64,000 bases of DNA from Mobula birostris (Eukaryota), in NCBI RefSeq assembly GCF_030028105.1, contig NC_092396.1:21597820-21661819 (forward strand), read 5' to 3'. The notes under the pieces are model-generated. The model was not told where the DNA came from and made no database searches. It saw nothing but the letters and a program-made list of their open reading frames with translations. This document shows positions 1 through 64,000 of this stretch, piece by piece (the first letter of the stretch is position 1; every line of letters starts with the position of its first letter). The position numbers and the translations under genes are program-made.

Positions 1-439
1 CTGTCAACTCAACAGAACAGTCACTGGTTCTGCAACAGAGTTTAGACAGAAGACACCTGCAGATGCTGAAAATCCTGACCAACACACACAAAATGCTGGA
101 GGAACTGAACAAGTCAGGCAGTATCTGTGGAGGGGATTAAACACTCAATACGAGGGTGAGTTTGAATAGGAAAAGTCGAGACAGTTGATATTTTGCAGGC
201 AGTTAAAGATGAAGAGATCCAGAGCAGGCAGATACTGACGGTTTATTTCCCTCCATTGATGCTGCCTAACTTGCCAAGTTCCTGTATGTTCTGTAACATT
301 TTCTTAGGTCTGCCAGATTCTTTGGTATGAATAAATAAACACTGTTCTAAATGACATTTTATTTTGTGTACGTCTAAGTATTTTGCCGAAGTTGCAAAAA
401 GCACAAACAAGACAGTCACAATTATTGCTCTGCACTTAC

Positions 440-582
440 TTTTTGAGATGATTGTATATTCGGTTTAAGGTGTCCTGTTCGGAGTGATGGTCTTGCATCT
501 GAACTTTGCAGGTGTAGCGAAGGTGATGCTCGCTGAGACCCAACTCTTTTACAGCCTGCTCAGGCGTAACCAGACGAAGGCT
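440..582 (-). CDS. INTS11: INTS11 coding exon 15
   Basis: SLRLVTPEQAVKELGLSEHHLRYTCKVQMQDHHSEQDTLNRIYNHLK; CAG/GTAAGT. Confidence 0.95.
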
Positions 583-671
583 CTGGATGAAGCAGAAAAA
601 AAATTACACTTCCTCCCCACTTCCAATGATCCTTAACTTTACACTTAAAGTACGAGAAATGTGTCACTCAC

Positions 672-733
672 ATTATCCTTTATAATCAGTGTGCCGTGCA
701 TTAGCTTCTGTTTCTTTGGATCAGGTAGTGGGC
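672..733 (-). CDS. INTS11: INTS11 coding exon 14
   Basis: PLPDPKKQKLMHGTLIIKDN; TTTAG/GTGAGT. Confidence 0.93.
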
Positions 734-1057
734 CTAAAGTATTGGGAGAAATGTTATGTAGTTATCATAATAAACAACATTATAAATTGAATTACTTAGC
801 AAGCTAATAAAATAATAAATATTTCTTGACATCAGCTAGTACAGCTGCTGACTTAGAGCACCAGTGGCTTATGTGGGGTATCTTAAAGTGTAAGGTGTTA
901 GACTTGAGGAAATCTCAATGAAATGTAACATGGGATTTGAGAGGGTAAATATGAACACCCAACTGCTCATATACATCTATTATTCCTTCACTAATGATCC
1001 CAGCAAACTGGAACTCAGACCCACCATCCTGCCTTTAGATTTCATAAAATCCTTATG

Positions 1058-1603
1058 CACTCAGTGGCCACTTTATCAGGTTCACCTATAGACCTGCTCG
1101 TTTATGCAAATATCTAATCAGCCAATCACTTGGCAGTAACTCAATGCATAAAAGCATGTAGACATTGTCAAGAGGCTCAGCTGTTGTTCAGACCAAATAT
1201 CAGACTGCGGAAGCAATGTGATCTAAGTGACTTTGACTGTGGAATGATTGTTGGTGCCAGACAGAATAGTTTGAGTATCTCAGAAACTGCTGATCTCCTG
1301 GGATTTTCACACACAATAGTCTCTAGAGTTTACAGAGAATGGTGCGAGGGACAAAAACATCCAGTGAGCGGCAGCTCTGTGGGTGAAAACGCCTTGTTAA
1401 TGAGAGAGGTCAGAGGAGAATGGCCAGTCTGGTTCAAAATGACAGGAAGGTGACCATAACTCAAATAACCACACGTTACAACAGTGGTGTGCAGAAGGGC
1501 ATCGCTGAATGCACAACATGTCAAAACTTAAAGTGGATGGGTTACAGAAGCAAAAGACCACACCAGGTTCCACTCCTGTACCCAATAAAGTGGCCACTAA
1601 TTG
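1058..1603 (+). mobile_element. Internally deleted Tc1-like DNA transposon
   Basis: TIRs CACTCAGTGGCCACTTTAT / ATAAAGTGGCCACTAATTG, TA on right flank; N-terminal HTH remnant DLSDFDCGMIVGARQNSLSISETADLLGFSHTIVSRVYREW. Confidence 0.9.
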
Positions 1604-1793
1604 TACACGTACACGCACCCGTCCTGGTTTAGTTCTGGTAACTCACCACAGACCAACGATCAAACCAGGTTTCACCTTGGCTGGTTTATCCACTTAAAAT
1701 TAAGGACATAAATCAAGCATTCATTTACTCACAAACACAACTGCAGGTACTTCAAGTTTAATTCGGATTCTAAAGAAAGAGTACTTTTATTAC

Positions 1794-1901
1794 CAAGAAC
1801 TGAATCCCTCTTGAGCAAGCAGAGCGAAATATCCACCGGAATATTGGGATTGGTAACTATTGTAGCTGTTTCTCCATTGGCTGGCATGTAACAATTAATA
1901 C
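1794..1901 (-). CDS. INTS11: INTS11 coding exon 13
   Basis: [35 protein letters not shown](G). Confidence 0.95.
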
Positions 1902-2029
1902 CTGGACACAAAACATCGGTAAAAAATTTAAAAAATCATTCCAAGAGTTAACAAAATAAATTATTTAAAAATATATTAATGCCCAAAATGGAACTGAATT
2001 CAGCACAGCACAAGAGCAAGACCTAGAGT

Positions 2030-2765
2030 CAAAAACCAAACTGGTGGTGGAACTCGGGGACAAGCAGCATCTGTGGAGGCAGAAGGATGTTGGACGTTCT
2101 AGATCGAGTGTAGAGGGAAGATGACCTGTGAGGAGGAGGGGCGAGGAAAGAGACAGGTGAAAGAGAACAGGAAGTGTGGTATGATCGGCGGATGGAACAG
2201 GGACGTGGAGGGTAGGGGAGGGTGGAAGCTGTTAGGTGGAAACAACGGAGGTTTGCAGACTGTGGGAACCTGATAAGTAAGGCAGGTGATGAGTGGATGA
2301 CCAGTTCAAACAGTAGGGAGAGGACAGGAGACCCAGAGAGTTAAGTGTGTGGAGGATAAGCAGATAGAGCAAGGCAGGAGGAGGAGAAGCTGGTTTATGG
2401 GGAGTTGCGGAGGGGCAAAGTTGGAGAGAAGGGGAGGACCGATGACAGAAACTGGATAGAGCAGGAGAGACAAATGAAAACAAAGGTTGCAGGTAACTTG
2501 AAGTTGGAAAATTCAATGTTCATACTATTGAGGTACCGTCCTACTTTGCTCTTGGCCTTACTCTGGCTTCGGAGAAGACCAAGGACGTACATGTAATTGT
2601 GGGAATGGGAAGGGGACTGAAACTGCATGTAACCAGGAGCTCAAGATCACCATTGCGGCCATTCCATCTGGTCAGCCTGATCAGGGATCTTGGACCTGAA
2701 ACATCAGCCATTTCTCTTTCTACAGTTGTTGCTGGTCTTACTGAATGTTTCCAGAATCTTTTGGT
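2030..2765. mobile_element. Old Penelope-like element, inverted 3'-end pair
   Basis: Minus-strand remnant MNIEFSNF plus 3' UTR, then a plus-strand terminal remnant. Confidence 0.65.
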
Positions 2766-3028
2766 TTTAGTTGTGAGAAGAATGGTGGACCCGTTTACCT
2801 ACTTAGGCTCTTGTTGAAGGATTATTTCAGGAAAAAAAATGATGGTAAACCCAGTCTTTGCAATAAGTTGTAAGTATTAACAGATACCGGGTACATCTTG
2901 GCCTGTTCATCTTTATATAATCCTAACAATTTGATTCAAAGGAAAGACTTAAATTCAAGTTGTAAAGGCCCTGTTAGTGTACCTATTCATGGCAGATGCA
3001 ATAATGCTTGCGATTGAATGAGACTTAC

Positions 3029-3191
3029 TAAATTCCTGCTCGATTTTCTGTTTGAGAAATCCCATTTTCTTTGCTTCTCCGTGAACCAACAGCACATTCT
3101 GTGGCTCTGCTTGACGAATGAGTTGCATGATGCCTTTAGCATCAGCATGTGCACTGAACGACATGTACTCCACCTGCATCTTCACTTCTAG
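3029..3191 (-). CDS. INTS11: INTS11 coding exon 12
   Basis: [42 protein letters not shown]...IEQEF. Confidence 0.98.
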
Positions 3192-4823
3192 CTGGGAAGT
3201 ACAGTTAAGGAATAAGCGGTGTTAAAAAAATATCTTCAATTAAAATGAAATTAACATTTTTTAAGCAGAACTCAAATTCTCAATTTCTAATTTATACATA
3301 ATGCAAAAGAAATAATGAAACCAATCCATTATTTCCAAGATGCACAAAATATATCTTGTAAGCTCCTTATGCCTCTCAGTATATGGATCTCTAATAATAG
3401 CTCACAAGAAGAATAGCTCAGCCTCAGTAATATCAGTTTGAGGGGAAAAGAGCTTTCTCAGCTAATTTCAGAGCAAAAATGTGTTTGCATTAAATTATAT
3501 GCAATTAGTATTAATAAATAAAAAGCCAACTAAAATTACAACCTTCTCTACTAAAAGGAAGAGCATACATCTTTCTGAACTATGAATCTAGAAATGGATT
3601 GATTGAGTACATAAATAATATAAAATAAAGATTGTCCTGAAAAATAATGAGATTAAAATTGCACGGAATATAGGACACCATTGTTGTGAAAAGCTTTTAG
3701 AAATATATTTAAAGCAAACATTTAGTTAGTCAAACAGCAGGGCCCTAAAGAGCTCCTGCAGTAAATAAGATACTGGTTGTGTCCGAGGAAACAAATACAC
3801 AACCACAGCGAGAGAGTGGGAAGTGATTAGTGAGTGCCTGAGGAATCAGTGTGGAGACTTTGAAGTAACAGATATAATCAATTCAGAGTGCTGCGACAAA
3901 CAGTGCTGCTTAAATTTGTCAATGACATCATAAAATTGGTCATTGGAAATAAAAGCTACAAATAACAGAGGATAAATCAATTTTTGGAAAACAGGGAAAT
4001 TTAAGATTTAGACAAACAAATGCCAAATGTGGACAATATTGAATAGGAGAGTTGACTCTGAATTACAAAATTACAAGGCACATTGCAAAAAAAAAAGGAA
4101 TCTTGTGATACAAGTGCTTAGTGCATTAAATTTATCAGTATAGCATGTGTGATGGTAATATGGAAACCGAACCTCAAATCTTAAAGTACACAGCAAGAAC
4201 AGCAAATACACAAGCTAATAACAGGTTTATAAGCACTGAGTCTAACCCATTACATGTAGTGTACACAATTCTGTTTAGGGTGCTACAACCATTGAGTCAG
4301 AACTGATACCAAGCAGACTGTCAAGTCAGAGTTTAGATATTGAAGCTACGAAAAGAGACAATGAAGCTTGGATCATTGTACAGAAGGAGGAAGGGTTGCG
4401 TGAAGCATCCCAGAAATCCCTAAATCTCTAAAGTGGAATCATCGCCAGGGCTAATTGACTGAAATATCAGAATAATGAAGGATTCTGGGGTTAAATGACA
4501 GAGGGGCTGACCACTGCTGCACTGTCATCCAGCAAACAAGACATTTACACACAACTCCTTCCACATCTGGAGGATGTTAATGATCCAATTAGATTTCCTG
4601 AAGTAGTTCAGGAAGATTATCAGATGTTCCCATAAATTCCTTTCTTAACTAATACTGCCAAAACAAAACTAAATGAACTAGTCATTCATCTCAGTTTCAT
4701 TTGAAGTATCTAATTCTCGAGTGTCACTCGATGAATCAATTTGATGAAGTCTTTTGCCTTGGGAACAGTATTTCCTAAAGGCCAAAAACCTCAGTTCTTT
4801 AATGAATGCAAAACAGTGCTTAC

Positions 4824-4913
4824 AGTTTGCCTCCCCTCCATTTCAAGTTTCCGTTGTCCACTAAGAATTTTATGTCCCACTGTTCCTTGCACACAATATC
4901 CTGGCATGATAAC
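4824..4913 (-). CDS. INTS11: INTS11 coding exon 11
   Basis: [30 protein letters not shown]. Confidence 0.97.
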
Positions 4914-5023
4914 CTGAGACAACAAGGACACAGTTAATAATCCAGACAAAATATTATGAAGAATTTATTGAAAGGAAAGGATTTGTACTGAATCCTTGGT
5001 GTAAGTAGGTCTTGATTTCTAAC

Positions 5024-5107
5024 CATGTTTTTGTCATTGCCTGCCCACTTCCTGAAAATCTGCAGGGACTGCCCAGCGTGAAGCATACCTGGTGTGGCAA
5101 ACACAAC
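5024..5107 (-). CDS. INTS11: INTS11 coding exon 10
   Basis: [28 protein letters not shown]. Confidence 0.98.
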
Positions 5108-5409
5108 CTGAAAAAAAAACAATCCTTATTGGAACTCCTCTGGCATGTATTATACACAAAACTTTCAACATTTTTTTTTACAAATTCAAATCCCAATGCG
5201 AGAGCAAAATTATATAAGTGGTTAACTGCTTGAGAATTCAAAATGTTAGAAGCTGCCAAAGTACAAGAAAGTAATTCAAAATAAATATTCAAAGGGTAAT
5301 TCGAGAAATTACTGTGTGTTGGTGAGTGGGAGGAAGGAGTTGGTTCTGTTGTAATTTTTTGCTTGTTGTGTTCTGCGTTGTTCTGCCAAGCATTGTGGGC
5401 AAGCTGTTT

Positions 5410-5637
5410 CCTTTTTCCTATGGTCCACTCTCCTCTCCAATCACATTCTTTCTTCTCCTGTCCTTGACCCTTCCCACCCACCTGGTTTCACCTATCACCT
5501 TCCAGATGGCTCCCCCACCGCCCCCCCACCTTTTTATTCTGGCATCTTCCCTCAGTCCTGAAGAAGGGTCTTGGCCTGAAATGTCAACTGTTTATTGTTT
5601 CCCATTGATGCTGCCTAACCTGCTGAGTTCCTCCAGC

Positions 5638-5707
<70 letters not shown>

Positions 5708-5750
5708 GTGTGTTGCATGTTGCTTTGGATTTCCAGTATTTATAGACTTT
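5410..5750 (+). mobile_element. Penelope-like 3' terminus with hammerhead motif
   Basis: CAGTCCTGAAGAAGGGTCTTGGCCTGAAATGTCAACTG and GCTGAGTTCCTCCAGCATT terminus shared with the 54040-55748 element. Confidence 0.85.
5640..5705. repeat. (TG)n microsatellite, about 33 units
   Basis: Perfect dinucleotide run inside the PLE tail. Confidence 0.98.
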
Positions 5751-6368
5751 ATTTGCGATAAGCTATTTTAGTGCCAGAATGTGTGGCAACACTTGCAGAC
5801 TGCCCAGCAATCCTTAGCTGTGTTGTTAATACAAAAGACACATTTCCCTGTGTTTTAACACAAACATTTGATTAAAATATCTGAATCAGAATAATCAAAA
5901 TTATTCTAATTAAGGAAGAAATGGACGAAGATTTTGCACATATGGAAACTGCTAGTTTTCTTTTCAAAAGCACATGCTAAAAATTCTTGCTTATAATCCA
6001 CAAGTATTCACTCCCTTACTTACTCAGTGTAGTGAGCAATTTATCTCCGACCCATTGCATACTAGCTAATCTCATTATGGTGAAAACTGGGTCGCCAGTT
6101 AGTTTGTGTCATTAGGCAGATAAAAAAGAAAACAACCACGAACAGTGTTCCCACAGATGTAATTTTTTCAGTGACCCCCTACTAGGAAACAATATGTGGT
6201 TTCTAGGCATGTACTAGACAGATACAATAACTATCCCTTTTTATGGCAGAACAATCTGCCAGCATTCACATACAAAGTGCTCATTCTAGTCCACTGCCAA
6301 TACTCAACAAACTACAATTATGAAGTCACTGACTTTATATGAAGAAAAATAAAAAGGTGGTTGGATAC

Positions 6369-6662
6369 CTCCCTATGGTGCTCCCTCCCCCTTCACTTCC
6401 TTCCATGGCCTTCTGACCTCTCCTATCAAAATCTCCCTTCTCCAGCCCTGTATCTCTTTCACCTATCACCTTGTGTTTCTTTTGACCCTCCCCTCACCTT
6501 TTTACTCTGAATCCTCTCCTTTTTTTCTCCAATCCTCATGAAGGGTCTTGGCCCGAAACTTCAACTATACTCTTTTTCTATAGATGCTGTCTGGCCTGCC
6601 GTGTTCCTCCAGCATTTTGTGTGTGTTGCTTGCATTTCTAGTATCTGCAGATTTTCTCTTGT
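6369..6662 (+). mobile_element. Penelope-like 3' fragment with perfect 14-bp TSD
   Basis: AGGTGGTTGGATAC at 6355-6368 and 6663-6676; PLE terminus. Confidence 0.9.
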
Positions 6663-6900
6663 AGGTGGTTGGATACATATAGTTTTGCTAAAATAATTTT
6701 GATACAGCTAATGAATCACAGAATTTTGCAGTACAAGAAATCCCATGTCGGCACTGTTCAAATAACAGAAATTTGCACTTACAGAATTCACAAATAACTC
6801 CTCAAAAATTTGACATACCTAATAAAATTAGCTCTCATGGAAAAAAAATAGGAAATAAAGACAATATCTTTTCAACTCTTGTTTCTTGGCAGAGACATAC

Positions 6901-7090
6901 CATTGGTCCAGGGTTGTCAGCATACGCCCTATCAAATGCCTTGATGTGTTTGAACTCAAACATGTTTCTCTGCACAAAGGTCTTCCTAATTTTTTGATTG
7001 GTCCACGTAATGAATAATTTATAATAATGGTTGGCTTTTTCTGTCAGTCCAGTCGAGAAATAGATTGGTGCCTTCAAGTTCATTCTCTCC
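6901..7090 (-). CDS. INTS11: INTS11 coding exon 9
   Basis: [26 protein letters not shown]...DNPGPM. Confidence 0.98.
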
Positions 7091-7479
7091 CTGTGTGCAG
7101 AAACAACAGTAACTTGTCAATATTGTCATGGATAATTTAACCATGGAGATTTCCCTTCTGCAGGCCTTTGGTGGAATTCATAATATGTGAATTATATGTG
7201 GTTTGTAAAAGAAATGAGTGTAATGAACTAAATTATCTTTTCTGTACATTCTGCATCAGAGTGTAGGTAGTACTGCTGGAAGTTTCTTTTCAATTCATCT
7301 CAAAATCTGAACCGTTTTGCCATTATAACTTTCACCTCTGTATCTGTTTAAATGTCAGTCAGTTTAAGGGACTCCTTCACTAACAGAGGCGCCAGATTTC
7401 AGATGGAATGTTACTTCGTACTAGCTTCTCACTTAGCAGGATTCTCAAAGTTGTTCAAAGATAAACAAAGTCTTCCAAT

Positions 7480-7990
7480 GTCCTGTGTAATAAGGCTACC
7501 TCTCAAAAGCACTCCAGCAACGCCCGGTGCATCCTCCTCTAATTCCATGAGGTTCAATGCAGGTTGGGGACTGCTTCATCAAACATCTTTGCTGTCTGCC
7601 ACAACCGCCAGACTCTCCCTGCGGCCACCTCTTTCAATTTCACGTCTCATTCCCATAACGACTTATCTGTCCATGGCCTCCTCTAATGCCACAAAAAGGC
7701 CAAACCCAGGCTGGAAGAACAACAAACACCCTGCTTTCTCCCCTACCCTTCTCTCTTTTTCCTACCCCATTCTGGTTACCCTCTCACCCTTCCCTTTCCC
7801 TCCCCGCCCTCATATTCAGCCCACCACCTTCCTCTGGTTCCTTCACTCCTTCCATTGTCCTCTCCTATTAGATTCCTTCTTCTTCAGCCCTTTACTTCTT
7901 CCATCTGTCATCCTCCCTCCCCCACCTTGTCTCATCTTCACCTGCCAACCAGTTCGCCAACCCTTCCCCTCCACCTTCTGATTCTGCCTC
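7480..7990 (+). mobile_element. Decayed Penelope-like GIY-YIG/3' UTR fragment
   Basis: Similar to 55130-55630 (AGGCTGGAAGAACAAC, pyrimidine-rich UTR). Confidence 0.65.
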
Positions 7991-8289
7991 AGCTCCTCTT
8001 TTGTGGCACTTCCCTATGGCTCTAAATACCCTGATCTTTCAAAAACGCATCTACTTCATCCTTAAATATCCCCGTGATCTACTCTCCTCAACCCTCTGAG
8101 GTAGGGAATTCCAGAGAGTGACGACACTATGCATTTCAGCTTTAAATGACACCCCCCCCCCTTGTAACAATGTCTCCTTGATCAAGATTCTCCCACTAGT
8201 GGAAACATCTCCACAATTATCCTGTCATGCTCCCTAAAGTCCTTATCTTTCAATAAGATTACCGCTCATTTTCCTAAACTACGAAGAAT

Positions 8290-8545
8290 ATTTATTTACT
8301 TGGTGATACTGCATGGAGAAGGCCCTTCCAGCCCTTCAATCCACACTGCCCTAGCAACCCCAAGCAAACTACAGGACAATTTACAATGACCAATTAATCT
8401 ACCCAGTATGTCTTTGGACTGTGGGAAACCCACACATTCCACAGGAAGGACATACAGAGACTCCTTACAGAACAGCACCGGAATTGAACTCCAAACTCCA
8501 GAATGCCCTAAGCTGTAGTTGCATCATGCTAACCACTATGATCAC
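8290..8545 (-). mobile_element. V-SINE/HE1-like SINE
   Basis: V-SINE-like core (GTCTTTGGACTGTGGGAAACC...CTCCTTACAG), CR1-like tail; related copies near 38590-38860, 39380-39650, 45160-45315, 60700-60940. Confidence 0.6.
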
Positions 8546-8918
8546 ACCTGATCATCTACCGTCTTCCTGACTTACTATCAGACACATCTAATATTCCAAA
8601 TCCTGTCACTTTTGAACGCAATCACTGACTGAGCTTCTACAGCCCTTGTGAAGATTCACCACCCTCTGAATAAAGAAATTCCACATTACAGTCCTAAAAG
8701 ACCTACTCCTGTTTGACTCAAGATAAAACTGAAAAGCTTCATAATTTGTTTTAAAAAGCGATCAGCACAGAGATTGTAATGAACAGGGACTGAAACAGGA
8801 ATCCGAAGCAAATACAATTGGACTTCAGGTTTTTTGTAAACTTGGAAATCAGAAGCTGTCCTAAATTTTCCAATTTTTTTTAAACTGTGCTAATTATTTT
8901 AGAAAAGCTGAAATTTAC

Positions 8919-8983
8919 CAGAAGGTCTCCAGCAGGATGCAAAGTTCCTGGGCTCGTCCAAGGGCAAAGACTGGAATCAGCAC
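8919..8983 (-). CDS. INTS11: INTS11 coding exon 8
   Basis: VLIPVFALGRAQELCILLETF(W). Confidence 0.97.
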
Positions 8984-11921
8984 CTATGAACATGAAAGTT
9001 CATCAAAATACTGAACAAGCCATTTCAGAAACATTACTGCAATTCACAGTTTACTCACAGGTCATTACTGCCTGTCTACTCGGTACAGACTGAGGGAAGT
9101 AGCAGGGACAGACCATTGGATCCCAGTTTCCTCTGGTTTATGCTGAGAGTCTTTCACCAAACAACCATGGTATGAGAGGGGAACAGTGAGGAAGGAAAAT
9201 CCTGTTGCTGATCTTTCTTGGAAAGGGGTTATGTATTGATGGAGCCTATACCTTGACTGAAACTTTGTACCAGTAGACTGAACACACAAGGTTCTGGAAG
9301 TAAGATAGCAAGGCTGATCACAGTCATTCTATCCTCTAAGACAACACTCTTAGGTTTGGTTTACTTAACGCAGGCTAGGAAGTGAAGCTGAATATTCTGC
9401 TCCTACCAAACCACTCAAAAAAGTACATCTGAAAATCAACAACATAACCTTGAATAAAAATGTTTACCTGACAAAATCAAAATTATTTTACTGGGCTTTA
9501 GCTTCTGAATAATCAACTGTGAAATAACTTCATTTTTGATTTCTATATCTAGGTGATGTATACAGACACAAATAAAAGTTTTTAACAGAGGAAAAGACCT
9601 GAACCAACCACATTAACATGGAAAGATTGTTATCGAAGATGTCCTGCCCCCTGCAAGACCCATCCAAACCGTAAGTGCAGCTATATCCAGACAGTGAAAC
9701 AAGGGGAAACTGAGAGGCAGTGAGCTTCAGTGAAATCAAAACTTATACCACCAGTCACCCCACATGAGGGGAACCAAGTTGGGAAGGAGAAAAAGAAGAA
9801 AATAGAGAGCAACTGGTTGGTATGGTAGTGTTACCAAATGCTCCAACAATGTTACCAACTCAGTTCAGGGGCTGTAGATGACCTCCAGAGCAATCAAGAT
9901 GCAGGGTTTGGCTGGATCACTCTAGAGGAAAAGAATAGTTCACAGTTCTAGAGAGTGCAATATTCCAAGCAGAAAGAGATACCTGGAGTCCTCAAAGAGG
10001 CTCGTAGAAAAATTAAGGCACAAGGTAGAAGGAGAAGGAAAAGAAAATGGAACCAATTTGGCAAACTAAAAATGGGTCACTGCACAAACCAATGTGACGG
10101 GAGCAACACCACTTGCAACCTACTTTTGGGAAGCCAAGAACATCAATGCCAACGGCAAAATTTACCTTTGCTGGAAACCAGTGCAGAACTCCAGGCATCC
10201 CAGCTTTAGGAATCTGGGACCAGTACCACAGGAGCTCTGGGAACCCATCAAAAAGAACAACACTCTCATGCTACTGTCGGTTCTAGGTTGAAGAGACTGA
10301 GTTTGGGAGGTAAAGTCAATGTAACCTAGGTAGTGGATTTTTAATATGATAGATACTGCCACCGCTGTGTGCTGGTGCTATAGAAAATGAATGTTTAAGG
10401 TGGTGGACTGAGCACAGTTCAAATAGACTGCTTTGTCCTAGATAATGTTCAAGTTTCTTGAGAACTTTCTGGGCTGTTCTCATCTAGACAATTGAAGAAT
10501 ACTTTATCAACCGCCTGACTTGTGCATTGTCAATGGAGGAAAGCTTTGGAGAGTCACTGACTGCAAAATACCTAAATCAGTTCTTGGAGTCATGAGATTT
10601 ACGTAGCTGATCCCACTGAATTTCTTGCTAATGGATTCACCTTTCTTCCCCGAGAATATTGATGTTGGGGAACGTCAAGGATAGGTGGTTAGTGTGTTAT
10701 TTTTCATTACAGTTCTGGTTACTCACACAGAATTCCACTACTTTTCTGATTCTCATGAACAAATGAACTAATATAATAATACTAAAGGCACTGGGGGAAC
10801 TCAGTGGGTCTGGCCCCCACCTATGGAGTGATGTGGATAGTCAACATTTCTGGTTCATCTGGACGTGAAGTAGCCAGTATAAAAATGTGGAGGGAAGGGT
10901 TGGAGCATGAACAAGCAGCTGATAGGTGGATCTAGGCTGGTGTGGGGTCTGGGGGAGGTGACAGGGAGATGAGGGCAGGAATAAAGTCAGAAGCTGGGGC
11001 ATGATGGGAGGGGAAAAAAGGATGAGCCATGATTTATGGTCTTATGTCTCTTGCTGAAAATCATCACTGCTTGGCACTTTCACGATGTGCATGTTACTTG
11101 TCACTTAAAATTGCATGTCTAAATCTTGCGGCATGCAGGAGTGGACTTGTTCTTTGCCGAGGAATCAAGCAAGCACAGAATCCAAATGTACTCCTGCTCA
11201 TTTGTCATTATGAATAGCACACAGGTAGCATAAATGTGTGCAGCACTACAGACAGGAGACCATAAGTCAACGCATGCTGAATCTACATTTGCAATTCCAG
11301 TTCAAAGACGGAGGTAGGCAGTGTAAAGGTGTCAGATAAGAAATGCACTGCATCGGCATTCCCTTGTTTTGATACCCCTTTCCTTATCCATCGTCTAACG
11401 TTATTTCGTCAGAACACTTCACAATGTCTTGGCTATCCATGGGAGACTAGCTATAAACCAAGAATATTTTTGTTTCTTCTTTTCTCTTTCTCCATCTGTC
11501 CTAATATCCACCCCGAGTCCATGGACACCTCTTAACATCGAGAAGCTCACCTTCTTACCTGGTACTTCAAGCAGTGAATGTCAAAGTGTTGACATTCAGA
11601 TGAGTTGATACCATCCCCGCTATACATTGTTATGCCATACATTTCATACAAAAGCACCAGATCAGGTGCAGCATTATGGCTGTGATGAGAATAAAGCTCA
11701 GAGAGCACAGTAAGACTCAGATGCTCACTGTTCTAATCTACTGTGCCATCACCAAGCCTGCATGGATAATTAGTAAAGAAAAAGTTATAACCAGAGAAGA
11801 CTAGGCAGAAAATGGTTCGGCACAGCCAAGAAGGACCAAAAGGCCTGTTTCTGTGCTGTAGTTTCTATGGTTTCTATGGTTAAGATATTTTTCTACAGAG
11901 AGTACAATATTTAAGCCATAC

Positions 11922-12060
11922 CTTTCCACCCCTCTCTATCGCATCATGCACTTTCTTCAGAAAATCTCTTTCTCGGCACCGCTTTGAGTCTCGGATGGTC
12001 GTGGCGTATGTAGATTCTGAGATTAATAAGTCAGGGCGACATTTGTCAATCCAAGCAGCT
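11922..12060 (-). CDS. INTS11: INTS11 coding exon 7
   Basis: [46 protein letters not shown]. Confidence 0.97.
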
Positions 12061-12864
12061 CTAAGACATACAAAAAGTCAAGGATTTGAGAAATCAAATA
12101 TTAATCGCAGAATAACTGAGTGTTGGAAGATAGAAGTATCTCAAACAGCCCATCAACTCTGCACAGTTGTTTTGTTCATAGTCTAGCATTTAATCAGAAG
12201 GAGAGAATCTGCCCATTGCAAGTTTGTCAGCTCTTTGAAAAATATCAGCCAATTGTTTCCACTTCCATGCTTATTAATGAAGCTCTACAATTCTATCTTT
12301 CCCATCAAACCTGAAAGGCTCTTAAACTATAATTAATTTACACTAACATGTAGCTCTGAAGTATCAGATTTTTCTTCTGCAGAATAGCATGTGTGTTGTT
12401 TTTATTTTGGTGGCAGAGCGGTAATTAAAGCCTTTGGATTTAACAGAAAAGCCTTCATTATTTCATTAGAAATGAAACTCATAGTAGGATAAGAAACAGC
12501 ACCAACTCTCTGGCTGGCAGCATGGCTATGCTAGAAAAAAACAATAATCACATCCCACATATTGAAAAATTGTACACATTTCTTAGGCTTGGGCACCATT
12601 CCCAATGATGTCCATAGATGGCTGTTCTGATGCTCATGAGAATGGCACAAGACGTTATGCCATTGCAGAACAATGGTCTTGCAACACCTGGCATTCTTTA
12701 TCCATTCCTCCTTTTCAACTATCTGCAAATTATGAAACATGGTTTGAAAAGACCCATTTCTTTGGTCAATGGTGTTCCAACCAAATGAATCACACATCCA
12801 AACCAAAAGCAACAATAAAAAAGACAAGTGCAGCAAGGGGAAAAATAACGAGCTTAAGTGGTCT

Positions 12865-13350
12865 GTGTTCTACAAATGTACTATGGAGAGTATTCTAACT
12901 GGCTGCATCACTGTCTGGTGGGGAGGGGAGGGGGACCTACTGCTCAGGATCAAAATAAGCAGCAGAGAATCTCAAACTTAGTCAGCTCCATTATGGGCAC
13001 TAGCCTCCGTAGTAAGCAGGACATCTTCAAGCACCAGTGCCTCAAAAGGCAGTGTGGATCATTAAGGACCCCCACCACCCAACTCATTGCTACCATCAGG
13101 AAGGATGTACAGAAGCTTGAAGGAACACACTCAATGATTCAGGAACTACTATCTGACTTCTGAATGGACATTGAACCCATGAACACTACCTCACTACTTA
13201 TTAATTTCTATTTTTGCACGACTTATCTAATTTAACTATGGTATACATTTACAGTAATTCAGATTTTTTTCATTATGTATTGCATTGTACTGATGCTGCA
13301 AAGATTACAAATTTCACAACATATGCCAGTGAAATTAAACTAGTTTCTGA
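12865..13350 (+). mobile_element. Rex1/Babar LINE 3' fragment
   Basis: FYKCTMESILTGCITVW motif; 3' UTR shared with 14400-14627. Confidence 0.8.
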
Positions 13351-13674
13351 GCTGCCCTATATGAAAAATAGAAAGCTAGCAGATAAATGTCAAAATCTAT
13401 ATTTATCACTAATCTCCCTGATGTCATGATGTTCAGTTTTTTTTATTACTCAACTGCACTGAACAAAAATCTATCACACCAAGGTTGAAGGCAGCATTAC
13501 CCAACGCCAGTGCATCTATAGATTTAGGCACATGCCATTTTAACTTTAATTGCTGACCATTGAGCGGAGAAAGTTCTATTTCTCCATGACCTGTAAGAAA
13601 AGCTGGCTGAGTCAGAGGTATGCTTTTTTTTTACATTTAATACTGGTGGCACTATGCCTTTGGTAGGATGGAAC

Positions 13675-14627
13675 AATCAACACTGGTACACCTCAGGGGT
13701 GTATACTTAGCCCACTGCTCGACTCTCTATATACTCAAGACTGTGTGGCTAGGCATAGCTCAATTACCATCTATAAATTTGCTGACGATACAACCATTGT
13801 TGGTAGAATCTCAGATGGAGACAAGAGGACATATGGGAGTGTGATATGCAAACTAATGGAGTGGTGTCACAGCAACAACCTGGCACTCAACGTCAGTAAG
13901 ACAAAAGAGCTAATTGTGGGCTTCAGGAAGGGCAAGACGAAGGAACACATTCCAATCCCCATAGAGGGATCAGAAGTGGAGGAGTGAGCAGTTTCAAGTT
14001 CCTGGGTGTCAAGATCTCTGAGGATCTAACCTGGTCCCAACATATCGATGCAGCTATAAAGACGGCAAGACAGCGACTGTACTTCATTAGGAGTTTGAAG
14101 AGATTTGGTATGTCAACTAAAACACTCAAAAACTTCTATAGTTGTACTGTGGAGAGCAATCTGACTGGTTGCGTCACTGAATGGTATGGGGATGGGGGGG
14201 TGGCTACTGCACAGGACCGAAAGAAGCTCCATCTTGGGTACTAACCTACAAAGTACCCAGGAGATCTTCAGGGCGTGGTTTCTCAGAAAGGCAACATCCA
14301 TTATTAAGGGCTCCCAGCACCCAGGGCATGCCCTTTTCTCATTGTTACCATCAAGTAGGAGGTACAGAAGCCTGGAGTCACATACTCAGCGATTTAGGAA
14401 CAGCTTCTTCCCCTCTGCCATCCAATTCCAAAATGGACATTGAACCTGTGAACACTACCTCACCTTTTCAATATATATTTTTTTTTGCATGATCTCTAAT
14501 ATACATATACTGTAACTGATTGATTGATTGATTTCTTTCTATATTATGTATTGCATTGAACTGCTGCTGCCAAATTAACAAATTTCACGACACATGCTGG
14601 TGATAATAAACCTGATTCTGATTCTGA
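13675..14627 (+). mobile_element. Rex1/Babar LINE, RT C-terminal half and 3' end
   Basis: TGTPQG.ILSP, YKFADDTTIVGRI, FKFLGV.ISEDLTW, ARQRLYFIRSLKRF; (CTGATT)n tail. Confidence 0.88.
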
Positions 14628-15194
14628 CTTAGAGTCCTCTGGCAGCATCGGTAATCAAAAACACTGTCAGATTTGGATATGCTGCCAATAGAAGATTATT
14701 AAAATATGCTTTGGAATCGTGTACCAAATGTAGCCATTCTTGTTAATAAATGTGCTGGTGAGACACCCTTTGGTTATTGGTGGTATTACTAATATTTAAC
14801 AAATTGGTACTGAAGCAGCCTGACCTCCACAGGAAATCAGAATTTACACTGTTCATGCTGCACTATATTTACACCAAAAATGTTCTATCAATCTTAACAA
14901 CGCTGAAAGACAGATATAAACCACAACAAACAAGATGAAAGCAGCACATAGGAGACTGGAATAAATCATTGAACATTGCAGCATTTTCAGTAAGCCACTG
15001 CTTACAATGTCAGGAACATATCAAGAACAGCATTGGGGATGAAAAGAAAGCAATTGTTATAGAAATGCAACATTCAACAAAACTCATTCTGTTGCCTTTA
15101 TGCAGGGTCAGACGCAGCAAGTACCCGACAGGTCTCAATATAGCAGAATTTAAAAACACAGAATATCATAATAGTTGATACAGTCTTCATACAG

Positions 15195-15882
15195 AGATCA
15201 GAAGTGGAAAGAGTGAGAAATTTCAAGTTCCTGGGCATCAGTATCCCTGAGGATTTATCCTGGGCCCATCACATCAATGCAGTTACAGAGAAGGCACAAC
15301 AGTGGCTATATTTCAATAGGGAGGAGGATTCGTATGTCACCAAAGACGCAAACAAATTTCTACATTGTGTACCATGGAGAGCATTCTAATAGGCTGCATC
15401 ACCATCTGGTGGGGGGTGGGGGGGGCTACTATACAGGATCAAAATAAGCTGCAGAGAGTTGTAAGCTTAGCTCCATTATAGGCACTAGCCTCCGTAGTAT
15501 CTAGGACATCTTCAAGGAGCAATGCCTCCAAAAGGTGGTGTCCACCATTAAGGACCCCCATCACCCAGAACATGCCCTCTTCTCATCGCTACCATCAGAA
15601 AGGAGGCACAGGAGCCTGAAGGCACACACTCAGCAATTCAGGAACAGCTTCTTCACCTCTGCTATCCGATATCTAAATGAACACTATCTCACCACCTACT
15701 TCCTTATTTTTACACTACATATAAAGACACATATACGTATATATACAGACAGACACAAAGACACACACACACACACAATGTAGTTCACATTTTTTTCTCT
15801 ATTATCAGGTATTGCATTGGACTGCTGCCACAAAGGCAATGATTTCACAACACACACTGGTGACATTAAACCCAATTCTGAG
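15195..15882 (+). mobile_element. Rex1/Babar LINE 3' fragment
   Basis: FKFLGISIPEDLSW, IKDPHHP.HALFS.LPS.RR.RSLK..T.QFRNSFF. Confidence 0.82.
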
Positions 15883-16154
15883 ACATACCCCTGCGTTGAT
15901 GACGTGCAGCAACATGAACAGAAAATGATGAGGGAAAACCAACATCCAAATCTACATCAAAAATCAAATGAGTGTGATACAATCTAACAGCTTCAGAGGT
16001 GACAATCATTACTCTGAATAAATTCAAGAACATCGGAGAAGTATAACAGAACTACAACTCTGTTTTAACCAATACCTAACTTCAACAAGAGGCAACATTT
16101 TTGGAAGAGGTATAAGCATTTACTGGGAAATTACAATTGAAACAGATAAGTTTA

Positions 16155-17762
16155 CAGTGCCTATAAAAAGTTTTCACCCCCCCCCCCCCGGAAGTTTTCA
16201 TCTTTTATTGTTTTACAACATTGAATCAAAGTGGATTTAATTTGGCTTTTTTGACACTGATCAACAGAAAAAGACTCTTTCATGTCAAAGTGAAAACAAA
16301 TTTAGAAAAATTGGTCTAAATTTATTACAATTATTAAACACAAAATAATTGATTGCATCATTACTCACCCCCTTCGTCAGTATTTAGCAGACGCACCTTT
16401 GGCAGCAATTACAGCCTTGAGTCTTTGTGGATAGGTCTCTATCTGCTTTGCACATCTGGACACTGGAATTTTCCCCCATTCTTCTTTACAAAACTGCCCA
16501 AGTTCTGTCAGATTGCATGGGGATCGTGAGTGAACAGCCCTTTTCAAATCCAGCTACAAGTTCTAAATTGGATTGAGGTCTGGACTCTGACTTGGCCACT
16601 CCAGGACATTAACTTTGTTGTTTTTAAGCCAATCTTGTGTAGCTTTGGCTTTATGCTTGGGGTCACTGTCTTGCTGGAAAACAAATCTTCTTCTAAGTTG
16701 CAGTTCTCCTGCATCAGTTTTTCCTCCAGGATTTCCCAGCATTCATTTCACCCTCTCCCTTCACAAGCCTTCCAAGGCCTGCCACAGTGAAGCATCCCCA
16801 CAGCATGATGCAGCCATCACCATGCTTCACAGAAGGGATGGTGTGTTTTTGAAGATGTGTGGTGTTTGGTTTACGCCAAACATAGCCTTTAGCCTGACGG
16901 CGAAAATGCTCAATTTTGGTTTCATCAGACCATAGAACCTTCTTCCAGCTGACTTCAGTCTCCCACATACCTCTGGCAAACTCTAACCGAGATTTCATGT
17001 GAGTTTTTTTCCCAACAGAGACTTTCTCTTTGCCACTCTCCCATAAAGCTGCGACTGGTAAGCACTCGGGCAACAGTTGTTGTATGCACAGTCTCTCCCA
17101 TCTCAGCCACTGAAGCTTGTAACCCCTCCAGAGCTGTCACAGGTTTCTTGCTGGCCTCCCTCACTAATCCCCTTCTTTCACGGTCACTCATTTTTTGAGG
17201 ACGGCCTGCTCTAGGCAGATTTACAGCTGTGCCATATTCTTTCCATTTGTTGATGATGGACTTAACTGTACTCCAAGGGATATTCAGTGACTTGGATATT
17301 TTCTTGTATCCATCTACCGACTTGCGCTTTTCAATATCCTCTTTGCGGAGTTGCTTGGAGTTTTCCTTTGTCGTCATGGCGTAGTTTCTGCCAGGATACT
17401 GATACCAACAGTTGGACCTTCCTGATGTGGGTGTATTTTCACTACAGTCAATTGAAACACCTTGACTGCACACAGGTGATTGCCATTTAACTGGTTATGT
17501 GACTTCTAAAACCAACTGGGTGCATGAGTGATTTGGTGTGTCATATTAAAGGGCGTGAATACTTATGCAATCAATTATTTTATGTGTTATATTTGTAATT
17601 AATTTAGAACACTTTGTAGAGATATGTTTTTACTTTGACATGAAAGAGTCTTTTTCTGTTAACAGTGTCAAAAAAGCCAAATTAAATACACTATGATTCA
17701 ATGTTGTAAAACAATAAGACATGATAATTTCCAGGGTTGGTGAATACTTTTTACAGGCACTG
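16155..17762 (-). mobile_element. Full-length, inactivated IR/DR-type Tc1 (DD34E) transposon
   Basis: About 215-bp TIRs starting CAGTGCCT(A/G)TAAAAAG with inner direct repeats; TA on both flanks; transposase remnant 17377-16377 with [28 protein letters not shown]. Confidence 0.95.
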
Positions 17763-17798
17763 TAGTAGCATAAAAAAAGACGCAGTGTACATTCTTAC

Positions 17799-17833
17799 CC
17801 TAGATGTCGATCTGGTGTCATGTTGTAGTCACC
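17799..17833 (-). CDS. INTS11: INTS11 coding exon 6
   Basis: GDYNMTPDRHL(G), 35 nt, CAG/GTAAG. Confidence 0.96.
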
Positions 17834-18027
17834 CTGTGGATATTTAAAACCAAATAAATACCAAAGAGAACTAAAATTACGAGCCAACTTTAAAAAAAAA
17901 GACTTATTATATTTTATTGTCGAAGTTTCTTAGGGACTATTGTTCCCAGAGCACTTCTCATTTAAGTGAATTGAAACCCCATTCAGACAAGAATCAGAAG
18001 CTGAGAAAAACAAATCCAGCATGTCCT

Positions 18028-18216
18028 AAACAAGACAAAATCTGCAGATGCTGGAAATCCAAACACCACGCACAAAATGCTGGAGGAACTCTGCAGGCCA
18101 GGTAGCACCTATGGAAAAGAGTAAACAGTCACCGCTTCGGGCTGAGACCCTTCTTCAGGGTTCTTTTCCACAAATGCTGCCTGGCCCACTGAGTTCGTCC
18201 AGCATTTTGTGTGTGT
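18028..18216. mobile_element. Short palindromic Penelope-like insertion
   Basis: Two inverted PLE 3' ends; TSD TCCAGCATGTCCT (18015-18027) / TCCAGCATTCCCT (18217-18229). Confidence 0.8.
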
Positions 18217-18707
18217 TCCAGCATTCCCTGGGGCCCCTGCAACCTGTTTCCCAATTATCACCAGCCCTTCCCAATTGTTATGTCAGCAACTAATGGATGA
18301 ATGAAGATATCATTGAATTTAGTTGTGTTATAGTCAGGGCTCAATATCCTACAGAACTCACAATGTAAACTAGCGCATAAATGATGGCTATTCATCATAG
18401 CCTTTCCGTTCTTCAATCAAGTTGCAAAAGCAGACAGGTCAGAAATGGCAGCAATCTGATCATTCAGTATAGTTAATACTGCAGCAAGTGAATATCCTTG
18501 GTAAACTACAATTAGAAATCTCACTATGTTAAATCAGTTGTTCAATGTAATAAGAAACATTGTAATAACGTATTTGGGATTCAAAATAATGTGGTAATAA
18601 AAGTCAAATGACATACTAATTAGCTCTGATCCTTGAACCAACTTCTCCCAGTATTCCGTTTTAGTTATGCATGGATAGTGTAGTTGCTGAGGTTTAATCA
18701 TACTTAC

Positions 18708-18806
18708 AGTATACACCACAGACTCTGAGCCCACCCGGATGTGAACCATGGCTGCACCCAGCACGTGGCCAGCGTAATATGCTTTTATTTCAAGTTCATC
18801 GTCAAC
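18708..18806 (-). CDS. INTS11: INTS11 coding exon 5
   Basis: [33 protein letters not shown]. Confidence 0.98.
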
Positions 18807-19099
18807 CTGGATCATTCCAAAAATATAAATCATGTACCTTTGAACTGAGACACTTCAGACAATTCAGCAGTACTGTTTTATTGGAACTGGGTAGAAAACA
18901 GGGATGCGTGAATCATTCACCTCAGGTTGAAGGGGCAGTAGAATTGATTTTTTAAAAAAATATTACTTATAACAGAACAAAATCTCCATAAAGGCCAAAC
19001 TGAAACAGTGCAAGCCTGGACAGCAGTGTATTAACCATGTATCCTGAGAATTCATTCCCCTAGAATGCAAACGATTATAAACAATAATAAAAATTTTAA

Positions 19100-20235
19100 A
19101 TGATAGAAATACTCAGCAGGTCAGGCAGCATTCCCTGGAGCAAGAAGCAGAGTTAATGTTTCAGGTCAAAGACCCTTTTGTCAGAAGTGGGAATAGGAAA
19201 AAACAAATTGGTTTTAAATTGCAGAGTGGGTTGGGAAGGTACGGAAAGAACAAAGGGAATATCTCTGATAAAGTGCATAATGTGTATACAAGGACATCCA
19301 GTCAATAGGTTCATGAGGACAGTTGGCAAAAGAGAAAACACAAACACAGGAACAGAGAAACAGTGAACTGAGGATCGTACAAAAGTGGGAACATAAATAG
19401 ATGAATATACAAGTCAGAGCTGTAAGACATGCCCAGCAGTTCAGTCTGTGGTATTGGAAGAGAGAAAAACAGAGTCAATATCATAGATAGATCAGTCAGT
19501 ACTGAACAGACAGAGAAGGCAAGTTGTCTTAAGTTGTGGAGTTCAGTTTTGAATATGGGACTCTGCAATATGCCAGACGGAAGATGAGATGCTGTTCTTC
19601 AAGGTTACACTGGGCCTCAAATCTCAGATGGACAGGTCAGAAGGGGAATGAGAAAGGGAACTGAAGAGGTGGGCAATGGGAAGCTCAAGGCCACCCATGC
19701 AGACTTGACGCTTGTGCTCTTCAAATTTGTTTCCCCAAAGTACATTGTGAACACCAAATGCTGTTTACTAAAATGGAACGAGTACAAGAACATCGTTGCC
19801 CCATCTGGAAAGCCTATTTGGATCGCAGAGGGAAAGGGTTACATTTTCTGCGGCTAAATAGAAAAGTGGTGTAACATTGGAACAGGAAGTCACAAAGTGA
19901 ACAGTCAATCCCTTCAAAATGCTGATAGTGTGAAGAGGATATATCTGATCTTTAGCATACTGCAGTCAATGTTCACAATATGGCCTGCTCTACTCTGCAG
20001 AAACCGAATACAGATTGGGTAGTCACTATTGGAACACCTGCAGTATGTCCACAGAGGTGTCCCTGAGATTTCCATTAATTCTCCATCCTATTCTGACCTG
20101 TCTGTCTCTCCCTCATCCTCTCTGCACTTCTTTCTCTGTCTGACAAAGAATCATGTTGACTCTATTTCTCATCCTGCCTGACCTCCTGAGCACTTACAGC
20201 ATTTTCTGTTTTACTTACGGATTTCTGGCATCTGT
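19100..20235. mobile_element. Old Penelope-like element, inverted pair
   Basis: Minus arm (terminus 19100-19190, endonuclease remnant about 19530-19900) and plus arm (about 19975-20235). Confidence 0.6.
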
Positions 20236-20745
20236 CATTACTGTGACTACTTTTGTAACTGGCTGTATCTTTGTGCTTTTAATAAGGTATTAATTCAATT
20301 AATAAGTTATTAGCAAGAATGAACTTGTAGTTTTATTATAATTTTTATCTGGGATTTTTCACAATATGTGGTGTTAGACTCTACCTAGTGGTGGCAGAGT
20401 GGTATAACAGTTACATAACGGTTATCACCTTTCCATGCTTCACTGGCTAAGTGTTAAACAGGCTACGCCTGTGTGCCTTCTCTTGGCCCTTTGCTTATCT
20501 CAGGATTGTGGCTGTATCTCAGTATTAAAGTGTCAGTTTCTGCAAAAATTGCCATTTTATCTTTCTCTTTTCCTGAGATTCTTTCCTTTAGTTTCATATG
20601 CGCTGTATCTGCTAATTTTGTTTAAACTTTAAATAAATGATCATAAAGCAACAAGTTTTCCCTCATTCTTGGATTCCTAAAAGAACCCGCAGATTGAAAA
20701 ATCACCAGATCCGACAACATCAAAAGGAAACAATACATTTCTTAC

Positions 20746-20974
20746 CTGGACTGTCTGATGGAGGTTGATGGCTACAACTTTCTTCATGCAGTCTTTTATC
20801 ATCTGAGAAGTAAAGAAGTTGGTCTCTCCTTTCTTATCAACCGTAATCTTCCTATAGTCCTCTAAAAGAATTGGACAAATGGCTTTTGTGGGATGAGTCA
20901 TGTAAATAGGGCCGTCATAACCAATCATCTCACTCATGTAAGGAAGGGCACCACAGTGGTCTAGGTGAAAATGG
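20746..20974 (-). CDS. INTS11: INTS11 coding exon 4 (HxHxDH motif)
   Basis: [29 protein letters not shown]...LHQTVQ. Confidence 0.98.
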
Positions 20975-21199
20975 CTGGAAAAGACAAAGATCATTTGGTG
21001 AGCATTGTAACCAATTGGTATTTTGAAACCTTTCAAAAATACACTTTATTCATTATATACAGTAGTAAAAATGGGATATGGCATCATCTTCATTCACTTT
21101 ATGAGCATAACATTACATTTGCTTATAACTTGTTGACACAGTGTAAGTGTAACCATTGATTCAATCAAAAACATTTTGTCAATAATATTTTTATTATAT

Positions 21200-21700
21200 G
21201 CCAATCAACTATGTTTCTGGGTTTTCTTTCGGATTCAGTGATAGATGGGCTTTATAAAGACATTCCCCCCAGAGCCTTTGCAGTGACTGCATGAAGGTTC
21301 AGTGCGTCTCTCAGCAAATACCCCTGCAAACTGGAATGCGTTAGATGCCAGTGTTTGGTTCTGGATAATGCCTTGCATTGGGCAGACCAAAGTAAGCCTT
21401 TCATCGTGTAATGACCTTCCAGCAGTAAACATCCCCAGAAACTGCCCACAGGGCACAGTCATTAACTACTCAGCTGCTTGGGATGAATCTTCACAAAGAC
21501 CAATACGTCCCTTTGCAGAACTTCTTGGCAAACACACAGACCATAAGGAGATGGCGGGGGGGGGGGGGACCACCTCATCCACACGGCAGCCACTTCAAGA
21601 ACAGCGTGCGGTGAGATTGAGACCCCAGGAGTGCACGAACCATCTGACAGGGAGGGTCCCTCTCACCATGGTCAAACAAGGTCACAATGCATTTTTGAAA
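21200..21700 (-). mobile_element. Tx1/L1-clade LINE ORF2 C-terminal remnant
   Basis: Minus translation VRGTLPVR...NLTARC..GCRVDE...HLLMVCVFAKK resembles the zf-RVT region. Confidence 0.65.
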
Positions 21701-22147
21701 GCTGTGATGATGGAGCATTTTGTCAAATAATATCTAATCAACCAAGTAAAATGCTTGCTCTTAATGCCAATCAACTACATTTCCAGGTTTTCTTAAGGAT
21801 TCAACAGTTTCTTCAAACCGTATGGTCTAAATAGCGGACAACTTAGAGGTTGTTAAAAAGAAGCAGAACTTGAATAGAACTAAAAATCTGCTGCAACATA
21901 CTAAAATAGGCTAACATTTTTGAAATTAAATCTTCTGGGACTAAAATCCTTAACTGAAACAGACTGCTATCACATTAAGCAAAATATTGCCACTGTTATA
22001 TATCTGAAATAAAAAAAACTAGAAAGCATTAGAATTCTTAGCACATGAAGCAGTGAAAAGGACTATAGTCAGAAACTATTTCTCCTTCATACCTCTACAA
22101 TGGTTCCAACAATCCAATAAATTTGAATTCAAGGGACCAAAAGTTAC

Positions 22148-22221
22148 CTGATAATGACACAGTCCAGAAATTCTGTGAGTCTTCCATTCTGGGTTATGTA
22201 AGAGAAATCAGGAAAGCGTCT
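22148..22221 (-). CDS. INTS11: INTS11 coding exon 3
   Basis: [24 protein letters not shown](S). Confidence 0.97.
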
Positions 22222-23517
22222 CTGAAGAAAAAAACATGAAAATACCAAATAATCATGGTGTAGTTCACAGAACCTGATAGATCAGGAAAACATTTTGTGA
22301 GGTTTGGGGATGGGAATGAGGCCATTTAGCCCATCAGATCTCTGTCTGGCTTTTTAGCAATCTCACTAAACTCTCTGTTTCCTCTGCTTCGAGGGTTCAT
22401 CCACAATTCTGAGAAAGTGCATTACCTCTTGTGAAAAAGCATTTCGTATTCTAAAAACCTTCTGAGCTCTTTCCTTACTCTTTTAATGACATTATTGTTG
22501 GGAAATACTGTTGGTCTTCCCTCAAGTTCAAATTCAAGTTTAATTATCATTCAACCATACCTGAATACAGCCGAATGAAACAGCGTTCCTCTGGGGCCAA
22601 GGTGAAAAACATACACAGCATAGCATAAGGCACACAGCACATTCAAGATAGCAAGAACACAATTACACAAAAAATATTTTACAGCCCAAGTCCCTGAGTG
22701 ACACGTCCCGCAAATTGATGGTGCAATTCCAAACAGCCGGTAGACAAACACACAAATGCAATCCAGCTGATCATTCCACCAATTTGACACTGGAGGGAAG
22801 CACCAATGGTGCTCAAATTAAGTGACAGATCAGGAAGGCGTCACTACAACAAGTAATGATATCCCAGGCCAGAAATGGCCCGACAAATCAAGCTAATTCC
22901 TGTTCAACACCAAATCTGTGCCACTGCAGTAGCTGGGAATAATCCAGTTCCTCACATGTCCTTGGTTGACTTCCTTGAAGTCATTATTACCTAGTAAGTA
23001 TACTTGGAAGCTTACATCCACCTGACACAGCTAAGATGTACTCTGTTTTCAAATATTCCAAGTTCACACTTGCAGACTTTCAAATGGAACAAGGCACTCA
23101 AGGATGTGAAAACATCCCCTTAGCATTTTGGACAGTGGAAAATCTAAAACTGAAACATTTATTTAAAAAATATAAAGACTGCATAGAACTACCTTGAATC
23201 TTGTGATACAGAAACAACACAGGACTCTCAAAATCCACATTTTATATAGAAACCATGTTGAAAATAAAAAACTCGTTAAAATTAATTTTTATTCCCAAAG
23301 GCAAATATTTTCTTGCTCAGTAGGATTCTATATACTGGCTAATACCTGGGTAATAACTTTCTCCTTGCAAAATGAAGTCAGAGGAAGGTGACCCAAATGA
23401 GCTAGAAATGATAAAAATCCAATCTCCATTCTGTATGCACAGAAGGATATGTATCAACAAATGCTAAAGAAATTGGTTTCATCAGTCACAATAGCAAAGG
23501 AAAGATGTACCCAGGAT

Positions 23518-23675
23518 ATGCTGGAGGAACTCAGCAGGCCAGGAAGATCTATGAAAAAGAGTAAACAGTCGACGTTTTGGGCCAAAGCCCTTCATCAGGA
23601 GTGTGGGAGTGTGTGAGTGTGTGTGCACGCGCGCTGCTTTGGATTTCCAGCATCTGCAGATTTCCTTGTGTTTTT
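23518..23675. mobile_element. Short palindromic Penelope-like insertion
   Basis: Inverted PLE ends; degenerate TSD GATGTACCCAG (23504) / GATATAGCCAG (23676). Confidence 0.75.
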
Positions 23676-24296
23676 GATATAGCCAGAGTTCCCTTCCTTT
23701 GTTGTATTGTAAAACTGGTTGTACACGGCAACTGAATCAGGCTCTCAGCATGCATCCTTGCTCCGTGTAAAGTAACGGAAGAGCAGCCACAATCAATATA
23801 TCACATCAGAAGGTTCACTTCTACATACACTTGAATTTTCATTACATTCCCTTAGTGAGTGAGACTCCACACCAGAAGCAAAAAACACACACACACAGAT
23901 CTATTTCATTCGTTCTTGCACTCTCCCTCTCCCACCGAGTGAACAAAACTGGAGTCTTTCTCAGATCACCCTCCCAGTTAGAAAGGCATAGTGCTCTCCC
24001 GACTGCCAGCACCACAGTCGGACAAGCTGCTTTAAAAGGCTTGTGCATGCAGAGGCCACTCAGCTCAATTATAATGTCTCTGGTACCTTGAAACATTAAA
24101 CCTAGAAACACTGCCCTCCCACCTTCCCACTGGGGGTGCAGTGGTCCAAGAATTTCATTCTTGGGGAAGAATAACAAAAGGAAAGATAAACCATTTGAAC
24201 TCTACGCTGCCCATCACGTTAAAGTACCAGACGGTGTATAAGACGATTACAGCTTTCTTGTATTTTCTTTCCACTTCAATAACTGCATTCACTTAC

Positions 24297-24394
24297 ATCA
24301 TCATTAAACCCCATGTGCATTCCGCAATCCAGCATCACATTTTTCCCACCGATTGAGACCAATATGCAGCTACGGCCCACATCTTGGCCAGCCC
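24297..24394 (-). CDS. INTS11: INTS11 coding exon 2
   Basis: (G)[32 protein letters not shown]; acceptor TTTCAG, donor GTAAGT. Confidence 0.97.
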
Positions 24395-24481
24395 CTGAAA
24401 AATAAAAAAGCTAGTTGTTTTTATGAACTTACTGCACCATGAATTCCATTGCATAACTTGGCTTAATGTGGGATTTCTTAC

Positions 24482-24509
24482 CCAGGGGCGTGACTTTTAT
24501 TTCAGGCAT
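24482..24509 (-). CDS. INTS11: INTS11 coding exon 1
   Basis: ATG...MPEIKVTPL(G), donor GTAAG. Confidence 0.95.
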
Positions 24510-25258
24510 TTTATTCCTGGTTTCCCTCAGCCAGATCGAAGTGAAGTCAGCCACTCATCCTAAATTTTGTAAATCAAGATTGTAAAGTTCAAATAACACA
24601 ATAAAAGCAAAACACAACATGAGCTATCAGTTGGTTCCCCTGCTGTGGCTCTCCTTGCAGACTTGGACAGGAGAAGATGTGTCAATATACTGAGGACTAC
24701 AGAAAGAACAGTTTCTCCATATCACTCCTATAACCTTTTCAATTTTTTAACAACTTAATAACCATATTTAGCATATGAAAATGTATATACATAATTGGTC
24801 CACAGAACTATGAACTGCAACACAGCACTTAACAAGTGGTGAAGTAATATAATTTAATAAGAGTACAAAATTATTTTCACAAACACAAGGGATTCTGCAG
24901 ACGCAGTGTGTCTTTGCTTAAAATTATTTTGATGCTGTCAAATCTGGTGTGATTTCCGATCCTCAGGTTATTTTAGGAGGTGAAGAATGAGTTGAAAAAC
25001 TTGTTGCTTCACAATTGTTTATTGAAAGTTTAAAACAAAAAAAAACAGGCACAGGGCACAAATGAACAGGAACTAAAGAACTGAGAGAGCTAAAATAACT
25101 AACACAAAGATAGTGATTTTTGCAGAAACTGACACTTTTATAACGAGGTACAAGCAAGTTCCTGAGATAAGAGAGGGCCTACTGGAAGACACACAGGTAT
25201 GGCATGTTTAACACAGCCAATGAAAAATGAAAAATGATAAACTGTTATATCATTTTAC

Positions 25259-25720
25259 AAGTCAAGTCAAGTGACTTTTTATTGTCATTTCAACCATAAC
25301 TGCTGGCACAGAACATAGTAAAAATGAGACGACGTTTTCCAGGACCATGGTGCTACATGAAACAATACAAAAACTACACTGAACTACTGAAGAAAAAAAA
25401 ACACAAAAACTACACTAGACTACAGACCTATCCAGGACTGCATAAAGTGCACAAAACAGTGCAGGCACTACAATAAATAATAAACAAGACAATAGGCACA
25501 GTAGAGGGCAGTAGGTTGGTGTCAGTCCAGGCTCTGGGTATTGAGGAGTCTGATGGCTTGGGGGAAGAAACTGTTACGTAGGCTGGTTGTGAGAGCCCGA
25601 ATGCTTCGGTGCCTTTTTCCCGATGGCAGGAGAGAGAAGAGTTTGTATGAGGGGTGCGTGGGGTCCTTCATAATGCTGTTTGCTTTGCGGATGCATGTCT
25701 ATGATGGCGGACCAGTAGTA
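25259..25720 (-). mobile_element. Rex1/Babar LINE 3' fragment
   Basis: (CAAGT)n tail; minus-strand IMKDPTHPSYKLFSLLPSGKR motif. Confidence 0.8.
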
Positions 25721-26419
25721 CCACCAGTAGGTGGAGTCTAACACCACATATTGTGAAAAATGCAAGTTATATGTTAGTGAAACTACAAATTCAGTCTTGC
25801 TAAAAACTCATTACTTCAATTAATACCTTATTAAAAGCATAAAGAACAGGAGATTCCAACAATGCTTCCAATGGAACTGACTATTCTAATCATATTTTTT
25901 TCACAAATACACTTCATAAATATTTAATCTTGAAATACTGATGGTTTCCAACCTTAAAAATTACTAGTGTGATATGAGTGTGAAAACAATGGTGATAACT
26001 TTCTACATTCTTCTTCTTTTTACATTTCACTGTCTTGTTACCTTGTGAAAGCCAGTGGAGATAATCTTTTGACTGTGTATCATCTGAAATGTCAGAATCT
26101 ATCAAACTTCCTCAGTTCCAGTGAGGGTTAAAAGACCCAGAGCTTGAGACAAAGGAAACTTTGACAGTTCAGACAGAACCTTTGGAGTAACGAAAGCCTG
26201 GTAGTATTTCATCTTGAATCCTTGCATCCAGTCAAACGATTAACCGGTTTTGTGTTATAATGTATTTTTGAGCCTATTAGCTCTCAATCCAAAATATATT
26301 TATCTGATTACATTGCTGTGAAATAAGCATTGTTCAAATCGGAAGCATTATATATTTAAAACTCTTAATACGATTACATTCTCCTGCAAGCTCCCTTCAT
26401 GCACATAGTACAAATACCA

Positions 26420-27642
26420 CATGTGGTGGGTATATGCTTAAATCTCAAAAGATGGTGAAAGCCTATGAGCTCTACTTTGGGTGGCAACCAAAACAAAACA
26501 TGGGCTCCTCACATTTGTTGCGCAATATGCACTGTCAGTCTGAGAGTTTGGCTCAGAGGTACTCAGAAGTCAATAATGTCCGCTGTCCCACTGATATGCC
26601 GAGAGCAGAAGGATCATGTGACAGACTGTTACTTCTGTCTGACCAATGTAGCTGGTTTCTCTACTAAAAACAAGAAATCCTGAGTACCCCAGTCTCCCTT
26701 CAGCCATGAGACATGTGCCACATGACAACAGTCTTCCAGTAATGAAGCCACCAGGCACATGGAGTCTAGAGGAGGCAGACAAAAATGCCATGATGCACGA
26801 GCCAGCAATGGAAAATGACACTGATTCTGATACGGATTTTGAACCCTTTATGTCGAGTGAGCCTCATCTGATGACTCAGTCTGAATTAAATGACCTGGTC
26901 AAAGATTGGGTTTGTCAAAGGCAAAAGCAGAATTACTAGGTTCAAGACTGCACTGTGGAATCTGCTGACACCAGACACAAGCGTTTCTGTGAAGGATTTC
27001 GATATTTGAGACAGATGTCCAGAATAACTGATGCCAAGGTTAAGGAAGGCATTTTTGCTGGTCCACAAACCAAACAGGTCATCAGTAACAGACAATTTGA
27101 AGAACTTCTAATGGGATTGGAGAAAATCACATGGAAGGCATTCAAGGATGTTGAAAATGTTCTTGGCAACTACAGAGCCCCAAACTTTGTGCAGCTGGTT
27201 GACAAGATGCTTCAAGCATACCAAACCATGAAGCGCAACATGTCACTAACGATTTATTTTCTTCCCTGCAAATCTTGCAGTCAGTGACATGCATGGTGAA
27301 AGGTTTCACCAGGACATTGTGGACATGGACAAACAGTATCAGGGCAACTGGAATCCATCAATGCTGGCTGATTATTGTTGGCCACTTAAGCGAGAAGCCT
27401 CAGATATTGAGTACAAATGTAAATCATCATGAAAACGTTTTTAGTTTAGCTGAACTATTGCAAAGCATTAGCATCATTGTGCAATTAAACACATTATATT
27501 CAATAAAAGTTGATTTCTTTTTTCCCCAAATTTCTAAGTAATACAAGTGGTCTGAAATTATGTGTTCAGCTTCAAGCAATCTATCATAACCACAAAAAAA
27601 TTCTGACAATGCAACATTTCTAAAAAAATTTTCTGTCCAATG
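26420..27642 (+). mobile_element. Chapaev3-like (CMC superfamily) DNA transposon, decayed and internally deleted
   Basis: Frameshifted transposase: WAPHICCAIC...REQKDHVTDCYFC zinc finger; EPHLMTQSELNDLVK; AKVKEGIFAGPQ; MSLTIYFL...SDMHGERFHQDI...YQGNWNPSMLADYCW; right end TTTTCTGTCCAATG followed by TTA. Confidence 0.75.
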
Positions 27643-28149
27643 TTATTAAATGATTCCCTAGTACAATTAGACTGTTGACCTCACAATCTACTTTATTGCC
27701 TTGCAGCTTATTGTTCACCTGCACTGCATTTTCCCTGTAGCTGTCATACTTTATTCTACATATTTTATTGTTTTACCTTCTTCTAATCAGTGCACTGTGT
27801 AATGACCAGCATGCAATACAAGCTTTTCACTGTCCTAACCTATTGTACGTGACAATAATAAACCAATTCTAGGTTCCAAGGAATGGGGAGGATATAAAGA
27901 GAAATGCTGCCAATCATTGCATTACCTGCAGGTTAGGGAATAATTGATGGCACCAAATAACTTTGTGAGAAATGTAAAAAGTGGTGGAATCCAGGAATCC
28001 AGTTCTGTGATCCAAGAAAGTCAGACGCGACCTAAAATTCACAACAAATGTGTTTTTCAGATTAATATTCAGAGCACTTAAGCAGGGAAATAAAATAAGT
28101 TTATCTTCACAGTTTGCCCACCACCCCGTGCTGCCATCAGTGAAAATGT

Positions 28150-28483
28150 GGAATGTACACCATCACCTCCCCGGCCGGCCGGGGCGCTTTGGGCTGTGAA
28201 CAGCGCAACAGGAACGTCAGATTTTCCCGTTAACTGGAGGATCGCGGCTCTGGGCCGCTCTCCCCGCTGCGCACTGGGCAAACTCAATGACAACATCCCC
28301 CTCCCATCCTCGACGGCAGCCCCCCGCTTCAGGCCTACCTCAAGCCCGGCGAATGTTACGTCACGCTGATTGACCCGCTGGAAAGCCAATAGGATCACCG
28401 ATTCCGTCGGACCGCTAGTGATAGGGCAAAAGGGAGGGGGTGGGCCTGGCGACGGGCGGCTTCCGGGTTGAAGATGGCGGGCG
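28150..28483. promoter_or_regulatory. CpG-rich bidirectional promoter of INTS11 and CPTP
   Basis: Local CpG/GC enrichment between divergent genes; CRE-like TTACGTCA 28356-28363, CCAAT 28386-28390, ETS-type CTTCCGG 28460-28466, YY1-type AAGATGGCGG 28471-28480 overlapping the CPTP ATG. Confidence 0.85.
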
Positions 28484-28592
28484 TAGAGCCGTTCAGGCTG
28501 AGTGAAGTCCTGGAGTCATTCAGGAGCTGCCTGACCGAGAGCGGGGAGCTGGTGCAGGAACATTACTTGGACGGATGGAAAGGGCTGGTGAA
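28474..28592 (+). CDS. CPTP: Ceramide-1-phosphate transfer protein, coding exon 1
   Basis: MAGVEPFRLSEVLESFRSCLTESGELVQEHYLDGWKGLV(K); Kozak AAGATGG; donor GTGAGT, phase 2 joins exon 2. Confidence 0.93.
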
Positions 28593-29519
28593 GTGAGTGA
28601 TCTAAAAGAATCCTGAAGCCAAAGGATGCTGGGAATCTTAAAATAAGACCTGAAAATGCTGTGGAAAACCTCTGACTTTGACTTGAAATGTCGATCCGCA
28701 AACGTGGACTAACTCACCCGCTGAGGTTTTCCAGCATTTTCCGTTTCTGTCTGAAATAATCCTGTCCTTGGAGCTGCTTGATGGTATCAGGGCGAAGTAC
28801 AGTATGAGTTATTCATCGTGCAGACTATGACAATGAGCGATTATTAGGAGGATGAGAGGGTTATGCCATTTCTGATTGTGTCTGAAGTATTTTGAATTAA
28901 ATTTTTGGATGCGGGGTTCGTTAACAAGATCGGCATTTAATGGCTGGCCTATACTGTCTTTAAAAATGTAGTGGGGAGTCGCTAGTCTCTGTGATGAAGG
29001 GGGTATGTTCACTGTTGTTAGGTAGTGAGTGCAATTTTCAGATTTAGCGACAATGACAGACCGGCGATTATTTCCTCGTCAGACCCGGAGATGCTCTGGA
29101 TCAGGGGGTTCCCAACCTGTGGTCCGCGGACCCCTCGGTTAATGGTAATATAGATGATAATGTTCCCACCAGCCTACTCCCCTCGCCCTCGGTGATGGAA
29201 GTTTCAAGTTTGGAAAGGGTTTGGGTAGCCCGAAGGAGTAGATGTGGTGTACTCTCTGTACTGGAACTAGGGTATGCCGGCAATGGGAGGTGTGAAAGTT
29301 TAGAATGACCAATTAAGGTTAATGACGTGAGCTGTCTCGTTCTAAGGTGGGGTTCAACATTTTGGGTGTTGTTCAGGCTGCATTAACCAAGACTACTCAC
29401 TGTAGGTAGTTAAGAGTACCGAGGTGAATTCCTCCCAGTTGAAAACCCGTGAAGCAACAAATTGTTGTAATGTTTTTAAAATGTAGACATTTAAATGAAG
29501 ATATAAAATAGAGAAGTTT

Positions 29520-32500
29520 TCTCAGTAATATTTGAGTAACATTGCTTCTTTTTACAAATGGGAAAATCTGCAGCTGCTGGAAATCCAAGCAACACACACA
29601 AAATGCTGGAGGAACTCAGCAGGCCAGACAGCGTCTATGGAAAAGAGTATTGTTGGCATTTTGGGCCAAAACCCTTTCTTTGTTTAATTCATTTATTCAG
29701 GGTTATATGTAAAAGTATGTGAATGGCATACGTCATTACGCCACTGTGTCATATGTGCACGCTTCACTAAAAGTAAAAAGCACAGGCGTATATATCCTGC
29801 TGGGCTCCTGCTTTTTTCTTTCAATTAATTTCTGCAGTTACAAAACATAACAGTGGCAACGAGTATGTTTTAAAACGAACTCGTGACAACTACCTACCTG
29901 TAGAAGTGCTGCACATATTTTTTCTTTGCAAAGGGAAAGAGACGTTCAAGTTTTTTTAAAAATGCAGCACTTTTTTTTCCACAAGGGGGGAAGGTAGTCA
30001 AATAAAAGAAAGGCAGAAAACGGACAAAATTCATAGGTTGTTCATAAACAGTGAGTACTGGGTGATAGTGATACTAAGAAATAAAAGCAGAAATGGCTGG
30101 CTACATCAGAAAGATAGATATGTTCAACTGCACAACAGATAACTGCATGTTGTATACTGAGCTAATTGAGCAGTATTTTCAAGCAAATGAAATAGCCAAT
30201 GAAAAGCAAGTGCATTAGGTGGGAAGGCATGCAGTTTACTTAGAAGTTTGACTGCTCCAACTAAACCACCCAAAATGAGCTTTGCTGATGTGAAAGTAAT
30301 ACAGCAACATTTAGACCTGAAACCATTGTTGATTGCAGAAAGTTTTAGGTTTCATAAATGGAATCAAAAAGAAGGGGAGTCCATTTCACCATATGTGGTT
30401 AAATTGAAGAGATTGAACATTGCCAGTTCAGTGATAGGCTTAATGATGCACAGAGAGAGTGCTTAGTTTGTGGAATCTTACAAGAAAACATTCAAAGATG
30501 GTTTCTGACTAAAGCACAACTCACATTTAAAAGAGCAGTTTAAGTGGGTGTATTAATGGAAACAACTGCCAGAGATACAGTTGTGTTGTGGTCAGGAATG
30601 AAAGTGAGTGAACAAAATTGCAACATCTAAACAGAAACCTTCCTGGACAGACAAGTTGTGTTACCATTGTTACCAAGCTCCCATACACAAAACCAATGCA
30701 GATTTAAAGGTGAAATTGCAGAAAATGCAACAAAGTAGAATGCATAGAAAGAGCATGTGTTGGATGGACAAAAATAAATGGACTACACAGGGAAGAGGAA
30801 AAAGTCGAGCTGCAGTTTCAAAAAGAGCCCTGATCTACATGCCATTGATGAAAAATCTGATGATGAGAGTGACACGGGACTGTGTAGCCTTCAAATTTAC
30901 ATTGTGAAAATTAACTACAGACAAGCAATATGGATTTCAGCAGAAGTGAATAGTGCATAAATTTAAATGAAATTGGACACTGGCTCAACTGTTTCAATCA
31001 TTCCACAACATGAGTTTGATCAGCATTTCAAAGATACTGACTGAACTGAAGCCTGCAGATATTCAACTAAGAACCTGTCTAGAGAAAAGGTAACTCCCAT
31101 GAGAATGACGTTCTTAACAGTGAATTACAACCAACAAGCCACATTTGTTTGTATGTGGTTAAAAACAGGAAGCCAGCATTGTTGGGCTGTGATTGGCTGT
31201 GACAACTACAACTTGATTGGAGATCCATCCACTGTTTGCATGCCACATCCTCTGCAATAGTGTCAACTGAAAGCAAATTAAGAAAGGTACTGGATGATGC
31301 CACAGCAGTGTTCAAGGATGTCATTGGAAAACTCAAACATGTCAAGAGTGAAATAGTGTTAAATAAAACTGCCACACCCCAGTTTTACAAAGGTCATCGG
31401 GTTCCTTGTACCAACCAGGATAAAGTAGCCAGTCAGCTAGATTGCATGGAGGCTGAAGGAACTCTTTCCAAGGTTGAGTGGAGTCCATGGGAACTGCGCA
31501 GGTTGACTCTGTGGTTAAGAAGGCATACGGTGTATTGGCCTTCATCAATCATGAGGTTGAGTTTAAGAGCTGAGAGGTAATGTTGCAGCTATATAGGACC
31601 CTGGTCAGACCCCACTTGGAGTACTGTGCTCAGTTCTGGTTGCCTCACTACAGGAAGGACATGGAAACCATAGAAAGGGTGCAGAGGAGATTTACAAGGA
31701 TGTTACCTGGATTGGGGAGTATGCCTTATGAGAATGGGTTGAGTGAACTTGGCCTTTTCTCCTTGGAGTGACAGAGGATGAGAGGTGTACAAGATAATAA
31801 GGGGCATTGATCGTGTGGATAGTCAGAGGCTTCTTGCCAGCGCTGAAATGGCTAGCACGAGAGGGCACAGTTTTAAGGTGCTTGGAAGTAGGTACAGAGG
31901 AGACGTCAGGGGTAAGTTTTTTACGCAGAGAGTAGTGAGTGCGTGGAATGGGCTGGCGGTGGTGGTGGAGGCAGAAATGATAGGGTCTTTTAAGAGACTC
32001 CTAGATGGGTACATGTAGCTTAGTAAAATAGGCTATGGGTAAAGCCTAGGTAGTTCTAAGGTAGGGACATGTTCGGCACAGTTTTGTGGGCCGAAGGGCC
32101 TGTATTGTGCTAAGGTTTTCTATGTTTCTATTCTCCCTAATGCAAATCAGAAGTCTTCTTATTACAGCAGAGGTGATCCAAAGGGAAACCAGAAAAGACC
32201 CCTCACTGTCTCAGATTTACATGGCCACCCAAAATGGCTGGAAAGTGTATCAGATTCTCCAGTTCTCCCATTTTTACCAGCACTGGGATGAACTTAACTT
32301 TGACAGAGGTTGCCTCATGTGGGGATTAAGAGTTGTTCTACCACCAAAGCTGAGAGCTAAAATGTTGAAGAAGAAGCTACATGCCGTCATCTAGGCATGG
32401 TAAAAATGAAAGTACAAGCTCGAAGCTTTCTCTGGTGGCCTGAGGTAGATCAGCAGACTGAGGAACCTGCCATGCACTGTTTGGAATGCAAAAACATCCA

Positions 32501-33908
32501 GCAGGTGCCAAGAGCAGTGCCTCTCCATCCTGGAAATGACTTGTATTGTCCTGGCAGAGGATTCGTGTGGACTTTGCCCGACGATTCATGGGCACAACTT
32601 TCTTAGTAGTAGACAATAGACAACAGGTGCAGGAGTAGAGTAGTAGATACAGCTACAAAGTGGTGAGAAGCGTTCCCAACAACCTCCACGACAGCCTCGC
32701 ATACTGTTGATGTGTTGAGAAGCCTCTTCTCAAGGACTGGTGTTCCAGAACACTTAAGCAGCGACGGTGGATCACAGTTTGTTGCAGAACAGTTTCAGTC
32801 ATTGCTGAAAATGAATGGAATAAGACATATTACATCCACACAGTACCACCCAGCTACAAATGGCTTGGTGGAAAGAATTGCCCGGAGACTAAAGAACACA
32901 CTATGAACGATGTCAGCAGAGCACACTACACTATCACTAAATCAGAAGCTCGCCAATATCCTCCATGCATATGGCAATGCAGCACACTCCACAACTAACA
33001 GCTCACCAGATATGCTGTTCCAGGGACATCCCTTGTGTTCACGCTTGGATTCTCCTCGACCTCAATCTCAGAAGGAGCATGCAGGACGAACAGCTGAGAC
33101 AAATTGAAGGCTCCCCAAACAAGGACGTTCAATGTTTCACTCCTGGAGGGGGACTACAGTGGTAATTAAAAGTAGGTACCTGAAAAGATTACGGACAGAA
33201 CTGGACCACTCTCCTACACATGGAGGTTGCATCTTGATATCATCGGGAGAACACACATTGATCAGTTGAGGACAACTGAGTGAATTGTTGGAGAGGAAAG
33301 GTGTCCAGAGCTGTTAGAACCACTTACTGAAGTCCCAGAGTCGACTCCTACAACCATCACAGCCACATGTCACTCCTGCTAAGCGGAGTGATTCTGCCCA
33401 GCAACACCCCCCCCCCACCAATAAAAAATCAGGAAAGACTTTATTCCACAAGAATAAGAAATCCTCCACAGAGATTAAATCTTTAGGCCTGAATGTGGTA
33501 ATTTAAAATTTACTGTGCTGTGTCATGTGTGTTCTGTATTTAATATTTCAGTAATATTGTAAATATATTGGTCAAGTACTCTGTGTAAATAATTCATTAG
33601 GGGTTACATGCAAATTACGTGAATGGCATACGTCATTTCGCCACCACATTATAAGTATGTGGCTCATTAACAGTAAAAAGAAGCATTGGTGACCATTAGG
33701 GTCCTGCGAATGGTTTCGGCCTGAAATGTCAACAATACGATAGTTGCTGCCTGGCCTGTTGAGTTCCTCCAGCATTTTGTGTGTGTGTGTTGCTTGGATT
33801 TCCAGCCTCTGCAGATTTTCTCTTGTTTGTAAAAAAAAAAAAAGAACTCGTTCCCCTAGGCACCAGTCTTTTTCTTTTGATTAGTTTCTTCAGCAACAAA
33901 ATATAACA
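29520..33908 (+). mobile_element. Decayed Gypsy LTR retrotransposon in the CPTP intron
   Basis: LTR pair ending ATAACA at 29852 and 33908; PBS-like GTGGCAACGAG; gag remnant near 30092; protease LDTGSTVS; integrase ARSFLWWP, SDGGSQF, YHPATNGLVER. Confidence 0.9.
31492..32130 (+). mobile_element. CR1 LINE 3' fragment nested in Gypsy
   Basis: LYRTLVRPHLEYCAQFW.PHYRKD...ERVQRRFTRMLPG, TRGHSFK, FFTQRVV.AWN; TTTCTATG tail. Confidence 0.92.
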
Positions 33909-34355
33909 GCTTATATTTTTGTATAATATTTCTCTTCGCGGATCTGCCAAAATTTGTGGTTAAGGAAATAACTTGAGAGGGGACGTTGCTGAAATGTAAG
34001 AATTTCATCAACAAATCTGTCCACAGCAAGCTCCCACAAATAAAACTTATTAATCACTGAGGGATATATCTTTAATAGTTGATTGTCATAACTGTTTTTT
34101 CCTAATAAATTTTCATGATTTGCATAATGTGATTTATTTTCTCTCTAACGTACCAATGGAAACTAAATAAATTTGGAAATTTCTTGTAATAGACTTAAGT
34201 AAATAGTTTATGAATTTGGGAACCATATTCTGCTCAAACTTATTGTGCACTTCAAAATCTTTAATTTCTAATATTAATTTTACTTTTGTATTTCTACTCT
34301 GAATTGTCTTGGTAGGAAAATCCAATTTTAAATTCATTGTTTGATTCTTTTTTAG

Positions 34356-34878
34356 GTTCATGAATAGCCTTGGTGCGGCCTTTTCCTTTATTTCAAAAGA
34401 TGTGGTCACTAAAATCCAAATTCTGGAAAACTACGGATGTAGTGAAAGGGGCCAGGAATATAGAACAATTCAGTCAATGGTGAAGTATGAGGTTGACAAC
34501 AAGCTGGTGGACCTGAAGAAGCGAGGTGACCATTGGGATTCTGGCTGCCGTACTCTGTTGCGACTACACCGTGCCCTCAAGTGGCTGCAGCTCTTTCTGG
34601 AAAAGCTGCGGGTGGCCTCTGATGACAGCAAAACTTCAGTCTTGTGTACAGACGCCTATAATGACTCCCTGGCAAACTATCATCCCTGGATTGTGCGCAA
34701 AGCTGCAGTTCTTGCATTTCATTTACTGCCAAGTCGGGCAGACTTTTTTGAAGTTATGAATATGGGCACAACAGAAAAGGTTGTGGCCACACTCGAGGAA
34801 GCTGTCCCACTCATTTCTAAGACCTATGACATCACACAAGATCTGTATGCTCAACATGACCTGCTTGATCTACCTTAG
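34356..34878 (+). CDS. CPTP: Ceramide-1-phosphate transfer protein, coding exon 2
   Basis: FMNSLGAAFSFISKDVVTKI...SGCRTLLRLHRAL...YHPWIVRKAA...LLDLP*; GLTP-fold motifs; total 213 aa; same neighbour as in mammals. Confidence 0.97.
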
Positions 34879-36964
34879 ATCTGTTCTTTTTTGAAGAGTA
34901 CTACAATAATAGCACCTTTGAATGTTTTAGATAGTAAACTTTATTTTATCAGAATCACTTGACCAAAGGATAGGTTGTAAGTGTTATTTAAAAAGTAAGT
35001 CTTTCATCCATATGTTTAAATAATTAGCCTTTCTGTTTGGGGGGAGATTCAAGTCCAATCAGGATTGGCAGAGTGATGGAATTTTCAAGTACTTGAATTG
35101 CTGAAGTGGAGTCGCTACACTGCTTGCTAAAGGGTCTGCACCACAGAACAGAACTAATTAGATAGCTCTCTGTAAGGTGGGGGTAGCAGTGTCCAAGGTG
35201 CATGTTTTTCTGCATCAAAAGATGGTAGTTCCATAACACTACCATCTCTAATCTTCAGCAAATACCTTCCGGAAGGACCTTGGTCAGGAATGGCCTTTCT
35301 CAGAACCTTTTTCCATAAGTCATTTTGCCTGTCAGCACTTTGGTGGAATGCTTCTTCAGGAGCATTTATATTTAAATACAGTTGAACAAATAATTTAAAA
35401 TATTTTACCATGGTCCTTCCAGGAGATTTTTTTAGCGACATTACATTTGAAATGCACCAAAAAACTTTAATCTCTGTAACTGACCACATTCAATTGCTGT
35501 TCAAGTGAGAAGTAATAATTTGGATCTCCCTCCCATTTTCTGTACTTCTAATGGTGTAGACCTACTGATGTCCATTTCCAAGGATGGCAGAAGGTCGTAC
35601 TTTGAGTGTTTATTGTTTGTATGGACGGGGTTGGTTTAGAACCTGTGCGAATCTGGAGTTATCTGACTCAGTTGACTTCAGGTTGAGCATTTACACACTT
35701 AGGAACTGGGAGAAATGATCAGGCCTGAGATCCGTGGCTGATGGTTTTTTGTCTGTCTGTCTTATTGCATCTTCTTCAGAAACAGTAGGATCAGGGCTAT
35801 CATGGCAGTGTAAGCCGTGAATGAGTTGGAGCATTTCCCTATACAGTGATAACTCAGCAGGTCAATGTGAGAAGGCGGAGCAAAAATGTGACTAGATTTT
35901 GATTTGTTGGCCTTTCAGTTTGTAAGTTAATAGAGCTTCCTTCTCAATTGCTCCTGGCAGTTTTAGGTGACCTGCTGGAAGGAGCGTTGAGAATCAAAAC
36001 ACTGCAGGTGCTGGAAATCTGATCAGGCAGCATCTGTGGAAAGAGAAACATCAAAGGCCATTCATCAGAATAGGACCATGTTCCGATAAAGATTATCTGC
36101 CCAAATGTTCTTGACATATACTGACTGATCTGTGTATTTCCAGCATCTTATTTATATAGAAGGTACCCCCTTTCCAGTTCAGGTCTGCTTTAAATATACA
36201 GTATTTTGTTCATTGTCTGCTGTGAGATTTAAATGGCGTAAGTGAAAGAGACCTCACTGCATAAGCACAGAAGATCATCTTGAAGAATTTGCTGTGACAC
36301 GTCCTCTCATACTTGTGCAAGGGAAATGTATGGAGCTTAAAAAGTGTGGGTCCTCATAATGTTCCTGCTGTACACTTTGTTGTATACTATGGTGGTATAG
36401 TTAACTCTGTCAGGTAAGACAAAAAGGAATTGTGCTTACAGTGCATTAATACCTAATATGTTTTTTTGTTATCTAACAAAAATAAGCTCTTCCTTTCTGT
36501 CTTTTCCCCCATCCCAACAAACATTGCTGCATCCTCTTTTTGGTGGAATTCTTTGGGCACAAATTTCTCTGTCCTATTTCAGCAGCTGATTTTCATGTGA
36601 GCCAGGACAATTCTACACACAAAGTGACATTACACCTCGGCAAGACAAGTCTACCTCCTTAAGCTGCTGATTAACAAATCAGCTTTGATCTAGTTTTAGT
36701 CCTGACCAAGAACAATAGATTTTGCATTGGGCTGTGTGAAGGGGGTGCCCTTCACCGACTGGTCCCTGGAAAAAATTAAGCAGGATTAATGCTGGCAGAA
36801 GAACACTGGTATTGTATTGCAGTTACTGAACTTCGTAACCAACAACAGTCTGTCAGCGGGTAAAGGAGTGGAAAGGTGGCCACAGCTGCCACAGGCTCCT
36901 CCTGTTGGAAGTCACATTCTAGCTGGGTGGATCCATAATGAGCTCAGCTGTCATCTGATGTCTT

Positions 36965-37400
36965 CATGTGGGTCCAAAGACATTTTACCCTGATCATTGC
37001 TTGTTACCGGCGTTTAGGGCAGCGATGAAGGTCCTCCATCTCTGGCGGTGTTCAGGGCTTCCTTTGTTGTGTAGTAGCTTCCTGTCAGTTTTCACTACTG
37101 TCAGTCATGTAAGTCCCGGGTGGAGACTCAGGAATACCGTCACACTCAGATGTAGAAGGATTCTTCATTGCTGTTTCCGTAACAATTTTGTTTTACGAAT
37201 TAGGGTTGTCAGCTCTGGGCTGAACCCCTGAACCTGGAGGACTGGTGGACCACTCTTAGTCTGGCCTCTAGCCTCTGACCTGTTTGGTATGGGTGACTAC
37301 CGAGAGCCAACACATAAAGCCCTGACTCCAGCTCGCATAGCTCTCCGGGTCATTGAGGCACACAAGCCCCCAAACCACAACAAGGTTATGGTCCTCTTGG
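36965..37400 (-). mobile_element. RTE-related non-autonomous retroelement
   Basis: RTE-like 3' end (CCGCCAGAGATGGAGGACCTTCATCGCTGCCCTA on minus) joined to a 5'UTR-like segment. Confidence 0.5.
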
Positions 37401-37745
37401 TGGATTTTACCCGGGGACAAGGGAAAAAGAAAGCTGCAATGTGAAGTAAATTTTATCTTTAATTCTTTGAAGACCCTAGGTGTTTGTTTTCCTATTCACA
37501 TTTTTAACATTAGTCTTTGGTGGCTAATTACTTGTCAAATGCTGCCACCCCAGTGTACTGTTGACCTTCCATTCTAATCTTCAAACATTAAATATCTACA
37601 ACCATCAATGGACAATTAGCAACATTTCTCTGTCATGAATTGTAGGTTTTAAAGTCAGAAATATTTTTAATATTTCAGGTGAAAACCAAATGTAACTTGT
37701 AGATTTTTTATTTGCAATATGAGTAATTATTTGCTGTATAAAAAC

Positions 37746-37751
37746 AATAAA
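37746..37751 (+). terminator. Candidate CPTP polyadenylation signal
   Basis: AATAAA ending an AT-rich tract about 2.9 kb after the stop codon, with a T/GT-rich stretch downstream. Confidence 0.35.
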
Positions 37752-38139
37752 TTATGATGTAGTTCATTCTGGCTTAGTTTATTGTAATTGCACAAACAAT
37801 TAGGTCCGTCATTTTTGAGAAAATTAAATGGAACAGCATTAAAGCCCTCAATAGTGGTAAATTAATGCCATACATGTTCAAAGGTTAATTTTATTGTCAA
37901 AGTTTGCATGTACAATACAACTCTGGTATTCATCTTCTCCAGATAGCCATGAAATACAGGAAGATGTCTGTAAGCAAACAACGCGGCAACAGTTGCGTTA
38001 TTTTTTAATTAAATTCAGGATCTGTCTGCATGGGAGAAATCTGACTTCCATACTGTAACAGTGAGATGGAATAGTGCTTCTAGATCTCCTACAATAACAG
38101 ATATTAAGCCTACTGGATTCAATTTGAAGGAACATTCAA

Positions 38140-38570
38140 AGTAAATTTATAATCAAAGTACACACATGTCACCATGTACCACCCTGAGATTCATTTTCTT
38201 GCAGGCATTCACAGTGGAACAAATCAATGAAAAACTACAAACACTGACAACCAATGTGCAAAAGAAGGCAAATTGTGCAAATACAAAAAAAAAGTAAGTA
38301 AATAAATAATACCTGAGAACATGAGTTGTTGAGTCCACGCGTTGTGGAACAGGTTCAGTATTGAGGTGAGTAAAGTTTTTTATGCTGGATTAGGAGCCCT
38401 GATGGTCGAGGAGCAGTAACTATTCCTGAGCATGGTGGGGAGGGACCTAAAGCTTCTGTACCTCCTTCCTGCATAACCTGGATGATGGATGTTGTTTTCC
38501 TGCAGCCAAGATACTTTCCAGTGTGCATCAATAGAATGCCAGATGCAGTGTGTGATTGGAATAGGAACCA
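38140..38570 (-). mobile_element. Rex1/Babar LINE 3' fragment
   Basis: GRRYRSFRS..TMLRNSY motif and 3' UTR. Confidence 0.65.
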
Positions 38571-39744
38571 GGGCATAGAGCTTCATGGTGGGTGCACAAT
38601 GGTGTAGCAGTTCGTGCAATACTCTACAGTGCCAGCTGTAAGATTAGGGTTCAATTCCTGCTGCCGTCTAACAAGTTTCTACATTCTCCTTTCCAAGAAG
38701 ACATATGGTTAGAGTCAGTGAGTTGTAGGCATGCTATCTCGGCACAGGAAGCATGGTGACACTTGTGGGCTGCCCATCACATCTTCACTGATTTGATTTG
38801 AATCAAACTGTGCATTTCACTGTATCTTTTGATGTACATGTGACAAAGCTATTTTTTTTTCTTTCATTCAACCAGACAACAGAACATTTTAAATATACCC
38901 AAGGGTTTGAAATATTACTTGAGGTCCAGGTCCCCTGATCTCACCAATAGAAGAGGGAGTTGCAAGACCATTGTGGAAGAGCATGAAAAGCCAACGTGAA
39001 ATGATTTAATAGGTGTTAACCCAAAATCCTGGGGAGATCACTGCCATTGCCTGAATAAGATGTCTAATTGGTCCAGGAACTTCGCTGAGATCTTGAAGCT
39101 CTTGGCAGCAGCAACACATCTGACTGCCTCCCCTTGCTTAGCATTATTATGTTTGGCGTCGTGTTTTCAGGATCTTCATGCGTTCCCTCAATAACAGGGC
39201 CTGCTCCAAAACTACCTCCTGGTGTGCTTCCAAAAAATAAATTGGTCTTCTACAAAAGGAGTAACCATCGAAGTTATTAGGTCAACAGGAACATATGTAA
39301 TTTCACATTGAATTATTTGCAAGTTTATCGATGTCAGGGGTTAAAAATTTCTCTGTTCATCATGATGCAAAATGAAACGCCTAGTAGAAGATTGCTTTGC
39401 AGTGCCAGTGATCACCAATTCCTATCGCTGCCTATAAGGAGTTTGTACGTTCTCCCCATGACTGAGTTTCCTCCAGAAGCTCTGGTTTCCTCCCACATTC
39501 CAAAGACGTACATTTGGGATTAGTAAATTGAAGGCATGCTATGTTGGCACTGGAAGCGTAGTGCAATCCTCGCTGATTTGAATTGATGCAGATGATGCAT
39601 TTCTCTGTATGTTTTGGTGTTCATGACAAATAAAGCTAATCTTCGATTTTTAAAAAAAATCTTTGATTTGGTTTAAACCAACCTGCAATTCGGCAAGTAA
39701 CCAGTAGGTGGTAGAATTTGAAAACAAAACGAGAAAAGCTGAAA

Positions 39745-40325
39745 ATCAGAATCAAAATCAGGTTTTCCGGTAGCAGTGCGTAGTATTACTTTACAATAAA
39801 CTACAAGTTGCATTAAGAAATATATATTTGTTTTAAATGAAATGGCAGTGCAAACAAAGAGCAAAAAAGGAAAAAAACGATGAGGTAGTGTTTATGAGTT
39901 CAATGTCCATCCAGAAATCTGATGGTAGAGGGGAAGAAGCCGTTGCTAAAATGGTGAGAGTATGCCTTCAGGCCCCTGTACCTCCACCTTGATCGTGGCA
40001 ATGAGAAGAAGGCGGTCCTGATGATGGGGGTCCTTAATGACGGATGCTGCCTTTTTGAGGCCCCGCCTCTTGAAGATGTCCTCTGCAGGTTGGAGAGGGC
40101 TAGTGTCCAAGGTGGAACTGTCTGAGTTCGCAACTTCCTTCATCTCTGTCCAATCCTGTGCAGTGACGCCTCCTTACCAGACGGTGGCGCAACCAGTCAG
40201 CATGATCTCTACGCCACGGTACGTCTGTAGAAATTTGTGAGTGTCTCTGGTGACGGCAAATCTCCTCAAACTCCGAATGAGATATAGCCACTGCCGTGTC
40301 CTCTTGGTAACTGCATCAGTATTTT
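39745..40325 (-). mobile_element. Rex1/Babar LINE 3' fragment
   Basis: RQWLYLIRSLRRF, KKAASVIKDPHH; (AATCAG)n tail. Confidence 0.8.
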
Positions 40326-41686
40326 GTTCAACGATCAGCAGGTCTGGATGCATCAATGGGAAGAGTCTCAGGTTTGAAAACCCTTTGTCAGACCAAGGAA
40401 AGGGGGAAAATTCGGTCTTCAATAACACAGATTTTAACTCCCCTGAATGTTACAGAACTCATTTATTCTTGCACCATCAGAATTAGCCCCTTTCCTCTAT
40501 CCATCCTTCCCTAACCTCATACTGAAAACTAGCAGCTGCAGATTGTCTTTTTGTTCCAAGTTGGTCCCCCAGTGAAATCCACCATCAACATAAGACACTT
40601 CAAGTGCCAGAGGTACCTACAACTGAACTTGCTGTGCCACAATAGTAATATGGAAATAAAGACAGATCATCTTTCAAAAAGAGTGCTCAGATTATATTCA
40701 GTTTTGATCAAAGCCAGGTTGCCCTGATCACCAGTGCAAATTAAATACATTCCATCTTTGAATTAAATTGAACTGATCCTCACCAGAAGCACAGTGGGCT
40801 ACCAAGGATAGTGTTGGACTCAACTGTATTCCCCTTAAAACTGAGTGTATCCAATGTGGCAGTTCAGTTGGACAAAGCTGCCATCTTCACTAGAATTTTA
40901 CCCTATTAACATTGTACCTTGGGAAAGTAAAAAAAAAATCCAAGGAAGACAAAAAAGCATTGCTCTAGCATGGGAAACATCACTTCCAGGTTCCCTTTAA
41001 GACATTTACACTGACTTTGCTTCGTTACTGCAGGATCATAACCCTGGAATGTGAAAGTTAGATATTCATCAGATTGTTTAAAAGAAGTTTGCTTACTTGT
41101 CAGCAGGTTTTGCAACAAATTCTGTTTCATAAACAAATTATACCTTTTTTAAAAATCAGAAAAATATAAATGTTAGAAACATACAGGTTGAAATGTGCTT
41201 CCGAATGTTTGTTTGTATGGTATTACTTTATTTAGTTAGCTGCAAATATGGATAAAATCACATAAATTATGATGCTAATTTATTCCAGTTATGCTGTGCT
41301 GAAACTTTTGCATTGGCACCCAATCTGAGCTGGCATTTTCTACCAGGGGAAGCAAGGTACTCCTGCTATAGGGCCTGAAGAATCGACATGAATTCCTAAT
41401 CTGCTGAAAGTACGTATGCACATAAGGAGAAAACTCCATGGAACTTGGCTGTGATGCCTCCTAAGAAAACATGTGCATTAAAAATCTGTTTCATTTTTTT
41501 CATCACTTGACAATCTATTATTATACCTAATGTAAATACAAACGTTTGTTTTACTTTCCAAAAAGCATTTCAATAAATGTTTACCCTCCCAATTCTGATA
41601 TAAAGATCTAATTAGTTCTGTGATGTAAATGTAGTTAAGCAAAAGGGTTTCATTAAATGTTTACCCTCCCTATTCTGATATAAAGA

Positions 41687-42680
41687 AGTGGTTGAGGCAG
41701 GTTCGATATTGTCATTTAAAGTTAAATTGGTCAGCTATATGGACAGGAGAGGAATGGAGGGTTATGGGCTGAGTGCAGGTCGGTGGGACTAGGTGACAGT
41801 AAGCATTCGGCACGGACTAGAAGGGCCGAGATGGCCTGTTTCCGTGCTGTAATTGTTATATGGTTATATATGGTTCACTCAATCTGCGCTCACAAGGCAC
41901 GAACTTCAATCCAGACAACATCCTTGTAAATCTCCTCTGCACTCTGTCTATTGTATCCACATCCTTCCTGTAGTGAGGTGACATGATCTGAAAACAGTAC
42001 TCCAGTTGGGGTCTAAGTTAGTTCTTATATAGCTGTAACTTAACCTCACGGTTTTTGAACTCAATTCCACAGTTGATGAATGCCAACATACCATACGCCT
42101 TCTTAAAAACACTGTCAATCTGCGCAGCAGCTTTGAGTTTCCTATGGACATGGACCCCAAGATCTCGTTGATCCTCCAAACTGCAAAGAGTCTTACCATT
42201 AATATTATATTCTGTCTTCAAATTTGAGCTACCCAAGTGAACCACTTCACACTTATCTGGATTGAACTCCATCTGCCGCTTCTCAGCTCAGTTCTGCATT
42301 TTATCGATGTCCCGATGTAACCTCTGACAACACTCCAGACTATCCACAACACTCCAAACTTCTGTGTCATCAACAAACTTTCTAACCCACCCTTCTACTT
42401 CCTCATCCAGGTCACTTAAAAAAAATCACAAAGAGGAGGGGTCCCAGAACAAATCCCTGCAGAACATCACTGATCACCAACCTCCGTGCAGAATACAAAC
42501 CATCTACAACCACTCTTTGCCTTCTGTGGGCAAGCCAGTTCTGGATCCACTAAGTAAGGTCTCCTTGGATCCCATGCTTCATTATTTTCTGAATGAACCT
42601 TGTATGGGGAACCTTATCAAATGCCTTATTGAATTCCATATACACTACATCCATTTCTCTACCTTCATCAATGTGTTTCA
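41687..42680. mobile_element. CR1 LINE fragments (plus 3' end 41687-41875, minus ORF2 41880-42680)
   Basis: MEFNPDKCEVVHLG, EDQRDLGVHVH; CR1 tail AAGGGCC...CCTGTTTCCGTGCTGT. Confidence 0.88.
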
Positions 42681-43290
42681 ATGAACCTGGACTTCCTGGC
42701 CTTGAAGGTCATCCTAGCCCAGGTAGCCACGTTGTCCATCTTGCTTGGACATGGGTTACTGTGATGTTATCCATGAACCCCCCATGTTGCAGGGCTACAA
42801 CACTGGGCCTCAGGTTATGTCTGCTGCTGCTGATATGAGGAAGTTCATACCCGTGACAAACAAGATGGGGGAGATGGTACAGCCAGGTGGAATCCCTTTT
42901 TAGAGGACTTGCCACCCGGTCGTAAAGGGGTAGGCTGAGGTGAAGCATAGCTTGAATCCTCCTAGGTAGCTAGTGATCACGTTTCGTGTCGCTGGCGAGA
43001 TATGTAGTGGTCCAGGCCAACCTGGATGAGGATATGTGGACTAAAAAGACGACTGTTCGGTTGCCTTTCTTCTGCCTGGCCTGGTGGATCAACTGTCTGA
43101 TTATTGAGGTGTGTTCAAGGTACCCAGAGAAACCCGGGCTGCCACCTTTTAGGATGGATCTGTTGATATAGAGGTTCTCCATTAAGTAACAAGTTAGCCT
43201 TCTCTCAAGCAGTGGGAAGAATATCTTGCACTCCGTGCTAAAGAGGGAGATTGTCCTAAACTGGGTGATTGTGGAGGAATCTTATTGCTC
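42680..43290 (-). mobile_element. Hero-like (R2-group) non-LTR retrotransposon RT remnant
   Basis: RTISLFSTECKIFF, KGGSPGFSGYLEHT, GGFMDNITVT..QARW, WARMTFKARKSR. Confidence 0.72.
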
Positions 43291-43309
43291 GGGAACAAAG
43301 CATCCTTCA

Positions 43310-43846
43310 GCCATTTCAAATATTATTGGACTCTGGCATGGTGCCAGAGGACTGGAAAATTGCAAATGTCAGTCCACTCTTTAAGAAAAGAGGAAGGCAG
43401 CAGAAAGGAAACTATAGATTTGTTAGGCTGACCTCAGTGGCTGGGAAGGTGTTGGTGTCAATTGCTAAGGATGAGGTTATGGAGTACTTGGTGGCACAGG
43501 GCAAGATAGGATGAAGACAGCATTGTTTCCTTAAGGAAAAATCTAACCTGATGAATCTGTTGGAATCCTTTGAGGAGATTACAGGTAGGATACATAAAGG
43601 GATGTAGTGGATGTTGTATATTTGGACTTTCAGAAGGCCTTTGACAAAGTGCCACACTTAAGGCTGCTTACCACATTAAGAACAGATGGTATTACAGGAA
43701 AGTTACTGGCATGGTTAGGGAATTGGCTGATTGGTATGAGGCAGCAAGTGGGAATGAAAGGATCCTTTTTTGGTTGGCTGCCAATGACTAGATTCTGCAG
43801 GGATCGGTGTTGGGACCGGTTCTTTTTATGCTGTATATCAATGATT
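43310..43846 (+). mobile_element. CR1 LINE RT fragment
   Basis: VPEDWKIANVSPLFKK...GNYR, DVVYLDFQKAFDKVPH. Confidence 0.9.
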
Positions 43847-43848
43847 TG

Positions 43849-44160
43849 TGGGCACGTGGCCAAGTGGTTAAGGCATTGGACTAGCGACCTGAAAGTTGTG
43901 AGTTCAAGCCCCCCCAAGGCAATGTGTTGTGTCTTTGAGCAAGGCACTTAATCACACATTGCTCTGAGACGACACTGACGCCAAGCTGTATGGGTCCTAA
44001 TGCCCTTCCCTTGGACAACATCGGTGTTGTGGAGGGGGAGACTTGCAGCATGGGCAACTGCTGGTCTTCCATACAAACTTGACCAGGCCTGCAACCTGAA
44101 GAGTGAAGACTTTCCAGGCGCAGATCCATGGGCTAATGGATGCCTTTACTTTACTTTAGT
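43849..44160 (+). mobile_element. tRNA-derived SINE
   Basis: A box TGGCCAAGTGG, B box GAGTTCAAGCC, 240-bp body, (CTTTA)n tail. Confidence 0.82.
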
Positions 44161-45349
44161 TCCGTAAACCAGAAATTCTACACAAAGTTAAAATTTCTAT
44201 CAGAATGTCAACATTATTTTGAAATTGGATGCCAGAGCTAAAACAGCAGAAACAAATGTTTGCAAACAGTGTAGATGGCTAGGAATTGAGGTTTTTCATT
44301 TCCCCTCTTCCCTATATGTTTCTCAGTGAAACTTTCAAGCTAACTCTGCTAAACAAGTTCTCTTTTATGGGACAAATGTTACTTGTGAATTTTCACCTCT
44401 GGTCTAAATTCGGTCGGGTTCACGCTGATGCAGAGATGGGCTGCTTCACTTGCTGAAGAGTTGCAAATGGAACTGAACATTGTGTAACTCATCACTTAAC
44501 ATTCCCATGTGGTCTTACAATCCAAGAGAGGAAGGACAAGCACGCAATTTTTAATTGAGAAAGTAGACAAAGAATCGTACTATTATTTTACTAGTTCTAC
44601 TTTGAAACAACCCAAACTTGTCCTGCAGAGCAAGCCTAACAGCCCCCAATTGAGTCCTCCTTCTCGATGATGATGATAAGATATTGGACTAAAAAAGGCA
44701 CACATCTGTGTAGAAAATACATTCACTATTTGGTGTGACTCATGTGAAAGTCTTTTGTGACGAGGAGCTGTTAATTGAAGGGAGAAAGCTTGATGTCTAT
44801 GATCACCCAGTTTCAGTGTGTTGAGAAGCAGAATGCTGTCACTTTAATCACTGGTACTTTCTGCCACCCTGGTTCTTTTGGGCAAGAACTCTTCCATTGA
44901 TCAATGATTCCCAAGAAACTGCAGAAAGAGGGTGTCTGGGATCATAGAGCACTGTCCATCTGGCCAGCTTTAGTGTAGGGTACACACTGAACCAAGATTC
45001 TCAATTGATTTTAAAAAAACATTTATTTTATCACATAAAGGAAACATCAGCAAATCGGAATCTATTTTGTGATTCCAAAATTTGTACAATTATTTCCTAC
45101 AGCCATCAGCTGAATGCCTTCAGTCTTACTTCCTTGGGTTAGGAAATCGAGAAATATATCCTGGTAGTGTAGCAGTTAGCACAATGCTATTGCTGCTTGG
45201 GCATTCCAGAGTTTGGAGCCAATTCCGGTGCCACCTGTAAGGAGTTTGTCTGTTCTCCCCGTGATGCCGTGTGCTTCTTCCGAATGCTCCAGTTTCCTCT
45301 CACATCCAAAGACTAAGTTAAACTAACTTAAACTACATTTGGCAGTTTA

Positions 45350-47480
45350 GCCTAATAAGTTTCAACTGATTTGGCAGGGGGATGGGAACCAGAGTGATAG
45401 GGGTGTTAATTTACAAGCAGCGGTAGTGTATAGTGAGACTGTGAGGAAGGACAGACAGATCATAGGGAAAAATTGCAGTCAGTGGGATGGGTTGCAGTGT
45501 AAAAGGGGACAAAATCGAGAAGGGTGGCAAATGCAGGACTGAAAGGTATTGTATTTGAATGCATGTGGTGTACAGAATAAAACTGATGATCTTGTACCTC
45601 ATTTAGAGATTGGCAGGTGTGACTGAGTAGTGACTGAAGGATGATTTTAGTTGGGAGATTAACATCTAAGGATACACTTTGCATTGAAAGGACAAGTGGT
45701 AGGTGGAGGAGAAGGGGTGGCTCTGCTGGTAAAAATGAAATCAATTCCTTAGAAAGGGGTGACAAAGGATTGGAAAATGTAGAATCCTTGTGGGTAGAGT
45801 TAAGAAACTGCAAGGATGGGAAGATCCTGCTGGGGGTTACGTACAGGCCTCCAAACAGTAGCCAAGTTGTGGGTTACAAATTACAGTGGGAGATAGAAAA
45901 AAGCATGCCAACAAGGCAATGTTATATTAGTCATGGGGATTTCAATATGCAGATAGATTGGTGAAATCAAGTTGATGCTGGATCCCAAGAGAAAATTTGT
46001 GGAATGCCTCTGCGATAGCTTTTTGGAGCAGCTTGTGGTTGATCCCACTAGGGGGATCAGCAATTCTGGATTGGGTGTTGAGTAAAGGACTGGATATGAT
46101 TAGGGACCTAAGATACAGGAACCTGTAGGAAACAGTGATCATAGTGTGTTAGACTTCACCCTGAAGTTTGAGAAGGAGAAGTTAAAGTCAGATGTATCAG
46201 TGTTATAGTGGAGTAACGGGAATTGCAGAGGCATAAGAGAGGAGCTGGCCAAAGTTGACTGGAAGGGGACACTAGCAGGGATGACAGCAGAGCAGCAATG
46301 GCTGGGGTTTCTGAGAGCAATTCAGAAAGCACAGGATAGATACATCCTAAAGAAGAGGAAGTATTCTAAAGGCAGGATGATGTAACTGTGGCTGATAAGG
46401 GAAGTCAAAACCAACATAAAAGCATATAACAGCAAACATTTGTGGGAAGTTAGAGCATCGGAAAATTTTAAAAAACCAACAGAAGGCAACTAAAAAAAAT
46501 AAGGGGAGAAAAGGTGAAATATGAAGGTAAGCTAACCAATAATATCAAAAATTATGCCAAAAGTTTTTCAGATTATATAAAGAGTAAAAAAGAGATGAGG
46601 GTAGATATTGGACTGCTGGAAAATGTTGCTGGAGAGATAGACAAGGAAATGGTGGATGAAATGTGTAAGTATTTTGCTTCAGTCTTCACTGTGGAAGACA
46701 CTAGTAGTATGTCAGAAGTTTGAGCGTGTCAGGGGGCAGAAGTGAGTGCAGTTGGTATTACTAGGGAGATGGTGCTAGGGAAACTGAAAAGTCTGAAGGT
46801 AAATAAGTCACCTGGTCCTGATAGACTATACTCCAGGATTCAGAAAGAAGTAGCTGAAGAGATTGTGGAGGCATTAGTAAAGACTTTTCAAGAATCAATA
46901 GTTTATGGAATGGTTCCAGAGGATTGGAAAATTGCAAGTTTCACTCTACTCTTCAAGAAGGGACAGAGGCAGTAGAAAGAGTATTTAACCTGACCTTGGT
47001 GGTTGGGAAGATATTGGAGTCAATTGTTAAGGATGTGGCTTTGGGGTACTTGGAGGCACAGTACAAAATAGGCTATAGTTTCCTTAAGGGAATATCTTGC
47101 CTAACAATCTGTTAGAATTCTTTGAAGAAATAGCAAGCCAGAATAGAGAAAGGAGAATTGGTGGATGTTGTGTACTTGGATTTTCTGCAGGTTTTGATAA
47201 GGAGCTGCACATGAGGCTGCTAAACAAGATTAAGAGTCCAGGGAAATACAGGAATGATAGTAGTATGGATAGAGCACTGGCTGATTGGCAGGAGGCAAAG
47301 AGTGGGGAAAAAGAAAGTTTCTTTGAATTGGCTGCTGGTGACTAGTGGGTTCCACAGGGGTCTGTGTTGGGACTACTCCTTTGAACATTGAGGGGGAAAT
47401 GGATTAGTCAGGATGAAATGGCGGAACGGACTCGATGGGCCGGATGGCCTAATTGTTCTCCTATGTCTAATGGTCTTAAT
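45350..47480 (+). mobile_element. CR1 LINE, decayed APE and RT regions with 3' end
   Basis: VESLWVELRN, GVTYRPPN, GDFN..IDW, KSPGPD, VPEDWKIA; CR1 tail near 47400-47480. Confidence 0.9.
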
Positions 47481-47589
47481 TGATCATTGCCAAATGTCCT
47501 GTGATTAGTGTTAAATAGGAGGGTTCCTGAGCAGTGCAACCTGTTGAGCTGGAAGGGCCAGTTCTGAGCTGCGTCTCTAAATAAATAAA

Positions 47590-48180
47590 CTAGAAGACAT
47601 AGGTTTTGCTCCTGCTATTTGAACGATGTTATTAAACTGGGAAGAGTGCAGAAAAGATTAACAAGGACGTTTCGAAGACACTGGGGACTGAATTATGAGG
47701 AGACATTGGACAGGCTAAGATGGTGGAGACGAAGATGTGATCTTATAGATATTTATAAAATAATGAGGGGGAAAAAATAGGGTGAATGCATTCAGTCGTT
47801 TTTTTTGGGGTTAGGGAATCAAGAACTAGAGGGCATTGGTTTAAGTTAAGAGGAGAAAGATTTAATATGAACTTGTTGGGCAACTTTTTTTTTAACACAA
47901 AGGTTGATCAGTATGGGGAATGAGCTGCCAGAGGAAATAGTTGCAATCATAACTTTTAAAGCATAGTTCGACACTACTACTACGTTGACTCAGGCCAAGG
48001 GGGCCAGCGTCGATGACGGACTCGCCACTTCTTCCTCTCCCTCATAGTTGGACAAGTAAGCGGATAGCAAAAGGTTATAAAGTTATTGGACAATTGTGAC
48101 CAGATTCAACGGGTATCTTGGTCGATATGGACCAGTTGGAGTGAAGGGCCTGTTTCTGTGTTGTATGACTTTGAACCAAT
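47590..48180 (+). mobile_element. CR1 LINE 3' fragment
   Basis: RVQKRLTR and RTRGH motifs; AAGGGCCTGTTTCTGTG tail. Confidence 0.8.
47974..48042 (-). mobile_element. 69-bp RTE-like 3' end nested in CR1
   Basis: TSD CATAGTT(C/G)GACA at 47962-47973 and 48043-48054; (GTA)n tail; MRERKKWR end motif. Confidence 0.7.
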
Positions 48181-48209
48181 TAATACACATCAGAAGCCAC
48201 ATGTAAATA

Positions 48210-48560
48210 GAAAACAGCGTTCGGAAATCCGAGCGTCGTGAAATAAATTCAATAACATAAATCATCAATAAAGATTAATGTGGACTCACCGCGTAATGTA
48301 CACCAGTATTACAAATCTAAAAGAAAACGGCTGCCACGCCTTTCTGTGAAAGAAAAATTACCCAGAATCCAGATCGAGCCAGAAAGCCCTCTATCTCTGC
48401 CGGTTTGGGGCGAGAACACTGCGCATGTTCGGAAGTAGAAGCGGAGCGGTTGTCAGGGGTGAAATCGTTAGGAAGCGGACAGAAGGCTGGCGGGGTTGAT
48501 GCAGACAAAGGCAGGTAAAAGCCTTCGGTGTCAGGGCTCGGTTGTATGCAAACTGAGCGT
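48210..48560. promoter_or_regulatory. CpG-rich promoter of the zinc-finger gene, possibly bidirectional
   Basis: CpG cluster; NRF1-like TGCGCATG at 48420, ETS CGGAAGT at 48430; plus-strand donor CAG|GTAAAA at 48515 and minus-strand donor GCG|GTGAGT at 48289. Confidence 0.7.
48499..48514 (+). CDS. Probable first coding exon of the C2H2 zinc-finger gene (MQTKA-G)
   Basis: ATG CAG ACA AAG GCA G|GT; phase 1 matches the acceptor at 52812, giving a 310-aa product. Could instead be 5'UTR with start at ATG 52817. Confidence 0.45.
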
Positions 48561-50444
48561 GCAGTTTACTACAGAGGAAACAGTGACATATTTTCAAAGA
48601 CACTTTATTTTAGTTTGACATTAAAAATCAGTAGGTGCATTTTTATACTATTGGCTGAAGGGAAGCGGGCTGCTGGGCCCTGGCAGTCCCCGACGTTGTT
48701 TATATCCCGCTGCAGCCTTTCCCCGTCTACTAGTTGCTGTAAATGCGTGTGCGTTGTCCTCGCCGTGCCGGGTGATTTTGTGTTGTACACAGAAGAGATT
48801 CTGCATGTCTCTACCAGACCCACTCTACGCATTGGTGTCGAGAGCCAAAGAGGCAGTTTGCTAATTTCATTCAGGGAGAGGTGCTATTTCTCTCTCTCTT
48901 TTTCGCTTAGGATTGAGCTGGCCAGCTGCGTTTTACTGTTGCAGTTCGCCGACTCTGGGATTAAGTAAGGCTAAAGTCCAGCTTGCCATTTTTGATTTGG
49001 TGACAAATATTTCAAATGCCTAAAGTTGGGATGATGCTTGGGTGTGATGTCACCCACTCCACCCTCTCTCAGTGCTCCCTTTCTGTGATCAAGCTGCTCT
49101 CTAACTTCGCAGCTATAACCTGCCAGCATGTGCTCCTTCTTACCTCCCTCCCACCCCTATCCATTATATTATATTATTCTGGCTTCTTTCCCTTTGTTTT
49201 CCAGTCCGGTCTTGGCTTGAAACGTGGAGTGCTTCAAAGTAAATTTATTATCAAAGTACAAACGTACATATGTGTCACAATATACATCCCCGAGGCTTAT
49301 TTTCTTACAGACATACTTACTAAATCCCCTCCATAGATGATTTCTGGCCTGCTGAGTTCCTCCAGCATTTTGTGGGTGTGTGTGTGTATGTTGCTCTGCA
49401 CTTTCAGCATCTGCAGAATCTCCTGTGTTTATGAGACCTTGCAGCTAAGTTTTTTGGAGAAGGTAAATGAAAAATGTGGGAGAAAAGGGAACAACAAAAA
49501 AAAAATACAAAGTTGGGACTGTAAATTTACCAAAACCTATAATGGCTAGAATTGGAAATGAAAGTGTGCTGAAAATACTCAGCAGGCCAGACATCTGTGG
49601 AGAGGGAAATATTGGCAGTGCTGTCTCAAACTGGAAAAACAGTTTATCTGAGTATCAGTTTCTATGAGTGTAGCTGAAACACCATTGTTAAAGATTGGGC
49701 TTCATTGGTATTGAGAGGGAGAGATAGAGACTAAAAAACAGGTTAGTGGGATGAAGAACGGAAGTGACACGAAACTGGAAGGTGCTGATCTTGTGGGCTT
49801 CATGAAGGTATTCTACAAAACTTGGTCTATGATCTTCCCCTATTGGATTATAAGACCATATGGGGGATGTTAATTGATGATTACTCAGTTTTCAGTTCCA
49901 TTTGCAACTCCTCAGCGTGAAGCAGCCCATTGCTGCATCAGCATGACCCACACAGAACTGAGACGAAGTGAAATGTTGTAAGTAACACTCGTCCCGCAAG
50001 AGTGGCAGACAGTAAACATGTAATCATCTTTGTCACGTATATCCAGTCATCACAAACCTCACTCGGACCAGCCACGCGCGCGCACGCACACACAAAGAGT
50101 CACAAGAGCACAGAGGAGGCAGCGTATGCTGCGGTGATTGACTCTCCATCAAATATCCCAAAGACTTTCGCCACTTGCAAGGCTGATCTAGATAGTTCAC
50201 AATTGCCTGGATGAATGCAGCTGTGACACTGCTCTCTGAGCGTAATGCCATTCAGTTAAAACAGGTCTGCTTCGTTAATGTTCCATCTGCTGCAGTTTGT
50301 GCCACCAACGAATGCATTGCAGTCACGCAGGCTATTTCAAACGCTTCTACCGCCAAGAGCAACGGCAGCAGGTGCATGGTCATGCACCTCCAACCGCAGG
50401 TTGCCCTCCGAATCACTCACTGTCCTCACTACAAAATTGATAAG

Positions 50445-50850
50445 CAGGTGCTGGATATCCGAAGCAACACACGTACAGGGCACTGGAGGAAGCTCAGCAG
50501 GCCAGGCGGCATCTATGGAAACAAATAAACAGTCGACACCCTTCATCAGGAATGTGGAGGGAAAAGATGAGAAGTCAGAGCAAGAAGGTGGTGGGGCGGG
50601 GGGAGGAAACTCAGCAGGTCAGGCAGCATCTGTGAAAATGAATAAATAATCAATGTTTCAGGCCAAGACCCTTCTTCAGGACTGGAAAGGAAGGGGGAAG
50701 AAGCCAGAATAAAAAGGTGGGGAGAGGGAAAGGAAGATAGCTGGCAGGTGATAGGTGAAGCCAGGCAGGTGGGAAAGGTAAAGGCTGGATAAGGAGGAAT
50801 CTGATAGGAGAGGAGGGCGTACCATAGGAGAAGGGGAAGGAGAAAATGTG
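50445..50850 (-). mobile_element. Two tandem Penelope-like 3' termini
   Basis: CTCAGCAGG(C/T)CAGGC(G/A)GCATCT unit repeated near 50490 and 50608, each followed by a hammerhead-derived motif. Confidence 0.8.
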
Positions 50851-51198
50851 CAAGTGTTCTTGGGTCTAAATCCTATCATTCCTTACCAGCATTGTGGTAG
50901 TATCTTCAAGAAAGAGCAAGTAATAAGTGCTTATTGTGCCATTACTGAATAATTCCAGCATATTAAACTGCCTTGAGGGCATCTGTCATCAATGCTGTCT
51001 GGTCTGGGTAGCCCTTAAATGCAAATTCGTATTCTGCTTCAGATCTTCACCAAGCAGAAAGTGTATTACGGGCAATGCTCAAGTGGTAGCACAACATGTC
51101 TCAATAATTTTATGGAATTTAAAGCAGTCCTCATTCATGTTCTCATTTACTCTGTTTATAATGATTGTGTGGAAATATTTCTTGGGTAAACTCTTCTC

Positions 51199-51395
51199 AC
51201 TGCTGGCTGGTGGACTTCAAGGTGAGTGGTCCCAGGTTCAAATCCGGCCAGCTCCAATACCCCACTTTCCATCCATGCTGTGTTGAGCATCGAGCTAGCA
51301 ACTTGGCCTCATTTTTAAAAAAAACACAAAATGCTAAAGAAAGTGCAAGGTTGTCACCCGATGCGTCACAGGGTGCGGAGAGGAATAATAACAAC
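51199..51395 (+). mobile_element. Short SINE with 11-bp TSD
   Basis: TSD AAACTCTTCTC at 51188-51198 and 51396-51406; B-box GGTTCAAATCC; (AAT/AAC)n tail. Confidence 0.78.
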
Positions 51396-51429
51396 AAACT
51401 CTTCTCTAAGGCTGCATCTGTATATCCAT

Positions 51430-52471
51430 GCCACACACATTAAGGTTGCTGGTGAACGCAGCAGGCCAGGCAGCATCTCTAGGAAGAGGTACAGTTGACG
51501 TTTCAGGCCGAGACCCTTTATCAGGACTAACTAAAAGAAGAGCTAGTAAGAGATTTGAAAGTGGGAGGGGGAGGGGAGATCCAAAATGATAGGAGAAAAC
51601 AGGAGGGGGAGAGATGGAGCCAAGAGCTGGACAGGTGATTGGCAAAAGGGATACGAGAGGATCATGGGACAGGAGGCCCAGGGAGAAGGAAAAGGGGGAG
51701 GGGGGAAAAACCCAGAGGATGGGCAAGGGGTATAGTGAGAGGGACAGAGGGAGAAAAAGGAGAGAGAGGAAAAGAATGTGTGTATATAAATAAATAACAG
51801 ATGGGGTACGAGGGGGGGTGGGGCATTAGCAGAAGTTTGAGAAGTCAATGTTCATGCCATCAGTTTGGAGGCTACCCAGACAGAATATAAAGTGTTGTTC
51901 CTCCAACCTGAGTGTGGCTTCATCTTTACAGTAGAGGACGTCGTGGATAGACATGTCAGAATGGGAATGGGATGTGGAATTAAAATGTGTGGCCACTGGG
52001 AGATCCTGCTTTCTCTGGCGGACAGAGCGTAGGTGTTCAGCGAAATGATCTCCCAGTCTGCGTGGGGTCTCGCGAATATATAGAAGGCCACATCGGGAGC
52101 ACCGGACGCAGTATATCACCCCAGCCGACTCACAGGTGAAGTGTAGCCTCACCTGGAAGGACTGTCTGGGGCTCTGAATGGTGGTAAGGGAAGAAGTGTA
52201 AGGGCATGTGTAGCACTTGTTCCACTTACAAGGATAAGTGCCAGGAGGGAGATCAGTGGGGAGGGATGGGGGGAACGAATGGACAAGGGAGTCGCGTAGG
52301 GAGTGATCCCTGCGGAAAGCAGAGGTGGGGGGGAGGGAAAGATGTGCTTAGTGGTGGGATCCTGTTGAGGTGGCGGAAGTTACGGAGAATAATATGTTGG
52401 ACCCGGAGGCTGGTGGGGTGGTAGGTGAGGACCAGGGGAACCCTATTCCTAGTGGGGTGACAGGAGGGTGG
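51430..52471 (-). mobile_element. Penelope-like (Neptune-type) element, GIY-YIG region and 3' end
   Basis: GVIYCVRCSRCGLLYI.ET; TSD ATCTGTATATCCAT at 51416-51429 and 52472-52485. Confidence 0.93.
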
Positions 52472-52811
52472 ATCTGTATATCCATTCTCACTGAGCACAG
52501 GTTGCAATTTGTGCAGGATGGTTCTCTGTGCATGTTGTCTGTGTTCCACTATCTTTGAACTGGATTGTTTCTTTTGTTGGTACTGCAGGATAACGAGCAT
52601 GAATGGCAAGTGATAAAGCAAAAGTTTCCTCTGTACTGGCTACCTGTGCCTCTTTGTACGTCCACAGAGTCCCCCAAAAAGGAGGGGGTTTGTGAAATGC
52701 TGTTTTCTGGTGCACTGATCTCCCATTGATAGCTGGGCTTGGGACACTGAGTTTGCCTACCTTGGAGTGTGGGTTGTGATGTGTAATCAATGCCAACGTG
52801 CTGTGTTTCAG

Positions 52812-53728
52812 GCCTGATGGAGAAGTTGCAGCAGTCACAAACTGACCCCAGTGCTGAGGACAAGAGTGCCGCGCCCAGCCACGACCCAAGGCGCTTCACG
52901 TGCGGGGAGTGCGGCAAGAGCTTCAAGCAGCACTGTGACCTGAAGCGGCACGGCAGGGTGCACAGCGGTGAGCGGCCGTACTGGTGCCCAGCCTGCGGCA
53001 AGCGCTTCAGCACCTCCTACAACTTGCTGATCCACCAGCTGATCCACAGCGGTGAGAAGCAGTACAAGTGCCGGGCTTGCGGCCGGGAGTTCGTGCAGCA
53101 GCACCATCTCGTCACCCACCAGCGCACCCACACGGGCGAGAAGCCCTACCCGTGCCCGGTGTGCGGCAAAGCCTTCCGCCAGTCCTCCACCATGATGGTG
53201 CACCGGCGAATCCATGGCGAGGAGCGGCCCTACCGCTGCCCTGACTGTGCCAAGAGCTTCAAGACCTCGTCCAACCTGTCCAAGCATCGGCGCATCCACA
53301 CGGGCGAGCGGCGCTTCGTCTGCGAGGTGTGCTCCCGCCGCTTTCTGCACTCCCACCACCTGACCACGCACCGCCGCACCCACGTGGGCGAGCAGCCCGC
53401 CTCCTGCCCTCTCTGCGGCCAGCACTTCGGTGACCCGGAGCAGCTCCTGGCTCACCGCCGGGCGCACGCCGGCGAGCCTCCCTACAGCTGCGAGACCTGT
53501 GGCAAAGGCTTTGGCCAGCGCTCCACGCTGGTGCGCCACCGCCGCACGCATACCGGCGAGAAGCCTTACGCCTGCCCCATCTGCGCCAAGACGTTCCGGC
53601 AGACTTCCACCATGCAGGTGCACTATCGCACGCACTCCGAGGATCGGCCGTACCGCTGCCTGCAGTGTGGCAAGGGCTTCAAGAGTGCCTCCAATCTGAT
53701 CGGGCATCATCGTGTACACAGAAGGTAG
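52812..53728 (+). CDS. C2H2 zinc-finger protein, 10 tandem fingers, main exon
   Basis: Ten CxxC-x12-HxxxH repeats with TGEKP-like linkers; acceptor TGTGTTTCAG ends at 52811; in-frame ATG 52817; high GC3; TAG stop. Confidence 0.93.
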
Positions 53729-54039
53729 AGCATCGCCTGACTTGTAATGGACTCGTTTTCATCAGGCAGGACAGTGCGATTGTAGAGACAGTGACTCACT
53801 GGCTGAGGACTTTCTGAGTGACTGTAATGACATGGGTGGAGCATTTTAATTTAGTGGATGCCCTCAAATCATTGAGCTTGGGGTATTAACAGCCAGCTAA
53901 AGCCAAAGTTTTATAACAAGTGTGAGATGGCACAGTCTTGGGATGTTTCTCTATACGGGCTAGTGCACAACTTTCAAACGCACATTAACTTTTTGAATTG
54001 ATTGAAAGTCTTTGAATGTCTCATCTTTAACAACAGGAT

Positions 54040-55748
54040 TGGATGTCCAATCCTTATATACTTCCATTCCCCATCAAGAAGGCCTCAAAGCCCTCCGCCA
54101 CTTTCTGGACAATAGACCTCACCAGTTCCCCACCACCACGACCCTCCTCTGGTTGGCAGAATTGGTACTCACACTTAATAACTTCTCTTTTAGCTCTTCC
54201 CACTTTCTTCAGACCAAGGGTGTAGCTATGGGCACTTGCATGGGCCCCAGCTATGCCTGCCTCTTCATTGGTTATGTGGAACAGTCTATGCTCCAAACCT
54301 ATACTAGTACTGCTCCCCAACTTTTCCTTCGCTACATTGACGACTACATTGGTGCTGCTTCCTGCACCCATGCTGAGCTTGTCAATTTCATCAACTTTGC
54401 TTCTAACTTTCACCCAGCCCTCAAATTCACTTGGTCCATCTCGGACACTTCTCTCCCCTTTCTCGATCTCTTGGTCTCCATCTCTGGAGACAGACTGTCC
54501 ACTGACATCTTCTATAAGGCCACTGACTCTCAAAACTACCTCGACTATACCTCTTCCCACCCTGCCACATGCAAAGATGCTATTCCCTATTCCCAGTTCC
54601 TCCGTCTCCGCCACATCTGCTCCCAGGATGAGGCTTTCCATTCCAGGACATCTCAAATGTCCTCTTTCTTTAAGGGTCATGATTTCCCTTCTACCGTCAT
54701 CAATGACGCCCTCACCCACATCTCCTCCATTTCCCTCACTTCGGCCCTCACCCCATCCCCCCGCCACCACAACAGGGACAGAGTTCCCCTTGTTCTCACC
54801 TACCACCCTACCAGCCTCCGGATCCAGCACGTTATCCTCCGCAATTTCCACCACCTTCAACAGGACCCTACCACTAAGCACATCTTTCCCTCTCCACCCC
54901 TCTCCGCTTTCCGCAGGGATCATTCCCTCCGCAACTCCCTGGTCCACACATCCCTCCCCACGGATCTCCCACCCGGCACTTATCCCTGTAAGCGTAAGTG
55001 CTACACCTGTCCCTACAGCTCCTCTCTTGCTGCCATTCAGGGCCCCAAACAGTCCTTCCAAGTGAGGCAACACTTCACTTGTGAGTCTGTTGGGGTCATC
55101 TATTGCATCCGGTGCTCCCGGTGCGGCCTCCTCTACATCGGTGAAACCCGACGCAGATTGGGGGACTGCTTCGTCGAGCACCTCTGCTCCGTCCGCCACA
55201 ACAGACAGGATCTCCCAGTAGCCACCCACTTCAACTCTGCTTCCCACTCCCATTCAGATATGTCCATACATGGCCTCCTCTACTGCCATGATGAGGCCAG
55301 ACTCAGGTTGGAGGAGCAACACCTCATATACTGTCTGGGTAGTCTCCAACCCCTTGGTATGAACATAGAATTCTCCAACTTCCGGTAATTCCCTCCCCCT
55401 CCCTTCCCCTATCCCTATTTCACTCTGCCCCCTCCTCCAGCTGCCTATCACCTTCCTCATGGTTCCACCTCCTTCTACTACCCATTGTGTTTTCCCCTAT
55501 TCCTCCTTCACCCTTCCTGACTATCACCTCCCTGCTTCCCCTCCCCCACCCCTTTATCTTTCCCCTTACTGGTTTTTCACCTGGAACCTACCAGCCTTCT
55601 CCTTCCCACCCTCACCCCACCTTCCTTATAGAGCCTCTGCCCCTTCCCTCTTCAGTCCTGATGAAGGGTCTCGGCCCGAAACGTTGACTGTTCGTTTCCA
55701 CGGATGCTGCCCGACCTGCTGAGTTCCTCCAGCGTGTTGTGCGTGTTG
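54040..55748 (+). mobile_element. Young 5'-truncated Penelope-like (Neptune-type) retroelement: RT + Cys linker + GIY-YIG endonuclease
   Basis: Open frame to 55388: LDVQSLYTSIP, QTKGVAMG, LRYIDD, CKRKCYTC, VIYCIRCSRCGLLYIGET; TSD CTTTAACAACAGGAT (54025-54039) / CTTTAAGAACAGTGAT (55749-55764). Confidence 0.95.
55653..55690 (+). ncRNA. Minimal type I hammerhead ribozyme in the PLE 3' terminus
   Basis: Stem I CAGUC/GACUG; core CUGAUGA; extra A; stem II GGGU-CUCG-GCCC; GAAA; palindromic ACGU helix III; GUU cleavage triplet. Confidence 0.8.
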
Positions 55749-56194
55749 CTTTAAGAACAGTGATGTACCCAGAAACTTTAAAACTTGACTTGGTTTTCTG
55801 TAGCACTCTTCGGTTCCCTTTCAGGACACCCCAAAGTACCTTGCAATGAAAATTTTTTTAATGCAGTCGCTTGCAAAACAATATGTGGGCACCTAGCTCC
55901 CTCAAACAGTGATGTGTTAACGAACAGATAATGTGTTTTACTGGTGGTAACTGAGAGATAAATATTTGTTTCTTTGCAAACTGGAATTGGTCTGTGGAAC
56001 ATTCCATGATGCAGACGGAGGCTGGGAAATTCCAAAGCAGAGACTGAGAATGAGAATGGAGGGAAATGTATGTTGATGTTTTTAAAAGTGTGGAGCAATA
56101 CTTCATACGCCACATGCAATGGATTTGATTGGCTTAGATACTACCACTTTATTTTCAGTTTGACAATTTCATTTGATAGAACATTAGGTTTATA

Positions 56195-56465
56195 TGCCAC
56201 GAGGGGGCATAGTTTTAAGGTGCTTGGAAGTAGGTACAAGGGGGAATGTCAGACGTAGGTTTTCCACACACAGAGTGGTGGGTGTGTGGAATGCACTGTC
56301 AGCGAAGGTGGTAGGGATGGATACAATAGGGTCTTTTATTGAGCTTAGAAAATAGAGGGCTATGCGGTAAGGAAATTCTAGGCAGTTTCTAGAGTAGGTT
56401 ACATGGTCAGTACAACATCGTGGGCTGAAGGGCCTGTAATGTGCTGTAGGTTTCTATGTCTATGT
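56195..56465 (+). mobile_element. CR1 LINE 3' fragment
   Basis: TRGHSFKVLGSRY; same family as 31492-32130. Confidence 0.88.
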
Positions 56466-57481
56466 AGATTATTTATTTAAAATTGCTTCACATTTTAAGC
56501 TTGTAAGCACAAATTTTTTGAGAAGGTGAAATCTGCAGATGATGGAAATCTGAATGTACTGTGCATTTGGTGTACATACTGTGCTCTCTTCTACACTGGA
56601 GAAACCAAATGAAGATGGAAAGATGAGCAGAACACCTCTATCCAGGATGCCACCAACTTTGTGATTTCAGCCACTCTCCGTCACCCTCTATTGCTTCAAT
56701 TCCAATGTCATCATTTTCCTCCATTGCTCTGATGATGTTTAACGTAAGCTCCACGAACAAGACTCACTTTTATTTGGACACATTGATGCTTTTGGGCCTG
56801 AACATTGAATTTAACAATTTCAATTTACCAACCATTCCCTTTATCTGCTCCATAGATGTGGCTATACGTTTATTTCAATTTGGTGATCTCTTTATAATCT
56901 GACTTCATGTTTTTCCTTTTAATTGTCACTTTGACGAATTAGGTTTGCACCTCATCACAGACTCACCCTCTTCTCTTGACACTCACTCACTCTGCATCTT
57001 AATACAGACTTGTTTTCTCTCCTTCATTCCAGTCGTTTTTCACCCAAAATGTTGACTCTGTTTCTCTCTCCACAGATGTTTTCAACATTTTTTTTGGTTT
57101 TTATCTAAGATCTACTGTTGCTGTAAAGTATTCCCACTCAGACTAGCCGATTGTTTAGCTGCATGATAGCAAGATTTAGCTTGGAGATCAAGGTACATTC
57201 ATATATTCATACTTGGGAATCAAACATGAAGATAATCCAAGATATGTGAATCAATTTAATGTATTATGAAGTATAAAATGGCCTTTTTAAAAAAGCAAGT
57301 TTTCTCATTAAAAACTTCCTTCTTTGAGCCCCATCCTGGTCCCCGAATGTTGAGTAATTAGTGTTGTTGAGTTAGAGTTTGACTCTCTTAGCATTTATCT
57401 TGAGAAGTAGGCGCTCTTTAATAAACAAGTGTTAAGACTCTCTACTGTCAGTACAGGTTTAGCAACCTCCCTGCTATAAGG

Positions 57482-59366
57482 AACTCAGCAGGCCAGGCAG
57501 CCTCTATGGAAAAGAGTAGTCAACGTTTCACGCCAAGACCCTTCTTCAGGACTGGAAAAAAAGATGAGGAGTCAGAGTGAGAGGCTGGGCGGAAGGGAGG
57601 AAGAAACACAAGGTGATAGGTGAAACCAGAAATGGGGGAAAGGGGTGAAGTAAAGAGCTGGGAAGTTGATTGGTGAAAGAGATACAGGGCTATAGAAGGG
57701 GAAATCCAATGGGAGAGGGCAGAAGACCATGGAAGAAAGAAAAGGGGGAGAAACACCAGAGGAGGCGATAGGCAGTATGGAGATAAGGTGAGAGAAGGAA
57801 ATGGGAATAGGGAATGGTGAAGGGGTTGACCATTACTGGGAGTTCGAGAAATCAATGTTCATGCCATCAGGTTGGAGGCTACCCAGATGGAATATAAAGT
57901 ATTGCTGCTTTAACCTGAGTGTGGCCTCACTGCGACAGTAGAGGAAGCCGTGGTCTGACATAGGGGAATGGGAAGTGGAATTAAAATGGGTTGCCACTTG
58001 AAGATCCCACTTTTTCTGTTGGACAGAGTGTAGGTGCTCGGTGACGTAGTCTCCCAATCTGCATCAGGTCTCGCCAATATAAGGGAGGCCACACCGGGAG
58101 CACTGGATACAGTAGGTGACCCCAGTAGACTCACAGGTGAAGTGTCGCCTCATTTGGAAGGACTATTTGGGGCCCTGAATAGTGGTGAGGGAGGAGGTGT
58201 AGAGGCAGGTGTAGCACTTGTTCCGCTTGCAAGGATCATTTCGGGAGGGAGATCATTGGGGAGGCATGAATCCACAAGGGAGTTGTGTAGGGAGCGATCC
58301 CTGTGGAAAGCAGAAAGTGATGTGGAGGGAAAGATGTGCTTGGCGGTGGGACCCTGTTGGAGGTGGTGGAAGTTACAGGGAATATGTACTGAACACGGAG
58401 ACTGGTGGGTGGTAGGTGAGGACCAGAGGAAACATCCCTGGTGGGGTGGTGATAGGATCCCACCCCCCACTTTCTGCAGGGATGGCTCCCTACACGACTG
58501 CCTTGTCCATTTGTACCTCCCCACCGATCTCCCTCCGGCACTTATTTTTGCAAACAGAAGAAGTGCTACACCTCCTCCCTCACTACCGTTCAGGCCCCGA
58601 AACAGTCCTTCCAGGTGTGGCGACACTTCACCTGTGAGTCTACTGGGGTCATTGACTGTATCCGGCGCTCCCAGTGTGGCCTCCTGTATATCGGGGAGAT
58701 CCGACAGATTGGGAGACCGCTTTGTTGAGCACCTACGCTCTGTCCACCTGAAAAAGTGTGATCTCCTTCCTAGTAGCCACCCATTGTAATTCCACTTCCC
58801 ATTTCCATTCCAACATGCCAATCCATGGTCTCCTGTACTGTCGCGATGAGGCCACACTCAGGTTGGAGGAGCAACACGTTATGTTCCTTCTGGGCAGCCA
58901 CCAACCTGATGGCATGAACATCGATTTCTCAAACTTCCAGTACTGCTCCCCCACTTTCTCCTTCACCATTCCCCATTCCCATTTCCCTCTCTTACCTCAT
59001 CTCCTTCCCTGCCCATCACCTCCCTCTGGTGCTCCTCCCCCTTTTCTTTCTTCCATGGCCTTCTGTCCTCTCCTATCAGATTCCCTTTCCTCCAGCCCTA
59101 TCTCTCCTTCACCAATCAACTGACCAGCTCTTTTCTTCACCCCTCCCCACTTCCCGGTTTCATCTATCACCTTGTGTTTCTTCCTGCCCTCCCTCTACTT
59201 TCTTACTGACTCCTCATCTTTTTCTCCAGTCCTGATGAAGGGTCTCAGCACAAAACTTCAACTGTTTACTCTTTCAATAGATGCTGCCTGGCCTGCTGTG
59301 TTGCTCCAGCATTTTGTGTGTGTTGCTTGGATTTCCAGCATCTGCAGACTTTCTCTTGTTTGTAAT
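57482..59366. mobile_element. Palindromic Penelope-like insertion (minus arm to about 58450, plus arm from about 58455)
   Basis: Both arms carry GIY-YIG remnant and 3' UTR; TSD TCCCT(G/C)CTATAAGG at 57468-57481 and 59367-59380. Confidence 0.92.
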
Positions 59367-61309
59367 TCCCTCCTATAAGGTCAGTTTCTTCAATTTTTTG
59401 CTGCAGGACTGTCATTCAGCGTAACAGTCATCCAGCTAGAAATGTTTTCCAGGGATGGGCGAATCCAGATAAATCTAACCCCAAAGCCTGAGGTCCTATC
59501 TCCACATTCAAGGCTGGCTTTGATAAGTCTCTCAGAAGCACGGTGATAGTGGGTGAGATATCTGCTCTTGCACAGTCAGTAATCAAGGTGGGTCTCCCAA
59601 GCTTATTACTAAGATAGAGTCATGTACAAAATGCTCTTTGCTTTTTGATTGCCTCCAAGTGAGAATCATCTCAATGAAAGAACTTGGCACAATCTTTCCT
59701 TCTCCATAAAACAGTTTTCTGAAAATTAGCATGTTGAATGATGTGGGCTTGACATCTTTAATAAAACTAATCTGAAGTGACCATCCCATTTTTTGCAACT
59801 CCAAGCCAATCCTTTGCATAGTGTGGTTTGGAAGACCTATTGCTTGGCTGACGTAAACTGTAGTCTATTTGTTTTAATCTGAGTTCAAGGATACATTCCC
59901 TGGCATGGTGGTGACATTGCTCAACGTTAGCAGTCACATTCATGAGACAGGAGATCAGGGGTTCAAACATCACGCAAGGTCATCCTGGCTGATACTTCGG
60001 GTAGAAGCTGAGCTACATCATCTGAGGTGCTGCTTCAGGGAAGGAAATGAGGAGTGGGATGCATCGCTGTTCTCGGGCGGAGGCACAATAGGTTGAATGG
60101 CTACTTTCTGTCCTGTATCATACTTCTTACAGTGAAATCGTTGCTCTCTTCAGGTAAGACACTGGATGTGCCACATTAATTGGGGGAGGGAAAAGTAGTC
60201 ATGTGTGAATGTTGTACTGAAGCAATATGACTTCCTAAGATCTCACCAGATGCCTATTTTGTCACTGAATATTCTAACCCAAGTGCTCTAGTAAGCAACT
60301 TAATAAAATAATACAGATGCTTAATCAAAGTAGTAAAAGTCTTATACATCTCTCTGCATTGATAATTTTGGTGTGAGGTAACTCATTTCACTCACAGTAT
60401 ACCACAATCCTGTGCTTGCTCCTTCATGTCTAGTCAGTTAATACTTTGTTTTTGGTGCATGGGAGTTCAGTGGGAACTGTTTCAGATGTTTCCATCTTGG
60501 GTGTAAAAGATAAAATTGAGGTTAGCCCATTGATGCCCGTGCTATTGAGGTCCTGAGGCTTCAGTTCTTTGCATAAAGCCCTTTTCAATTTTTAAGATGT
60601 TTCTTGCAAGCTACTTTATTGATCTGAATACCTCAAGTGGCTTGGTTGCTCATTTTTGTGTGACAGTACTTTCACGTTGCATCCTGGGACGATTCCTAGA
60701 AAGATACAGCTCAGAAGTAGGCCTTTTGGTCCATTCAGTCTGTCGATCATAAACCACCCATTAACACTAATCCTACATTAAGCCCTTTAAAAACTTTTCC
60801 CTCACACTGTCAGTAACTCGCTCTATACTATACTACTCACTTATACTTAGGCTCAATATACAGCACACTGGCCAATTTACCTACTGACCCCTGTGACTTT
60901 GGAACCTGGAGGAAACTCGTGGTCACAGGGAAAACATAAAATGAAAGGAAAATTGTAGTTCACCGATCTACCTGAAACGGCACTATATTCTGTGTACAAA
61001 GGTCACCTTCTCCATCCACATCATTATCCTCAAGTAGCTCCATTATCAACTACATTAGACTTCTCTTGGAGCATTGTCAATCAGTTCCAGGTCCCATTTC
61101 AGTTATAGAGTGAAACTGCAGGAATATATTTTATAGAAAACCTTGTGTTGCGTAAACTTGCCTTCATTTGTAGTCTGAATGTAAGTCCACATTCTAGTTA
61201 TGAGAAATACTTTCAAATCCAGTCACTTTTACCTATTTTTATTTTACCAGACAATTTCCATTAAATGGTTATCAGTAAAACCCATAGATTACTGTTCTTT
61301 GGCAATTGT

Positions 61310-61660
61310 GGGCCATTATCATCATTATATACCATGTCATATGATGCAGATAATCGTGAATGGTCTTGGCAAATTTTTCTACAGAAAGTGATTTGCCATT
61401 GCCTTCTTCTGGACAGAGTCTTTACAGGACAGGTGACCCCCAATCATTATCAACATTCTTCAGAGATTGTCTGCCTGGCGTCAGTGGTTCCATAACCAGG
61501 ACTGGTGATATGACCATGCACCACCTGCTCCCATGGCTTCACATAACCAGGATTAAAGTCTAACCTTGCCCAAAGGCGGCCTGCAGGCTAGCGGAGGGGA
61601 GGGAAGGGAAGGAGTGCCTTACATCTCCTTTGATGGAGATGTATCTCCACCCCACCAATT
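61310..61660 (-). mobile_element. RTE/BovB-related short retroelement
   Basis: Minus strand GAAGAAGGCAATGGCAAATCACT resembles the Bov-A/RTE motif; (ATG/ATA)n-like tail. Confidence 0.55.
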
Positions 61661-62689
61661 ATGGGTACAAAATAAATATCCACCACCAGTTGAAGGAATA
61701 GAAATAACTGCTTCCATTCCAGTGGGTGAATGAGAGAGTATTTTTAAACAACTCTTTCTGAAAATTTCCTTTACTCATTGCATAGATACACCTACAATAA
61801 CGAAGCCTAATTTCTTTGTAAGAAATAGAGCTGTGAAAATTCCCCACTGAAAGCTACCGAACTAATAATTTACATTTTGTGAGGCTGATATTTTCTTATA
61901 TATTGATATTATTTTTGAGCATTTGCATAAACTTCCCCTGTTTTTGGATGTGGGTAGCACAGTCAAATTGTTAAATTATTGTGCACTTTCTCCTCAAAGC
62001 TCAACTCCTACAGTAGTATTTTCAGTATTATAATATATTTTCCAGTAACTCAATAAGGTTTCAAGAAAAGATGCTGAGTGTTAAACTATTTAGGCTAATA
62101 TTGTCATTCCTGTCTCCATATCGCTTATGATTCAAAGAATAGTAACTATACACCACAGCCTGGTACTGATTCTTGGCATTTGCTGAAGTGGCTCTGTAGT
62201 CTGAGTTATAGGAACCTGTGATTAGTTTAGTAAAATTGGAATCAGGTTTAATATCACAGGCATATGATGTGACGTTTGTCAACTTTACGGCAGCAGTACA
62301 ATGTAATACATGATAAATAAATACATACAGAGAAATGGGTGCAAACTGAAGCCAGAGTTGGTTATGAATGATGCATAGGAAGCTAATGGTGGGAGGAGGC
62401 ACGGAGTGTATGGTTAATTTCCTGTTTGAGTCACTCAAAGGCTCCTTTTATTCTATCTGAAAATAATCGTGTCCCAGTCTGGTCTCTCTATTTAGATGAG
62501 GCCACAAAAGGAATTTTACAAAGCATCACCAGTTTGATCACTGGGATAGACATATTGTCGAATGAGGAGTGATTGAGCAGTCTGGGCCTGAAATCTTCAG
62601 AACTGAGCATTAGAGATAATCTCATTGAAATGTACAAATATTTACAATACAGGAATGAACAATCATGGCGCTAATTTAAACGAATCCCA

Positions 62690-63530
62690 TTTGTTACATG
62701 TGATCCAATCTCTAATTCCTGCCTGCTCATGCATCTAATTAAATGCCTCTTAAATGTTGCTATCGTATCTCCTCCTACCATCTCCCCGGCAGTGCATTTC
62801 AGCCACCGACTGCTCTGTGTAAAAGAAAAACTCACTACCTTTAAACTTTTCCCCCTCTCATTTTAAAACCATGGCCTGTAGTATTTGCTCTTTAATATTT
62901 CCACTCTTGGAAGAAAAAGGCTCTCACTATCCACCTTGTCTGTCTTCTTCCCAGGCCCTTGGCTCCCAGTGGAGCACAGGCCGTCGATGGGCTGGTTGGA
63001 GTTCATCAATGTTTCTGTAATCCATTACCTTATATCCACTGCACAGGGAATTGGCCTATACAGCTTCACCAGAGCCCTGTTAGCCGGCCTTTGGGAGGCA
63101 TCTACCTTGTCTATGCGGCTCAAAATTTTATATGCTTCTATCATGTCATTCCTCAGCTTCCCGACACTCCAGTGAAAACAACCTAAGTTAGTATAAACTC
63201 TTGCTTATAGCTGATACACTCCAATCCTGGCAATGTTGATTAACCTCCTTTGTGCCGCCTTTAAAGCCTCCACTTCCTTTCCATGGCATGGTGACCAGAA
63301 ATACACATAATTTTCCAAATGTGGCATAAACTTATACAGCTGTAATACTTTTATACCCCTTGCCCACACCAATGGAAGCAAGTAATCCATATGCTTCTTT
63401 ACTACCTTTTCCACTACTGCTGCCACTTTCAGGGAGTTATGGACGTGCATAGCTCCTTGAAAGATCCCTCTGTGCATCTAACCAAAGGGTCCTGCCATTC
63501 ACTGTATATTTTACTCTTGCATTTTACATC
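62690..63530 (-). mobile_element. CR1 LINE 3' fragment
   Basis: LQLYKFMPHLENYVYFWSP..KEVEAL..AQRR. Confidence 0.8.
62942..63099 (-). mobile_element. 158-bp RTE-tailed short element nested in CR1
   Basis: TSD ATC(C/T)ACCTTGTCT at 62929-62941 and 63100-63112; (GAA)n tail. Confidence 0.65.
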
Positions 63531-63534
63531 CCAA

Positions 63535-64000
63535 CTGAGGTTCCAGAGGACTGGAGGGTTGCAGATGTTGTTCCCTTATTGAAGAAAGGGAGTAGAGATA
63601 GCCCAGGAAATTATAGACCGGTGAGTCTTACTTCAGTTGTTGGTAAGTTGATGGAGAAGATCCTGACAGGCAGGATTTATGAACATTTGGAGAGGTATAA
63701 ATATGATTAAGAATAGTCAGCATGGCTTTGTCAAAGGCAAGTTATGCTTTACGAGCCTGATTGGATTTTTTGAGGATATGACTAAACACATTGAAGGTAG
63801 AGCAGTAGATGTAGTGTATATGGATTTCAGGAAGGCATTTGATAATATACCACCTACAAGGCTTATTGAGAAAGTAAGGAGGCATGGGATCCAAGGGGAC
63901 ATTGCTTTGTGGATCCAGAACTGACTTGCCCACAGAAGGCAAAGAGTGGTTGTAGATGGGTCATATTCTGCATGGAGGCCGGCGACCAGTGGTGTGCCTC
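63535..64000 (+). mobile_element. CR1 LINE RT fragment (runs off window)
   Basis: PGNYRPVSLTSVVGK, SQHGFVKGK.C, VDVVYMDFRKAFD. Confidence 0.92.

What the first reader, a model, noticed from the sequence alone, without database searches (positions are those of the whole stretch)
55653..55690. Intact minimal hammerhead ribozyme 1.9 kb downstream of, and co-oriented with, the zinc-finger gene
Seen: CAGTC-CTGATGA-A-GGGTCTCGGCCC-GAAA-CG-TT-GACTG gives a perfect 5-bp stem I, both conserved core boxes, a 4-bp stem II and a self-complementary ACGU in place of a stable helix III; predicted cleavage after 55685. Established: Penelope-like elements carry minimal type I hammerheads thought to cleave as dimers, and an extra A between A9 and stem II is tolerated in a viroid hammerhead. 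Inference: this copy may still self-cleave, and because it is sense to the ZNF gene it could cut long 3'UTR or read-through transcripts and aid termination.
Basis: partly seen in the sequence, partly recalled or inferred. Interest (0 to 1): 0.7.

Follow-up and report, generated by a model that had tools for sequence, protein, structure and literature searches.

The report
Penelope hammerhead in a host 3'UTR
This is a real but ordinary ribozyme-shaped motif at the end of a broken Penelope-type jumping gene, one of at least 47,000 such motifs in this genome; it likely lies inside the untranslated tail of a zinc-finger gene's messenger RNA but is predicted not to cut it.

Summary
The motif is real and described correctly. 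It is not free-standing: it is the minimal hammerhead in the 3' pseudo-LTR of a 5'-truncated Penelope-like element (54040-55752, RT plus GIY-YIG frame). At least 47,655 intact-core copies exist genome-wide, and 14 of 67 sampled siblings are equally intact, so intactness needs no selection. The element's frame decays neutrally (14 synonymous, 29 non-synonymous changes). The motif probably lies inside, not downstream of, the zinc-finger mRNA: no canonical poly(A) hexamer occurs before 57307, and probable-RNA contigs cover unique sequence on both sides, one ending 12 nt after AATAAA at 57420 (RNA status is a guess). Cutting or termination is unlikely: such motifs fail as monomers in published tests, no intact co-oriented partner lies in the probable transcript, the site is GUU, and flanks are predicted to misfold it. 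The scan has noted this family many times on other DNA of this genome. Verdict: new member of a known kind, a passenger; low interest.

The parts
55653..55690 (+). Minimal type I hammerhead motif (stem I 5 bp, core CUGAUGA, extra A, stem II 4 bp, GAA, palindromic ACGU, U17); predicted cut after 55685 at a GUU triplet
   Evidence: sequence, numbering, chance test
55678..55698 (+). Competing 6-bp hairpin that would sequester the GAAAC catalytic box; its 3' arm is typical of this subfamily
   Evidence: predicted pair probability 0.5-0.95 in 56-153-nt contexts, 0.13 or less in longer ones; subfamily sequence
54040..55752 (+). 5'-truncated Penelope-like element (Neptune/Nematis-type linker), ending at the inner of two 3' end points (no 30-40-nt tail)
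   Evidence: siblings align from 54040 to about 55752 at 90-92.5% and extend up to about 1.4 kb further 5'; tail present in 38 of 90 siblings
54006..55388 (+). Stop-free 460-codon frame: C-terminal RT (motif A, MG..MGP, YIDD), CX3CxxC linker, GIY-YIG-type endonuclease with CxxC; N-terminus missing; conserved Arg read as Cys
   Evidence: (RVT_1 E 1.5e-6, just under the curated cut-off)
52812..53728 (+). Last coding exon of a C2H2 zinc-finger gene (acceptor AG at 52810-52811 inferred; stop TAG 53726-53728)
53729..57437 (+). Probable long 3'UTR of the zinc-finger gene that contains the whole element and the hammerhead
   Evidence: no AATAAA/ATTAAA before 57307; probable-RNA contigs on unique flanks; continuity across the repeat inferred, not shown
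57420..57425 (+). AATAAA, probable poly(A) signal
   Evidence: one contig (X2) ends at 57437, while X1's runs past 57470
51454..52471 (-). Antisense Penelope fragments of another subfamily (ORF end and pLTR with broken core) in the probable intron; 79-83% like the sense copy
57479..58449 (-). Antisense Penelope fragment with a near-intact core (57522-57549), just past the probable poly(A) site; opposite strand, so not a cis partner
59223..59328 (+). Nearest co-oriented pLTR copy downstream; catalytic box broken (G12 lost, ACGU altered)

Best explanation
The 38-mer is the minimal hammerhead motif of the 3' terminal repeat of a dead, 5'-truncated Penelope-like retrotransposon copy, and it is likely carried as an uncut passenger in the 3'UTR of the zinc-finger mRNA. 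Shown: the motif, the surrounding element, the copy number, and neutral decay of this copy and of sibling cores. Inferred: the family's active elements kept the motif under selection for their own RNA processing, as a two-molecule (dimer) or protein-assisted ribozyme. The copy was inserted by target-primed reverse transcription starting in the tail about 67 nt 3' of the cut site, which itself requires an RNA uncut at this site. It landed between the ZNF stop codon and its poly(A) signal. Alone in the transcript, with no helix III, a GUU site and competing folds, it is predicted to cleave negligibly, so the mRNA would end normally near 57437.
For: Element context and motifs. 47,655 intact-core copies, control 0; 16 pLTR-like pieces in this window alone, 2 with the core. 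14 of 67 siblings that reach the motif's 5' edge are intact, and CpG decay hits core positions (G8 9 of 67 A, G12 12 of 67 A, C15.2 14 of 67 T, G16.2 13 of 67 A). This copy: 51 private substitutions in 1713 columns (2.98%), 14 synonymous and 29 non-synonymous against an expected synonymous share of 0.23-0.28. Monomer inactive and dimers weak (PMC4209133); no cleavage without the element's protein and no RNA-seq ends at the site in Anolis (PMC11167929); 1 of 9 Xenopus dimers cleaved (bioRxiv 2026.07.22.740005). Hammerhead-like fold 0.18 for the bare 38-mer, 0.02 with 56 nt, under 0.001 with 91 nt or more. Unique sequence up- and downstream of the site is covered in 4 of 4 probable-RNA runs, with like contig depths (27.5/30.4, 11.7/14.6, 8.9/9.2, 3.6/3.2; weak).
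Against: All catalytic positions and both stems are intact, and GUU is listed among active NUH sites (PMC3138052 passage). Family pLTR sequence is very deep in the same runs (bin depth up to 90,069), so trans partners probably exist. ViennaRNA ignores tertiary contacts, proteins and co-transcriptional folding. The insertion is shared with two other organism labels, so it has been retained for some time.
Confidence: 0.82

Rival explanations
1. Conditional decay switch: the 3'UTR hammerhead is silent normally but cuts when Penelope RNA (trans dimer through the ACGU palindrome and swapped stem I strands) or Penelope protein is abundant, removing the poly(A) tail from the ZNF mRNA and from any other mRNA with a sense copy.
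For: Intact core inside a probable mRNA. The dimer geometry can be drawn. Protein-assisted cleavage is shown for the Anolis element. Family RNA appears abundant. Earlier unreviewed notes see insertion joints near the cut site in this genome.
Against: Predicted duplex energies are small (ACGU pair -1.7, stem I in trans -4.7 kcal/mol), and the predicted minimum-energy dimer is an extended inactive duplex. This copy lacks the downstream sequence that the Anolis protein needs (first 172 nt of the ORF; by analogy). Only 3 of 90 siblings begin within 2 nt of the cut site, among 23 that begin inside the motif's 3' part. No sign of selection on the copy.
Confidence: 0.08
2. One reading: the ribozyme cuts constitutively and helps end ZNF transcription (co-transcriptional cleavage or termination aid).
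For: Sense orientation 1925 nt after the stop, no canonical hexamer upstream of it. Natural 3'UTR hammerheads lower reporter output (Clec2d, PMC2950038 passage).
Against: The site lies upstream of the first canonical poly(A) signals (57307, 57420), so a cut would destroy the mRNA rather than finish it. Contigs cover the downstream 1.7 kb. No cis partner: the co-oriented remnant near 49200 lacks the CUGANGA box and the one at 59223 has a broken GAAA box. The Clec2 ribozymes are full-size hammerheads with large loop insertions, not helix-III-less ones.
Confidence: 0.04
3. The motif is outside the ZNF transcript altogether: the mRNA ends before 54040 at a non-canonical signal, and the contigs on both sides come from DNA, read-through noise or a separate transcript.
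For: RNA status of the runs is only a guess and no piece spans the repeat.
Against: In X1, X2 and X5 one contig reaches 50-53 nt into the element from the unique 5' flank. If colinear, the X1 and X2 contigs begin exactly at the acceptor AG (52810). The contig sets total 115-159 million letters for a 4,015-million-base genome. None of the 11 hexamer variants scanned occurs between 53701 and 55844.
Confidence: 0.06

Closest known systems
Minimal hammerheads (min-HHR) in pLTRs of metazoan Penelope-like elements (Cervera and De la Pena 2014, PMC4209133; text parts 1-2 of 4 read, figures and supplements not seen)
   Same: Type I topology, 5-bp helix I, unpaired base between 9 and 10.1, G10.1-C11.1, palindromic 15.2-16.2, location in a pLTR, mostly single motifs in truncated copies.
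   Different: Helix II is 4 bp (7-8 bp in the Schistosoma families). H17 is U in this subfamily (94 of 100 listed) whereas the wider family here has C (89 of 100 listed). Copy number (at least 47,655) exceeds the 4,000-9,000 reported for coelacanth and Xenopus, by a different search method.
EN+ Penelope-like elements, Neptune/Nematis type (Craig et al. 2021, PMC8557442; passages read)
   Same: RT then CX2-5CxxC linker then GIY-YIG with two cysteines between the motifs; optional 30-40-nt tail; inverted 5'-truncated partner copies among siblings.
   Different: This copy is 5'-truncated, has a single pLTR, and reads Cys at the conserved endonuclease Arg. The clade was not tested by a tree.
PAc Poseidon hammerhead of Anolis (Frangieh et al. 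2024, PMC11167929; text parts 1-2 of 4 read)
   Same: Hammerhead lies upstream of two alternative 3' end points (tail); copies derive from RNA uncut at that site.
   Different: Poseidon lacks the linker zinc finger. Whether the ORF here begins in stem II was not determined, since no copy with a 5' pLTR was found among 7 long loci.
Clec2 3'UTR hammerheads of rodents (PMC2950038; passages read)
   Same: Hammerhead in a host 3'UTR, sense to the mRNA.
   Different: Clec2 ribozymes are reported conserved across mammals and active in a reporter. This one is a high-copy transposon passenger with no helix III and no sign of selection.

Membership tests
PLE minimal type I hammerhead | Core boxes C3-U4-G5-A6-N7-G8-A9 and G12-A13-A14-A15.1 ... 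U16.1-H17 | tested here: met
   sequence
PLE minimal type I hammerhead | Helix I 4-5 bp open-ended; helix II closed by G10.1-C11.1; unpaired base between 9 and 10.1 | tested here: met
   definition
PLE minimal type I hammerhead | Palindromic 15.2-16.2 without stable helix III | tested here: met
   ACGU at 55681-55684
PLE minimal type I hammerhead | Located in the pLTR of a PLE | tested here: met
   265 nt after the RT-EN stop, 62 nt before the element's 3' end
PLE minimal type I hammerhead | Self-cleavage as dimer or with protein | not testable with these tools
   needs an in vitro assay or raw reads; only contigs were available
Rfam hammerhead families | Score at or above gathering threshold | tested here: not met
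   no hit; lowers only the claim of being a canonical Rfam hammerhead
EN+ Penelope-like element | RT followed by C-terminal GIY-YIG endonuclease with cysteines between GIY and YIG | tested here: met
   motifs; RVT_1 E 1.5e-6 (28.5 bits, cut-off 29.6), no Pfam GIY-YIG hit
EN+ Penelope-like element | Optional 30-40-nt 3' tail; partial tandem or inverted copies | tested here: met
   38 of 90 siblings carry the tail; inverted pieces in L113, L115-L117, L122
EN+ Penelope-like element | pLTR-ORF-pLTR arrangement in full-length copies | tested here: inconclusive
   none of 7 long loci showed a co-oriented 5' pLTR
Neptune/Nematis clades | CX2-5CxxC zinc finger in the RT-EN linker | tested here: met
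   CKRKCYTC at residue 328; definition
Neptune/Nematis clades | RT phylogeny | not tested
   no reference sequences at hand
Non-LTR retrozyme | Non-coding tandem units each with a hammerhead | tested here: not met
   single motif after a coding frame; no tandem array
Domesticated 3'UTR hammerhead (Clec2-like) | Conservation beyond neutral expectation and monomer-competent fold | tested here: inconclusive
   no helix III; intactness matches the 14 of 67 background; orthologous motif sequences could not be read from collapsed contigs

The most novel reading that the evidence does not exclude
Sense Penelope insertions in 3'UTRs, this one included, give host mRNAs a latent cut site that fires only when Penelope RNA or protein is abundant (trans dimer or protein-assisted folding), coupling transposon activity to decay of specific host mRNAs.
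Probability: 0.06. Interest if true: 0.7.

Novelty: new member of a known kind. Interest (0 to 1): 0.17.

Why it matters
As it stands, little: it is one more copy of a motif class described in 2014, in a genome that holds tens of thousands. Its modest use is as a test bed. Whether metazoan PLE minimal hammerheads cleave in vivo is still open (PMC4209133; PMC11167929 found no RNA-seq ends at the site), and an intact copy with unique flanks inside a probable mRNA lets one look for locus-specific cut ends with long reads. A side point: a whole subfamily spread with U17 (a slower GUU site) and a hairpin predicted to hide the catalytic box, which fits the view that fast cleavage is not needed for transposition.

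Tried and rejected
(1) Idea that U17 is CpG decay private to this copy: rejected; among the first 100 of 174 subfamily matches 94 read TG, 3 CG, 2 GG, 1 TC and 0 CA, and 63 of 67 siblings have T there. (2) Idea that the open 460-codon frame is selected: rejected; the synonymous share 14 of 43 is near neutral expectation, the chance of no stop in 43 changes is about 0.3 (hand arithmetic from the 2.4-2.9% stop share), and siblings have stop-free stretches up to 657 codons. (3) Pile-up of sibling 5' ends at the cut site: inconclusive; 3 of 90 start at 55686-55687, 10 of 90 at 55645-55655. The sample was 90 of the 100 listed, of 225 matches; dropped were 2 likely segmental duplicates on C6 and the last 8 rows. 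A few gapped copies were scored as broken by the ungapped rule, so 14 of 67 is slightly low. (4) Rfam: nothing. PDB by sequence: nothing at E<=1. (5) Search for a full-length copy with a 5' pLTR in 7 loci: none. (6) No RNA holder listed on record. X20 has no cover beyond about 56600 and X5 none beyond 57266; neither is taken as evidence. (7) Exact-match counts of 42, 79, 174 and 225 are lower bounds and are not used as copy numbers. (8) The flanks printed for L021-L050 were a script error; one search replaces them. (10) Four paper searches listed no study of PLE hammerheads in host 3'UTRs of cartilaginous fish; the library is partial, and Supplementary Table 4 of bioRxiv 2026.07.22.740005 (3'UTR copies in Xenopus) was not seen and may bear on novelty.

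Full report
Observation. In standard numbering: stem I 5' strand 55653-57, C3-A9 55658-64, an extra A at 55665, stem II 55666-77, G12-A14 55678-80, A15.1-C-G-U16.1 55681-84, U17 55685, stem I 3' strand 55686-90. The core pattern occurs twice in the window against 0.03 expected from shuffles. Rfam does not recognise it, and its folding energy is unremarkable (z -1.42). It lies 1925 nt after the stop codon of a C2H2 zinc-finger exon on the same strand.

What it is part of. The motif is near the 3' end of a retrotransposon copy. A stop-free frame at 54006-55388 holds the C-terminal half of an RT (D..SLYT.I, MG..MGP, YIDD; RVT_1 E 1.5e-6, just under cut-off), a CX3CxxC linker, and a GIY-YIG-type endonuclease with CxxC between the motifs. 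By Craig et al. 2021 (PMC8557442, passages) this layout marks endonuclease-bearing Penelope-like elements of the Neptune/Nematis type; I did not build a tree. Siblings align from 54040 to about 55752 at 90-92.5% and extend up to about 1.4 kb further 5', so this copy is 5'-truncated. It ends at the inner of two 3' end points; 38 of 90 siblings carry about 35 more bases, the 'tail' that Frangieh et al. 2024 (PMC11167929, parts 1-2 of 4 read) traced to two reverse-transcription start sites. Because reverse transcription starts 3' of the hammerhead, any copy holding the whole motif was likely made from RNA uncut at that site (inference).

How common. A degenerate pattern that requires both core boxes, the palindrome and the inner stem I pairs finds 47,655 places in the 4,015-Mb genome, control 0, about one per 84 kb. 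This window holds 16 pLTR-like pieces, 2 with the core. To ask whether 'intact' is special I sampled siblings by an anchor 3' of the motif (90 of 100 listed, of 225 matches): 67 reach the motif's 5' edge and 14 are intact, while CpG decay strikes catalytic positions freely. The window copy differs from the sibling majority only at the free N7. Over the whole element it has 2.98% private substitutions, 14 synonymous and 29 non-synonymous, near the neutral share of 0.23-0.28, and the conserved endonuclease arginine codon reads Cys where 30 of 40 aligned siblings have C at the first base. This is an unselected dead copy whose 38 bases happen to have escaped damage. Copies of other subfamilies whose upstream sequence is only 68-72% like this one carry the same 38-mer at 37-38 of 38 positions (ascertained by exact search). 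This suggests that the motif was selected in active elements, for the element's benefit.

The cut site. I first took U17 for CpG decay of GUC. That was wrong for this copy: 94 of the first 100 subfamily matches read TG and none CA. The wider family is mostly C17 (89 of 100 listed, hand count). So one subfamily fixed a GUU site and still spread. GUU is listed as cleavable, with GUC and GUA fastest (PMC3138052 passages). The same subfamily has a 3' flank that can pair with GAAACG. ViennaRNA gives that hairpin 0.5-0.95 probability in 56-153-nt contexts, and gives the hammerhead-like fold 0.18 for the bare 38-mer, 0.02 at 56 nt and under 0.001 beyond. These are secondary-structure predictions only.

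Is it transcribed with the zinc-finger gene? None of 11 poly(A) hexamer variants occurs between 53701 and 55844; the first ATTAAA is at 57307 and the first AATAAA at 57420. Four runs held as contigs were laid on 53731-57470. Three are guessed to be RNA, one is of unknown kind, and none is on record as RNA. Unique sequence is covered on both sides of the element in 4 of 4 runs, with like depths (27.5/30.4, 11.7/14.6, 8.9/9.2, 3.6/3.2); the tool warns that contig depth cannot rank parts of a gene, so this is weak. In X1 and X2 the upstream contig, if colinear, begins at 52810, the acceptor AG of the zinc-finger exon, and X2's last contig ends at 57437, 12 nt after AATAAA, though X1's runs on. 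No listed piece spans the repeat and no silent stretch was laid as control. The simplest reading is a 3.7-kb 3'UTR containing the whole element.

Mechanism. In Cervera and De la Pena 2014 (PMC4209133, parts 1-2 of 4 read) a single minimal motif showed no cleavage and dimers little. The Anolis motif needed the element's protein, and no RNA-seq reads ended at its site. One of nine Xenopus dimers cleaved (bioRxiv 2026.07.22.740005: abstract, Results part 1 and passages read; supplements not seen). A dimer needs a second co-oriented motif. Between the CpG-rich probable promoter near 48.4 kb (inferred) and 57437 the only other plus-strand remnant, near 49200, lacks the CUGANGA box (read by eye), and the next one downstream (59223) has a broken GAAA box. 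A trans partner is conceivable, since family sequence is very deep in these runs, but predicted duplex energies are small and the lowest-energy dimer is an inactive extended duplex. The site is also upstream of the poly(A) signal, so a cut would destroy the mRNA rather than terminate it. I therefore commit to an uncut passenger (0.82), with a conditional trans- or protein-triggered cut (0.08), not being in the transcript at all (0.06) and constitutive cutting or termination (0.04) as rivals.

Comparison and novelty. It is a member of the PLE minimal hammerheads on every sequence feature tested; activity is untested. It is not a retrozyme (no tandem units, coding frame upstream) and not like the conserved, reporter-active Clec2 3'UTR hammerheads (PMC2950038 passages). 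Retrozyme copies in Xenopus 3'UTRs are already reported. The viroid precedent for the extra A is known to me only through the citation in PMC4209133. Earlier unreviewed notes of this scan describe the same family repeatedly on other DNA of this genome, several with claims about joints at the cut site or starts at the motif's front edge, and similar passenger verdicts in other genomes; nothing was noted near this place. My small sample shows starts near the front edge (10 of 90) and cannot confirm enrichment at the cut site (3 of 90). One note calls the genome likely a ray; I did not test this. Verdict: real motif, known kind, probably inert here; interest 0.17.

Noticed in passing
window 55678-55698; G000 subfamily copies (L051-L110): A whole subfamily fixed U17 (GUU) and a 3' flank predicted to pair with the GAAAC box, yet spread to at least hundreds of copies, while the wider family keeps GUC.
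   Followed up: partly
window 51454-52471 (-) and 50462-50784 (-) versus 54753-55752 (+): Antisense Penelope fragments in the probable intron are 72-83% like the sense 3'UTR copy and could form long double-stranded RNA in the pre-mRNA (predicted duplexes about -135 kcal/mol over the pLTR), which would also block the ribozyme fold and could attract A-to-I editing.
   Followed up: partly
window 34345-34878 (+): Exon of a glycolipid-transfer-protein family gene (Pfam GLTP E 8e-41); CpG island at 28001-29000 may be its promoter. The name CPTP/GLTPD1 is my recalled guess.
   Followed up: no
window 48001-49000: CpG-rich stretch (o/e 0.84) with a possible donor site near 48515; probable promoter and first exon of the zinc-finger gene.
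   Followed up: no
window 16955-17494 (-): Tc1/mariner transposase fragment (Pfam HTH_SB E 9e-16).
   Followed up: no
window 18061-18217: Head-to-head pair of pLTR pieces (inverted structure typical of Penelope insertions); similar pairs at L049/L050 and in several siblings.
   Followed up: no
window 56198-56461: A second high-copy repeat inside the probable 3'UTR (very high contig depth); not identified.
   Followed up: no
G000 C6:206.04-206.20 Mb: Three evenly repeated pairs of subfamily matches, probably a segmental tandem duplication.
   Followed up: no
window 31079-32394 and 42970-45964: Frames resembling fragments of other retrotransposon proteins (likeness judged by eye, not searched).
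   Followed up: no
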